DNA of 64,000 nt from Mobula hypostoma. Lineage: Eukaryota. The translations under genes were made by a program, and so were the position numbers. Numbering within the stretch: the stretch's first letter is position 1; each line of letters starts with the position of its first letter. The notes below the pieces were generated by a model. The model did not search any database. It saw only the letters and a list, made by a program, of their open reading frames with translations, and had not been told where the DNA came from. The DNA lies in assembly GCF_963921235.1 (NCBI RefSeq), contig NC_086108.1, positions 16,864,001 to 16,928,000 on the forward strand. Direction: 5' to 3'. Below, piece after piece: positions 1 through 64,000 of this stretch.

Positions 1-202
1 AGCGTGTGCCTTCAGGCTCCCATACCTCCTCCCTGATGGTGGTATCCATGTGGGAGCTCAGCAATACTGTGCTTGAATGGCACACAGAGCAAATGAGGTG
101 TTGGAGGAACAATTAGTACATACTCTTTGTCAAAAGACCCACAATACAAACAAGCGAACTAGACTCCACACTGAGCTTCCTTTGCTCACGAGTGTCAAGG
201 TA

Positions 203-408
203 CAGGGGCATGCAAAAGTTTGGGCACCCCGGTCAAAATTTCTGTTACTGTGAATAGCTAAGTGAGTAAAAGATGACCTGATTTCCAAAAGGCATAAAGT
301 TAAAGATGTCACAATTCTTTAATATTTCAAGCAAGATTACTTTTTTATTTCCATCTTTTACAGTTTCAAAATAACAAAAAAGGAAAAGGGCCCGAAGCAA
401 AACTTTGG
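203..408. repeat. Left long terminal inverted repeat of Tc1 with outer and inner direct repeats
   Basis: Imperfect reverse complement of 6943-7148. The GCAAAA(G/C)TTTGG motif occurs at both the outer and inner edges. Confidence 0.85.
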
Positions 409-412
409 ATGG

Positions 413-1428
413 TCAGTACTTAGTAACACCCCCTTTGGCAATTATCACAGCTTGTAAACATTTTCTGTAGCCAGCTAGGTGTCTTTCAATTCTTGTTTGG
501 GGGATTTTCACCATTCTTCCTTGCAAAAGGCTTCTAGTTCTGTGAGATCCTTGGGTTGTCTTGCATACATTGCTCTTTTGAGGTCTATCCACAGATTTTC
601 AGTGGTCAGGGGACTGTGAGGGCCATGGCAAAACCTTCAGTTTGCGTCTCTTCAGGTAGTCCATTGTGGATTTTGAGGTGTGTTTATGATCATTATCCTA
701 TTGTAGAAGCCATCCTCTTTTCATCTTCAGCTTTTTTTTTACAGATGGTGTGATGTTAGCTTCCAGAATTTGCTGGTATTTAATTGAATTCATTCTTCCC
801 TCTACCAGTGAAATATTCCCCATGCCACTGCCTGCAACACAAACCCAAAGCATGACCGATCCACCCCCATGCTTAACAGTTGGAGAGCTGTTCTTTTCAT
901 GAAATTCTGCACCCTTTTTTCTCCAAACATACCTTTGCTCATTGCAGCCAAAAAGTTCTATTTTAACTTCATCAGTCCACAGGACTTGGTTCCAAAATGC
1001 ATCAGGCTTATTTAGCTGATCCTTTGCAAACTTCTGACGCTGAATTTTGTGGTGAGGACGCAGGAAAGATTTTCTTCTGATGACTCTTCCATGAAGTTCA
1101 TATTTGTGCAGGTGTCGCTGCACAGTAGCACAGTGCACCAGCACTCCAGAGTCTGCTAAATCTTCCTAAAGGTCTTTTGCAGTCAAACGAGGGTTTTGAT
1201 TTGCCTTTCTAGCAATCCTAACAGCAGTTCTCTCAGAAAGTTTTCTTGGTCTTCCAGCCTCAACTTGACCTCCACCGTTCCTATAAACTGCTATTTCTTA
1301 ATTACATTACGAACTAAGGAAACAGCTACCTGAAAACGCTTTGCTATTTTCTTAGAGCCTTCTCCTGCTTTGTGAGCATCATTTATTTTAATCTTCAGAG
1401 TGCTAGGCAGCTGCTTAGAGGAGCCCAT
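413..1428 (-). pseudogene. Tc1 DDE transposase pseudogene
   Basis: Starts MGSSKQLPSTLKIKI...KKIAKRFQVAV (HTH). ORF 698-1144 has WTDE and KHGGGSVMLW. Then LLQ*DND, a WPSQSPD region with a small deletion, and the end AKGGVTKY*. In-frame stops and frameshifts are present. Confidence 0.9.
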
Positions 1429-1576
1429 GGCTGCTGATTATTGGGACAAGGTTTCTGTCTGTCTGTCTGTCTGTATCTTGTTTTACGGCAGTTGGCATCC
1501 AGCTTAGTGGTGCATTACCGCCACCCTCTGCTCCAGAATGTGCACTATACATACATTCTAAATCCCTTCACCCAAT

Positions 1577-1604
<28 letters not shown>
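1577..1604. repeat. (CA)n microsatellite in the LINE 3' UTR
   Basis: Direct reading of about 14 CA units. Confidence 0.95.
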
Positions 1605-1607
<3 letters not shown>

Positions 1608-1662
1608 CTACACTTCACCCTCCCATCTTTGACCATCCTAGTATCCTATTCCTGTTTATTCG

Positions 1663-4600
1663 TCATATTCTATAAAAAACCCCTGTACCCCTTAAAAACG
1701 CTAAAAATACCCGGACTTGTGCTCTCTCACCCATGCCCAGCAACCCTTTTAATGTGAATTCCTGCATCCCCAACTCCCTTAATTTATTTCTCATCATCTC
1801 TCTCTGTATCCCATACTTCCTGCAACACAAAACTACATGTTCTACTGACTCCTCTTCCTGACATTCCTCACACAATCCTGTCTGGTATTTCCCTATCATT
1901 TTCAATGTTTTGTTTAATGCACAATGCCCCAGCCTTAACCTAGTCCACACAATTTCCTCTCTTCTGTTTCCATTACCTACCCTAGTAACTGCAACACTCT
2001 TTTGTATTTGATATAAATGCCTCCCTTTCCCCTCCCTGTCCCATCTTTCTTGCCACATTCGGTTGACTTTTTCCCAGATTACACACTTAACCTCTGCTTT
2101 ACTGATACTAATGTGCATTTCCACATTTTCTTTCTTTAACGCCCTCTTTGCCAACTCATCCACCCTCTCATTCCCCTTCACCCCTACATGTGCTGGAACC
2201 CATAGAAATTTTACCTGACCTCCCTGATTTGCAATTCTTGTAACTAACTGAAGGACTTCATAAAGTACATCTTGCCGACTGTTTGTGTGAAAAGACCTTA
2301 AACTTGCTAGAACTGAGGATGAATCTGAACATATCAATGCTTTGGATGGTCTGGCTTTCTGCACCCATTGCAACGCAACCAACACTGCCAGCATCTCCAC
2401 TGTAAACACCCCTAACTTATTAGATGTTCTTCTGCTGATTCCAATTTCTTTTGCTGGTATAACCACCCCAAACCCTGTCACTCCTGTTTCAGGTTCCTTC
2501 GCACCATCCGTATAAATGTGAGTATAATCACTATACTTTTCCATCACATGACAGTTAAATGCATTTACTAAATCTGTTTTATATCTTTCTTTCCTTTTTA
2601 CCTCTAACAAATGCCAGTCTATGTCAGGCCATACAAGCTTCCATGGAGCTACAACCGGATAAACTACTGAAGGACTTATCCTCAGATCAAACAGTCCACA
2701 TTCTTTCGCGATATCATTCCCTACCCGACTAAAGGTATCCCCTCTGAAACCTCCCATTTTCCCAGCACTCCTGCAACACTCCTTTAGTAGGGTGAGAATC
2801 ATTGTGCCCCTGCAAGTTAGCCCAGTAGTTTGCCATCAGTTGCATCCTTCTTAGTTCCAAAGGCATTATTCCCATTTCTACCTGTAGGGCTGACACTGGT
2901 GACGTTTTAAAAGCCCCACTGCACACTCTCAAGGCCTGAGCCTGAATCGCATCCAGTTTCCTTATTAGAGACCTAGCTGCTGATCCATATACTATATTTC
3001 CATAATACAATACAGATCTTACTAAAGCCACATACATTCTCTTCAAAGCTGAACAACTTGCTCCCCATTCCCTACCAGTCAAACATCTCATCACATTTAT
3101 TACTTTTTTACATTTCTCCTCAACTTTCCTGATATGGTCTGCCCATGTTAATTGTGAATCAGATATAACTCCCAGAAATTTAAATGATGCAACCCTTTCT
3201 AATTCAACCCCATACATCCTTAACTTCTTCCTTACCTCAACCCTTTTCCTGGTAAAAAATACAGTTTGAGTTTTATCTACTGAAAATCTACATCCCCAAT
3301 CATAACCCCACTCCACCACTTCATCAATTGCTTCTTGTAGTTTCCTGATTATATAGTCCATGTTCCTGCCTCTTTTCCACAAGGCCCCATCATCCGCAAA
3401 CAGTGACCTACCTATATCCACTGGTACCTTTGTGAAGACATCATTGATCATAATCATGAAAAGTAATGGGCTAATCACACTACCTTGAGGTGTGCCATTT
3501 TCCACCATGTACTGTTTTGATAATTCTGATCCAATCCGAACTTGAATTTTTCTACCAAACAAAAAATCTTTAATCCAATTAAAAACTCTTCCACCAACCC
3601 CCATCTTGTGCAGTTTAATTAATAATCCTTCCTTCCACATCATATCATAGGCTTTTTCAATGTCAAAGAACACTGCCACTACTGACTCTCTATTTGCCTG
3701 GGCCTTCCTTATTTCAGTCTCTAACGTAATCACTGAGTCCATGGAATTCCTTCCCTTTCTAAAACCACTCTGATAACTTGCCAGCATTCCCCTTTTCTCA
3801 AGCTCATATATAACCTTTCTGTTATCATCCTTTCCATTATCTTACATATACTTGATGTTAATGCAATTGGTCTGTAGCTAGTGGGTTTTGACAGATCCTT
3901 GCCAGGCTTCCTTATTGGAATTACTACTGCTTCTTTCCATGCACTTGGTAATCTTCCCTCCTCCCACACTCTGTTATAAAAATGCAGCAACTTCAAGAGT
4001 GCTCCTTCTCCTAGATTTTTTAGCATCACAGAGCATATCAGATCTTTCCCTGGGGAGGTTGGTCTCGATCTCTTCATTGCTCTCACCATTTCTGCTAATG
4101 TAAATGGATCATCAATTATATCATCTGTTCCTTCCCTCCTGCTTAACACACCTGGGTGTTGGCTCATTATTCTTTCCCTTCTTCTTCTCCCTTCTTCAGA
4201 CAAATTTTCTGAACTGTGTATCAGTACAAATGACTTGGCCATGACCTCAGCCTTATCCCTACTGGAGACTGCAGTTTCCTACTCAGATATCATTACCGGA
4301 TATTCCCATTCCCTTCTATCTCCTCCCATCCTCTTAATCATTCCCCATATCTCTCCCACAGGTGTTGTTCTTCCTACCTTGTTGCAAAAACTCCTCCAAC
4401 TTGCCCTTTTAGCTTGACGTATAGTTCTTCTCACCACTGCCTGTGCTTTCTTATATTGAACCAAATGCTGCATATTATGGGTTCTTTTAACTAGCCTGAA
4501 TGCTCTATTTCTGTTTTTTACAGCCTGACAACATTCCTCTGTCCACCATGGTATCAGTTTTCTATTCATCCTATTTTTACTCCTAGGTATAGATCCTTCT

Positions 4601-5409
4601 GCTGCCATGATAATTGCTGAAGTCACCTGTTTAATTCATCTAAATTTCCAGAAATATCAATCTTTGTCAACCCTTCTTCACTCAACTTCTGGAACTTACC
4701 CCGATCAGCTTTTTCAAACACCCACTTTGGGGTTCCACCACCTGGTCTTACTTCAACTCTTTCACCCACTGAACACAAAACTGGGTAGTGATCACTGCCT
4801 ACTGTTGAAGCAGTCCAAACTCCCCAGTTACTAATGCCAGCCAAGGTATTAGACACTAACGTAATATCTAACACTGACTCAGTTCCTGTTGTTATATCTA
4901 TTCTTGTGCCGCTACCATCATTCATACACACCAAATCCCTTTCTTCCATCAAATCTTCAATTACCTTTCCATTTGGATCTGTAATCTGATCCCCCCATAT
5001 TGTGCTATGAGCATTGAAATCTGCACACCACACTACTTTATGTCTGTTTTGTCTTTGTATCTTTAATAGGCTGTCCAAATCCAACCTTTTACATGGATTG
5101 TAGTAGTTAATTATAACCCTCCCCTCTCTCCCACACTTCCACCACTATGTATTCCTGATCATCTCCTTTCTCCAGTACCCTATATGGTATACCTTGCTTG
5201 ATTAACATAGCACAACCCCCTCCTCCCCCTAGATTTCTATCTTTCCTTATCATTGTATACCCATATACCACAAAGTCTAAAGTTGGTTTCAACCAAGTTT
5301 CCTGAATACACACTACATCCGGTTTTACAACCATTTCTTTAATAAAGTGCTTGAATTCCTGGCTATTGGCCAGTAAGCTCCTTGCATTCCATTGTAAAAG
5401 AATCACCAT
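1663..5409 (-). pseudogene. LINE ORF2 (APE endonuclease, RT, RNase H, C-terminal CCHC), disrupted
   Basis: Motifs QWNARS, CIQETW, DFNAH, GSDHYP, YRPIALTS, PQGSVISP, LFADD, YTDG, WVPAHVGVKGNERVD and CEEC..HVVLCC are split over six ORF pieces. Confidence 0.92.
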
Positions 5410-5417
5410 AATTAGTA

Positions 5418-6737
5418 TTAATCAACACATGACACTTCCTGGCTTGACTGATTATTGAGGTTCTCCCTCACTTCCTCCCATGTCAGTAATACTAACCCTA
5501 AATGGTTTACTGCTGCTTTTACCACCAGCTGAATTTTGTCACTTTTTGACTTTACCTCAGCAGTACTATTAATCACTCCTGCAATGAATGTTACTAGAGC
5601 CTTTTTGTCTACATAAATCCTGTCATTTGTTCTTTGTTGCATCTCTCGTATTCCTATTGCTCCCTGTTCATTAGGAACATTATTCTGTTCTCTTGACATT
5701 CTTACAGCTTCTGCATAAGTGATCTTTCTTTTCACTCTTATTTCTTGAATTTTAGTCTCCCGTCTCACAACCTCACACCCACTATATGCAACATTATGAG
5801 CTCCTCCACAATTGCAGCATTTTGGTTGAACTCCTGTTCCGCACTTTCCATATTCATGATCACCCCCACATCTAGCACATCTCCTCTGCCTTTTACAGTT
5901 TTTAGCCACGTGTCCAAACCTTTGACAATTATAGCACCTCAATGGCTTTGGCACATACACCCTTACTGGGTAACTCATGAAACCCAGGAACACCTTCCTT
6001 GGCACTCTTTCTTCTTCAATTTCAATCAATACAGATTCACTTTCCTTTTTCACTCCCTCCTTTGTTGTTTTCAGTCTTTGAACATTCATTACTTTCCCTC
6101 CTTTGATATTCCTCTTTATCTCCTCCATATTTATACTCATTGGTATCCCCGTGATCACTCCTTTACAACCACTGTTTTGTGCTCCCACCCTCCCAGTGTA
6201 TTCCACCTTGCATTTTCCTATCTCTTTTAGCTTGAGTGCTTTCTCAAGTTGTTCCTCATTCGCACATCTTACCAATAAGTTGCCATCATTAAGGACTTTT
6301 GCAAATACTATTTCCCCTATCTTATTTGTCAGAGTTGTTGTTAGCACAAACGGGTTAATTTTCTTCATATGTCCCTGAGCCTTCTCATTAAACCTAGTTA
6401 TGACAACACCTCCTCTCTGAGCTTGTTCATCTTCCTCACTTTCAGAGCTTTCTCCACTATCATTGCTTATTCTTTTATTCCCTTTGTCTTGGTTTTTATT
6501 CATCCAACCCCTCACTACCTCCTCATTCCCTTTATTTCTCCCTTCACAATAATCCACCTCTCCCCAGCTGCCTACCTCTGGTCCCAAGTCTCTATCCCTC
6601 TCCTTCTCCACTTTCTTTCCCTCAACCCCGCCTCTTATCTTGTCCACCATTACCGGACCCACATGACCCCCTCCCAGCAATTTCCGTTCCTTCCCCACTC
6701 TCTTTCCCTCAACAGGTTCCAAAACACACTCACACAT
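5418..6737 (-). CDS. LINE ORF1, gag-like nucleic-acid-binding protein
   Basis: Uninterrupted frame with three knuckles (CYNCQRFGHVAKNC, CARCGGDHEYGKC, CCNCGGAHNVAYSGC). The start codon is uncertain (ATG at 6737 or 6650). Confidence 0.85.
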   Translation of the reverse strand: MCECVLEPVEGKRVGKERKLLGGGHVGPVMVDKIRGGVEGKKVEKERDRDLGPEVGSWGEVDYCEGRNKGNEEVVRGWMNKNQDKGNKRISNDSGESSESEEDEQAQRGGVVITRFNEKAQGHMKKINPFVLTTTLTNKIGEIVFAKVLNDGNLLVRCANEEQLEKALKLKEIGKCKVEYTGRVGAQNSGCKGVITGIPMSINMEEIKRNIKGGKVMNVQRLKTTKEGVKKESESVLIEIEEERVPRKVFLGFMSYPVRVYVPKPLRCYNCQRFGHVAKNCKRQRRCARCGGDHEYGKCGTGVQPKCCNCGGAHNVAYSGCEVVRRETKIQEIRVKRKITYAEAVRMSREQNNVPNEQGAIGIREMQQRTNDRIYVDKKALVTFIAGVINSTAEVKSKSDKIQLVVKAAVNHLGLVLLTWEEVRENLNNQSSQEVSCVD

Positions 6738-6942
6738 CAAGCAAAACACAGCCAGCTTCCAGCAGCAGCCCACACTCAATCTGGCCTGGGACAAGGTTTG
6801 AGAAGTCAGGGTATTTATAAAGCTTTGAAATTTGCATCACCTGGCCTTTCCTAATGATGACTGTGAAAAGCCATAGCCCTAACAAGCTAATTAAGGTCTG
6901 AGACCTCGGTGGAAGTTATCTGAGAGCTCAAATCTCTTGGCC

Positions 6943-7148
6943 TGCCCAAACTTTTGCATGGTGCTCCTTTTTTTCCACTCTAAAATTGTATAAAAGAAAA
7001 ATAATACACTAATCTTGCTTAAAATGTTGAAAAGAATGTTTCATCCTTAACTTTATAACTTTTGGAGATCAGTTCATTTCCTACTCCCTTAACTATTCAC
7101 AGTAACAGAAATTTTGACCAGGGGTGCCCAAACTTTTGCATGCCACTG
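6943..7148. repeat. Right long terminal inverted repeat of Tc1
   Basis: TGCCCAAACTTTTGCATG occurs twice (6943 and ~7125), giving the IR/DR layout. Confidence 0.85.
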
Positions 7149-7374
7149 TACATTCACAATACAATGGCAATGTGCTCAAAGGCAGACAGCAATAGAACTA
7201 CACTTCATTAATAACGCTGACACCTTCAGTAAAAGACTGGTGAAAAAAAAATGAAATAGTCATATTCTCTGAGGTTAATGGTATCCATGTAAAACATACT
7301 CATCAAATTTCCATTTGTGCTTTATTAAAAACAACATTATTAATTCACTTACAGTAACAGAAAATGAGACAAAC

Positions 7375-7471
7375 CTTGATCAGTAAAGCAAGTCCACACA
7401 GTTGTTTATCATTTTCTGACATGGAACTTGAAATCGAACACATGTTATCAAATAATACTTTGGGAAAAGAA
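7375..7471 (-). CDS. Candidate internal exon of unidentified host gene (97 nt, xSFPKVLFDNMCSISSSMSENDKQLCGLALLIK)
   Basis: Acceptor ttgtttcaactttccactatttgcag, donor AAG|gtttgt, open frame. Phase-compatible with the 16791-16847 exon. Confidence 0.6.
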
Positions 7472-8228
7472 CTGCAAATAGTGGAAAGTTGAAACAAGAC
7501 AGAGAAAGCCAGTCTCAGTCACCAAGTAAAGCCAAGTCTATGGGAGAAAATCAAGAGCCAAAGTCTGTTCATCAGTGCAAATAAATTGTAGGTGCTATAC
7601 ATTGGAAACTAGAACAGAAAATACTGAAGGACTCCCAATGAATTCTGTTATGTGATGCAACTTGACCTCTTGAATGGTTCCAGAATTTTCTGTTCTGGTG
7701 ATCTGAAGTTTGAGTTCTCAAGGTGTCAAAGATTGATGAGAATGCTATTGTCCAAAGAAATAGACAATTACGATCAAAGAGACTGAGAAACTCTGCAAAA
7801 AGTTTCTCCCCAAACTACTCTGACAATAGCTTTTATCACAGGAGAGGTGATCATAACATAGATGTGCTCCAATCCAAGAAGCCTGCTGGTATCTGTAACA
7901 CTTACCCAGAACCTTAAGAACCTAATCCTGAGGGAAAATTTGGTTTGTTTGATCTACCTCTAAATCAGTGCAGAAGGAATAATACCAGAAGTCGAGCATT
8001 ATTCCCAGACAACTGCTAAACTAAAAACAGGAAAACAAGTCACCAATCCCAAGAATTAACATCCAATAGTTTTTCTGTCTGCAAATTAAGTAGCTCGCCC
8101 TGAACCAGATAAAAAAAACCCCAGAAACTGCTTTCATAAGGAAATCTGCACATGCTGGAATTTCAAGCAACACACATTAAAGTTGTTGGTGAACACAGCA
8201 GGCCAGGCAGCATCTCTAGGAAGAGGTA

Positions 8229-8266
8229 CAGTCGACGTTTCGGGCTGAGACCCTTCGTCAGGACTA
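8229..8266 (-). ncRNA. Minimal type I hammerhead ribozyme in PLE pLTR
   Basis: Minus strand reads TAGTC-CTGACGA-AGGGTCTCAGCCC-GAAA-CG-TC^GACTG: conserved core, helix II, and helix I pairing AGTC/GACT. Confidence 0.8.
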
Positions 8267-10426
8267 ACTGAAAGAAGAGCTAGTAAGAGATTTGAAAGTG
8301 GGAGGGGGAGGGGGAGGGGGAGATCCAAAATGATAGGAGAAGACAGGAGGGGGAGGGATGGAGCCAAGAGCTGGACAGGTGATTGGCAAAAGGGACATGA
8401 GAGGATCATGGGACAGGAGGCCTAGGGAGAAAGAAAAGGGGGAGCAGGGAAAGACCAGAGGATGGGCAAGGGGTACAGTGTGGGGGGACAGAGGGAGAAA
8501 AAGAGAGAGAAAAAGAATGTGTGTATATAAATAAATAACAGATGGGGTACAAGGGGGAGGTGGGGCATTAGCAGAAGTTTGAGAAGTCAATGTTCATGTC
8601 ATCAGGTTGGAGGCTACCCAGACGGAATATAAGGTGGTGTTCCTCCAACCTGAGTGTGGCTTCATCTTTACAGTAGAGGAGGCCGTGGATAGACATGTCA
8701 GAATGGGAATGGGGCGTGGAATTAAAATGTGTGGCCACTGGAAGATCCTGCTTTCTCTGGCGGACAGAGCATAGGTGTTCAGCGAAATGATCTCCCAGTC
8801 TGTGTTGGGTCTCGCCAATATCTAGAAGGGCACATTGGGAGCACAGTACACAGTATATCACCCCAGCTGACTCACAGGTGAAGTGTCGCCTCACCTGGAA
8901 GGACTGTCTGGGGCCCTGAACGGTGGTAAGGGAGGAAGTGTAAGGGCATGTATAGCACTTGTTCTGCTTACAAGGATAAGTGCCAAGAGGGAGATTGGTG
9001 GGGAAGGATGGAGGGGAGGAATGGACAAGGGAGTCGCGTAGGAAGCGATTCCTGCGGAAAGCAGAGGGGGGGAGGGAAAGATGTGCTTAGTGGTGCACGC
9101 ACGCTAAGCTCGTTGACTTCATTAACTGTGCCTCCAACTTTCACCCTGCCCTCAAGTTTACCTGGTCCATTTACGACACCTCCCTCCCCTTTCTAGATCT
9201 TTCTGTCTCTATCTCTGGAGACAGCTTATCTGCTGATGTCTACTATAAGCCTACTGACTCTCACAGCTATCTGGACTATTCCCCTTCTCACCCTATCGCT
9301 TGCAAAAATGCCATCCACTTCTCGCAATTCTTCCGTCTCCGCCACATCTGCTCTCAGGATGAGGCTTTTCATTCCAGGACGAAGGAGATGTCCTCCTTTT
9401 TTAAAGAAAGGGGCTTCCCTTCCTCCACCATCAACTCTGCTCTCAAACGCATCTCCCCCATTTGACGCACATCTGCCCTCACTCCATCTTCCCACCACCC
9501 CACTAGGAATAGGGTTCCCCTTGTCCTCACTTACCACCCCACCAGCCTCCGGATCCAACATATATTTCTCCATAACTTCCACCAACGGGATCCCACCACT
9601 AAGCACATCTTTCCCTCCCCCCCCCCCCCCCGGCTCTCTGCATTTTGCAGGGATCGCTCCCTACTCAACTCCCTTGTCCATTCATCCCCCCCATCCCTCC
9701 CCACCAATCTCCCTTCTGGCACTTATCCTTGTAAGCAGAACAAGTGCTACACATGCCCTTACACTGCCTCCCTCACTACCATTCAGGGCCCCAGACAGAC
9801 CTTCCAGGTGAAGCAACTCTTCACCTGTGAGTCGGCAGAGGTGATATACTGCGTCCGGTATTACTGATGTGGCCTTCTATATATTGGCGAGACCCGACAC
9901 AGACTGGGAGATCGTTTCGCTGAACGTCTATGCTCTGTCCGTCAGAGAAAGCAGGACCTCCCAGTGGCCACACATTTTAATTTCACATCCCATTCCCATT
10001 CTGATATGTCTATCCATGGCCTCCTCTACCGTAAAGATGAAGCCACACTCAGGTTGGAGGAACAACACCTTATATTCCGTCTGGGTAGTCTCCAACCTGA
10101 TGGCGTGAACATTAACTTCTCAAACTTCCACTAATGCCCCACTTCCCCCTCGTACCCCATCCGTTATTTATTTATACACACATTCTTTTTCTCTCTCTTT
10201 TTCTCCCTCTGTCCCCCTCACTATACCCCTTGCCCATCCTCTGGTCTTTACCCCTCCCCCTTTTCTTTCTCCCTCGGCCTCCTGTCCCATGATCCTCTCA
10301 TGTCCCTTTTGCCAATCACCTGTCCAGCTCTTGGCTCCATCCCTCCCCCTCCTGTCTTCTCCTTATCATTTTGGATCTCCCCCTCCCCCTCCCACTTTCA
10401 AATCTCTTACTAGCTCTTCTTTCAGT

Positions 10427-10464
10427 TAGTCCTGACGAAGGGTCTCGGCCCGAAACGTCGACTG
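10427..10464 (+). ncRNA. Minimal type I hammerhead ribozyme in PLE pLTR
   Basis: TAGTC-CTGACGA-AGGGTCTCGGCCC-GAAA-CG-TC^GACTG. Confidence 0.8.
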
Positions 10465-10672
10465 TACCTCTTCCTAGAGATGCTGCCTGGCCTGCTGCGT
10501 TCACCAGCATTTTTTGTGTGTGTTGCTCAGAAACTGCTTTATTACATTATCAGAGAGAAAAATTGTTGACCCAACCAGTGCTTTATACTATCAACACAAA
10601 GTCAGGATGTCAGAGAGAGATGCAAATAGGAGCTGCTTTCATAGCTATATCATTGACATTTGACAGCCCTTT

Positions 10673-11428
10673 ATAAGACCATAAGAGATGAGAGTAGAAT
10701 TAGGCCATCTGGCCCATCAAGTCTGCTCTGCCATTCAATCATGGCTGATCCTTTTCTTTTTATCTCCTCCTCAACCTGAGTTCCCCGCCTTCTCCCTGTA
10801 ATCTTTGATGCCATGTCCAATGAAGAAGTTATCAATCTCTGCCCTAATTACACCCAGTGTCCTGGCCTCCACAGCTGAACGTGGCAACAAATTCCACAAG
10901 TTTACCACCCTTTGGCTAAAGGAATTTCTCCACATCTCCGTTTTGAAAGGGCGCCCCTCTATCCTCAGGCTATGCCCTCTTGTCCTAGACTCTCCCACCA
11001 TGGGAAACATCCTTTCCACATCTACTCTGTCTGGACCTTTCAACATTCAAAAGGTTTCAATGAGATCCCCCCAACCCCCCCTCATCCTTCTGAATTCCAG
11101 TGAGTACAGACCCAGAGCAATCAAATGTTCCTCGAGTGATAACCCTTTCATTCCTGGTATCATTCTTGTGTACCTCCTCTGGATCCTCTCCAATGCCAGC
11201 ACATCTTTTCTAAGATGAGGGGCCCAAACTGTTCACAATACTCAAGGTGAGGTCTCACTAGTGCCTTATAAAGCCCCCAGCAACACATCCTTGCTCTTGT
11301 ATTCTAGACCTCTTGAAATGAATGCTAACATGGCATTTGCCTTCCTCACCACCAACTCGATCTACAAGTTAACCTTTAGGGTGTTCTCTACAAGGATACC
11401 CAAGTCCCTTTGCATCTCAGATTTTAGA
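10673..11428 (-). mobile_element. CR1 LINE 3' fragment
   Basis: ORF2 C-terminal peptide (FPMVGESRTRGHSLRI..FSQRVVNLWN) and (TCTTATGG)n-type tail. Confidence 0.88.
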
Positions 11429-11644
11429 ATGTTGACAAAATCAACACAGTTTGCCCAATTTCCCTAAAAGTTCATCTACATTGACAATATTACACTGCTG
11501 ACAAGAACATCAATGTCACAGAAGACAAACAAGATGCTCACAAAGCAACTATCCATTACTGTAATGCAATGAGACAAAGTCGATATTCTATCTAAGCAAG
11601 CAGATGCTGGGGAAGGTGTGCTTCCGCCTGAGCCTTACCTCAGA

Positions 11645-12402
11645 TATTTAGATGGGGAAAGAATTCAAAATGCAGAGATGCAAGGGGACTTTGCAGTGCT
11701 TGTGCAGGATACCCTGAAGGTTAACCTCCAGGTTGAGCCAGTTGTGAAGAAGACAAATGCAATGTTGGCATTCATTTCTAGAGGTATAGAATATAAGAGC
11801 AGGAACGTGATGTTGAGGCTCTATAAGGTACTCCTGAGACCACGCTTGGAGCATTGTGTGCAGTTTTGGGCTCCTTATTTTAGAAAGGATACACTGACAT
11901 TGGAGAATGTTCAGAGAAGATTCACGCGAATGATTCCAGGAATGAAAGGGTTATCGTATGAGGAACGTCTGGCAGCTCTTGGGCTGTATTCCCTGGAGTT
12001 CAGGAGAGTGAGGGGGGATCTCATAGAAACATTCTGAATGTTAAAAGGCCTGCACAGATTAGATATGGCAAAGTTATTTCCCATGGTAGGGGAGTCCAGG
12101 ACAAGAGAACACGACTTCAGTATTGAAGGACTTCCATTTAGAACAGAGATGCAGAGAAATTACTTCAGTCAGAGGGCGGTAAATCTGTGGAATTTGTTGC
12201 CACGAGCAGCTGTGGAGGCCAAGTCATTGGGTGCATTTAAAGAAGAGATAGATAGGTTCTTGATTAGCCAGGGCATCAAAGGGTATCGGGTGAAGACAGG
12301 GGAGTGGGGATGACTGGAAGAATTTGATCAGCCCCTGATTGAATGGCACAGCAGACTCGATGGGCAAAGAGCCTACTTCTGCTCCTATGTCTTGTGGTCT
12401 TA
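11645..12402 (+). mobile_element. CR1 LINE 3' fragment
   Basis: LYKVLLRPRLEHCVQFWAP..RGDLIETF, followed by a CR1 3' UTR. Confidence 0.88.
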
Positions 12403-12846
12403 CATCTGGGTATCATTATAGACAGGTCTTTCGTGTGTTTTTTTTATTATAAGAGGCAAATGCAAGCCTGGTTCAAAAGCTTGTCAGATCATTATGCATA
12501 GCACAGCTTGAACGCTATGTCTATAACATGGTCTTTTGTACATATAGTGGCAAAAGACTATTCTAGTTCATGATCATACTGCTGCTGTACAAAGATCATA
12601 AATGTGGAGTTAAATGCCAATATGGACTATTCCATAGCCACTGTATGCATCATAAACACCCTTAAAATCATGCTACAGATTCTGGAGAATAGCAAGCAAC
12701 ATCTGTGCTCTATAAAAAAATCTTACTAAAGGGAGATTGCAGTAGGGACCCCATCAGTGACCCTGCAGTGCAGGTCCATTGTTTTGATCTTTTAAAGACA
12801 GTGAATGGCCTTCAATGAAATAAGCACAGGATACAGAAAGCACGGT

Positions 12847-13230
12847 CAGAATCAGAATCAAGTTTAATATCATTGACATACATTGTGAAATTTGTGTTTT
12901 GCGGCAGGAATACCGTGCAATACATGAAAAAGACTATGAATTACACAAAAAATTATATATGCATAGTGCAAAAAGAGAGCCAAATAAAAATAGTGAGATA
13001 GTTTCATGAATTCATTGTCCGTAGAGCAATCTGATGGCGGAGGGAAAGAACTTGTTCCTAAAATGTTGAGTGTGTGTCTTCTAGCTCCTGTACCTTCTCC
13101 CTAATAATACCAATGAGAAGAGGGTATATTCTGGGTGATGAGGGTTCTTAATGATGGACGCATCTTTTTGAGGATTGCCTTTGGAAGACATTCTTGATGC
13201 AGGGGCGCCTCGTGCTTATGATGGAACAGT
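12847..13230 (-). mobile_element. Rex1/Babar-type LINE 3' fragment
   Basis: TCAGAATCAGAATC tail and similarity to the 3' ends at 44640-45298 and 61950-63758. Confidence 0.65.
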
Positions 13231-13584
13231 TTCCCTTTGAGACCAACTGTTCCACAATAGGAAAATAATTTGATGACTCAAAATGTAACAGCCAGAAGTT
13301 TCAAACCATCGAGCACATCACATCATCTTGCTCATTAAAGTCCATGATGAGAGCCATCTCAGTTCTTTAACTGGCAACTCAGGCAGCCAACTAAAGCCAT
13401 GGATTGACAGGTGAGATATTCAAGTGTGAGGCTTTTCATATTACATGAAATACTTTTTTTGCCAAGTCCGTTGAGTGCTATTACCATTAAATCAAAATTA
13501 GAATGTCTGGTATTCAGTATTCCATAAAAGTCTCGAATTGCTCAGAATCTTCTTCAGGGAAGGAAGTACTCAGCAGGTTGAGGC

Positions 13585-13931
13585 TGTACAAGATAATGAG
13601 AGGCATTGATCGTGTGGATAGTCAGAGGCTTTTCCCAGGGCTGAAATGGCTAGCATGAGAGGGCATAGTCTTAAGGTGATTGGAAGTAGGTACAGAGGAG
13701 ATGTCAGGGGTAAGTTTTTTTTACATAGAGTGGTGAGTGCGTGGAATGAGCTGCTGGCAGCAGTGGTGGAGGTGGAAACAATAGGGTCTTTTAAGAGACT
13801 CCTGGACCCATGGAGCTTAGAAAAATAAAGGGCTATGGGTAAGCCTAGATAGTTCTAAGGTAAGGATATGTTCGGCAAAGCTTTGTGGGCCGAAGGGCCT
13901 GTATTGTGCTGTAGCCTTTCTATGTTCTATG
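13585..13931 (+). mobile_element. CR1 LINE 3' fragment
   Basis: RGHSLKV..RVVSAWN peptide and TTCTATG tail. Confidence 0.85.
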
Positions 13932-14134
13932 ATTATAGTCCATATTGACGTTTTTATTGCACGTTTCCTTATAGTTTTAGTTTTTTTATGCTAGCCTACA
14001 TGTTTGTATAATAAGGTGGTTGTCTGTAATCTTTAAATAATGTAATATATTTAGTTCAATATCTCTGTAGTTTCTTTGTCTGCAAAGCTTAAGTGTGACT
14101 CAGATAGTACCTTTTCACAGGTTTCTTAATCTAA

Positions 14135-15350
14135 ACATGAGAAAGTGTGCAGATGCTAGAAATCCAAAGCAACACACACAAAGTAGTGGAGGAACTCAAC
14201 AGGTTAGGCAGCATCTATGGAAAAGAGTAAACAGTCGATGTTTCGGCAGGAACCCTTCATCAAGACTAGAAAGGAAGAGGAGAAGTCAGAACAAGAAGGC
14301 GGGGGGAAGGGAGGTAAAAAAATTGAAAGGTGGTAGGTGATTGTTGAAACCTGGAGCGGGGATGGGGGAAGCAAACAGCTGGGAATATGGTGGAAGATAT
14401 AAAGGGCTGGAGAAGGGGAATCTGATAGGAGAGGACAGAAGACCATGGAAGAAAGGGAAAGGGGAGGAGCACCAGAGGGAGGTGATGGGCAGGTAGGAGA
14501 AAAGATGGGAGACAGTGACAGAAATAGGGAAATGGTGAAGGAGCTAGGGGGCGGGACAGTTACTTGAAGTTCGAGAAATCGATGTCAATGCCATCAGGTT
14601 AGAGGGTACCCAGACTGAATACAAGATGTTGTTCCTCCAACCTGAGTGTGGTCTCATTACGGCAGTAGAGGACGCAATGGACTAACATGTCGGAATGGGA
14701 AATAGAATTGAAATTAATGGCCATGGGCAAGATCCCACTTTTTCTGGCACACAGAATGAAGCGGTCTCCCAATCTACATTGGGTCTCACCTATACACGAG
14801 GCCACAACGGGAGTACTGGATATAGTAGATGATCCCATAGGCTCTCAGGTGAAGTGTCACCTCACCTGAAAGCACTGTTTGGGGCCTTGAATGGTAGTGA
14901 GGGAGGAGGTGTAGGGCAGGTGTGGCACTAGTTCTGCTTGCAAGGATAAGTAACAGGTCAGAGGTCAGTGGGGAGGGATGAGTGGACAAGGAGGGAAGGC
15001 TGGGTTCTGAGTTGGATGATCAGCCATGATCATAATAAATGGCGGTGCAGGCTCGAGGGGCCGAATGGCCTACTCCTGCACCTATTTTCTATGTTTCTAT
15101 GTTTCTATGTAGGGAGCGATCCCTGCAGGAAGCAGAAAGTGGGAGGAAAAAAAGAAGTGCTTGGTGGTAGGATTATGTTGGAGATGCCATAAGTTACAGA
15201 GAATTATATGCTGGACATGGAGCGAGAGGGGTGGTACGTGAAGTTAAGAGGAACCCTATCCCTGGTGTGGTGACGGGCAGATGAAGCGAAGGCAGCATTG
15301 ATGGCAGAGGAAAGGAAGCCTCTGGAATGAAAAGTCTCAGCATGAGAGCT
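14135..15350 (-). mobile_element. Older degraded Penelope-like element, with degenerate hammerhead at 14232-14268
   Basis: pLTR-like end and IGETQCRLGDRF..TLRLEEQHLVF remnants. Confidence 0.75.
14995..15110 (+). mobile_element. Short young CR1 3'-UTR insertion nested in the old PLE
   Basis: Matches the 3' ends at 51616-51840 and 58106, with a (TTTCTATG)n tail. Confidence 0.8.
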
Positions 15351-15360
15351 GATGCAGAAT

Positions 15361-16240
15361 ATTGGGTGTTGCTCCTCTACCCTCAGGGTAGCCTCATCTT
15401 AGCATAAGATGAAGGCCATGGACCGATTTGTCAGAAAAGTAATGGGAATGGGAATTAAAATGTTTAGCTACCAGGTAGTTCTACTTATGGCGGATGGAAT
15501 GGAGATGCTCAATGAAGCAGTCCCTCAATTTATGACTGGTCTCACCAATGTAGAGGATGCCACATTGGGAGCACTGGATAAAATAGACAACCAAAGTAGA
15601 TTCAAAGGTGAAGCATTGCCACACCTGGAAGGATTGTTTGGGGCCCTGAATGGAGGTGAGGGAGGTGGTGTATGGGCAGGTGTAGCACTTAGGCCGCTTG
15701 CAGGGATAAATGCCAGGAGGGAGATTAGCAGGGAGGGTCGAATGGACAAGGGAATCACAGAGCTGTGGAAAGCAGGGGGAGTAATGATATGTTTAGTGAT
15801 GGAATCCCTTTGGAGATGGCAGAGGTTGCGGAGGATAATGTGTTGGATGCAGAGGCTGATAGGGCGGTAGGTAAGGACAAGAGGAACTCTATCACTGTTA
15901 AGATGGCAGAAGATGGAGTGAGTGTGGATGTTCAGGAAATAGAGGTAAAGCAGTTAAGGGCAACATCAATAGTGGAGGGAGGGAAACCGTCCTTTGAAGG
16001 AGGAAGACAATTCTGATGTCCTCGAATGGACAGCCATGACCTGGGAACAAACGCAGTGGAGGCAAAGGAGCTGAGAAAAGGGAATAGCATTTTTACAGGA
16101 GATAGGGTGGGAAGAGTTATAGTCAAGATAAGTATAGGAATCAGGTTTATAGATGAAGACAGAAAGAAAGAAAAAGAGGAGGGAGGTGTCAGAGATGAAC
16201 CAAGTGAATTTAAGAGCAGGGTTGAAGTTATGAAGTTCAG
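15361..16240 (-). mobile_element. Second degraded Penelope-like fragment (RT thumb to endonuclease)
   Basis: NFNPALKFTWFISDTSL..YLDYNSSHPISCKNAIPFSQ. Confidence 0.75.
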
Positions 16241-16790
16241 AAATGCATAAGAAGGAAAAGAACTGGTATTGCCTACAAAATGCTAAACTTTTAACTTGGA
16301 TGATTAAGTGGCATAAGTGATGCTGACATGAAGTGACAGGAGGTAGATTCAAAGGAATCAAAAAATCTTTTGCTGATACACTTTGAGTTCCTGCTGATAT
16401 ATACTGCCTGTACTAAAGTGCTCTTTGCTGTCATTTTGAACCACTGAAACGGTTTTATCCAGAGGAAATCACATTTTCATTGCTTTTAAGCCATTACTTT
16501 GCTCCCTTAAACCACCCATATAGTTTTCATGTAGTCTCTTAGAAGCTTTCTACTTAATTAATTTCAATTCATGAGCTGGCTTGGTAGATTTTACACACCA
16601 GTTCATCAACCCAAGCCTCTAGATTAATAGTATATCATACACTATGCTATCATGTACTCAAACTAATGATGACAAAAGTCATAGATATCATGTAAACAGC
16701 TTAATATAGTAGCTAGTTATGGAAACATAGTAAACTGGGGCGATTTAAAGGATCCTAATAAGAGTTATTCGATATCAGAGTTCAAACTAC

Positions 16791-16847
16791 CTCATTAGCG
16801 CTGTGCTGTGATGTGGGATTGTCACCAACAAATAATCTTCATCCATC
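16791..16847 (-). CDS. Candidate internal exon of host gene (57 nt, xMDEDYLLVTIPHHSTALMx)
   Basis: Acceptor tgtttctcttctag, donor GAG|gtagtt. Only one frame is open, and AG+T joins the 7375-7471 exon as Ser. Confidence 0.55.
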
Positions 16848-17339
16848 CTAGAAGAGAAACATTTCTCTACCACTGCAAAAACTCCCAGTCGAAGAAAACA
16901 AAGAAAACTCTGCCAGAGAGCTGCAAAGTGAGCTGCTGCAATTCAGGCTTCATTGGAAAAGAAATTTTGTAGTGGGATTATGTTACCGATAATAGGAGTA
17001 ATACAAATTACAAAGAACGTGGATGGTGATAGGCTGAGCCAAAAGCAACCTTCCATTATTTTGGCACGTTGTCTGCTGGGTCAGAAAGGAAGGAGCTTGA
17101 AGGACAGCAGCATAGAAAATTGTACAAAGCTTGGTCAAGCTCTTTGAAAAACTAGGTGAAAGGAAAGCACCAACAATGAAAAAGACATTTTTAAAGCCTC
17201 ACTGAATAAGGTAACATCATTGCAGTTTTGAGACAATTTATTACTGAATTCATTGCAAATTTCTCCAAGAATGGCTACCTTTGATGGAATTTCCATGTCT
17301 CTTTTACCTAACCTATCCTCTTTCCTGTGCTCAATTGTT

Positions 17340-17700
17340 ACATAGAACATAGAAAAGTACAGCACAGTACAGGCCCTTCGGCCCACAATGTTGTGCCGAC
17401 CCTTAAACCCTGCCTCCCGTATAACCCCCCACCTTAAATTCCTCCATATACCTGTCTAGTAGTCTCTTAAATTTCACTAGTGTATCTGCCTCCATCACTG
17501 ACTAAGGCAGTGCATTCCACACACCAACCACTCTCTGGTAAAAAATCTTCCACTAATATCCCCCTTGAACTTCCCACCCCTTACCTTAAACCCATGTCCT
17601 CTTGTATTGAGCAGTGGTGCCCTGGGGAAGAGGCGCTGGCTGTCCACTCCATCTATTCCTCTTAATATCTTGTATACCTCTATCATGTCTCCTCTCATCA
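17340..17700 (-). mobile_element. CR1 LINE 3' fragment
   Basis: RGDMIEVYKILRGID.. peptide and CATAGAA tail. Confidence 0.85.
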
Positions 17701-18334
17701 TAATGCATACTTTGAGCTTCGTATTTTTCTCTGGTGGTTGTTCTGCTATCTGTGTTCTGCTCTCGACAGCATATTATTTTCCTTTCTTTAATTTGCTTAA
17801 TATAATACTTGCTCCCAAGACTAGACTGGAACTGAAACCTTGCATTTAATCTTAATGTATCTCATCATACTAAGTAGGAAAGACTCAGCACAGTTCTGGC
17901 AACTTTAAACGAGGAATTCATGAGGCATTCCCAATCTATCACCAGCAGCAGAAAAGTACATCACACTTCAAGGGCCAAAGTTCAAAGTAAATTTATTATC
18001 AAAGTACATAGATGTTACCAGAGATTAATTTTCTTGTGAGCATTCACAGTAAATACAAAGAAGCACAATAGAATCAATGAAGAACTGCAAAGATGGGCAA
18101 ACAACCAATATGCAAAAGACACAAATTGTACAAATACAAAAGAGAAAATGATAGATAGATAAATAGATAGAAATGCAGATCAGTTCAATTTGTAACTTCA
18201 ATGCCTCAACCAATACTATCAAGCCAGGAAATCACCCTATTTCAATGAAGAAGGCATCATTAGGCGTGCCTGATAATGAGGCACATAATGCATGTAAGGC
18301 TATATGTATGCAATATTTCAGATCTCAAATGTTT

Positions 18335-19091
18335 CGTATTCTGCATGGAGGTCGGTGACCAGTGGTGTTCCACAGGGATCTGTTCTGGGACCTCTCCTCT
18401 TTGTAATTTTTATAAATGACCTGGATGAAGAAGCAGAAGGGTGGATTAGTAAATTGACAGATAACACAAAGGTTGGGGGTGTTGTTGATAGTCTGGAGGG
18501 TGACACCGTGAGGTAATGTTACACCTAGATAAGACCTTGGTCAGACCCCACTTAGAGTACTGTGTTCAGTTTTGGTCACCTTACTACAGGAAGGATGTAG
18601 ATACTATGGAGAGTGTGCAGAGGAGATTTACAAAGATGTTGCCTGGATTGGAGGGTGTATTTTATGAGAAAAGGTTGAGTGTACTTGGCCTTTTCTCCTT
18701 GGAGTGACAGAGCATGAGAGGTGGCCTGATAGAGGTGTATAAGATGATGAGGGGCATTGATCATGATCATGTGGATAGTCAGAGGCCTTTTCCCAGGGCT
18801 CAAATGGCTAACACAAGAGGGCACAGTTTTAAAGTGCTTGGAAATGGGTACCGATGGATGGCAGTGGTAAGTTTTTTTTTTACACAGAGAGTGGTGGGTG
18901 TGTGGAATGCACTGCCGGCAGTGGTAGTGGAATCAGAGTCTTTTAAGAGCCTCTTAGATAGGTACATGGAGCTTAGAAAAATAGAGGGCTGTGCGCTAGG
19001 GAAATTCTAGGCAGTCTCTAGAGTAGGTTACATGGTCGTCACAACATTGTGGGCCTGTAATATGCTGTAAATTTCTATATTCTATGTTCTA
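18335..19091 (+). mobile_element. CR1 LINE fragment with internal deletion
   Basis: [21 protein letters not shown] jumps to [15 protein letters not shown], followed by a CR1 tail. Confidence 0.85.
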
Positions 19092-19730
19092 ATAATGGCT
19101 GTGTTCCTTCTCACAGTTCCACCACTACTTTTTATTTTATCTTGCCCTTAATATTCCCCCTCTATTCCTCCTCCCAGTCAGATAGCTATTGACATGGCAC
19201 CACAGCATTTATGTCAATTGGATCTCTCTTGGTGTCCACCTAAATGCAAACATTCTGTTTGTACTGTCCAACCCTTCCTATCTCTGCAACATAACGTATT
19301 TATCTTCCTTCTCCTTTTTCATGTTCTGCTAAAAGATTATCAACCTGAAAGGTTAATTCTGCCTCTTTCTCCAAAGCTGCTGCCTGACCTGCTGGAAATC
19401 TCCAGTATTTCATGTTTTATTTTTGTCAGATTTTCACTCTCTGCAATTGTTTTGCCTTTTAAATAATATTCTAATCTATTCACAATTCCTCAACAAATAA
19501 AGCTCTCCACACATAAGCAACAGTATGACATGGCTGATGAGTGATGAATACACTGATTATCTCTAACGCTAAACTTATGCACTTTAAGTCTTAGGGACAT
19601 CTACCAAGGAGAAATGTTTCTTACTTTTGATCCTACTTATGCTTCTGATAACTTTGGATACATCTGGCAGGGCAATTTCCCCATACCCCACAACCTCCTC
19701 TACTCCACGGAATGAATAGATGGAGATAGC

Positions 19731-21840
19731 TACTTTATCGATCCCAAAGGAAATTACAGTGTCACAGTAGCATTACACATTCACAGATACACAATATTAG
19801 AAGAGAAGAAGAAGAAGAAGAAGAAGAAATGAAAAAAATAAGTTACCTTAAACAGTCTAACAGGAGAGGGTCATCAGCTCCCTGGCTATAGGTAGACTCA
19901 TTATAGAGCCTGATGTCCAAGGGCAAGAATTACCTCATAGTGCACTCTTTGCAGCAGTGCAGTTTTCTTAGTCTATTACTGAAAGTGCTGCTCTTTTCAG
20001 CCAAGGTGGCATGCAAAGGGTGAGAAACATTGTCCAGAATTGCCAGGATTTTCCATGGGATCCATTGTTCTACCACAGCCTCCAGTGTGTCCAGTTTGAC
20101 TCCTATAACAGAGCTAGTCTTTCTAATCAGTTTATTGAGCTTATTGGCATCACCCATGTTGGTGCCATTGTCCCAGCACACCACTGCATAAAAGATTACA
20201 CTGGCGACAACAGATTGGTAGAACATGTGAAGGGGAGGCCTGAATACTCTCAAAGGACCTCAGTCTCCTCAGGAAGTAGAGACTACTCTGGTTCTTCTTG
20301 TACACAGCCTCTGTGTTGGTGCTCCACTCAAGTTTGTCATCCAGGTACTTTAGACCTTCACCACATCCATGTCCCCACCATCAATGGTAACAGGGAGCAG
20401 TACAGCCTTAGTCTCCCTAAAGTTCATCACCATCTTTGTTTTACTGATGTTGAGCTGCAGATGATTTGGACAAAGTCCTCCACCAGGCCCTGTATTCATC
20501 CTCTTGCCCTCCCTTTATACACCCAACTATTGCTGAGTTATCCGAGAATTTCTGCGGATGACACGACTCAGTGTTGTACCGAAAGTCCAAGGTATACACG
20601 GTAAACAGGAAGGGAGCCAATACAGTCCCCTGAGGAGCCACACTGCTGCTTACTGCTCTGAAGCCACACAAACTGGCCTGCCAGTCAGGTAGTCCATTAC
20701 CCAGGATACAATGGAAGTGTCAACCTGCACTGAACAGAGCTTTCCCCCCAGCAATGAGGGCTGTATGGTATTGAAGGCACTTGAGAGATCAAAAAACATG
20801 ATCTCACAGTGCTGCCCTGCTTATCCAAATGGGAGTAGGCTCTGTTCAGCAGGACAGCATCATTAACTCCTGTGCTCCTGGTAGGCAAAATGCAGGGGAT
20901 CGAGGGTTGATCTGAGCAGGGGTCAGAGTGAGCCAGGACCAGCCTCTCTAGGGTCTTCATGACGTGTGAGGTCAGGGTCACAAGACAGTAGTCATTCAAG
21001 ACTTTCGGTCGGCCCTTCTTGGGTACTGGGACCAAACATGATGTTTTCCACACAGTCAGGACTCTTTCCAGGCTGAGACTCAGACTGAAAATGCACTGCA
21101 GAACTCCACACAACTACTCAGCACACTCCTTCAGGACCCTGGGTCACACCATATGGTCCCAATGCTTTGCCATGTCTGAGTTTCCCTAGAGCCCTTCTCA
21201 CCTGCTCAGTAGTGACAGAGAATCTAAAATGACTGAAAAGTTGGTGGAGGTGGGGGCTGGGGGAGGTGATGATTGAGACGATAGCAGCTGGTATGTGGAG
21301 GTATGGTAGGTGCAGGAAAAGAGAGGGGATATAGACAGTGGTAGCCTGTGTTGTTCATCCACGTGTTGAACTAGAGGGAGGAGGCAGGAGTTGGTGCTGA
21401 GGAAGCATTGGGTGTCTCGACACCTGGACTGGTGTGCTGTGGGTATTGTGAACAGGAGGGCAATTGTCAAAGCTATTAAAGAATTAGTTTAACTAATTAG
21501 TCCACTCACGGCTGCATTTCAAGGCACGACAGCTAGGCATTGAAGCCAGTGATGTTCTTCATGCTTCTCCATACCTCTTGTGTGCTACTCTGCCCAAGTT
21601 TATTCTCCAGCTCCCTCCTATATTCCTCTTTAGTCAGCTTGATCGTCTCCTTTAGCTCCCTCTGCACAAGTTTCAATTCCTTCCCGTCTCCTGATCTAAA
21701 GCTCTCTTTTGTGGTTCAGAAGACCCTTCAGATCACTGGTGACCCATGGTTTATTGTTAGGGAAGCAGCAAACAGTCCTTGATGGTATTACAGTGTCCAC
21801 ACAACAGAAGCCCAGACTATGCAGTCTCTCATAACTGGAG
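19731..21840 (-). mobile_element. Degraded Rex1/Babar-type LINE
   Basis: WKTSCLVPVPKK..LTSHVMKTLERLV, APQGTVLAPFLFTVYT and FYQSVVASVIFYAVVCW. A (GAA)n tract lies at 19805-19828. Confidence 0.8.
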
Positions 21841-22000
21841 CATGGAATGGACAGATTGCCTCACGTGGAAAAGTTGGTAATCTGGGTTTGCATCTACTGT
21901 AGATTAAAAAAGCAAAAGGTGACTAAATTGAAACATCTTGAACAAGCTTTGCAGCATAATTGTGGAGAGGAAATTTCCTGCATTGGAGATTCTAGAACAA

Positions 22001-23100
22001 TATACTTTATACTTTATTGTCGCCAAACAATTGATACTAGAACGTACAATCATCACAGCGATGTTTCATTCTGCGCTTCCTGCTCCCTGGATTACAAATC
22101 AATAGTAAATATTAAAAATTTAAATTATAAATCATAAATAGAAAATAGAAAAATGGAAAGTAAGGTAGTGCAGAAAAACCAAGAGGCAGGGCCGGATATT
22201 TGGAGGGTATGGCCCAGATCCGGGTCAGGATCCGTTCAGCAGTCTTATCACAGTTGGAAAGAAGCTGTTCCCAAATCTGGCCATACGAGTCTTCAAGCTC
22301 CTGAGCCTTCTCCTGGAGGGAAGAGGGACGAAAAGTGTGTTGGCTAGGAGGGTCGTGTCCTTGATTATCCTGGCAGCATTGCTCCGACAGTGTGCGGTGT
22401 AAAGTGAGTCCAAGGACGGAAGATTGATTTGTGTGATGTGCTGCGCCGTGTTCACGATCTTCTGCAGCTTCTTCCGGTCTTGGACAGGACAACTTCCATA
22501 CCAGGTTGTGATGCACCCTAGAAGAATGCTTTCTACGGTGTATACATAATAATTAGTGAGGGTTGTAGGGGACAGGCCAAATTTCTTTAGTTTTCTCAGG
22601 AAGTAAAGGCACTGGTGGGCCTTCTTGGCAGTGGACTCTGCTTGATTGGACCAAGTCAGGTCATTTGTGATATTGACCCCGAGGAACTTAAAGCTTTTGA
22701 CCTGTTCCACTTGCGCACCCCCGATGTAAATTGGGTCGTACGGTCCGCTACTCCTTCTGAAGTCAACAACCAATTCCTTCGTCTTGCTGACATTGAGGGA
22801 TAGGTTATTGTCTTCGCACCATGCCACCAGGTTCTTAATTTCCTCTCCATACTCAAACTCATCACTACCCAAGATATGGCCTACAATTGTTGTGTCATCA
22901 GCAAACTTATATATTGAGTATGATGGAAACTTGGCTACACAATCATGGGTGTACAGTGAGTACAGCAGGAGGCTGAGTACACAGCCTTGTGGGGCACCGG
23001 TGCTCAGAGTGATTGTAGAGGAGAGCTTGTCCCCTATTTTTACAGCCTGGGTCCTGTCTGTAAGGAAGTTGAAGATCCAGCTGCAGATCTGAGTGCTAAG
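22001..23100 (-). mobile_element. 5'-truncated Rex1/Babar-type LINE with open RT C-terminal frame
   Basis: ORF 22225-23127: [46 protein letters not shown]. Confidence 0.88.
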
Positions 23101-24105
23101 GTAGCTGTTTAAAAATAAGAGGGGCATTCATTTAAAACGAAGATGAGAAAAATTCTTTAGAGATTTTTTTTTAAGAGAAGTTTCTGATAAACAACGGTCT
23201 ACTGACATTACACAGTAGCTAAGGGTATAATTGGACCAGCCGTTCATACTGAATGGCAGAGCAGGTTTAAGGGCCAAGAGGCCTACTGCTCTTAATTCTG
23301 TTTGTATCTGTTGTCTGAAATCTCTAACATCACCCACCATCCATTTCATCAGCTCTACCACCGAGAACAACAAGAATAGCAGCTTCATGGGAAAACCACC
23401 ACCAGCACACTCCCCTCCAAATTGCGCACCATCCTGGCCTGGACATATACAATGTCATGATTACTGGGATTAAATCCTAGAATTTCCCTCTCAACAACAC
23501 TGTGGGAGTACCTTCACCAGAAAGAAGACAGTTAACGAAGGCTGCTGCTCACCACTATCTCCTCTGGGACTATTAACCATGGGTAAAAAGTGCTGCCTTT
23601 GGCTTCCCACAAAAATTAATAAATGTAAAGAAACTCATGAAAATTTGAGAATCAACCAATTTTTATCTGAGGGAGAAACACACAACCTTGATGAACACAA
23701 TTATTATGAAAGGAATAGCACTTTCAAAAACATCATCCCTTATGAGCCATCCAAATGGATACCTGTCATGAATAATTTATACATTGCTTTCATTTGCATC
23801 AACCCAGCATCTAATTGAGTGAGAAAGGAGCCTGGGGAAATACTCGCACATTTGGCATTCAAATGCCACTATCAGCAGGGTTTCTTCTGAACACATACTG
23901 TACCAACCACTTAAGGGGCCAGAAATAATTTCCACAAATTACAGAGCACTCTACAAATGGGGTTTAATCTTTTCTTTAAATAGTTTCATTTTGGGAAAAC
24001 TTATTTTATGACGGCAATTGCATTTAAGATTGCATTCTCCCATCATGGGTTTGAGATATTATGGTTAAATTTGTACGCAGCTGCTCTCATGTTTAGCATC
24101 TCAAA

Positions 24106-24445
24106 AATAGAAACACAGAAAACCTACAGCACAATACAGGCCCTTCAGTCCACAATGCTGTCCTTACCTGAGAAATTACCTAGGATTACCCATAGCCCTC
24201 TATTTTTCTGAGCTCCATATACCTGTCCAGGAGTCTCTTGAAAGACCCTATAGTATCCGCCTCCACCACTGTCACCGGCAGCCCGTTCCACGCACTCACC
24301 ACTCTCTGTGTAAAGAACTTACCCTTGATATCTCCTCTGTACCTACTTCCAAGCACCTTAAAACTGTGCCCTCACGTGCTAGCCATTTCAGCCCTGGGAA
24401 AAAGCCTCTGACTATCCACACAATCAATGCCTTATCTTATACACA
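24106..24445 (-). mobile_element. CR1 LINE 3' fragment
   Basis: Reverse complement of the 13585-13931 family. Confidence 0.8.
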
Positions 24446-24978
24446 AAATAGGTTATATGTTCCATAGAAGGTAATTTTTACAATCAATAATGCAGATGTA
24501 GTTTTGTAATTACTTTTAACCTTAAGTTCAGGACTTACAAATGCAATACCAGAAGACAATTATAAGACAGATAAAATTCTATTACAAGTGCAGATAATAT
24601 TATTTAGTATAAAACTAAAACCTGGAAATCTCAAGAATGTCACTCAATTCCAAAAAAAGTAATTAGTACTTTGTAATTTGACATCTAACCTAAAGCAAAT
24701 TATTAATGCATTACAGACTAAAGAAATCAATGAAGTATTAGAACATTCACACACAATAATGCATGCAGTTGGTTCAATTTCCTCTCTCTGATTCTCAAAC
24801 TCCCAGAGGTATTTGTAATAGACTAAACCCTATGAGAACTCTGATGCAAATCACACCAGCCTTCTTGTTTTCTCTTTCCACATAAGTCTACCTCTCCATT
24901 TCAATTTTTTCCCCCTTCTGTCTGTAACTGTCAGTTTATAAAGTAATTATCTTAATAATTTTAGTCTGTGCCTTACAA

Positions 24979-25960
24979 CAAGACATAGGACCAAAACAAG
25001 GCCATTCAGCCTATCGAGTCTGCTCCGCCATTTCATATGGCCTGATCCATGTCCCTCTCAACCCCATTCTCCTGCCTTCTCCTAGTAACCTTTCATGCCC
25101 TGAGTGACCAAGAACCTATCAACCTCTGCCTTAAATGTATTCAGTGACCGAGCCTCCACAGCCGCCTGTAGCAACAAATTCCACAGTTTCCCCACACTCT
25201 GGCTAAAGAAATTCCTCGTCAGCTCCGTTCTAAATGAATGTCCCTCTGTTCTACAATTGTGCCCTCTGGTCCTAGACTCCTGCACCATAGGAAACATCCT
25301 CTTCACATCCACTATATAGGCATTTCAACATTAAATATGTTTCAATGAGATCCCCACCCCCCTCATTCTTCTAAACTCCAGGGAGTACAAGCCCAGAGCA
25401 ATAATTGATCCTCATATGACAAGCCTTTCATTCCCAGAATTATTCTCGTGAACTTCCTCTGAATCCTCTCCAACATCAGCACATCCATTCTTAAATAAGG
25501 GGCCCAAAACAGCTCACAATACTCTGTATACAGACATAACTCCTCCAGTCCTGTATCCTTCACCATTTTCGATTTTGTCCCCCTTTAACACTGCAATTCA
25601 TCCTACTGACTGAAATTTTTTGCCCTATCATCTGCCTTTCCTTCCTGCCAGTCTCACGACACACCGCATCTAGTTGTATACCACTGCCCCTACCCTCAGC
25701 CCTGTCACTTCAGTTCCCAACCCCCCTGCCAAATTAGTTCAAACCCACCTCATCAGCTTTAGCAAAACTGCTATCAGTCCCCCTCGGGTTCAGATGTAAC
25801 CTGTCCCCTTTTGTACACGCCATAACTTCCCTAGAAGAGATCCCAAAGATCCAGAAATCTGTAACCCTGCCCCCGGCACCAGTTTCTCAGCCACGCGTTG
25901 ATCTACCAAATCATCCTATTCTTACCCTCACTGGTATATGGCACAGGCAGCAAGCCACAG
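24979..25960 (-). mobile_element. Degraded CR1: 3' end joined to an ORF1 esterase-region fragment
   Basis: RTRGHN..FFSQSVGKLWN. 25560-25960 resembles the CR1 ORF1 end and inter-ORF region. Confidence 0.7.
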
Positions 25961-27458
25961 ACATTCTCTCCACCCCTCTCCCTTTCTAATTCAAAGAACA
26001 ATTTTTAATGCTGATGAAGGGTCCTATATCTGAAATATCAACTCTCCTTTCTTTCCTTCATTAATTTGCAGCACCTGCTGAGTGCATCCAGCATTTTTGT
26101 TTTTTTTTGTTTTGGATTTCCAACATCTGCAGGTTTTTGTTTCAACTGAACATTACTTTCTTGCACCAATTTGCAATTCCCCTTTTTTTTAATTCTCAAA
26201 AGACGCAAAATAAAAGAAAGAGGCCAAGCTGGAACTGTGAGCATGGTTCTTATCCACATCATTCTATTTGTCTGTTTGAGTTAGGAAGGGCTTATGGAAA
26301 CAGTGACATTAATAAGGAAGAGCCACCTGTTCCAAATATGCAGTTTGTCCTGATTTGAAGCCAAAAAGTGAGACAGGGACTATTGCAGATCAAATCTAAA
26401 TCAGTAATACAGCAGAATAACACAACAATTTAAAATAAAAACAAAAAAAGACTGGCAAAACTCAAGTCTGCCAACATCTGTAAAAAGAGAGAGTCATGTT
26501 TTGGGTTTGCTATCCTTCAATGATTGTTTCTCTTTCACACATGTTGCCTGATCTGATGAGTTTTTCCCCAGAATTTTCAGATTTCCACTATCTACGGTCC
26601 TTTGATTGACAATTAACTTGGTTCTGTTGAAATGAGTTTAGATGAATAATGGAACCTTGACAGCCTTGGGGCTCAGGAAGAATCCCTCCAGATTAAAATT
26701 GCATCATGGCAAGGTGAGGGCAACTGAAGTCACCAAGTAATCAAATTCAAATCAAATTAAATTCACGTTTAATTATCATTCAACCATATACAAATACAGC
26801 CAAACGAAACAGCATTCCTCTGGGGCCAACGTTCAAAACATACACAGCACATTCAAAGTAGAGAGCAAAAAAGCCATATATATTTTTTCACATATCCAAA
26901 TAAACCTGTAAGAAATTTGATTCCATGGATGTGGGGAGTGCACTAAAACCTTAATGTAATAAGTTACTGATTCAAAGATTGCTATGATACACACTAATTC
27001 ATTGCACAATAAAATCTGTTCATACGATTAACATGTTCTTTTACTGGAACTTAAGTTGAATGCTGGTTGAATGAGACGTTTTTTAAAACTTTTTCTAGTT
27101 GAAGTCTGATAAATAGTGGAGAATTATAGCTTTGGGCATAGGTGGAGAACAGTTAGGGCTAAGAGCAGGTGTCTTTGCATAAGAATCACATTTGCACAAA
27201 GTTTAAAGTTGTTTAATTGCTATTTTTCCAAAATGGTATTAATATGCTCCACAAGTCCTGTTAACAATAATCAATTTAATGTAAACCATTGGCAGTAATG
27301 TAATTAAATAAAAGTAATTAAAAAGTATTTCAATGACATGAAATAATCTGTTTGCATCAAATTAAGTTGCAGTACTCTCAACAGAATGCCAAAAGTGGAA
27401 TGCCAAGGACTGCAGGATTCATGGCATGGTATTTATAGCGCTTCAATGACATTCCTAC

Positions 27459-27518
27459 TTGCTTTAGAACAAGTAGGTGACCTTCAAATGGTACGTTTTT
27501 AACACAACAGTAAACATC
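27459..27518 (-). CDS. Weak candidate exon of host gene (DVYCCVKNVPFEGHLLVLK[Q])
   Basis: Acceptor ttttctatgctgcag. Donor CAA|gtagga, or GC donor AA|gcaagt ending at 27463. Confidence 0.35.
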
Positions 27519-27945
27519 CTGCAGCATAGAAAATTTAGGAAGATTAAAGTTCTTATTTATATAATATCTAGCATATTCCCAGAGCCTCTCAAACCACTTC
27601 ATAAACCAGTAATTAACTATTCATAGTAATGTAGGCATATGTAGTATTAATTTGTGCATTGGGAATTCAAAAGCAAAACAGATAATTCATCAGATAATTT
27701 GTTTTGATTGAGTGCTGAAATCTGATCAGAACTGAGATTACATACCTTTTTCAAATAGTGCCATGTGATCTTTAACACATCTGAACAAATCTAGTTTATC
27801 ACCTCATTGATAGGACAACACCAACTGCATAGTTTTCCCTTGATTTGTCTCTAAAACTAACATTCTAATCTGCATTTGAGTTCTGAAGCAATATACGAAT
27901 ATCGATCTGCTAACTCTTGAGAAAACTACTGTTAAGAACAAAAGC

Positions 27946-28153
27946 AACACACATCAAAGTTGCTGGTGAACGCAGCAGGCCAAGCAGCATCTATAGGAAG
28001 AGGCGCAGTCGACGTTTCAGGCCGAGGAAGGGTCTCGGCCTGAAACGTCGACTGCGCCTCTTCCTATAGATGCTGCTTGGCCTGCTGCGTTCACCAGCAA
28101 CTTTGATGTGTGTTGCTTGAATTTCCAGCATCTGCAGAATTCCTGTTGTTTAC
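27946..28153. mobile_element. Miniature foldback Penelope-like insertion made only of pLTR ends
   Basis: 15-bp TSD GTTAAGAACAAAAGC at 27931-27945 and 28154-28168. Perfect 85-bp inverted arms with a 7-nt loop. Confidence 0.92.
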
Positions 28154-29260
28154 GTTAAGAACAAAAGCTTTTATTGTCCACCAATGCTTTTATTGTCCCA
28201 TTTTGGACTCTCAGGCTGAAGGTCGCATGACAACTTTATCAACAGATTGTGAGTTCAGACATCACTTTAGTACTTGAACATAGTATAAGATATCAGATTT
28301 AGTGGTATCCTAGAGAAAAGTTTGGGCTTGCTCAAAAATGTAGCAGGCATCTGACTAAAATCAAACATAGCATTGAAATTCATAAAACTATCCAAAAATG
28401 TTTGTATTTATTGCAATGCACACTTGCTATATAATTCCAAATAATTTGTTGACCTTGAAGAAATACACTATTTCAATATCATTCCAATATTTTAACTACT
28501 CTCTCTCAAAGACCAGAGTGATATTCCAGTCAGTCTAAAGTTACTTTAATCAGCAAATGAGAGTAAGTATTAACCCAGAACAACTAATCCGGATAAGTGT
28601 GAGGTGATGCATTTTGGAAGGACAAACCAGAAGGCTGAGTACAGGGTTAATGCTCAGTTTCTTAAGAGTGTGGATGAACAGAGGGACCTGGGGGTTCAAA
28701 TCCATACATCCCTCAAGGTCGCTACACAGATTGATAGGATAGTTAAGAAGGCCTATGGGATGCTAGGCTTCATTAATAGGGGGACTGAGTTCAAGAGTAG
28801 AGAGGTCATGTTGCAACTCTACAAATCTCTGGTGAGACCACTCTTCGAGTATTGTGTTCAGTTCTGGTCACCTCATTACAGGAAAGATGTGGAAGCTATG
28901 GAGAGGGTGCAGAGGAGATTTACCAGGATTTTGCCTGGATTGGAAAACAAGTCTTATGAGGCAAGGTTAGCAGAGCTGAGACTTTTCTCTATGGAGCGTA
29001 GAAGGATGAGAGGGGACTTGATAGAAGTCCACAAGATTATGAGAGGCATAGATAGGGTGGATAGCCAGTACCTGTTTCCCAGGGCACGAATAGCAAACAC
29101 CAGAGGGCATATGTAGGAAGTTAAGGGAAGGAAGTTTAGGGGAGACATCAGGGGTATGTATTTAAACAACAGGAATTCTGCAGATGCTGGAAATTCAAGC
29201 AACATACATCAAAGTTGCTGGTGAACGCAGCAGGCCAGGCAGCATCTATAGGAAGAGGCG

Positions 29261-29298
29261 CAGTCGACGTTTCAGGCCGAGACCCTTCGTCAGGACTA
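29261..29298 (-). ncRNA. Minimal type I hammerhead ribozyme in PLE pLTR
   Basis: Minus strand TAGTC-CTGACGA-AGGGTCTCGGCCT-GAAA-CG-TC^GACTG. Confidence 0.8.
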
Positions 29299-29592
29299 AC
29301 TGAAGGAAGAGTGAGTAAGGGATTTGAAAGCTGGAGGGGGAGGGGGAGATGCAAAATGATAGGAGAAGACAGGAGGGGGAGGGATGGAGCCGAGAGCTGG
29401 ACAGGTGATAGGCAGAAGGGGATACGAGAGGATCATGGGACAGGAGGTCCGGGAAGAAAGACGGGGGGGGGGGGTGACCCAGAGGATGGGCAAGAGGTAT
29501 ATTCAGAGGGACAGAGGGAGAAAAAGGAGAGTGAGAAAAAGAATGTGTGCATTAAAAAGAGTAACAGATGGGGTACGAGGGGGAGATGGGGC

Positions 29593-31203
29593 CTAGCGGA
29601 AGTTAGAGAAGTCAATGTTCATGCCATCAGGTTGGAGGCTACCCAGATGGAATATAAGGTGTTGTTCCTCCAACCTGAGTGTGGCTTCATCTTTACAGTA
29701 GAGGAGGCCGTGGATAGACATGTCAGAATGGGAATGGGATGTGGAATTAAAATGTGTGGCCACTGGGAGATCCTGCTTTCTCTGGCGGACAGAGCGTAGA
29801 TGTTCAGCAAAGCGGTCTCCCAGTCTGCGTCGGGTCTCACCAATATATAAAAGGCCACATCGGGAGCACCGGACGCAGTATATCACCCCAGTCGACTCAC
29901 AGGTGAAGTGATGCCTCACCTGGAAGGACTGTTTGGGGCCCTGAATGGTGGTAAGGGAGGAAGTGTAAGGGCATGTGTAGCACTTGTTCCGCTTACACGG
30001 ATAAGTGCCAGGAGGGAGATCAGTGGGGAGGGATGGGGGGGACGAATGGACAAGGGAGTTGTGTAGGGAGCGATCCCTGCGGAATGCAGAGAGAGGCGGG
30101 GAGGGAAAGATATGCTTAGTGGTGGGATCCCGTTGGAGGTGGCGGAAGTTACGGAGAATAATATGTTGGACCCGGAGGCTGGTGGGGTGGTAGGTGAGGA
30201 CCAGGGGAACCCTATTCCTAGTGGGGTGGTGGGAGGATGGAGTGAGAGCAGATGTACGTGAAATGGGGGAGATGCGTTTAAGAGCAGAGTTGATAGTGGA
30301 GGAAGGGAAGCCCCTTTCTTTAAAAAATGAAGACATCTCCCTCGTCCTAGAATGAAAAGCCTCATCCTGAGAGCAGATGCGGCGGAGACGGAGGAATTGC
30401 GAGAAGGGGATGGCGTTTTTGCAAGAGACAGGGTGAGAAGAGGAATAGTCCAGATAGTTGTGAGAGTCAGTAGCCTTATAGTAGACATCAGTGGATAAGC
30501 TGTCTCCAGAGACAGAGACAGAAAGATCTAGAAAGGGGAGGGAGGTGTCAGAAATGGACCAGGTAAACTTGAGGGCAGGGTGAAAGTTGGAGGCAAAGTT
30601 AATAAAGTTAACGAGTTCTGCATGCGTGCAGGAAGCAGCGCCAATGCAGTCGTCGATGTAGCGAAGGAAAAGTGGGGGACAGATACCAGAATAGGCACGG
30701 AACATAGATTGTTCCACAAACCCAACAAAAAGGCAGGCATAGCTAGGACCCATACGGGTGCCCATAGCTACACCTTTAGTTTGGAGGAAATGGGAGGAGC
30801 AAAAGGAGAAATTATTAAGAGTAAGGACTAATTCTGCTAGACGGAGCAGAGTGGTGGTAGAGGGGAACTGATTAGGTCTGGAATCCAAAAAGAAGCGTAG
30901 AGCTTTGAGACCTTCCTGATGGGGGATGGAAGTATATAGGGACTGGACATCCAAGGTGAAAATAAAGCGGTGGGGGCCAGGGAACTTAAAATCATCGAAA
31001 AGTTTAAGAGCGTGAGAAGTGTCACGAACATAGGTCGGAAGGGATTGAACAAGGGGTGATAAAACAGTGTCGAGGTATGCAGAAACGAGTTCGGTGGGGC
31101 AGGAGCAAGCTGAGACAATAGGTCGGCCAGGACAGGCAGGTTTGTGGATCTTGGGTAGGAGGTAGAAACCGGAAGTGCGGGGTGTGGGAACTATAAGGTT
31201 GGT
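29593..31203 (-). CDS. PLE reverse transcriptase plus GIY-YIG endonuclease (about 536 aa, no native start)
   Basis: Stop-free frame: FYLLPKIHK, GRPIVS, LDVQSLYTSI, GVAMGTRMGPSYA, RYIDD, linker CKRNKCYTC and GVIYCVRCSRCGLLYIGET. Confidence 0.92.
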   Translation of the reverse strand, partial: TNLIVPTPRTSGFYLLPKIHKPACPGRPIVSACSCPTELVSAYLDTVLSPLVQSLPTYVRDTSHALKLFDDFKFPGPHRFIFTLDVQSLYTSIPHQEGLKALRFFLDSRPNQFPSTTTLLRLAELVLTLNNFSFCSSHFLQTKGVAMGTRMGPSYACLFVGFVEQSMFRAYSGICPPLFLRYIDDCIGAASCTHAELVNFINFASNFHPALKFTWSISDTSLPFLDLSVSVSGDSLSTDVYYKATDSHNYLDYSSSHPVSCKNAIPFSQFLRLRRICSQDEAFHSRTREMSSFFKERGFPSSTINSALKRISPISRTSALTPSSHHPTRNRVPLVLTYHPTSLRVQHIILRNFRHLQRDPTTKHIFPSPPLSAFRRDRSLHNSLVHSSPPSLPTDLPPGTYPCKRNKCYTCPYTSSLTTIQGPKQSFQVRHHFTCESTGVIYCVRCSRCGLLYIGETRRRLGDRFAEHLRSVRQRKQDLPVATHFNSTSHSHSDMSIHGLLYCKDEATLRLEEQHLIFHLGSLQPDGMNIDFSNFR

Positions 31204-31469
31204 AGCAGGGGTATGTATTTTTTTTACACAGTGGGTTGTGGGTGCCTGGAATGACTTGCCAGGGATGGTGGTGGAGGCTAAAACATTAGGGGTATTTAAG
31301 AGCCTCTTGGACAGGCACATGGATGAAAGAAAAATAGAGGGTTGTGGGGTAGTGTGGGTTTAGTACATTTTTTTAGGAATATATGGGTCGGCACAACATC
31401 GAGGGCCGAAGGGACTGTACTGTGCTGTAGTATTCTAGTGTCTAGTGTCTAAAACTGAAAGCATCTTGC

Positions 31470-32590
31470 CCCAATGTAGTCCCAGGGTATGTCCTTAGAT
31501 ATTGTGCAGATCAGCTAGTGGAGGTACTGTAGACATTTTAATCTCTCCCTACTTCAATCTAAAGTTCTCACCGCTTTAAGAAGATCACTATCATCCCAGT
31601 ATCAAATAACTTAGTGTGCCTTAATGACTATGCCTTGTGGCTCTTGACATCAACCATCATGAAGTGCTTCAAGAGGCTGGTCATGGCAGCATCAGTTCCA
31701 GTCTTCCATGACCCACTGCAACTTATCTACCACTCGAACAGATCCATGGTGCGTGCCTTCTCCTTGGCCCTACACTCAACTCTTGAGCAAATAAATAATA
31801 AAAGCATCTACGTAAGATAACAATTTATTGACAACAGTTATGTTGTCAATATCATAATTCCAAGCAAACTCATTTCCAAAGACCTAGACCTGCAACTTAA
31901 CCCTTTGCAACAAGATCCTTGAATTCCTGACCAACAGACCACAATCAGTTAGGATAGGCAACATCTCGGCCACAACTATCCTCAATATTGGAGCCCCACA
32001 AAGCTGCATCCTCAGCCCCTTATTTTACTCCCTATATACTTATGACTGTGTGGCCAGATTCTGCTCTAACTGCCTCTACAAGTTTGCAGATGGCATCAGT
32101 ATAGTGGACAGAACCACGAACATTGAAGAGTTAGAGTAGAAGAGGAAGATAGAGGGCCTTACAGTAAATTCAAAATCAACATTCTCAATGTCAGCAAAAC
32201 AAGAGTTTGTCATTGATGTCAGGAAGAGGCAAAATGCGCACACACCTGTTTACATCAATGAAGCTGAGGTTGAGAGCTTCAGGTTTCTAGGAGTGAACAT
32301 CTATCTCAAAGCACATACCACCAAGTTCAAAGGCAGCTTTAATTCTGCTGTTATAAGACTATTGAACAGACAATAAAATGGGACTCTTAGCTTTACGATC
32401 TACCGCATCTTGACCTTGCATCTTATTGAATGTCCGCACTGCATTTTCTGTTAGTGTAATATTATATTCTGCATTCTGTTATTGCTTTTCCCTTGTTCTA
32501 TCTCAATGTACTGATGTGATGAAATGATTTCTGTGGATAACACACAAAGCACAGAAGCTCAGTACATGTGACAAAAATAAATCAATTTAC
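31470..32590 (+). mobile_element. Degraded Rex1/Babar-type LINE
   Basis: LTSTIMKCFKRLV..DPLQL and FRFLGVNI..AVIRLLN remnants. Confidence 0.75.
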
Positions 32591-34858
32591 TGTATTAAAA
32601 CCAAAATGATCCAAAATAGTCAGGTTCCCAACCTGAAATGTAAACTCTGTTTCTCTTTCCATAGATTTTGTCTGACTGTTTGGTCTTTCCAGCATCTTCT
32701 GTTTTCATTTCAACAATAAATTCATTTTGGTCTTGCTGGCCCTTGTAATCCGAATTGCAAAAGGGCTATTATCATTACTGAAGTTCTAGTTTACGTAATT
32801 TTTTTTAAATTCTGATGGACCAACTCTTCCTGTGTGCTGTGCAGTGTAGATTTCTGGTCCTCACCAACAACACCTGCATCAAAAATGCCTGTAGTCCAAA
32901 TCCATGCTTGTCCTCTTTTTCCGATCATCTTTTCTGTACCTGGTCTATATAATAACATATGCATGGAGTTTTTGGCTTCTAATGTCCATCGTTACTATGT
33001 TGTTCCTCATTTTCAGTTTCTTTACAATCTCTCCAGCGCTCCATCTCAACAATCCTCCATTACCTTATGATAGTAGGTCTTTCACAGTATTTTTCATTTG
33101 AAAACAAATCTCCTACCACCTCCTGACTCCTATTCTTTTCCTCTATCTGTGCCTGCAATTATTGTCCATTCCGCAGTAGAATAAAGGATGGTAAAAAGAA
33201 AAAAAGCAACCACTCATGGATTTCTGGTCCAGCAACTATTATTTTATCATTTCCTTAACCAAATGGCTGAAACGGATGCCATTCTGGTAGAGGAATATGA
33301 CATTCCATAGCGACCCGTACAGTGGTCCATGATCAAAACCAATTTCTTATGGAGGTCCTAGATTGCAGAAAGCTCGGAATCCCCATGATTGGCACTATAT
33401 TTGTGCACAACAGAATGAGTGGTTGTCAAGAAAAATGTTCCATTCCCAATGGAAAAAAAATATGCACCTATGGTGCTGACTGAAGTCCCTAGATTGGCAA
33501 GTACAGAGGTTGGAGGCCTGAGTCTGGAGCTACGTTCTGGAGATCAGAGGACTAGAGAGGCCTGTCCTGGGATTGGAGGCTTATCTGTGTGCATGAGAGT
33601 GGTGGGTTGGTAGGAAAGGGGTTTGCTTTGTTGCTCTTGCTCTGTGTTATGTGTGATGACACTTCTGCTGCCCCTAGTACACCCTTAGATTGACCATAAG
33701 ACAAAGGAGCCATTCAGCCCATCAAGTCTGCTCCGCCATTTTATCATGAGCTGATCCATTCTCCCATTTAGTCCCACTTCCCCGCCTTCTCACCATAGCC
33801 TTTGATGCCCTGGCTACTCAGATACCTAGCAATCTCTGCCTTAAATACACCCAATGACTTGGCCTCCACTGCCGCCCGTGGCAACAAATTCCATAGATTC
33901 ACCACCCTCTGGCTAAAAAAATTTCTTTGCATCTCTGTTCTGAATGGGCACCCTTCAATCCTTAAGTCATGCCCTCTCGTACTAGACTCCCCCATCATGG
34001 GAAACAACTTTGCCACATCCACTCTGTCCATGCCTTTCAACATTCAAAATGTTTCTATGAGGTCCCTCCTCATTCTTCTAAACTCCAAGGAATACAGTCC
34101 AAGAGTGGACAAACGTTCCTCATATGTTAACCCTGTCATTCCCGGAATCATTCTAGTGAATCTTCTCTGTACCTTCGCCAACGTCAGCACATCCTTTCTT
34201 AAATAAGGAGACCAAAACTGCCCACAGTACTCCAAGTGAGGTCTTACCAGCGCCTTATGGAGCCTCAGCATCACATCCCTGCTCCTATTCTATTCCCTGC
34301 TTCTATTCCTCTAGAAATGAATGCCAACATTGCATTCACCTTCTTCACCACCAACTCAACTTGGGGGTTAACCTAAAGGGTATCCTGCACGAGGACTCCC
34401 AAGTCCCGTTGCATCTCAGAACTTTGAATTCTCTCCCTATTTAAATAATAGTCTGCCCGTTTATTTCTTCTGCCAAAGTGCATAACCATACACTTTCCAA
34501 CATTGTATTTGATTTGCCACTTCTTTGCCCATTCTTCCAATCTATCCAAGTCTCTCTGCAGACTCTCTGTTTCCTTAGCACTACCGGCCCCTCCACCTAT
34601 CTTCGTATAATCAGCAAACTTAGCCACAAAGCCATCTATTCCATAATCCAAATCGTTGATGTACAACGTAAAAAGAAGCGGCCCCAACATGGACCCCTGT
34701 GGAACACCACTGGTAACTGGCAGCCAACCAGAATGGGATCCCTTTATTCCCACTCTCTGTTTCCTGCCAATCAGCCAATGCCCTCTCCACGTATGTAACT
34801 TCCCCGTAATTCCATGGGCTCTTATCTTGTTAAGTAGCCTTATGTGTGGAACCTTGTG

Positions 34859-36353
34859 GCGAGGGCAGAGATTGCTGAGCCTCTGGCTAGGATCTTTATG
34901 TCCTCGTTCTCCACGGGAATGGTACCGGAGGATTGGAGGGAGGAGAATGTTGTCCCCTTGTTCAAAAAAGGTAGTAGGGATAGTCCGGGTAAATATAGAC
35001 CAGTGAGCCTTACGTCTGTGGTGGGAAAGCTGTTGGAAAAGATTCTTAGAGATAGGATCTATGGGCACTTAGAGAATCATGGTCTGATCAGGGACAGTCA
35101 GAATAGCTTTGTGAAGGTCAGATCGTGTCTAACAAGCCTGATAGAGTACTTTGAGGAGGTGACCAGGCATATAGATGAGGGTAGTGCAATGGATGTGATC
35201 TATATGGATTTTAGTAAGGCATTTGACAAGGTTCCACACGGTAGGCTTATTCAGAAAGTCAGAAGGCATGGGATCCAGGGAAGTTTGGCCAGGTAGATTC
35301 AGAATTGGCTTGCCTGCAGAAGGCAGAGGGTTGTGGTGCAGGGAGTACATTCAGATTGGAGGATTGTGACTACTGGTGTACCACAAGGATCTGTTCCAGG
35401 ATCTCTACTTTTCGTCATTTTTATTAATGACCTGGATGAGGGTGTAGAAGGGTGGGTTGGCAAGTTTGCAGACGACACAAAGGTTGGTGGTGTTGTAGAT
35501 AGTGAGATAGTGTAGAGGATTGTCGAAGATTGCAGAGAGACATTGATAAGATGCAGAAGTGGGCTGAGACGTGGCAGATGGAGTTCAACCCGGAAAAAAT
35601 GTGAGGTGGTACAATTTGGAAAGACAAACTCCAAGGCAGAGTACAAAGTAAATGGCAGGATACTTGGTAGTGTGGAGGAGCAGAGGGATCTGGGGGTACA
35701 TGTCCACAGATCCCTGAAAGTTGCCTCACAGGTAGATAGGGTAGTTAAGAAAGCTTATGGGGTGTTAGCTTTCATAAGCCGAGGGATAGAGTTTTAAGAG
35801 TTGCGATGTAATGATGCAGCTCTATAAAACTCTGGTTAGGCCACACTTGGAGTACTGTGTCCAGTTCTGGTCGCCTCACTATAGGAAGGATGTGGAAGCA
35901 TTGGAAAGGGTACAGAGGAGATTTACCAGGATGCTGCCTGGTTTAGAGAGTATGGATTATGATCAGAGATTAAGGGAGCTTTGGAGAGAAGAAGGATGAC
36001 AGGAGACATGATAGAGGTGTACAAGGTAATAAGAGGAATAGATAGAGTGGATAGCCAGCGCCTCTTCCCCAGGGCACCGCGGCTCAATACAAGGGGACAT
36101 GGCTTTAAGGGAAAGGGCGGGAAATTCAAAGGGGATATTAGAGGAAGGTTTTTTACTCAGAGAGTGGTTGGTGCATGGAATGCACTGCCTGAGTCAGTGG
36201 TGGAGGCAGATACACTCGTGAAGTTTAAGAGACTCCTAGATAGGTATATGGAGGAATTTAAGGTGGGGAGTTATATGGGAGGCAGGGTTTGAGGGTCGGC
36301 ACAACATTGTGGGCTGAAGGGCCTATACTGTGCTGTACTATTCTATGCTCTAT
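34859..36353 (+). mobile_element. 5'-truncated CR1 nested antisense in CR1
   Basis: TTGTG is duplicated at 34854-34858 and 36354-36358. RT motifs through to the tail. Confidence 0.88.
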
Positions 36354-37670
36354 TTGTGAAGGGCCTTCTGAAAATCCAAATATACAACATCCACTGCATC
36401 TCCCTTGTCTAGCCTACTTGTAATTTCCTCAAAAAATTGTAATAGGTTTGTCAGGCAGGATTTTCCTTTAAGGAAACCATGCTGAGTTCTGCCTATCTTG
36501 TCATATGCCTCCAGGTACTCTGTAACCTCATCCTTGACAATCGACTCCAACAACTTCCCAACCACCGATGTCAAGCTAACAGGTCTATAATTTTTTTGCT
36601 TCCTTGCCCCCTTCTTAAATAGCGGAGTGATATTTGCAATCTTCCAGTCCTCCGGAACCATGCCAGAATCTATCGACTTTTGAAAGATCATCGCTAATGC
36701 CTCCGCAAGCTCCACAGCTACTTCCTTCAGAACACGAGGGTGCATTCTATCCGGTCCAGGAGATTTATCTACCTTTAGACTATTCAGCTTCCTGAGTACT
36801 TTCTCAGTCGTAATTGTGACTGCGCACACTTCTCTTCCCTGCCACCCTTGAGTGTCCGCTATACTGCTGATGTCTTCCTCAGTGAAGACTGATGCAAAAT
36901 ACTCATTCAGTTCCTCCGCCATCTCCTTACCTCCCATTACAACTTCTCCAGCATCATTTTCTATCGGTCCTATATCTACTCTTACCTGTCCATTACTCTT
37001 TATATACTTGAAAAAGCTCTTAGATATTATTTGCTAGCTTCCTTTCATAGTTCATCTTTTTCCTCTTAATTACCTTCTTAGGTTCCTTTTGTAAGCTTTT
37101 AAAAACTTCCCAATTCTCTGTCTTCCCACTAATTTTTGCTTCCTTGTATGCGCTCTCCTTTGCTTTAACTTTGGCTTTGACTTCTCTTGTCAGCCATGGT
37201 TGCATCCTTTTTCCATTCGAAAATTTCTTCTTTTTTGGAATATACCTGTCTTGCACCTTCCTCACATCTCACATAAACTCCAGCCACTGCCCCTCTGCCG
37301 TCCTTCCCGCCAGTGTCCCTTTTCAGTCAACTTTGGCCAGTTCCTCTCTCATGCCACTATAATTTCCTTCACTCCACTGAAATACCGACACATCGGATTC
37401 GGCTTCTCTTTTTCAAATTTCACAGTGAACTCAATCATGTTATGATTACTGCCTCCTAAGGGTTCCTTCACCTCAATCTCTCTAATCACCTCTGGTTCAT
37501 TACACAATACCCAATCCAGTACAGCCGATCCCCTAACGGGCTCAACAACAAGCTGTTCTAAAAAGCCATCTCGCAGACATTCTACAAATTCTCTCTCCTG
37601 AGATCCAGTGCCAACCTGATTTTCCCAATCCAGTCGCATGTTAAAATCCCCCACAATTATCATAACACTG

Positions 37671-38515
37671 TGTTACGTACCCCGTAACTGGGTTGCCAAA
37701 CCAGCAGAAATGGATCACTCAGTTGGAGTCTGGAGTACTAGAACTAAGAAAGTTTTATTAAAGAAACAAGCAACACAGTAATCGAAAGGATAATAAATGC
37801 AACAGTTCAACAATGATAACCACACATGTGCACAGAATTAAGATAACAGCATCAATCAAGCTCTATCGTTGTCTAGGGGTAAATGACCAAATTTCAAAAT
37901 GACTCAAAGTTCAGTCCAGTTCAGTTCGCAGTAATCGTTGCCATGGCGATGGACAACGTGGGGGAAGAGAGAGATAGAACAGGAACAACTGATCATTCAG
38001 ACACAGCTTCACTCACAGACCGGCGAGATGGCTTTTGGGCGGGTCCTTGGTGATGTCACCTGAGGTCACCGACTGTGACCCCTCCTCCAGATGCGGTCGA
38101 TCCTCTGCAGTGAACCCGGCACCCAGGCAAGGGCGGAACACACCGGGTTCCCGCTGATCGTACCTTTCCACCGTGGTCGTTGTCTAGTACTTCTCACCCA
38201 CTCGTGAGAGGCGCACCGCTTCCAGGGTCTCGTTACCTCGGGTGGCGTTTGTGTCCGTCTTAGCGAACCTGTCCCTTTTTATCCCCCTGCTGGGGTATCG
38301 CCTGTCCATCACTTCAAACAGTTCAAGGTTCAAAGGGGGGGAGCCGCTCCAGACAGCTCTCTCTCCCCCACGTCCCTTCATTACACATCTCCAGACGCTG
38401 CTCCATTGTTCCTTATCTCTCCTTCCCCTGAGGGCAGGTGGCAGACCAACTGCTGATGTCACTGATGCTAACCTAGGCCAGCAAACATCTTAATTTTATG
38501 TGTATTCTCGTAACA
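37671..38515 (-). mobile_element. Solo LTR, family A (845 bp)
   Basis: TGTTACG...CGTAACA termini, 4-bp TSD ACTG, and AATAAA plus TATA-like GATAAAAAG on the minus strand. Confidence 0.9.
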
Positions 38516-40044
38516 ACTGTCCTTCTGACAAGCCTTTTGTGTTGGTTGTTCTAATGCAAACAATGCATTTCACTATATAGTATGTTTCAACGTGCAGGTG
38601 ATTTTGAAAAAAATCTAATCTGATCGAAACCATGGTTGCATCAGAGCTGTGGCCCATAATCCAGTGAAATTTCACTAAATCACTGTGGTGGATGGGTTTA
38701 CTTGTCCCTTCCAAGGCTTTTTCTACCTTATCTATAGTTCACATTATAAATAGTTTAATATCTGTCACCAAGAAAAATAACTCTTTCCTCAGCTCACAGT
38801 ATCTCTGTTGTGTCTTCTCTAGATGATATTGATAGCCTTCAAGAGTATTTCCTCATGTTTCGTACACTGGTCAAATGTTTTTAACCTTTGAACTCACCAA
38901 CGTATACAGCACATCCACTGGACAGCATCATCATTACCATCTTTATTCTAGCTAGCAAACACTGATCTCTATTTCCTTCACACATGCTTACGGTCCTGCT
39001 ACTCCTTAAAGCAGCAACATCACAAACTCAAGAATCTAAGTTTCTTTCTGTTGCTGCAAGCATAGGGGATTAGACAGTGGTAGAGATAGAAACAGTACAT
39101 CCTTTACTGAAAGCAGCATTTTGTGTGTGGTGCAGTAACTCTCAACCTAGATTGTCTGGAACAACAAGTCAAGGTCATGTCAAAACATATCCTGACAGTT
39201 ATATATAGAACATAGGCTTCTCCAGATTTATGTGCATCTTAAAACACATCTTAAATTTTAATCTAATTTTTTCTACTTTGAATGAAAACAGATACTGCCT
39301 GGCCTGTAAAGTACTTATAACACCCTTTGTCTTACTTTTAAGTTTTCTTTTCAAATAATATACAGCATTAGAAGTCAGACTTGTGCACTTTAAGCTTCTG
39401 TATAATTTCAAATATCTTAACTTGCATCTTAGCCATGCCATGTTGTGATAATTTCTGGAAACTAAGCGAGGGTTTCAAGTAATGGTTAAAAATTAAATTA
39501 TCAGGAACTAAAAAGCACACTGGGGTGAGCTATATAAAATGTAATTAAAAATAGAATATTTATCAGGAAAGGTCCTTCAGAGAAGAAAAGGATAAATGGT
39601 TCCACAGGGCACTTAAGACTTATTTCTGGGAAGAGATCTGGGAGCTCAGACTTGTCCAGAATGGGGAAGTAGCTGGCTGGAGCAGTGAAGTACAGACACA
39701 TTTTAGCAAATATGTTTTGGTTTGAGTGTATGGATCAAGGTGAGATCAATCCTCTCATCATATTATGCAGTTTGTTTTTTCTTCCTTCTTTATGAATGCT
39801 AATGTTAATATTTCATATTTCAATTATTACTGATTCTTCCTTTTACTGTGAAAGATTTAAGTTAAAATATGCTGTAAGAAAAATGGAATGATATAAATAT
39901 TTGATCATTTAACAAAATAACATCCCCCAAAAACTCAAGGGAATAGCAACAGTTCTACAAGCAGCTGAAGCCTGAAGTCCAAAAGGCAACCAGTGATACA
40001 TAAAAAAACAAATATTGGATGGAAAGAATACAGGAGATGAAACC

Positions 40045-40670
40045 ATTCAAAGTACAAAGTAAAATTATCAAAGTACATATATGTCACTATACACAACCCT
40101 GATATTAGTTTTCTTGCTGGCACTCACAGGAAATCCAAGAAACATAAAGAAAGACCACACCCAAAAGGACAGATAAACAACCAACATGCAAAAGGCAACA
40201 TACAGTTCAAATACAAAAGAAAAGATGGATGGATGGATAATGAGAACATGACATGAAGAGTACTTGAAAGTGAGCCAATAAGTTGTGGGAACAGGTCAGT
40301 GATGGGGGTGTGAAGTTATCCTCTCCGTTTCAAGAGTTTGATGGCTGACTAGTAATAACTGTTTCTGAACCTGGTGGTATGTGTCCTGAGGCTCCTGTAC
40401 CTTCTTCCTGATGGCAGCAGTGAAAAAAGCATGGCCTTGATGGTGGACGTCCCGGATGCTGCTTTCCTACAACAGCACTCTATGTATACATGCTCAATGT
40501 GGGGAAGGTTTTACCCATGCTGGACTGGGCCATATCTACTGCTTTTTGTAGGATTTTCCATTCAAGGGCACTGTTGCTTTCATACCAGACCATGATGCAA
40601 CCAGTCAATATACTCTCCACCACCATCTCTAAAAGTTTGTCAAAATTTTAAACATCATACCGAGTCTTCA
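40045..40670 (-). mobile_element. Rex1/Babar-type LINE 3' fragment
   Basis: Reverse strand encodes a PSGRRYRSLRT-type C-terminus, and the tail resembles 17975-18180. Confidence 0.65.
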
Positions 40671-41640
40671 GCATGACACTGATAATAATGACAAATCTGG
40701 GTTCTTGAGTGTTGTAACTAATAGCCATGAACGGAGGAAACTTTGTCAAAGTCAGAGAGCTAGTTAAAACCCACTAGAAAAGGCTCTTTCCAGAATTTCT
40801 CAACAATACTATCCCTGGCAAGATTACCTTTGATCTTATTAATATATTATTCAGCCTAGGCTTTCTGCAGAGCAACAGAAATTTAAAAGATCATTTGTCA
40901 ACTAAAAAACACACAAGGCCTTGAGCTCCCTAGTAAAGACTGGCAGAGAATAGCTTAAGTGATAAATTCACAACCTCATTCATCACAATTGGGAATATGA
41001 TGACATGCCAGGTAAATTCAGAGATACGACAATTGTGCCCTTCTTTAAGGAACACTAAACATCATCACCACTGCTCATGAGGTCAGAGAGCTGCTCCATG
41101 AAATGCATGAGCCATCTGTCCATCAAGGAACAAAATGGTCTGCACCTTTTAACAACTCCAAGAAAATGCAGGCAACAGCATCTACCATGAAACAAACCCT
41201 CAGTATTGCCAACTGAGGATCTATAGAAGTTTTTTCAGGTTTTGATGCAATAAAAGTGTATCCATTCTACCTGGAAAACACAAACTGCTTTGCATATGTC
41301 AGGAGCCACTGCTCAGCAAGACAGATAATAATGAATTAAAAATTACCATCAACTTCAAAAGAATATTGCAAATACTGAACATCCAGACAAAAGAACATGT
41401 GTAGCTCAGAGTCTTGAACTGGCACAAAGCTGATTGTTAAGCAGGCTGCAGTGATCGCTGTCCTCTTCTACACTTCACAGATTTGAACTATCTACACAAA
41501 ACACCTTAATGCAATGGAGATATACCATTGAATCCATAAAAATTTTCAAATCCACTGGCAGGATAAGCAAAGCAATTTCAGCATCTCAGCAAAAACAATC
41601 AAATCTCATGTCCAATACCAGATTCTACAATAAGCTTCTA

Positions 41641-41810
41641 CTGGGAAACTCAGCGGGTCGAGCAGCATCTGTGGGAGGAAAGAAACAATCGATGTTTTGA
41701 GTCAAAACCTGCTTCAGGACTGGCTTTCTTCCTTCCACAGATGCTGCTCAACCAGCTGAGTTCTTCCAGCAGATTATTTGTTGTTTCAAAGTCCAACATC
41801 TGCAGTTTCT
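41641..41810. mobile_element. Old foldback pLTR-derived element
   Basis: Imperfect inverted arms 41641-41685 and 41725-41769, with a tail on the right arm. Confidence 0.65.
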
Positions 41811-42517
41811 TGTATCTTTACTCTGTGCAGCACCTCAGCAAGAGATGACCTAAAGGACAGAGGAAATAATTCATGGATCTTCTCAAAGTGCCTTTGAAGA
41901 AAAAGCTAAATACTTAAACTACTGGAATTTCTGACTTCGGCTAATAATAGATAAAAATAATAAAAATGTTGGAGTTTTCAGAATGGCACCGAGAATCCAA
42001 TTTCTTCATGCAAAAATCTAGTGAAAATGCCAAAAGAATCTTTACAAAAAAAATCCACCATCAAGTACATCCTGCATCATCTGTGGCAGAGTCTTGCAGG
42101 TCCACGAGAACATTAAGAACTGGAGCATTAGCAAATCTTCCTCATTAAAGGCACTGATAAAGTAGAAACTTGTAGAAACATTGGGTCAAGTCAGCCCGGA
42201 CACAGCCTCCTACATTAATTTCCTATCTATGGATCCTCCTGTTTGGGTAAAGAGGCTCCACTGTTGAGAATATTGATTAGTTGGACTGAGTAGGGAAATT
42301 CCTCACCCATATCCAAATCTAATTGTAAATAGCACAGTGAAATTCGACACTGATTAGAGCCACCTTTTCTAAGTTTAAGATGTAGACCAAAGGAACAGAA
42401 TCAAAGTCCATGGTTGTTTCAGCTAAAATTTGAAAGGAATCAAAAATAGGGAACAAATTGCCACAAAAACACTTAAAAAATGCCTATTTTTATTCTGCCA
42501 AATTTAATGCATCCTTA

Positions 42518-43315
42518 TGTAATGCCTTGGGTAAGATTTCTACTGCTATGCTATGAGGTATTTTTATTTTAGCAAGTTTTCTGCTAGTAAAAACAGTGTT
42601 TCCTGCTAGGATGAGTGTTTTGGCTTCGACTAAAGACAAGGAGCCATGAGTCACATTAGGAACATGGTGTCAGCCAATCGGGCTTGTCATACGTGTCATC
42701 ATATACGTGTCATAACTTTCTGCCCAGTAGAACATCTGTGAGTGCTGCACTGAAGGGCAGTAGTCTGGTTTGGGGTCTTTTGGCGGGAGCTGCAGAGTAG
42801 GGCACAAGGTCTACCAAATGCCATTAAAGGAGAGACCCTGGTATAAGAAGTGCTTTGCTAGACAAAGGATTTTAAGAAGGAAAGTTCTACTTGTGGTTGG
42901 TGATAGGAATGCTGTGCCGTGAGTAAACTGATATACCCAGCTACTACAGAAATGAGCTCCTACGTTTATTTGTACTTTTAGACTGGTTAACTGTAAAGGG
43001 CCCTTTTCTTTCTTTCTCTCTTTTCCTGTTAATGCTTGATAAAGTTGAAAATAGGTAAATATACTTTCTTTATAGTTTTACACTGGTGCACAATCTGTCA
43101 TTTCTTAGTGACCAATAACTCTGTATGGGCAGCATTTACACAGCATTCGCCACAATCAACATCCCAACCTGCTGGTTTGATTGAATCCCAAATCATACCA
43201 ACCTTAGATGTATTGTGCTTATGTAAGGTGGTCTTCTCAACACTGAGTCATGTGGTTGTTAGCAGAGATAGCTAACAAGCCAAGATGGTGTATGAGCCCT
43301 GGTGAGAGGGTTACA
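42518..43315. mobile_element. Solo LTR, family B (798 bp)
   Basis: TGTAA...TTACA termini and 4-bp TSD CTTA at 42514-42517 and 43316-43319. Confidence 0.8.
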
Positions 43316-43846
43316 CTTACTTTTCATCTGTCTAAAACATTTACCTCTATTGGTCATTTTGCAGCCAATACAAAACATTCTGCCTTTGCTTCTTCTCAGG
43401 AGCTCAAACCACCAGCCTGGTATAAAGTTTATTTCTGAGAATCTGGTTACTAGCTTCAGCTCCAAAACATACAGTGTAAAAAGAAATTACATCATAGTTG
43501 CTCTCTTGTGCACCTCATTCACAACTATCATTTACATCACTCCTTTTGAATTTGTTCCTAAACGATGGAATAGTTATTTGTGAAAGAATATGCTATTGTA
43601 AGAGCATGAATCGGAATTATTTTGGTTTGAATAGTAAACATTCTACAATTATTAAAATTAAATTCTGTTCAGTACTAACATATTCCCCTTTCCTATTCTA
43701 TGCATTCTCTCTATTTTCTTCTTCCTGATACTATGATGTTGAATTCTGAATAATCCCCATATATGGGGATGCCTAGATAACATTATGCATCAAAAGCAAT
43801 AAAAAATGAGCTTTGCTCATCATTAGAGTAATATGAAAATCATTAC

Positions 43847-43898
43847 CTTCTAAAGATGGTGCTTGGTCTTGGGCTGCATACAGCATCTCTTTGAATGC
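43847..43898 (-). CDS. Candidate internal exon of host gene (52 nt, AFKEMLYAAQDQAPSLEx)
   Basis: Acceptor tgttttgtattgtag, donor AAG|gtaatg, open frame within an AT-rich unique stretch. Confidence 0.6.
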
Positions 43899-44639
43899 CT
43901 ACAATACAAAACATTTCTCATTAAATGTTTGCTCTAAATATAAACAGAAGGTACTGAAAATCTAACTTCAATGCAAGTTACAGTACACAGCATACTGTCA
44001 CTATGATATCTCAACTAGGATAGATTTACAGCTCTAATTCTTTAGTAAAGAGTTATGGCTCAGAATTTCTTAGCTAAAACCCAGTTTATAATTCAAATTT
44101 TATCCTGGTTTTCTCCATTTATATGCACAGACACAGAAAGGCCAATAAGTAAATGCACTATAAAATAGACAAGAACAGCGGAGCCTTCAAATGTCAGAGC
44201 AGGTTATAACCCAGCTATGGGCTATCTTTACCTGAGTCAACTGGGTAGAGAGTCTGGTACTAGAAATTTTCTGATATCTGTCTTCCCTGTTTCTATATAA
44301 CCTCTAAATCCGGTCCATCCTCCACTCACGATGGCCACTGGTTTCTGTAAACATCCTCCATTCCCACTCATTCAATGCCCTGCTGTGCCACGTCTTATAT
44401 AACGCCACCAACTCTCTACCCTAATTCCCTCCTGAATTTCAACCTTAGTACTCTAATAGACTAGCTACTTTTTAGCTGTCTTCTTGATGCTTGGCATCTT
44501 CTCATCTGCTCCAGTCTTCCCAAGAGCATCTTAGTCCTTCCTATCTCAAAATCCCTGTTTATTTGAATATAGTTAATCTCATTGTCTAACTTCCACAATT
44601 TGTATCCTGATCGCCAAAATCTTTCATCTTAAAATGAGT

Positions 44640-45298
44640 GACAATATCTCTAAGGACCTAATCTGGGTGCAACATAATGATGCAGCTATAAATAAGACAA
44701 GGCAGCAGCAATACTTCATTAAGATTTTGAGGAAATTTGGTTTGTCTACTAAAACACTCAAAAACTTCTACAAATGTACTGTAGAGAATATTCTGACTGG
44801 CTGCATCAGCATCTGGTATGGGACGGGGAAGAGCAGGCCACTGCACAAGATTGAAACAAGTTACAGAAACTTGTAAAATTAGTCAGATCCATTATGGGTA
44901 CTGGCCTCCGCAGTATCCAAGACATCTTGAAAGAGTGCTGCCTGAGGAAAGCGTCATCCATCAATAAGGATCCCCACCACCCAGAACATGTCCTGTTACT
45001 GTTGGGAAGGAGGTACAGAAGCTTGAAGGCAGACACTCAACGATTCAGGAACAGCTTCTTTCTCTCTGTCATCCAATCTCTAAATGGATATTGAACCCAT
45101 AAACACTATCTCACTACTTTTTTATTTCTGTTTTTTGCACTACTTGTTTTAACTCAACTATTTAATAGGCTTATATATACTTAATGTAATTCAGTATTTT
45201 CTCTATATTTATTGATCAAGTATTGCATTGTACTACTGCCATGAAGTTTAAAAAAAATTCATGAAATATGCCAGTGATATTAAATCTGATTCTGATAT
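44640..45298 (+). mobile_element. Rex1/Babar-type LINE 3' fragment
   Basis: FYKCTVENILTGCISIWYG..RRYRSLKADTQRFRNSFF and a CTGATTCTGA tail. Confidence 0.8.
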
Positions 45299-45494
45299 AG
45301 AAGTGACACAGCCATTTTCAATTCCTCCAACAAAAACATTCCTACCTCACCACGAGGTCAAAAGTAGAAATGCTGGCTAATGGTTGGACAATGTTCTATT
45401 CATTTATCAACTCTTTTGCAAGTGGAGCCATCCATACATGAAATCTCGCCAATATTCAGGAATGATCTGGTAGGTGGCAAGTAACAATTGAACT

Positions 45495-45830
45495 CATCGT
45501 TGTCGTGGCTATCCCTCAAGGTCGAGGATGATGGTCTTCGTTCTGTTGATCTACTTATGGGCTCTCAAGTGGCTTATGAGTCCAATCTGGGCTTTGAAAG
45601 TTCTTCCACGTTCAGGACAGGTAGTTCCAGATGGCAGATCAGGCTTTGGTTGTTGCTGCCTCTCTTTCCATTTTCTTCTCTTTTCTTCTAATTCTGCACA
45701 TCTGGTGGCTTCGAAAGTTGCTGTTCCTTCTCGGATGATGGCTTGCCAGAGTTTCCTGTCCTTGGCACTGGTTTCCCAATTGTCAACAGTTGAACTAAAG
45801 TGCCATAGAATGGCCATTTGCAACAAGTGA
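45495..45830 (-). mobile_element. RTE-clade LINE 3' fragment
   Basis: WETSAKDRKLWQAII..EEKRR..CPERGRTFKAQIGLISHLRAH, a degenerate C2H2 C-terminus. Confidence 0.8.
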
Positions 45831-46807
45831 GAGAATAACTATCCTCATTGGATTCAATAGGATTATAATTTCCAAATCTCCTCCCCCAACCCATTAAGCC
45901 TAGGGCTCACCACTGAACAGAAATTCAACTGGATAAACCACAAAAATATTGTGATTACAAAAGCAGGTTAGAACTGTATATCTAGCAATAAATAATTCAC
46001 ATCATGACACCTAAGGCCTTTCTATTAACTAACAAGGTACAAAGCAGGAGTGTAATGGGAAACTCTCCATTTTATGAATGCAGTGTCAACAACTCAAGTA
46101 GTTAATTATCCAGGACAAAGAAGACTGCATCATTGCCACATCTTCCATCATCAGTTCCCAGGGCTACTCAAGGACAAAGGCAAGAGGAGCATGGGAGCAT
46201 GACCACATGCTGGCACTGCTACAAATCAAGCAAAACACTAGCTTGGAATTACAATATGATTAAAAAGTTTTAAATAATCAACGTCTTAAAAACAAAATCA
46301 AAGTCTCTGCCTCAAAGTCACTCACTATTCACGAATACCTTGTTTGTTACACCTAAATGACAGTACCTCATGCCGTGAAAATTCTAGGCAAGACATTTCA
46401 AGTGTTTTCTGAAATGCTTTGTGGACAAAACACTTCTTCAGCATTCTTTATAAAATGCCTACTTATTAGCATAACATATTACAATGTGACTTGTAGTCAT
46501 TTTGCAAATTGCCAAAAAATGTTAAAGGCAGCAACTTGCTGAAAAACACACAAGCACAAACATCCGATGTATAGTGTTAACTAACTGGAAAACTCAAATC
46601 TAAAATGCACATGTATCTGATATTTTTCTGTATAATAATCTGAATCACTGGAAAAATTGTACTCAAAATGCACTATCTGCGCACCAATTTAAAAGCATGG
46701 TTTGTTTCACTCATAAAACAGCAGTTAATGGCGACCAAAATAAATTATGAAGTTTAGAATAAAGACTACTTAAATTATCAAACCAAATTTCCATATCTTG
46801 TATTAGA

Positions 46808-46936
46808 AACAAGAGAAAATCTGCAGATGCTGGAAATCCAAGCGACACAAAAATGCTGGAGGAACTCAGCAGGCCAGGCAGCATCTATAGAGAAAAGTAC
46901 AGTTGACGTTTCGGTCCGAAACCCTTCAGCAGGATT
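46808..46936 (-). mobile_element. PLE pLTR terminal fragment with degenerate hammerhead
   Basis: CTGCTGA-AGGGTTTCGGACC-GAAA-CGTCAACT plus the pLTR end. Confidence 0.75.
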
Positions 46937-46954
46937 TCTGGTTGCGTTTTAGAA

Positions 46955-48460
46955 CATAAAACCATGGACATAGGAACAGAATTAGGCCATTCAGTCTATC
47001 GAGTCTGCTCTGTATTCCATCAAGGTTGATTTATTATTCTCCTCAATCCCATTCACCTGCCTTTTCCCCTCATCATTTGATGCCTAACAAATCAAGAACC
47101 CATCAACCTTTAAATATTCTCAATAATTTGGCCTCCGCAGACGCCTGTGGCAATGAACTCCACAGATTCACGACCTTCTGGCAGAAGAAATTCCTCCTTA
47201 TTTCTGTTCTAAATGGATGTCCCTTTATTCTGAGGCTGCACCCTCTGGTCCTAGAAGTGCCCATTATAGGAAATATACTCCCCTCATACACTCTATCCAG
47301 AGCTTTTAACATTCAATAGATTTGAATGAAATCTTCCCCCCATTCTAAACTCCAGCAAGTACAGACCCAGAGCCATCAAATGCTACTCATATATTAACCC
47401 TTTAATTCCTGGAATAATTTTCATGAACTTCCTCTGGACCACCTCCAATGTCTGCACATCTTTCCTAAGGTAAGCTCAAAACTGCTCACAATACTCAGGT
47501 GCGGTCTGGCCAATGCATTATAAAGCCTCAGCATCACATCCTTGTTCTTATATTCCAATCCCCTCGAAATGAATGCTAATACTGCATTTGCCTTCCTTAC
47601 CACCAACTCAACCTGCAAGTTAACCTTTAGGGAATGCTACACAAGGACTCCCAAACCCCTTTGTACCTCTGATTTTTGAATTTTCTCTCTGTTTAGAAAA
47701 TAGTCTACAGCTTTATTTCTTCTATCAAAGTACATGATCATACTTATTTGCCCACTCTCTTAATCTATTTAAGTCCTTCTGCAGACTCCCCATTTCCTCA
47801 ACACTACTTGCCCCTCCACCTATCTTCGTATTGTTCACAAACTTGGCCACAAAGCCATCGATTCCATCATCCAAATCATTGACGTATAATGTGAAAAGAA
47901 GTGGTCCCAACACCGACCTCTGTGGAACACCACTAGTCACCAGCAGCCAACCAGAACAGGTTCCCTTTATTCACAAGAATTGTCTCCTGCCAGTCAGCCA
48001 ATCTTCTATCCATGTTAGTATCTTTCCTGTGGTACCATAGGCTCTTACCTTGTTTCGCAGCCTCATGTGCAGCATCTTGTCAAAAGCCTTCTAAAAACAT
48101 CCACTGACTCTCCTTTGTCTATCTTGCCTGTTAGTTCCTCAAAGAATTCCAACAAACACAATATTTTCACTTAAGAAATCCATGTTGACTTTGACCTATT
48201 TTATCATAGCCTCCAAGTACCACGAAAACTCATCTTTAATAATAAACTTCAACACTGAAGTCAGGCGAACTGGCTTACAATTTCCTTATTTCTGCCTCCC
48301 TTCCTTCTAACGAGTTCAGTAACATTTGCAATTTTCCAGTCCTCTGGAATCATTCCAGAATCTAGTGATTCTTGAAAGATCATTACTACAATTTCTTCAG
48401 CTACCTTTTCAGAACCCTGGGGTGTAGTCCATCTGGTCCAGGTGACTTTTATACCTTTAA
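46955..48460 (-). mobile_element. Degraded CR1 LINE
   Basis: [21 protein letters not shown] and LYNALARPHL, plus a CR1 3' UTR. Confidence 0.85.
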
Positions 48461-49050
48461 ATCAAATCAATTTTAATAATCATTCAAACCATACATACAT
48501 ACATACAGTGTTCCTCACTCAAAGCAGCAAGCAAACATTCAAACATAGCAAGTAACATTCAAAACAGTAAATAACACATTTCAAATAGCGAGCAGAGAAG
48601 CATATTCACTCGAAAAAACATATTTGGTCCAAGACCCTGAGCGACAACATCCAGCAATCGATGGTACTGTCTCCCAGCAGTGTACATACGCATGTAATCC
48701 AATCTGTCATTCCAGCACTCAAATGTGAGAGGGCAGCACTGATGGAAAAGGCCAGGCCCCAACCAAGCTGGAACGCCATGCTGTAAATACTTCCTTGTTT
48801 CTCACCTGGTCTGCAGCAGCAGGCAAGCCCGTGGCTTGAGGCCTAGGTCCTTACTACAACTGAGGCTGCACAGCTCTCATGTCATCTGTCCCTCCACCAG
48901 ACAAGAATAACAGGCCTGCGGCAACTTACATTATCACTGTCCAACAGAGTCTTGCAATCGCAAGTGAAATGTCTGAGACAATCTCCACAGTTATACTACA
49001 CCAGCTTCAATGCTTCTGAGTAGTGGGAGCAACATGGCCTGCAGCCAGGT

Positions 49051-49200
49051 CAGCTCCTCCACACCCAATGACTCCTCCAATATCCCGACGGGCTCCTCCA
49101 AACCCCAACTGGTTCCTCTGATATCCTGACGGACTCCTCCATACCCAAACCGACTCCTCAGATATCCCAACCAGCCCCTCTGACACTTTGGCCAGTTCCT
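49051..49200. repeat. Degenerate 20-21-bp minisatellite, about 7 units
   Basis: Recurring G(A/G)CTCCTC(C/T/A) core. Confidence 0.7.
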
Positions 49201-49771
49201 TCTCCACCATTCCAGCCTTAGCCGGCCCTTTCAACATCCACCGCTAACACGGTCCTGCTACTATGATCAAGAAGCAGCACACTGATAGGGTAGCACTTCA
49301 GTGTTCAATGCACTTGAAGTAGAATTGTCTTAGGATTGTAAAAACAAATTTTACAAAAAGAAAACATCTTTGGTTGGTCCCCAAGAGGCTGCTGCATTTG
49401 CATGTACTGCCATCTTACTGGAATCTCTTTTTTTCCCCCTTTTCAAAGTACCTTTGAAGACCCTGAAGTGGAGTTACACTCTGACTTCGGTTCTTTGCAG
49501 GAATGGGACCCACTCACAGGGCTTCAGGACCAGCCCTTTTGCTATCCCAAGGACGTGGCCTGGAAGGCACGTGCACCTTCAGGATTCTGGATTTTCGTAG
49601 GCCTGGAGACATGCTGATTCTAGGCCGGTACCCCTTATTGAAGCGTCGCATGGGGACATGGAACAGGTTAGCTGCCGGGGGTTGTGTGTAAGGAGAGCAG
49701 TGCCTTTTTGGTGCCGGCTCTTTAGGCGCAGAGCTCGTAAAAAGTGACAGAACAAACTTTTAACATCATAA

Positions 49772-50696
49772 TTCGGAGAAGGAAGTCTGAGAATCGGAGT
49801 GGGAGTGCGAAGGAATCCATTTTTGAATTTTTCATTTTTTTTCCATCGGCGTTCAGAGAGGCGGGACTGCGCAGGGGTGTGACGTCGGACAGTGAAGCGC
49901 GGAAGATTTAAAAGGAACAGAGCCTTATACAGCGGGCAGCGTAGTTTACGGCCTGCGGAGTGAGCGGGAGCAGTGTGAAGGCTTAAGGGCTTCGTCTCAA
50001 CGGACTTAGGTGGAAATGGGCGAGGCGAGGAAGGTTTGGTATTCGTTTTTTGTTGTTATTTGAGGAGAGGGGCAGTATGAGTGTGAGGGCAGTTTGTTGT
50101 TCTCGATGCCGGATGTGGGAGGTCCTGGAGTCTCCAAGCCTCCCGGACGTCCACATCTGCGACAGGTACACCGAGATGCAGCTCCTAAGGGACCGCGTTA
50201 AGGAACTGGAGCTGCAGCTCGATGACCTTTGTCTGGTCAGGGAGAGTGAGGAGTTGATAGAGAGGAGTTACAGGCAGGTGGTCACACTGGGGCCACGGGA
50301 CGGAGACAAGTGGGTCACAGCTAGGACGGGGAAGAGGAAGAGTCAGGTAATAGAGAGTACCCCAGTAGCTGTGCCCCTTGACAATAGGTACTCCTGTTTG
50401 AGTACTGCTGGGGAGGGGGGACAACTTACCTGGGGGAAGCGACAGTGGCCGTGCCTCCGGCACAGAGTCCAGCCCTGTGGCACAGAAGGGTAGGGAAAGG
50501 AAGAGGAGAGCAGTAGTAATAGGGGACTCGATAGTAAGGGGGTCAGATAGGCGATTCTGTGGACGCAGTCCAGAGACCCGGATGGTAGTTTGCCTCACTG
50601 GTGCCAGGGTCCGGGATATTTCTGATCGCGTCCAAGATGCCTTGAAGTGGGAGGGTGAGGAGCCAGAGGTCGTGGTACCAATGACATAGATAGGAA
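49772..50696 (+). mobile_element. 5' part of a full-length CR1 (5' UTR, ORF1 zinc finger/leucine zipper, start of SGNH esterase)
   Basis: ATG at 50077: MSVRAVCCSRCRMWE..LLRDRVKELELQLDDL, then AVVIGDSIVRG. Ends at GACATAGATAGGAA. Confidence 0.9.
49861..49915 (+). promoter_or_regulatory. Putative CR1 internal promoter
   Basis: CpG-rich, with a CRE-like TGACGTC at 49880 and a TATA-like TTTAAAA at 49907. Confidence 0.45.
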
Positions 50697-51389
50697 GTTG
50701 GAGAACAGATAGTTGCGTTCACCAGCAACTTTGATGGATATTGAGCTAAGTTGTCTTTATTTGCAGCCAGTTATCAGAGACTCCTTGTTAAATCTTAAAG
50801 TCCATTTTTCTTTCAGTCTTAACTGCATCGTCTCCAGTGCCCCTAAAATAGTTCCGAGACTTAAGATACAGTGGACTCAAGTGCTATCTAATCAGTGTTC
50901 AGTACCAGTTTTTCGATGTTCAACTTTTCGCTTGAAATAAATACTAGTGCTTGATTTGCTTTATTTATGAGCTTGAAATTTTGTGTGCAACTCTTAATGA
51001 TTGGCATATATGTACCCAGAGTTCTCTTCTATAACCCCTACCCCACATGGACTTGTACCATCCAAAAATCTGTCCTTTCTGTACTGCCCTGCATTTATCT
51101 TTGTAGGACTTTATTTACCAATTATTCACCAATTTATTTACCAATTCATATGTTAAAGTCTTCCTCACTCTTAACCGTAACATCAGTTTGGTATGAGCCT
51201 CAAAACTTAGAAACAGGATATTTGATTCCAGTTTTAATTATAAATTCAGCACTAATGACAGAAAATCTGAAGATACTGTAAATCCAAAGGAACACACACA
51301 AAATGCTGAAGGAACTCAGCAGGCCAGGCTGTATCAATGGAAAAGAGTAAACAGACAATGTTTCAGGCTGAGACTTCAGGGGAAGAAAG

Positions 51390-52440
51390 CCTGCATGTAT
51401 TAACCCTATTTATATCCCATCTATGCTCCAGAAAATAAAGTCCAAACCTATTCAACCTTTCCCTATAACTCAGTTCCTCAAGTCCCAGCAATATTCTTGT
51501 CTTGTAAGTTTTCTCCACACTCTTTCAAGTTTACTGATATCTTTCCTGTAGGTAGATGACCAGGACTGCACCTATTACTCTAAATTTGGCCTCACCAACA
51601 TCTTATACAACTTTAACATAGAAACATAGAAAATAGGTGCAGGAGTAGGCCATTCGGCCCTTCGAGCCTGCACCGCCATTTATTATGATCATGGCTGATC
51701 ATCCAACTCAGAACCCCGCCCCAGCCTTCCCTCCATACCCCCTGACCCCTGTAGCCACAAGGGCCATATCTAACTCCCTCTTAAACATAGCCAATGAACT
51801 GGCCTCAACAGTTTGCTGTGGCAGAGAATTCCACAGATTAACGTAACATCTGAACTCCTGTACTCAGACCTTGGTGTCCTGCATTCACAGTGCAAGTCCA
51901 ACCCTACTTTGTCCACCTAGTGTGCAGCATTTCGCACTTGTCTGCATTAAGTTTCCTCTGCCTTTTTTGGTAGCTGGTCCAGATCATGCTGTAAGCTTTA
52001 ACCTTCCTTGCCATTCCCTACTCCCCCAATCTTGGTGTCATCTGAAAATCTGCTCATTCAATTTACCATATTATCAACTAAATAATTAATATAGATGATA
52101 AAAAAACAATGGATCCAGCACCAATCCCTGTGGCACACCACTAGTCACAAAGACAATTATCTATTACCACTCTCTGCCGCCTTCTGCCAAGCCAATGCTG
52201 AATCTAATTTAGTATTTCATTCTGAATGGCAAGTGACTTCTGGACTAGCCTCCCATGTAGGACTTTGCCAAAGACCTTGCTAAAGTCCATGTAGACAATG
52301 TCCACTGCCTTTCCTTCATCAACCTTTTTGAAACCTCCTCAGAATTTCTTAAGATTGGTTAGACATGGCCTGCAATACACAAAGCCATGTTGTCCCTAAT
52401 CAGGCCCTGCTTATCCAAATAATTTTATATCCTGTCCCTT
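51390..52440 (-). mobile_element. Old CR1 fragment with a younger CR1 3' end nested at about 51616-51840
   Basis: CR1-like RT remnants interrupted by an ACATAGAAACATAGAAAATAGG-tailed copy. Confidence 0.7.
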
Positions 52441-54059
52441 AGACAGGACATTAACTCTGCTACTGCCTGTACAGATGCTATTTGACCTGTTAGGTATTTC
52501 AAACATTCTACATTTTTATTTTTACTTCATCAATTTGTTCTTGTCAGTTCCAGCATTTAATATTTTTTTGTTCTATCCTCATCCTTGGGTTTCATTTGTC
52601 TCCTACATCATCGAGACAGATTATTGGCAAGTTTTTACTGCCCTCCGCCATCCAATATTGCCAACTCGAGTGTCATTCAATCTCTCTGTATAATCTGAGA
52701 GATTCTTTTGTTCTCTCCATCCCACCAAAAACCTGTTGGATTTCTAAGTTTTTTTCCACTTCTGATTTTAAAAAGTCATCAACCTGAAATGTGAACTATG
52801 TTTCCCCTTTAACAGGTGCTGCCTGGCCTGCTAAGTATTGCTCACATTCGCTGTTTTTATTTGGATCACTTCTTAACCTCTTGTAAGACCTTACCAGCTG
52901 TTGCCGTTTGAAAAGATTTTCCCTCTCCTCAAACTGTTCTGTGTGCATTCTATCATCTCATCCTCTCAGTTGTTTTGTCAATTAGATTTATCTAGTCTAA
53001 ATGATTATAGTCTTCTCATGTTTATTATATCGTCCTTGCTACAAGCACATTTTATACTTAATTAATCCTCTTCCCAACACCCATAACCCACTCCAACCAA
53101 TTTTTAAATGTTGCCATTTATCTCTTATGTGCTCCCAAAATGACTTCCCCATCTGTTGTGTGACAACATAATTTCTTTCTCCTCCCCTTGCATCTTCTTT
53201 TATGAAAGGTACTTACTCCTTTTCATTTTCCTTTATGTCTGTCCTTTTGAAACATTGACAACTGCAGAATAGTTCCAGCCTTGGTTGCCATGCAACTTCA
53301 GCTCTACTCTGGCCTTTTGTTTGAAAGCATTCATAGTCGGGGACAAGCATCAAAGTGGTTTCTTCCGGATGATTTTTAAAAAATTGAAATATTTTAATAG
53401 CAGAACAGAATCTACTTTTATGGGCAGTAATGTGAGTGCACAGACCAGTGCTGATTATGATGTGATAAATTTAGTTTAAGACCTAACTTTTTCAGCTGAG
53501 TGTACCTCGTGTCTTTCATGCTGACAAGATACCGCTTCTTGAAGAGGAGTTTTCTCATTTCCAGTGTTTAATCATGTGTAGAACTGGAAGTTGTTGTTTA
53601 ATAACAATAAGTGCTATTAGCTTTTTTATTTCTAAACGCGAAACATGACCAATACTGTTTCAAGATAGCTTTGTCCATTACTTGTTATCAAGGAATTACA
53701 CACAAGAATGATTGCAAAGGATGCCACTGAGCTGTTAAACTCATTATTTGGCTGTCAACTTTACACAAAACATTTATTTGTGTTCAATCTAGGCCTAATA
53801 CAAAGACTTGTTATCTTATTTTCTGCTCAACTTGCTTGTTTGGCACAGGTAATTATTTCTGTTCCTCCATTTTGTGCAGCATTTATCTTAGAAAAAGGAA
53901 AACTTCCTTTTAATATACAGTAGCTCATGTAGCGAAAAGCTATGTAGGAGATGAGCTGTGTAGAGTGGTCCATCTTTGGCTCAACAGGCTTGGGCAAACA
54001 CAGACAGAGATCTGAAGTAAATTTCTAGTATTTTCTTTTCACTTTTTTTGTGTTTCAGT

Positions 54060-57000
54060 ACATAGTTGGTGCACTGAGAATGGATGCTGTGTTGATGTGG
54101 GAACTCTGAGACTCTCCTCCCCCCCACCCCCCACCCCGTTTCCCTGATAACTATATTTGCATGAAGTGCATTGAGCTGCAGCTCATGTAATCATGTTAGG
54201 GCCAGTGCAGCTCAATGATCTTCTGGTCATACAGGAGATTGACAAGATGATAGATAGGATTTACAGGGAGGTAGTCGCCCCTGAGTTGCAGGAGGAAGGA
54301 AGTTGCTAACTGTCAGGAGAGGAAAAGCAAATAGGCAGCTAAGTGGTCATTCGCCTCAATAAAAATTATACTGCTTTGCCTACTGTTGGTGGGGTATGAC
54401 CTACCAGGGAGTAGGTCTCTGTCTCTGTGGCTCAGACAAAAAAGTGGGGGGGGGGGGGGCAGGAGAAGGAGACGAGTGCAGTAGTGATAGGAGATTCCAT
54501 AGTTAGAGGAGTAGACAGGAGATTGTGTGAATGTGAAAAAGACACCCGGATGGTATTTTGCCTCCCAGACATCAGGGTTAGGGATGTCTCGGTTTGGGTT
54601 CACAGCATTCTAAAGGGGGAGGGTGAGCAGCCGGAACTCGTGGTACATATTGGTACCACCAACATGGGTAGGAAATAGGAAGAGATCCTAAAGAGAAAAT
54701 ATAGTGAGTTAGGTGGAAAGCTGAAAAGCAGGACCTTCAGGGTAGTAACCTCCGGATTGCTGCCTGTACCACCTGCCAGTGAGGGTAGGAATAGGATGAT
54801 CTGGCAGATGAATGTGTGTCTGAGGAATTGGTGCAGGGGACAGTGTTTCACATTTCTAGATCATTGGGATCTCTTCTGGGGAGGGTATGACCTGTACAAA
54901 AAGAATGAGTTAAACTTGAAAATGATGGGGACCAATATCCTTGCAGGCAGGTATGCTAGAGCTGTTGGGGAGGGTTTTAACTAATTTAGTAGGGGGAAGG
55001 GAACTGGAGTGATAAGGCTGAGGTTGAGGTATTTGGAATACAAGTAGGTGCAGTGTGTTCTGAGACTGAGAAAGGACAGGTAGATGATGGGGCAAAATTG
55101 CACTCAGTGGGATAATTTGAAGTGTAACATGAAGGCAAAATTAAAATGGATGATGAATACAGGATTGAAGGTGTATTTGAATTGCACACAATATACAGAA
55201 TAAGGTCAATGATATTGTGCAATTAGAGATTGGCAGGTACGACATTGTGGGCATCACTGAGTCATGGCTGAACGAAGATCACAGTTGGGAGCTTAACATC
55301 CAAGGATGCACATAGTATCGAAAGGACAGGTAGATAAGCAGAAGGGTGGAGTGGCTCTGTTGGTAAAAAAAAATGAAATCACATCCTTAGAAATAGGTGA
55401 TATAGGTTTGGAAGATTTAGCTTCCTTGTGGGTGGAGTTAAAAAGCTGCAGAAGTAAAAAGACCCTGTTGGGAGTTGTATACAAGCTTCCAAATAGTACC
55501 TAGGTTCTCGGGTACAAATTACAGTGGGAGATAGAAAAGACATTGTTACGTACCCCGTAACTGGGTTGCCAAACCAGCAGAAATGGACCACTCAGTTGGA
55601 GTCTGGATTACTGGAACTAAGGAAGTTTTATTAAAGAAATAAGCAACACAGTACTCTAATAGTAAGGTTATAAATGCAACAGGTTAGCAATGAATAAACA
55701 CACATGTACACAGAACTAGGATAATAGGATCAATCAAGCTCTATCGCAGTCTCGGGGTAAATGACCAGTTTCAAGTGACGCAAAGTTCAGTTCAATTGAG
55801 TTCAGTTCAGTTCGCAGTAATCACTGTTGTGCCGTCGGGCGGGGAAAAGGAGAGAGAGCGAAAGCGAATGAATATTCAAAACGGATTCCACACAGACCTT
55901 GATATTCCTTGCAGTTAGCTTTCGGGTGAGTCCTTGGTAATGTCTTCTGAGGTCACGGACTGTGACCCCTCCGTTCCAGACACAATCGTTCTTCAGCGGT
56001 GAACCCGGCACCCAGGCAAGGGCGGACACACACCAGGTTCCCGCCGACCGTATCTTTCCACCCTGTGCGTCTATGGCTAGTCCCGCGACCAAACCTCCAA
56101 AACTCCCACCGACTTGTGGGGGCGCACCGCTTTCAGGGTCTCGTTACCTCGTGGTGTCGTGTGTGTCGTGTCTTAGCGAACCTGCCCCTTTTTATCCCCC
56201 TGCTGGGGTATCGCCTGTCCATCACACTTCAAACAGTTCAGGGTTCAAAAGGAGCCGGTCTTGACAATATTCAGACCGTTGTCTCCTTCCGTTAAACTCT
56301 CTCGTCTCTTCATTAACATTTCCAAATGCCGCTCCATTGTCTTACTTATCTCCCTCTCCTGAAGACAGGTGGCAGATCAACTGTTGATCCCACTGGTGCT
56401 AGCACAGGGCAGTTAACATCTTAGTCTACGTGTACTTTTGTAACCCTCTTTCATCACAACATGTAATAAGGGCAATGTTATAGTAATAGGGGAGTTCAAT
56501 ATGTAGGTAGATTGGAGAAAATCATGTTGGTGCTGGATCCCAAGAGAGGGAATTTGAAGAAGTCCTTAAGATGGCTTTTTAGACTAGCTTGTCGTTGAGC
56601 CCACTAGGGGAAAGGCAATTCTGGATTGGGTGTTGTGTAATGAACCAGGTTTATTAAGATACAGGAACCGTTAGAAAACAGTGATCATAATATGACTGAA
56701 TACACCATGAAGTTCTGAGAGGGAGATTATGAAGTCAGATGTATCAGTATTACAGTAGAGTAAAGGGAATTACAGAGGTCTGAGAGAGGAGCTGGGCAAA
56801 GTTGATTAGAAGGGGACAACAGCAGAACATCAATGGCTGGAGTTTCTGGAGGCAGTTCAGAAGATGCAGGATAGTTACATCTCAAAGATGAAGACGTATT
56901 CTAAAGAGAGAATGAGGCAACTGTGGCTGATCAAGGGAAGTCAAAGACAGCACAAAAGCAAAAGAGACGGCATTTAATATAGCAAAAATTTGTGAGAAAT

Positions 57001-57075
57001 TAAAGGGTTGGGAAGCATTTAAAGCAGGAGTGAGTGATATTGCTATTACTGAGGAGGTGCTTGGGAAGCTGAAAG
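54060..57075 (+). mobile_element. Degraded CR1 (ORF1 esterase and APE) hosting a solo LTR
   Basis: AVVIGDSIVRG, FLDHWDLFW, GGVALLVK..LWVELK..LLGVVYKLPNS. Confidence 0.85.
55544..56458 (-). mobile_element. Solo LTR, family A variant (915 bp)
   Basis: Homologous to 37671-38515, TG...CA termini, 4-bp TSD ACAT at 55540-55543 and 56459-56462. Confidence 0.88.
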
Positions 57076-57082
57076 GGATTCA

Positions 57083-58105
57083 ATGGGTTTCAATAGGTAC
57101 ATTTAATGTCAGAGAAATCCTGAAATTCTTTTTCTTCGTAAACATCCACAGAATCAGAATCAGGTTTATTATCACTGGCATATGATTTGAAATTTGTTAA
57201 CTTAGCAGCAGCAGTTCAATGGAATACATAATCTAGCAGAGAAAAAATATATAATGATAATAGTAAATAAAATTTAAAAATAAATAAGTAAATCAATTAC
57301 ATATACTGAGTAGATTTAAAAAATGTGCAAAAACAGAAATACTGTACATTTAAAAAGAAGTGAGGTAGCATCCAAAGATTCAGTGTCCATTTAGGAATCG
57401 TATGGCAGAGGGGGAGAAGCTGTTCCTGAATCGCCGACTGTGTGTCTTCAGGCTTCTGTACCTCCTATCTGATGGTAACAGTGAGAAAAGGGCAAGCCCT
57501 CGGTGCTGGATAATGAACGGTGTCTTTCTGAGACACCGCTCCCTGAAGATGTCCTGGGTACTTTGTAGGCTAGTACCCAAGATTTACAATCTTATAACCA
57601 TATAACAATTACAGCACGGAAACAGACCATCTCGACCCTTCAAGTCCGTGCCGAACTCTTACTCTCACCTAGTCCCACCGACCTGCACTCAGCCCATAAC
57701 CCTCCATTCCTTTCCTGTCCATATATCTATCCAATCTTCTGCAGCTTCTTTCAGTCCTGTGCAGTAGCCCCTCCATACCATACCAGTCAGTAATGCTGCC
57801 AACAGAGGAGTGCCCCGAAGAATGAATGACAGTTAAAACCTTGGAACCACAGCTCCCCCTCCCATGTACAAGCAGCAGCAAGGCAATGATCACCCCACTA
57901 GCAAAAAAAGCATCAGTACCCTCCACCGAGCACTCAAGTGTGCAGCAAAGCATCAATAAAGACACAGACTTGAAATACCCCAAAAACTACTTGTTCACCC
58001 AGTCATTCAACATATCACAAGTTGTCTCTCTTCCTACTAACGGATAAAGAGGTGTCCCTGTTTCACAGCAAGAGGGGAGACATAACAAATAACTCACTGA
58101 TTTAG
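57083..58105 (-). mobile_element. Nest: unclassified repeat containing a Rex1 3' end (~57151-57800), itself containing a CR1 tail (~57586-57735)
   Basis: Abrupt tails, and each host sequence resumes after the insert. Confidence 0.6.
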
Positions 58106-60806
58106 ACATAGAAACATAGAAAATAGGTGCAGGAGGAGGCCATTTGGCCCTTCAAGCCTGCACCGCCATTCAGTATGATCATGGCTGATCATCCAACTCA
58201 GAACCCTGTACCTGCCTTTTCTCCATACCCCCGATCCCTTCAGCCACAAGGGCCATATCTAATTCCCTCTTAAATATAGCCAATGAACTGGCCTCAACTG
58301 TTTCCTGTGGCAGAGAATTCCACAGATTCACCACTCTCTGTGTGAAGAAGTTTTTCCTCATCTTGGTCCTAAAAGGCTTCCCCTTTATCCTCAAACTGTG
58401 ACCCCTCGTCCTGGACTTCCCCAACATTGAAAACAATCTTCCTGCATCTAGCCTGCCCAATCCCTTTAGGATTTTATACGTTTCGATAAGATCCCCCCTC
58501 AATCTTCTAAATTCCAACAAGTATAAGCCTAGTCAATCCAGTCTTTCATCACATGAAAGTCCTGCCATCCCAGGAATCAATCTGGTGAACCTTCTTTGTA
58601 CTCCCTCTATGGCAAGGATGTCTTTCCTCAGATTAGGGGACTAAAACTGCACACAATACTCCAGGTGTGGTCTCACCAAGGCCTTGTACAACTGCAGTAG
58701 TACCTCCCTGCTCCTGTACTTGAATCCTCTTACTATGAATGCCAGCATACCATTCGCCTTTTTCACCACCTGCTGTACCTGCATGCCCACTTTCAATGAC
58801 TGGTGTATAATGACACCCAGGTCTCGTTACACCACCCCCTTTCCTAATCGGCCACCAATCAGATAATAATCTGTTGTTTGCGTTAATAATCTGTTTTCCT
58901 GTTTTTGCCACCAAGGTGGATAACCTCACATTTATCCACATTAAATTGCATCTGCCATGAATTTGCCCACTTACCTAACCTATCCAAGTCACCCTGCATC
59001 CTCTTAGCATCCTCCTCACAGCTAACACTGCCGCCCAGCTTCGTGTCATCCGCAAACTTGAAGATGCTGCATTTAATTCCCTCATCTAAGTCATTAATAT
59101 ATATTGTAAACAACTGAGGTCCCAGCACTGAGCCTTGCGGTACCCCACTAGTCACTGCCTGCCATTCTGAAAAGGTCCCGTTTATTCCCACTCTTTGCTT
59201 CCTGTCTGCCAACCAATTCTCTATCCACATCAATACCATACCCCCAATATCGTGTGCTTTAAGTTTGCACACTAATCTCCTGTGTGGGACCTTGTCAAAA
59301 GCCTTTTGAAAATCCAAATATACCACATCCACTGGTTTTCCCCTATCCACTCTACTAGTTACATCCTCAAAAAATTCTGAGAGATTCGTCAGACATGATT
59401 TTCCTTTCACAAATTCATGCTGCACTACCTTCGCTGATTTATTCTTTTGCCAAACTGGGATGAACAATTGTTGTAGTTCATCCATGTGATCTTTAAATGC
59501 TTGCCATTGCATATCCACCGTCAACCCTTTAAGTATCATTTGCCAGTCTAGCTTAGCTAATTCACATCTCATACCTTCAAAGTTACCCTTCTTTAAGTTC
59601 AGAACCTTTGTTTCTGAATTAACTATGTCACTCTCCATCTTAATGAAGAATTCCACCATATTATGGTCACTCTTACCCAAGGGGCCTCTCACGACACTAA
59701 CCCTTCCTCATTGCTCAATACCCAGTCCAGAATAGCCTGCTCTCCAGTTGGTTCCTCGACATGTTGGTTCAAAAAACCATCCCGCATACATTCCAAGAAA
59801 TCCTCTTCCTCAGCACCCTTACTAATTTGGTTCACCCAATCTATATGTAGATTGAAGTCACCCATTGTAACTGCTGTTCCTTTATTGCACGCATTTCTAA
59901 TTTCCTGTTTAATGCCATCCTCAACCTCACTACTACTGTTAGGTGGCTTGTACATAACTCCCACCAACGTTTTCTGCCCCTTAGTGTTATGCAGCTCTAC
60001 CCATATTGATTCCACATCCTCCCAGCTAATATCTTTCCTTTCTATTGCGTTAATCTCCTCTCTAACCAGCAATGCTACCCAACCTCCTTTTCTTTCATGT
60101 CTATCCCTCCTGAATATTGAATATCCCTGAATGTTGAGCTCCCATCCTTGGTCACCCTGGAGCCATGTCTCTGTGATCCCAACTGTATCATATTCATTAA
60201 TAACAATCTGCACTTTTAATTCATCCACCTTGTTACGAATGCGCCTTGCATTGACACACAAAGCCTTCAGGCTTGCTTTTACAACACTCTTAGCCCTTAT
60301 ACAATTATGTTGAAAAGTGGCCCTTTTTGATTTTTGCCCTGGATTTGCCGGCCTGTCACTTTTACTTTTCACCTTACTACTTTTTGCTTCTACCCTCATT
60401 TTGCACCCCTCTGTCTCTCTGCACGTGTTCCCATCCCCCTGTTGTGAACTAACCTCCTCTCTCCTAGTCTCTTTAATTTGATCACCACCCCCCAACCATT
60501 CTAGTTTAAAGTCACCTCAGTAGCCCTCGCAAAGGTCCCCCTAGGATTCAAGTGTAACCCGTCCTTTTTGTACAGGTCACACTTGCGCCAAAAGAGGTCC
60601 CAATGATCCAAAAACTTGAATCCCTGCCCCCTGCTCCAATCCCTCAGCCACGCATTTATCCTCCGCCTCATTGCATTCCTACTCTCATTGTCGCATAGCA
60701 CAGGCAGTAATCCTGAGATTACTAACTTTGCAGTCCTTTTTCTCAACTCCCTTCCTAACTCCCTATATTCTCCTTTCAGGACCTCTTCCCTTTTCCTATC
60801 TATGTC
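58106..60806 (-). mobile_element. Remainder of the split CR1 (esterase end, APE, RT, tail) with an internal ORF2 deletion near 59422
   Basis: Begins DIDRKREEVLKGEYRELG, continuing from the NDIDR end at 50696. [28 protein letters not shown] and KFADD follow. Confidence 0.9.
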
Positions 60807-61645
60807 CATTAGCGGAAGTTGAAGAAGTCGACGTTCATGCCATCAGGTTGGCGGCTACCCAGACAGAATATAAGGTGTTGTTCCTCCAACCTGAGTGTGG
60901 CTTCATCTTTACAGTAGAGGAGGCCGTGGATAGACATGTCAGAATGGGAATGGGATGTGGAATTAAAATGTGTGGCCACTGGGAGATCCTGCTTTCTCTG
61001 GCGGACGTAGGTGTTCAGCAAAGCGGTCTCCCAGTCTGCGTCGGGTCTCGCCAACATAAAGAAAGTCACATCGGGAGCACCGGACGCAGTACGTCACCCC
61101 AGTCGACTCACAGGTGAAGTGTCGCCTCACCTGGAAGGACTGTTTGGGGCCCTGAGTAGTATCGTCTGGGTAGCCTCCAACCTGATGGCATGAACATCGA
61201 CTTCTCCAACTTCCGGTAATGCCCCACCTCCCCCTCGTACCCATCCGTTATTTATTTTTATACACACATTCTTTCTCTCACTCTCCTTTTTCTCCCTCTG
61301 TTTCTCTGACTATACCCCTTGCCCATCCTCTGGGTTCCCCCCTCCTTTGTCTTTCTCCCCGGACCTCCTGTCCCATGATCCTCTCATATCCCCTTTGCCA
61401 ATCACCTGTCCAGCTCTTGGCTCCATCCCTCCCCCTCCTGTCTTCTCCTATCATTTTGGATCTCCCCCTCCCCCTCCCACTTTCAAATCTCTTACTAACT
61501 CTTCCTTCAGTTAGTCCTGACGAAGGGTCTTGGCCTGAAACGTCAACTGTACCTCTTCCTAGAGATGCTGCCTGGCCTGCTACGTTCACCAGCAACTTTG
61601 ATGTGTGTTGCTTGAATTTCCAGCATCTGCAGAATTCCTGTTGTT
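60807..61645. mobile_element. Penelope-like inverted insertion at the right inversion breakpoint (minus arm 60807-61155, 7-nt filler, plus arm 61163-61645)
   Basis: GIY-YIG fragment on the minus strand. Endonuclease end, pLTR and tail on the plus strand. Confidence 0.9.
61512..61549 (+). ncRNA. Minimal hammerhead ribozyme in PLE pLTR, helix I mismatch
   Basis: TAGTC-CTGACGA-AGGGTCTTGGCCT-GAAA-CG-TC^AACTG. Confidence 0.7.
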
Positions 61646-61949
61646 AGCTCAATATGTCTGGTTTTGAGATGCTTTTCTATTTTTTTCCTTTAGTAGACAA
61701 CCTTTCACACTAATGACCAGTTCCCCAAGTAGACTAGTTCCCTGGACACGTTATGCCTCTTTAGTTTTGGTATGTTTGTCCTCATCAATACATAGTGAAT
61801 AAATGGTTAAATTTGTGTAATCGTGACCCATCTTTAATAAATTGTTTTAAAATGTGGATATATTTACACCAGGACTAATGAGCTTGATTCGTTTGTCTAT
61901 TCTCTGCCTATTTACGACTCTAATGTATCACAGCTTAGAAAGGGTGTAA

Positions 61950-63758
61950 GGAATAAACATTAGAACGAGGTCAGAGGCAACATCAGATTCAAGGCAACTC
62001 TGGCAGGGTCTGCAAGACATTACTTCCTACAACTCGAAATCCAATAATATGAATGGCAGCGATACTTCACTACCAGATGAACGCAATGCCTTCTATGTCT
62101 GCTTTGAAAGGAAGAACACAACTACAGCTGTGAAGATCCCTGCTACACCTGATGACCCTGTGATCTCCATCTTAGAAGCTGATGTTAGGCTGTCTTTAAA
62201 GAGTGAACCTTCACAAGGCGGAAGGTCCCGATGGAGTACCTGGTAAGGTTCTGAAAACCTGTGTCAACCAACTAGCGGGAGTATTCAAAGACATTTTCAA
62301 CCTCTCACTGCTCCGGGCAGAAGTTCCCACTTGCTTCAAAAAGGCAACAATTATACCAGTGCCTAAGAAGAATAATGTGGGCTGCCTTAATGGCTATCGC
62401 CTGGTAGCACTCACATCGACAGTGATGAAATGCTTTGAAAGATCGGTCATAACCAGCCTGAACTCCTGCCTCAGCAAGGACCTGGACCCATTGCAATTTG
62501 CCTATTGCCACAATAGCTCAACGACAGATGCTTTCTCAATAGTTTTCCATATGGCTTTAGATGATCTGGGAAACATAAACACCTATGTCAGGTTGCTGTT
62601 CATTGACTATAGCTCAGGATTTAATACCATCATTTACACAATCCTGATTGAGAAGCTGCAGAACCTGGGCCTCTGTACCTCCCTTTGCAATTGGATCCTC
62701 AATTTCCTAACCAGAAGACCACAATCTGTGCAGATTGGTAATAACATATCCTCCTTGCTGATGATCAACATTGGTGCACCTCAGGGGTGTGTGCTTAGCC
62801 CACTGCTCTACTCTCCACATACACATGACTGTGTGGCTAGGCATGGCTCAAATACCATCTACAAATTTGCTGCTGATACAACCATTGTTGGTAGAATCTC
62901 AGATGGAGACGAGAGGGCGTACAGGAGTGAGATATGCCAACTAGTGGAGTGGTGCCGCAGCAACACCTGGCACTCAACGTCAGTAAGATGAAAGAACTGA
63001 TTGTGGACTTCAGGAGGGGTAAGACAAAGGAACACATACTAATCCTCATAGAGGGATCAGAAGTGGAAAGAGTGAGCAGTTTCAAGTTCCTGGGTGTCAA
63101 GGTCTCTGAGGACCTAACCTGGTCCCAACATATTGATGTAGTTATAAAGAAGGCAAGACAGCGGCTATACTTCATTAGGAGTTTGAAGAGATTTGGCATG
63201 TCAACAAATACACAAAAACTTCTATAGATGCACCGTGGAGAGCATTCTGACAGGCTGAGTCACTGTCTTGGTATGGGGAAGGGGGGGGGGGCAGGGTTGG
63301 CTACTGCACAGGACCAAAAAAAGCTGCAGAGGGTTGTAAATCTAGTCAGCTCCATCTTGGGTACCAGCCTACAAAGTACCCAGGTCACCTTCAGGAAGCG
63401 GTGTCTCAGAAAGGCAGCGCCCATTATGAAGGACCCCCAGCACCCAGGGTATGCCCTTTTCTCACTGTTACCATCAGGTAGGAGGTACAGAAGCCTGAAG
63501 GCACACACTCAGCGATTCAAGAACAGCTTCTTCCTCTCTGCCAACCTATTCCGAAATGGACATTGAACCCTTGGACACTACCTCACTTTTTTAATATACA
63601 GTATTTGTTTTTTGCATGATTTTTAATCTATTCAATATACATATACTGTAATTGATTTACTTATTTATTATTTTTTCCTTCTATATTATGTATTGCATTG
63701 AGCTGCTGCTAAGTTACAAATTTCATGTCACATGCTGTGATAATAAACCTGATTCTGA
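61950..63758 (+). mobile_element. Rex1/Babar-type LINE, 5'-truncated and frameshifted
   Basis: [42 protein letters not shown] and a CTGATTCTGA tail. Confidence 0.88.
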
Positions 63759-63934
63759 TGTTAAACCTTACCAGTGAGTCAGTTATTGGGATCTATTCTA
63801 AGGAATAATCTATTTTTGTTTATTTTTTAAAAAGCCATAGGTTAACCAGGGACATTCATTAAAAGGGACCATGACTGACTAAATTGAAGTTTTTAAGTAC
63901 AAGGATGGTTGATGAGGGAAAGATAAGAATTAAC

Positions 63935-64000
63935 TGCAGATGCTGGAAATCTAAAATAAAAATCAGAAAATGTTGGAAATACTCAGCAGGCCAGGCTGTA
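63935..64000 (-). mobile_element. PLE pLTR end, cut by the window edge
   Basis: TGCAGATGCTGGAAATC...ACTCAGCAGGCCAGGC. Confidence 0.6.

Follow-up and report, generated by a model that had tools for sequence, protein, structure and literature searches.

Within the analysed window, a stretch of 64,000 nucleotides of Mobula hypostoma DNA whose numbering is used throughout, positions 27931 to 28168 hold a short insert made of two inverted arms. The arms (27942–28026 and 28034–28118) are reverse complements at 85 of 85 positions and are separated by the 7-nt loop GAAGGGT; only one of them is followed by a tail, of 35 nt (28119–28153). The 15-bp TSD GTTAAGAACAAAAGC lies on both sides, at 27931–27945 and 28154–28168. 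Arms, loop, tail and TSD are all as given in the original prediction, down to the coordinates. So is the perfect hairpin: the RNA fold has an energy of -189.6 kcal/mol (z = -28), a value equalled by none of 200 shuffles.

The letters AAGC (27942–27945) are at once the end of the left TSD copy (27931–27945, plus strand) and the first 4 nt of the left arm. The insert proper is therefore 27946–28153 (208 bp). Its own stem measures 81 bp, to which microhomology with the target adds 4 bp at the tail-less end. The symmetry axis of the hairpin falls on 28030, and the physical junction of the arms lies between 28026 and 28027, where exact microhomology is 0 nt. The insert has neither an ORF nor a complete ribozyme.

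Read from the left, the tail-less arm (27942–28026, sense on the minus strand) is the 3'-terminal 85 nt of a PLE pLTR. Its 3' end lies at the tail-less site, within 4 nt of the family's tail-less ends at 10527 and 50743, and its 5' end is the first nucleotide of hammerhead loop II. The 7-nt spacer (28027–28033, plus strand) is the start of the sense arm and comprises G8-A9 of the hammerhead core, an extra A and the 5' strand of helix II. The tailed sense arm (28027–28118, plus strand) holds a truncated minimal hammerhead and the rest of the pLTR end; it continues into the PLE tail (28119–28153, plus strand), which is found on this arm only. The right TSD copy (28154–28168, plus strand) opens with GTT, 3 nt that probably match the continuation of the family as well, a match based on the consensus of loose contig ends behind 28144 (runs X1 and X6), with a weak agreement of 0.47–0.48 over 30 letters. 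The tail has a length described for PLEs, 30–40 bp (PMC11167929, PMC8557442).

The source family is represented about 1 kb away by a 5'-truncated, tailed PLE copy of the same young subfamily (copy C; 29149–31220, minus strand). It extends from 29163 to about 31205, has its own 15-bp TSD (at 29149 and 31206) and an open frame of 588 aa, P0001. Aligned with the 3' end of copy C, the right arm and its tail agree at 124 of 126 positions and the left arm agrees at 83 of 85; the insert is made solely of the 3' (pLTR) ends of the element, as claimed. In Pfam, P0001 matches RVT_1 (E 1.2e-5) and GIY-YIG (E 4.6e-4) with scores that stay below the curated cut-offs; comparison of P0001 with solved structures gave no match. 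The match to copy C and the presence of RT and GIY-YIG domains in its frame thus identify the family of the hairpin. Upstream of GIY-YIG, P0001 has a C-x4-C-x2-C linker, and two cysteines stand between the GIY and YIG parts. A CX2-5CxxC motif in the RT-EN linker is a mark of the Neptune and Nematis clades (PMC8557442). We therefore regard the source of the hairpin as a putative Neptune-type PLE, an assignment by linker motif rather than by a tree, and one in which the motif is common to Nematis. In X1 the family reaches a depth of 3–8 million, compared with 12 on the flanks; depth is not a copy number, and suggests a very large family.

Copy C itself has no inverted arm, its frame is unbroken, and it is inserted in a fragment that we take to be LINE-like; Pfam gave no match for 28574–29113, part of this fragment. 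Two further pieces of the family were seen in the window: a 30-nt tail-less end at 50714–50743, beyond which the letters are the reverse complement of those past the tailed end at 61645, and an inverted internal piece at 60810–61155.

The pLTR of the family carries a predicted minimal hammerhead. At the gathering threshold Rfam gave no hammerhead match in the whole window, and by E-value none of its 10 matches over 27800–29500 was a hammerhead. A pattern built from the description of minimal PLE hammerheads (PMC4209133) matches six times in the window, where 0.39 matches are expected, and in seven aligned window copies helices I–III are paired in 92.5% of 67 cells, compared with 10–42% in slid controls. 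Two-sided covariation in the helices was absent among these seven copies. The intact window copies resemble the minimal metazoan hammerheads in their core, in the extra nucleotide after A9, in a 4-bp helix II, in a palindromic 2-bp helix III and in a 4-bp helix I (PMC4209133).

In the tailed arm of the insert helix II occupies 28030–28041 and GAAAC-GTC 28042–28049, with a predicted cut after 28049. The turn had been placed inside helix II. This holds for the symmetry axis, which coincides with the first pair of helix II, and not for the physical junction, which lies in the catalytic core, between a sense arm that opens with G8-A9 and an antisense arm that reaches the first nucleotide of loop II and stops there. 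The predicted loss of the core stands, since the insert lacks five of its seven letters as well as the 5' strand of helix I; the family hammerhead can therefore not form in the insert. What remains of the region is fully paired within the long stem. At the core position the sequence now reads CCGAGGA, supplied by chance by the end of the left arm and one mismatch away from the pattern CTGANGA; with this core and a replaced helix I 5' strand, an active hammerhead in the insert was rejected. Both arms run past the predicted cut, so the template RNA was uncut. An uncleaved hammerhead RNA is also what a PLE protein uses as template in vitro (PMC11167929). Dual hammerhead motifs 100–700 bp apart on opposite strands have already been noted (PMC4209133). 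In the insert, unlike in those hammerheads, both motifs are cut short, the core and the 5' strand of helix I are missing, and the remainder is buried in the stem.

We compared four of the 24 listed sequencing runs, all as assembled contigs. In organism B (X6, record 25) a 1,590-nt contig runs over 26806–27930 and then directly over 28154–28580: it is the empty site, with a single copy of the TSD. Its flanks differ from the window at 15 positions in about 1,552 nt (0.97%). An empty site in a relative diverged by about 1% indicates that the insertion is real and younger than the split, or polymorphic across it. The claim of a very recent insertion is thereby upheld. The perfection of the arms dates the insert more loosely, as 0 differences in 85 allow a divergence of up to 3.5%. 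The empty site shows two local features within 28159–28198: a 10-bp A/T-rich palindrome spans the position of the top-strand nick, and a 19-nt imperfect tandem duplication (28161–28179 and 28180–28198) begins within the TSD.

The contigs of X1, which may be the source sample, follow the window with 0 other letters from the left flank to 27966 in the antisense arm, and again from 28132 in the tail to the right flank. Their overlap with the insert is 21 and 22 nt, below the 31-letter bridging rule. X1 shows no branch at the TSD; as contigs drop variants, this is no claim of homozygosity. The loop junction was not found among the matches listed (32 contig pieces, with 107,036 more outside the list). 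This absence, together with the possible identity of X1 with the source sample, would suit a perfect palindrome created by the assembly or the library on top of a real short insertion. We consider such an artefact extremely unlikely, given the clean 15-bp TSD facing a true empty site, the X1 contigs that enter the insert from both flanks, and the same anatomy recurring in the window and in the literature.

This recurrence is provided by a larger head-to-head insertion of the same family at 8122–10540 (2.4 kb), with a 13-bp TSD at 8122 and 10528. Its tailed arm, of about 960 nt, extends to 9095 and its tail-less arm, of about 1,430 nt, from 9094 to 10527, so that the two overlap by 2 nt at the turn; the spacer is about 550 nt. 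The tail-less end lies within 4 nt of that of the hairpin. The two arms are identical at 843 of 914 positions, and sites of the subfamilies are shared between them (14 sites separating A and B from C and D, one crossing site). The tail-less arm terminates in a cluster of differences resembling the older copies at 46807 and 51258, which hints at two unequal templates.

In the sequencing runs the loose ends of family contigs cluster at 28117–28121 and 28144–28156, about 35 nt apart (best 24 of 883), that is at both borders of the tail. The arms of the hairpin have their 3' ends at these two family end sites, each end facing outward. Of the best 15 joints (of 215), 14 turn from antisense to sense at other positions. 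Together with the best 12 of 180 rows with inserted letters, the matches listed comprise 20 distinct turns, counted after two rows were dropped (28118 to 28156, on opposite strands, and 28108 to 28027, a step back). Their spacers measure 3 to 78 nt, and none of the 20 starts at the ribozyme cut. Exact microhomology of at least 2 nt is found in 8 of the 20 listed turns compared with 14% of background pairs (P about 0.005), for a biased set that is made up of the best-supported turns and was compared with a single family copy. Sense-arm starts cluster at 28020–28033, but a hot spot there was rejected: the sense part of the reference begins at 28027, and the list is restricted to the best-supported rows. 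The turn of the hairpin had been singled out as special; the 20 listed turns at many positions and the 2.4-kb inverted copy in the same window speak against this.

These turns also bear on whether the palindrome was formed once and then retrotransposed as a unit, as a replicating non-autonomous hairpin family, a MITE-like derivative of the PLE. All 20 listed turns differ from one another and from that of the hairpin, which cannot itself appear as a joint, and a second copy of the mini-hairpin was not found in the window. An 85-bp perfect stem would moreover be expected to hide the RT start sites. In favour of such a family, the element retains both terminal cis sites, and among the matches listed some other turns stand in single contigs at depths of 60–227, compared with about 12 in the single-copy flank (5–19x), although contig depth is no copy number. 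Two of them, both without microhomology, are candidate amplified junctions: 27979 to 28075 (depth 227, in X1 only) and 27989 to 28057 (depth 71 in X1 and 52 in X6), the latter thus occurring in both organisms at similar relative depth. Taken together, we regard a replicating family as decidedly improbable. A turn of an older subfamily, 27975 to 28027, has a depth of 9 in the DNA run X1 and of 102 and 34 in two runs guessed to be RNA, and may represent a transcribed hairpin at another place in the genome. One could go further and imagine hundreds of pLTR-only hairpins in the genome, some with turns amplified as units or transcribed, the locus being a fresh MITE-like retrotransposing member that supplies dsRNA against an abundant repeat; this is improbable.

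The insert is almost certainly a single, young Neptune-type PLE insertion, dead on arrival and of the ordinary head-to-head kind, both of whose arms are extremely short. An inverted arm, a one-sided tail, a TSD and the 3' ends of the element bear out the original prediction that it is a minimal product of the known pathway of inverted, tailed PLE insertion. An inverted 5'-truncated copy, a one-sided tail, a TSD and a junction palindrome have all been published (PMC3846280, PMC8557442, PMC8969392).

Twin target priming, in which both cut ends prime cDNA at two RT start sites and the products are end-joined, is the mechanism that we think probably formed it. The GIY-YIG endonuclease would have cut the two target strands 15 bp apart, as the TSD suggests, and uncleaved element RNA would have been copied into cDNA with each 3' overhang as primer. 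On the bottom strand synthesis would have begun at the start site of the tail, where a 3-nt match is probable; on the top strand it would have begun 35 nt further in, at the tail-less start site, where the 4-nt match was observed. The two cDNAs would have stopped inside the hammerhead after about 125 and 85 nt and been joined end to end, presumably at the observed junction lacking exact microhomology. The hairpin would so have been built at integration, from one source subfamily. Priming at two start sites would account for the fixed end point of second arms. In vitro a PLE protein cuts and extends both target strands, two RT start sites define the tail, and the protein is predicted to be a dimer (PMC11167929); as described in the available parts of that study, the element was a Poseidon and not a Neptune, and the inverted product was not reconstituted.

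The original prediction spoke of a foldback. As a mechanism this is one of two candidates and, in our reading, the less likely one: a cDNA started at the tail site would have folded back in the hammerhead, been copied back to the tail-less site, and annealed to the target through the 4-nt match. Such self-priming has been proposed by Arkhipova et al. for palindromic PLE junctions (PMC3846280). The spacer of only 7 nt would suit it, and a weak hairpin of the family cDNA is possible over the turn region (-2.6 kcal/mol), although the predicted register would leave in the loop family letters that the insert lacks. The arms, identical at 85 of 85 positions, share minority family letters at 28056 and 28077, where other letters hold 69% and 67% of the X1 depth; this agrees equally well with fold-back and with two templates derived from one source. 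Taking the letter 27983/28077 as a private RT error in favour of fold-back was rejected, as the other letter holds only 67–83% of the depth in the four runs. Against fold-back, exact microhomology at the junction is 0, the spacers vary (3–78 nt among the listed turns, about 550 nt at 8122–10540), and an extra step is needed for second arms to end at the known second RT start site. We consider fold-back rather doubtful. Points set against twin priming are the lack of exact microhomology at the junction and a patchy inverted match there that is not above chance, 17% of 4,753 pairs scoring as high; a turn on a significant quasi-palindrome was rejected on the same count of position pairs.

In L1 twin priming both target ends prime cDNA, giving a 5' inversion inside one TSD, and each cDNA is copied from a different part of one RNA. 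In the hairpin, in contrast, both cDNAs cover the same 85 nt, so that two RNAs, or the re-use of one, are needed. A DNA transposon of the MITE kind was rejected as the identity of the insert, which has a 35-nt tail outside the repeat at one end and a sequence that is the end of a retroelement.

Among PLEs the closest parallels are the insertions of Pen2a_Av in Adineta vaga (PMC3846280; scheme in PMC8557442, Fig. 2), which are alike in their head-to-head truncated copies, a tail of 30–40 bp at one end, a TSD and a junction palindrome. Compared with insertions of this type as described there, the hairpin has no ORF and no direct pLTR, its arms of 85 and 127 nt are each shorter than one pLTR, and it totals 208 bp. 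PAc, a Poseidon element of Anolis carolinensis studied in vitro, is alike in two RT starts that bound the tail, in the priming of both strands, in an AT-rich target and in an uncleaved RNA (PMC11167929), whereas the family of the hairpin has the CX2-5CxxC linker of the Neptune/Nematis type. The non-LTR retrozymes of animals (bioRxiv 10.64898/2026.07.22.740005) are likewise short, non-coding, derived from pLTRs and related to hammerheads; as described in the accessible text they are tandem direct repeats with complete ribozymes, whereas the insert is one inverted pair with a broken ribozyme. With neither tandem direct repeats nor complete hammerheads, it was rejected as a retrozyme.

The locus is thus real, young and ordinary, the shortest form of the usual two-armed head-to-head PLE insertion. 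Among the titles and abstracts found on such insertions, in a collection with few subscription papers, none described a hairpin this small, and the supplementary figures of genomic PLE ends in the cited papers could contain such minimal hairpins. Taken singly, the locus illustrates a published insertion pattern in datable form and could serve to tell close relatives apart by its presence or absence; its value is collective, as one of many young hairpins. Short young hairpins place both priming sites, the turn and the TSD within one read, and bear on how PLEs make inverted arms (PMC8557442, PMC11167929). A genome-wide set could separate twin target-priming from self-priming, and could reveal any part played by the ribozyme cut, which had none in the formation of this insert.

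The case of an insert lying in an intron had been considered. None of 296 open frames gave a convincing Pfam match to a host gene, the matches being transposon domains or weak and below threshold, which leaves such a placement unsupported; the frames, of at least 45 aa, comprise nearly all those under 30% repeated plus six repeat frames, and short exons would be missed. The runs X5 and X10, guessed to be RNA and possibly DNA, have flank contigs of depth 3–7.5. Among the matches listed they show no flank piece closer than about 150 nt to the insert, a gap to which we attach no evidential weight. The Rfam miRNA matches at the locus were rejected, as they reach 45 bits for cut-offs of 82–92 and reflect the pairing of the hairpin only.

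The stem is perfect on either strand, and a locus producing a hairpin RNA that feeds Dicer or ADAR and silences the PLE family could be envisaged. The low-depth flank contigs of the two guessed-RNA runs would suit it, and siRNAs matching inverted Penelope regions are described in Drosophila (PMC3681739), so that the hairpin as a source of siRNA is plausible by analogy, but not new. Set against a functional locus are the 296 frames that gave no convincing host exon, the guessed label of the RNA runs, the miRNA scores just given and the absence of the insert from a relative 1% away, which makes it not conserved. The family is also abundant in both orientations and includes longer inverted pairs, to which 85 bp would add little. 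A silencing function is very unlikely, and the locus is most likely without function. Elsewhere in the window, an approximately 5-kb non-LTR element on the minus strand (701–6836) has zinc-knuckle ORF, AP endonuclease, RT and RNase H frames, and Tc1-type transposase fragments at 701–1437 adjoin it.

Follow-up and report, generated by a model that had tools for sequence, protein, structure and literature searches.

In the twin priming of L1, credited to Ostertag and Kazazian 2001, the second 3' end of a staggered cut is said to prime reverse transcription as well, so that a segment of the element is inserted in inverted orientation. Rearrangements that also involve host DNA have been described for human L1 in tumours and cell models, where the available portions of two reports describe how one or two events gave rise to reciprocal inversions in which L1 'bridges' and TSD-like 'heteroduplications' are found (10.1101/2024.08.27.596794; 10.1101/2024.12.14.628481; TSD, target site duplication). 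Inversions of another kind are attributed to Galileo in Drosophila buzzatii, and were generated by ectopic recombination between inverted transposon copies according to the accessible part of the source (PMC6278893). For Penelope-like elements (PLEs), the purified protein from anole cuts and extends both DNA strands, and the 30-40-bp 'tail' is defined by the two adjacent internal sites at which its reverse transcription starts (PMC11167929). Inverted 5'-truncated copies with such a tail are typical of PLEs, as stated in the accessible part of another report (PMC8557442).

Here we describe a locus in Mobula hypostoma at which PLE sequence lies at both ends of an inverted host segment, between copies of two short target words, X and Y. 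As far as the L1 reciprocal inversions and translocations are described in the available portions of those reports, the locus seems to share with them a balanced exchange between two staggered double-strand breaks, 'bridges' of retroelement cDNA, TSD-like duplications with one copy at each junction, bridges whose structure excludes later homologous recombination, and one canonical end combined with twin-priming-like pieces. It differs from them in that the element is a PLE, whose predicted nuclease is of the GIY-YIG type, whereas L1 has an AP-type nuclease; in that the hallmarks are the two internal start sites of the PLE and no poly(A) is present; and in that the event is small (10 kb) and found in the assembled germline genome of a cartilaginous fish, unlike the somatic L1 events. 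In twin priming only the 5' part of the element itself becomes inverted, and the cDNAs of one cut are joined between direct TSDs; at this locus, by contrast, the TSD copies have inverted orientation and are separated by 10 kb.

Target words and an interrupted LINE

The window analysed is a stretch of 64,000 nucleotides (64 kb), in which an exact match search found the 14-mer GACATAGATAGGAA at 50683-50696 on the plus strand and 60793-60806 on the minus strand, and the 12-mer ATATTGAGCTAA at 50738-50749 on the plus strand and 61644-61655 on the minus strand. Both inverted pairs had been reported in a preliminary description of this DNA and are present as claimed there, each word having exactly two matches in the window, one per strand (shuffle expectation 0.00 and 0.01). 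The same 13 kb contains five further exact inverted pairs of 12-14 nt (I10, I12, I13, I16 and I18). Inverted exact 12-14-mers are not in themselves rare, and the weight of the 14-mer and the 12-mer therefore rests on their position. We call the first copy of the 14-bp target word X (50683-50696, plus strand) and its inverted copy X' (60793-60806, minus strand; pair I9). The 12-bp word that adjoins a PLE 3' end is called Y (61644-61655, here taken as the plus orientation), and its exact inverted copy Y' (50738-50749, minus orientation). The first two T of the Y word are equally assignable to the PLE tail.

Between the duplicated words lies an inverted host segment of 10,043 bp (50750-60792, minus orientation as read from the LINE), in which the 3' part of the LINE is accompanied by single-copy DNA and by other repeats. 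Eight open reading frames in 50955-56295, searched for host coding content, gave no Pfam matches. Both flanks of Y (including 50738-51258) are single-copy in the Mobula hypostoma assembly, which contains no second haplotype of the locus, and the sole basis on which the DNA would have been continuous across Y is the 12-mer.

X lies within a LINE. The 5' part of this copy (49766-50696, plus strand), which is cut off on its 3' side at X, matches other genomic copies at 90-92% identity as far as 50696, and its 3' part (58106-60806, minus strand) matches these same copies at 91-93% identity from 60806 downwards. All nine genomic copies compared (L002-L010) align to about 50696 and then resume at 60806 running downwards. 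For eight of them the alignments end exactly at 50696 and 60806, with a 14-nt overlap in the copy, where X is single; the exception is L009, whose left alignment ends at 50678. Because of this collinearity in 9/9 copies and the exact overlap in 8/9, X is a genuine duplicated target. The restoration by flipping that had been claimed earlier is confirmed in silico, as re-inversion renders the LINE collinear. A 3'-truncated LINE is not a normal insertion product, and the private divergence of the two parts is similar (22/523 in the 5' part and 42/1359 in the 3' part). In the 3' part, which includes the 3' UTR, Pfam searches identified a GDSL esterase domain (C-terminal half), an AP-type endonuclease and a reverse transcriptase. 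The N-terminal half of the GDSL domain gave no Pfam match left of X. The LINE 3' end near 58106 is the common end of 5'-truncated copies.

PLE sequence at the two junctions

The PLE family is represented in the window by an ORF of 588 aa (29593-31359, minus strand), which matches RVT_1 (E 1.2e-5; 25.5 bits, below the Pfam cut-off of 29.6) and, after it, GIY-YIG (E 4.6e-4; 20.9 bits, below the cut-off of 22.6). Among its 909 homologues, many have precomputed PF00078 and some PF01541; no relatives were found in the PDB. The family possesses inverted 5'-truncated copies with a 30-40-bp tail at one end, since head-to-head copies occur at 9/29 other genomic loci and in two insertions in the window, with one outer end at reference position 3000 and the other at 2960-2971 (second arms). 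Its TSDs vary in length: clear flush direct repeats of 9-16 bp flank the element at 14 of 24 loci, seven loci have none of at least 9 bp and three are doubtful, and the PLE insertions in the window have TSDs of 13 and 15 bp. The resemblance to PLE TSDs that the preliminary description saw in the two duplications holds, with 14 and 12 bp both inside the family range, and the 14-bp stagger at X is the mode of the family's TSD lengths. For the TSD-less copies, no convincing inverted partner was found inside their 3.2-kb loci; for L057, a search of 6 kb on each side gave none of at least 11 nt. A weak nick-site pattern fits both Y half-sites and one of the two X half-sites, and is not decisive for X. 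No hammerhead ribozyme was matched in Rfam at E <=0.1 over 50600-61800 or at E <=10 over 61440-61643. By eye, we take a CTGACGA...GAAAC string near 61517-61541 to resemble a hammerhead core.

Junction b (60807-61643) is made up of two oppositely oriented PLE arms with a 58-nt inverted overlap. The antisense arm (60807-61160, minus strand) covers the end of the predicted GIY-YIG coding region and begins 2 nt past the stop codon, beside X'; positions 60810-61155 are 93.4% identical to PLE reference positions 2573-2223 and 94-95% identical to the best genomic copies. The sense arm (61165-61643, plus strand) comprises the last 54 coding nt and the 3' UTR (91.5% identity to reference 2520-3000) and reaches the family's full 3' end beside Y, its end at 61643 being the same 3' end as in other PLE copies. 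Over its final 240 nt it shares 96-99% identity with 39 other copies. An age gap between the arms was considered and rejected, as this higher identity is a regional property found in all copies. Both arms are of one age, because their private differences amount to 11/345 and 10/468 and the overlap has 4 mismatches. The inversion is old enough for 2-3% private substitutions to have accumulated.

Junction a (50697-50737) is much shorter. Its left piece consists of 9 nt of antisense PLE sequence from just upstream of the PLE stop codon (50697-50705, minus strand; pair I15), or of 13 nt if the GGAA in common with the 14-mer of X is counted, and the 13 nt are an exact inverted match to 61202-61214. 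They match PLE reference positions 2569-2557 at 12/13 sites (E 0.78), which is not significant as a free search and becomes so only because the match falls within about 11 nt of the start of the antisense arm in junction b. An 8-nt filler follows (50706-50713, no strand), without assigned source and with a PLE match at chance level only (50706-50715 against reference 1716-1707; 10/10, E 0.2); by eye, it has AGATAG in common with X. The right piece, 23 nt of sense PLE sequence (50714-50736, plus strand), is identical to the reference at all 23 positions (2938-2960; E 3e-9) and ends at the family's second, 'tail-less' reverse-transcription start site, one extra G at 50737 separating it from Y'. 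The preliminary description had PLE sequence filling both junctions. This stands in so far as PLE sequence is found in each, but junction b is not one piece and has two opposed arms, and in junction a the PLE pieces of 9 and 23 nt are accompanied by the filler and the extra G.

Junctions b and a end at reference positions 3000 and 2960, respectively, and Y is flush with the two PLE ends apart from the 1-nt gap on the junction a side; Y hence bears the family's normal integration signature. The locus has three features of a retrotransposition-mediated reciprocal inversion as defined for human L1. It is balanced, with PLE sequence at both junctions and no loss of LINE sequence at X; TSD-sized duplications (14 bp for X and 12 bp for Y) are split between the junctions in inverted orientation; and a canonical hallmark of integration, expected at one breakpoint at least, is found at Y in the form of the full 3' end together with the tail-less start site. 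No such hallmark is seen at X, where the pieces start near the stop codon. Among the other copies examined, none has a PLE outer end near reference position 2570. L052, a candidate for an arm starting near 2568, was rejected as a young copy beside an older, diverged antisense copy.

Origin of the inversion

We consider it reasonably probable that a single aberrant PLE integration inverted 10 kb of host DNA. The ancestral order would have been left flank, X, inner segment, Y and right flank, with X inside the LINE copy. The PLE ribonucleoprotein would have cut Y, making its usual staggered double-strand break (12 bp). Both Y 3' ends would then have served as primers for reverse transcription, each at one of the two start sites customary in the family. 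From the right-hand end, copying would have begun at the complete 3' end of the RNA and given the sense arm at 61165-61643; from the inner end it would have begun about 40 nt upstream and given the 23-nt piece at 50714-50736. A second staggered cut, of 14 bp, would have opened X 10 kb away. One X end would have come to bear 354 nt of antisense cDNA from just past the stop codon of the ORF (60807-61160), and the other 9 nt from nearly the same place, after the 4-nt GGAA overlap (50697-50705). The ends would have been joined crosswise instead of pairwise, the long X' cDNA to the cDNA of the right Y end and the short X cDNA to the short cDNA of the inner Y end via the 8 filler nt, and the inner segment would therefore have been flipped and each target word duplicated in inverted orientation. 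At all four DNA ends, PLE sequence is present in the polarity expected of cDNA grown from a 3' end.

This course of events would agree with normal PLE insertion in the extension of both 3' ends at Y, from start sites about 40 nt apart (PMC8557442, in its accessible part; PMC11167929), and in the antisense/sense inner junction, which is like that of the 9/29 other copies. It would depart from normal insertion in that the two Y cDNAs were not joined together but each to one end of another cut, 10 kb distant, and in that host DNA was inverted, not element DNA only, with the TSDs inverted and split. The proposal in the preliminary description, an inversion during PLE insertion, is borne out in part, with the anatomy of the sequence, the collinearity of the LINE, the start sites of the family and the range of TSD sizes as its observed side. 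The remaining parts are of another standing: we infer that X and Y were cut together in one event, that the GIY-YIG nuclease made the cut at X, and that the PLE pieces on the X side were primed on RNA rather than copied from DNA. Some features speak against a single step. The X-side pieces start at neither usual start site, the 9-nt piece may be a templated insertion that arose in end joining, junction a contains 8 nt without explanation, and the nick-site pattern is found at one X half-site only. Self-annealing of a resected end, as in the 'end remodelling' model for L1, was set aside, as it gives no free 3' end at X' for the 354-nt arm.

The same final sequence would be expected if a head-to-head PLE insertion at Y had been followed by a later, unrelated inversion breaking inside it, an account that deserves attention though we think it unlikely. 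In the insertion, the antisense arm would have run from about 2960 to 2223 and the sense arm from 2520 to 3000, with a 12-bp TSD at Y; one break would have fallen in the antisense arm with the loss of 361 bp, the other would have been a 14-bp staggered break at X, and the ends would have been sealed by end joining with a templated insertion. When the inversion is undone, the 23-nt piece does fall in line with the antisense arm of junction b, as one antisense arm running from 2960 to 2223 with 361 nt missing, and the restored insertion at Y looks canonical, its arm lengths and inner junction being like those of other copies. Furthermore, the 13-nt GGAAGTTGGAGAA at junction a repeats, after a microhomology of 4 nt, sequence that is located 7-19 nt from where junction b ends, and a short templated insertion after microhomology is the look of polymerase-theta-type end joining. 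A random break in a PLE would not be rare either, with about 7 kb of PLE sequence in the 64-kb window. However, a repeat-independent inversion of 10 kb would have to break in exactly this PLE, and also to leave a clean, lossless 14-bp duplication of PLE-TSD size at X while the other end lost 361 bp; the accessible part of one L1 report states that TSD-like duplications are rare at breaks made by non-L1 agents (10.1101/2024.12.14.628481). A single event in which the PLE break at Y recombined with a break of independent origin at X, not made by the PLE nuclease, is in our estimate improbable. Such a break could come from another nuclease, the endonuclease of another retroelement or replication damage, with PLE RNA or cDNA captured at the X ends, and in the L1 work ends made by L1 reportedly recombine with L1-independent breaks. 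The non-canonical PLE positions at which the X ends begin, and the single X half-site that is like the weak nick-site pattern, would suit this account, but the stagger of 14 bp coincides with the family TSD mode and PLE sequence is present at both X ends.

Ectopic (non-allelic homologous) recombination between two separately inserted PLE copies, one at X and one in the opposite orientation at Y, would likewise leave swapped TSDs (X...Y' and X'...Y), as in other inversions of that origin, and the TSD pattern at the two junctions is indeed swapped. In contrast to the Galileo inversions, no homologous inverted copy pair is present at the breakpoints, and the element reconstructed at X would have internal antisense sequence on both sides, without a 3' end, and hence would not be a PLE product. 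The only other inverted pair near the ends (51258-51374 and 61527-61641) is 73% identical and lies off the breakpoints. Junction a is no longer than 41 bp, and the 23-nt piece within it has the same orientation as the sense arm of junction b rather than the inverted one; both observations contradict recombination and bear out its exclusion in the preliminary description, leaving it scarcely credible. We also regard it as very improbable that the assembly has a mis-oriented 10-kb segment. Tandem and inverted PLE structures are said to trouble assemblies in the accessible part of one source (PMC8557442), and the sequencing runs that contain 0.90-0.92 of the words of the junction a stretch may come from the source sample and thus not be independent; the word shares of 0.90-0.92 and 0.32-0.34 in sequencing runs are uninformative on the junctions. 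Misjoins arise at long repeats, however, and the two breakpoints have no long inverted repeat; nor do misjoins produce flush inverted duplications of 12 and 14 bp from single-copy words, or cDNA-like bridges with the start sites of the family.

Implications for PLE integration

Literature searches found no published reports of a PLE-made inversion of this type. Events of the type are on record for human L1, from tumours and from cell models, and the new aspect here would be the PLE as agent. If the reading as a single aberrant PLE integration is true, the locus would extend the process beyond human L1 for the first time and would be its first instance in a GIY-YIG retroelement. It would then be a natural 'fossil' of an integration intermediate, with four primed ends, two of them at start sites of the family.

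PLEs are abundant in the genomes of fish, reptiles and invertebrates, yet most of what is known about how they integrate comes from a single in vitro study. A one-step origin of the locus would give in vivo support for the extension of both strands at two start sites, and would mean that PLE integration intermediates are free double-strand ends able to rearrange host DNA. On balance we lean towards the view that PLE integration complexes can engage two chromosomal sites at once and resolve them crosswise, giving balanced inversions. If so, PLE activity would give rise to balanced inversions in vertebrate germlines directly and independently of recombination.

Duplicated words and the breakpoint in a LINE copy

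The two short words bordering the inverted host segment of about 10 kb lie exactly where the preliminary description had placed them, each occurring once per strand: a 14-mer, X, at 50683-50696 (+) with its inverted copy X' at 60793-60806 (-), and a 12-mer, Y, at 61644-61655 (+) with Y' at 50738-50749 (-). The same 13 kb contains five further pairs of exact inverted matches 12-14 nt long, and such words are unremarkable in themselves; the weight of X and Y lies in their location.

A search of the 3.48-Gb assembly, with the 397 nt lying left of X as query, supplied nine other LINE copies, each taken with 1.5-kb flanks. All nine align up to about 50696 and resume at 60806 going down the minus strand (87-93% identity). 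In eight of them the alignment ends precisely at 50696 and 60806, with 14 nt of the copy in common, while in L009 the left alignment ends earlier, at 50678. Because these copies are collinear, with the 14-nt overlap in eight, X is a 14-bp segment from a single copy of the LINE, now present twice, inverted and 10 kb apart. The nine copies run unbroken across X, which bears out the earlier proposal that re-inversion gives a collinear LINE, and the private differences of the two halves from the column majority of the nine (22/523 and 42/1359 sites) are compatible with their being one copy.

The minus-strand half, from the break to near 58106, encodes the C-terminal half of a GDSL esterase directly after the break (profile 85-175 of 178), then an AP-type endonuclease and then RT; no N-terminal half of the esterase was detected left of X by Pfam. 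Other repeats within the inverted segment include two. One, of 272 nt (54662-54933), is away from the breakpoints, is 74% complementary to LINE 60534-60805 and is an older diverged LINE fragment in opposite orientation. The other, of about 920 bp (55541-56464), has at least 28 other genomic copies (94-96% identity) and no match in a Pfam search.

The evidence for Y is positional, since both its flanks (50738-51258 and 61644-61960) are single-copy within the assembly and no comparison sequence spans the restored site. One copy of the 12-mer directly follows a normal 3' end of a Penelope-like element (PLE) at 61643, an end common to other PLE copies, and the other follows a 23/23 PLE match plus one extra G. 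By our arithmetic, the chance of a 12-nt identity at two predefined places is on the order of 1e-6, a few nt of slack per side included.

The PLE family and its insertions

The PLE copy at 29167-31400 (-) contains an open frame of 588 aa (29593-31359) with RVT_1 followed by GIY-YIG, both weak and under the Pfam cut-offs. The frame has 909 homologues at E <=1e-10, with precomputed RVT_1 in many and GIY-YIG in some, and its closest named relatives are from Mobula hypostoma and Hypanus sabinus. The nearest public relatives, from ray genomes, are annotated as 'uncharacterized protein' or as host-gene isoforms ('divergent protein kinase domain 1C isoform X2', 'chitinase domain-containing protein 1 isoform X1'), and these host-gene names suggest that gene models of the host have incorporated PLE fragments. 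No hammerhead ribozyme was matched by Rfam around both junctions and the PLE 3' end. Short fragments at 51258-51374 and 46810-46934, 73-80% identical to the last ~120 nt of the PLE, are either older relatives of it or belong to a non-autonomous element with the same 3' end as the PLE.

Positions within the element are given on a ruler, the last 3000 nt of the 29167-31400 (-) copy, with 3000 as the 3' end. Among 29 other PLE loci found by a genome search with the last 240 nt, nine have two arms head-to-head, with one outer end at 3000 and the other at 2960-2971. Two further insertions in the window share this layout. The first (8122-10540) has a minus arm from 8139 to ~9095 (957 bp) that reaches the full 3' end and a plus arm from ~9094 to 10527 (1434 bp) that stops 31 nt before it, between direct 13-bp target site duplications (TSDs; CAGAAACTGCTTT, at 8122 and 10528). 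The second is a miniature (27931-28168) whose direct 15-bp TSD lies at 27931 and 28154 and whose arms measure ~85 and ~125 bp, so that very short cDNA arms can be counted as normal in this family. Both layout and two-ended starts agree with published PLEs: inverted 5'-truncated copies with a 30-40-bp 'tail' at one end are described as typical (PMC8557442), and in work with a purified PLE protein from anole both strands were cleaved and extended, with reverse transcription from two adjacent internal start sites that delimit the tail (PMC11167929).

TSDs were surveyed in the 24 loci with both boundaries inside the locus, five with a boundary outside being excluded. In 14 the ends are flush with direct repeats of 9-16 bp (median 13), three are doubtful, and seven (L038, L049, L052, L054, L056, L057 and L060) have none of at least 9 bp, which could reflect target deletions, rearrangements or misplaced boundaries; L052 adjoins an older PLE copy. 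The duplications of 12-14 bp at X and Y are thus of TSD size for this family, as had been suggested.

Anatomy of the junctions and origin of the inversion

Junction b (60807-61643) reads X', antisense arm, sense arm, Y. The antisense arm (60807-61160, -) runs from 2576 to 2223, starting 2 nt beyond the stop codon, and the sense arm (61165-61643, +) from 2520 to 3000; their overlap spans 58 nt, 4 of them mismatched. Junction a (50697-50737) reads X, GTTGGAGAA, 8 unexplained nt, 23 nt of sense PLE (2938 to 2960), one G and Y'. Here GTTGGAGAA is antisense PLE (~2565 to 2557; 13 nt if the GGAA common with X is counted). PLE pieces are therefore present in both junctions, but the earlier statement that PLE sequence fills them needs amending for the 8 nt and for the two opposed arms of b. 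From this layout it follows that all four DNA ends carry PLE sequence with the polarity of cDNA grown from each end's 3' hydroxyl. At Y, one end begins at each of the family's two start sites. At X, the ends begin at most ~11 nt apart close to the stop codon, a position not usually used as a start. Measured against the column majority in other copies, the junction b arms have private differences at 11/345 and 10/468 sites; they are therefore of one age, slightly younger than the LINE. The last 240 nt of junction b show higher identity to other copies; this was considered as a sign of younger age and rejected, identity in that region being high in all copies.

We consider it probable that the inversion arose in a single event, in which two staggered double-strand cuts, of 14 bp at X and 12 bp at Y, would have been made, their 3' ends extended by copying PLE RNA, and the extended ends joined crosswise. 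An ordinary head-to-head insertion at Y, followed by an unrelated inversion, would give identical sequence if the inversion had its breaks within the antisense arm and at X, and a short stretch templated near the opposite end was inserted. Undoing the inversion brings the 23-nt piece into line with the junction b antisense arm; together they form one antisense arm spanning 2960 to 2223 that lacks 361 nt, and with the sense arm make a perfectly ordinary head-to-head insertion at Y. We rank this history below the single event and regard it as rather unlikely, because a second rare event must strike the same PLE, and X must gain a clean duplication of 14 bp, the size of a PLE TSD, even as 361 bp disappeared from another end. 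Misassembly of the segment is far less plausible still, as it would not produce flush inverted duplications of target words. Least credible of all is ectopic recombination between two inverted PLE copies; it would also swap TSDs, but it requires homologous inverted copies at both junctions, and junction a is only 41 bp, with a PLE piece direct rather than inverted relative to the junction b sense arm. Moreover, the presumed element at X would lack a 3' end and be bounded on each side by internal antisense sequence.

The earlier rejection of recombination in favour of PLE cuts thus agrees with the structure, while its choice of nuclease is less secure at X. A weak nick-site pattern among 28 half-sites (G or A at +1, T at +3 and +4, G at +5) fits both Y half-sites and only one X half-site; hence we infer, rather than observe, that the PLE GIY-YIG nuclease made the X cut.

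Comparison with L1-mediated rearrangements

A small hunt among PLE copies without TSDs yielded no second PLE-bridged inversion, and L057, one such locus, has no inverted partner within 6 kb. No report of PLE integration inverting host DNA was found in the literature searched, including the available parts of Drosophila virilis and Chlamydomonas mutation-accumulation work. For Drosophila virilis, the consulted text of PMC6278893 goes no further than to name Penelope as something that might indirectly cause inversions, and the accessible portions of other work describe retrotransposon insertions at a polymorphic inversion without naming Penelope as its cause. The outcome proposed here is just that described for human L1, where reciprocal inversions and translocations that are bridged by L1 and carry 'heteroduplications' come from one or two synchronous events, with later homologous recombination excluded (10.1101/2024.08.27.596794). 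Similarly, L1-made double-strand ends are described as recombining with the TSD feature retained (10.1101/2024.12.14.628481, available part). The kind of event is already known for L1; new are the class of element, the nuclease and the hallmarks, together with the germline setting.
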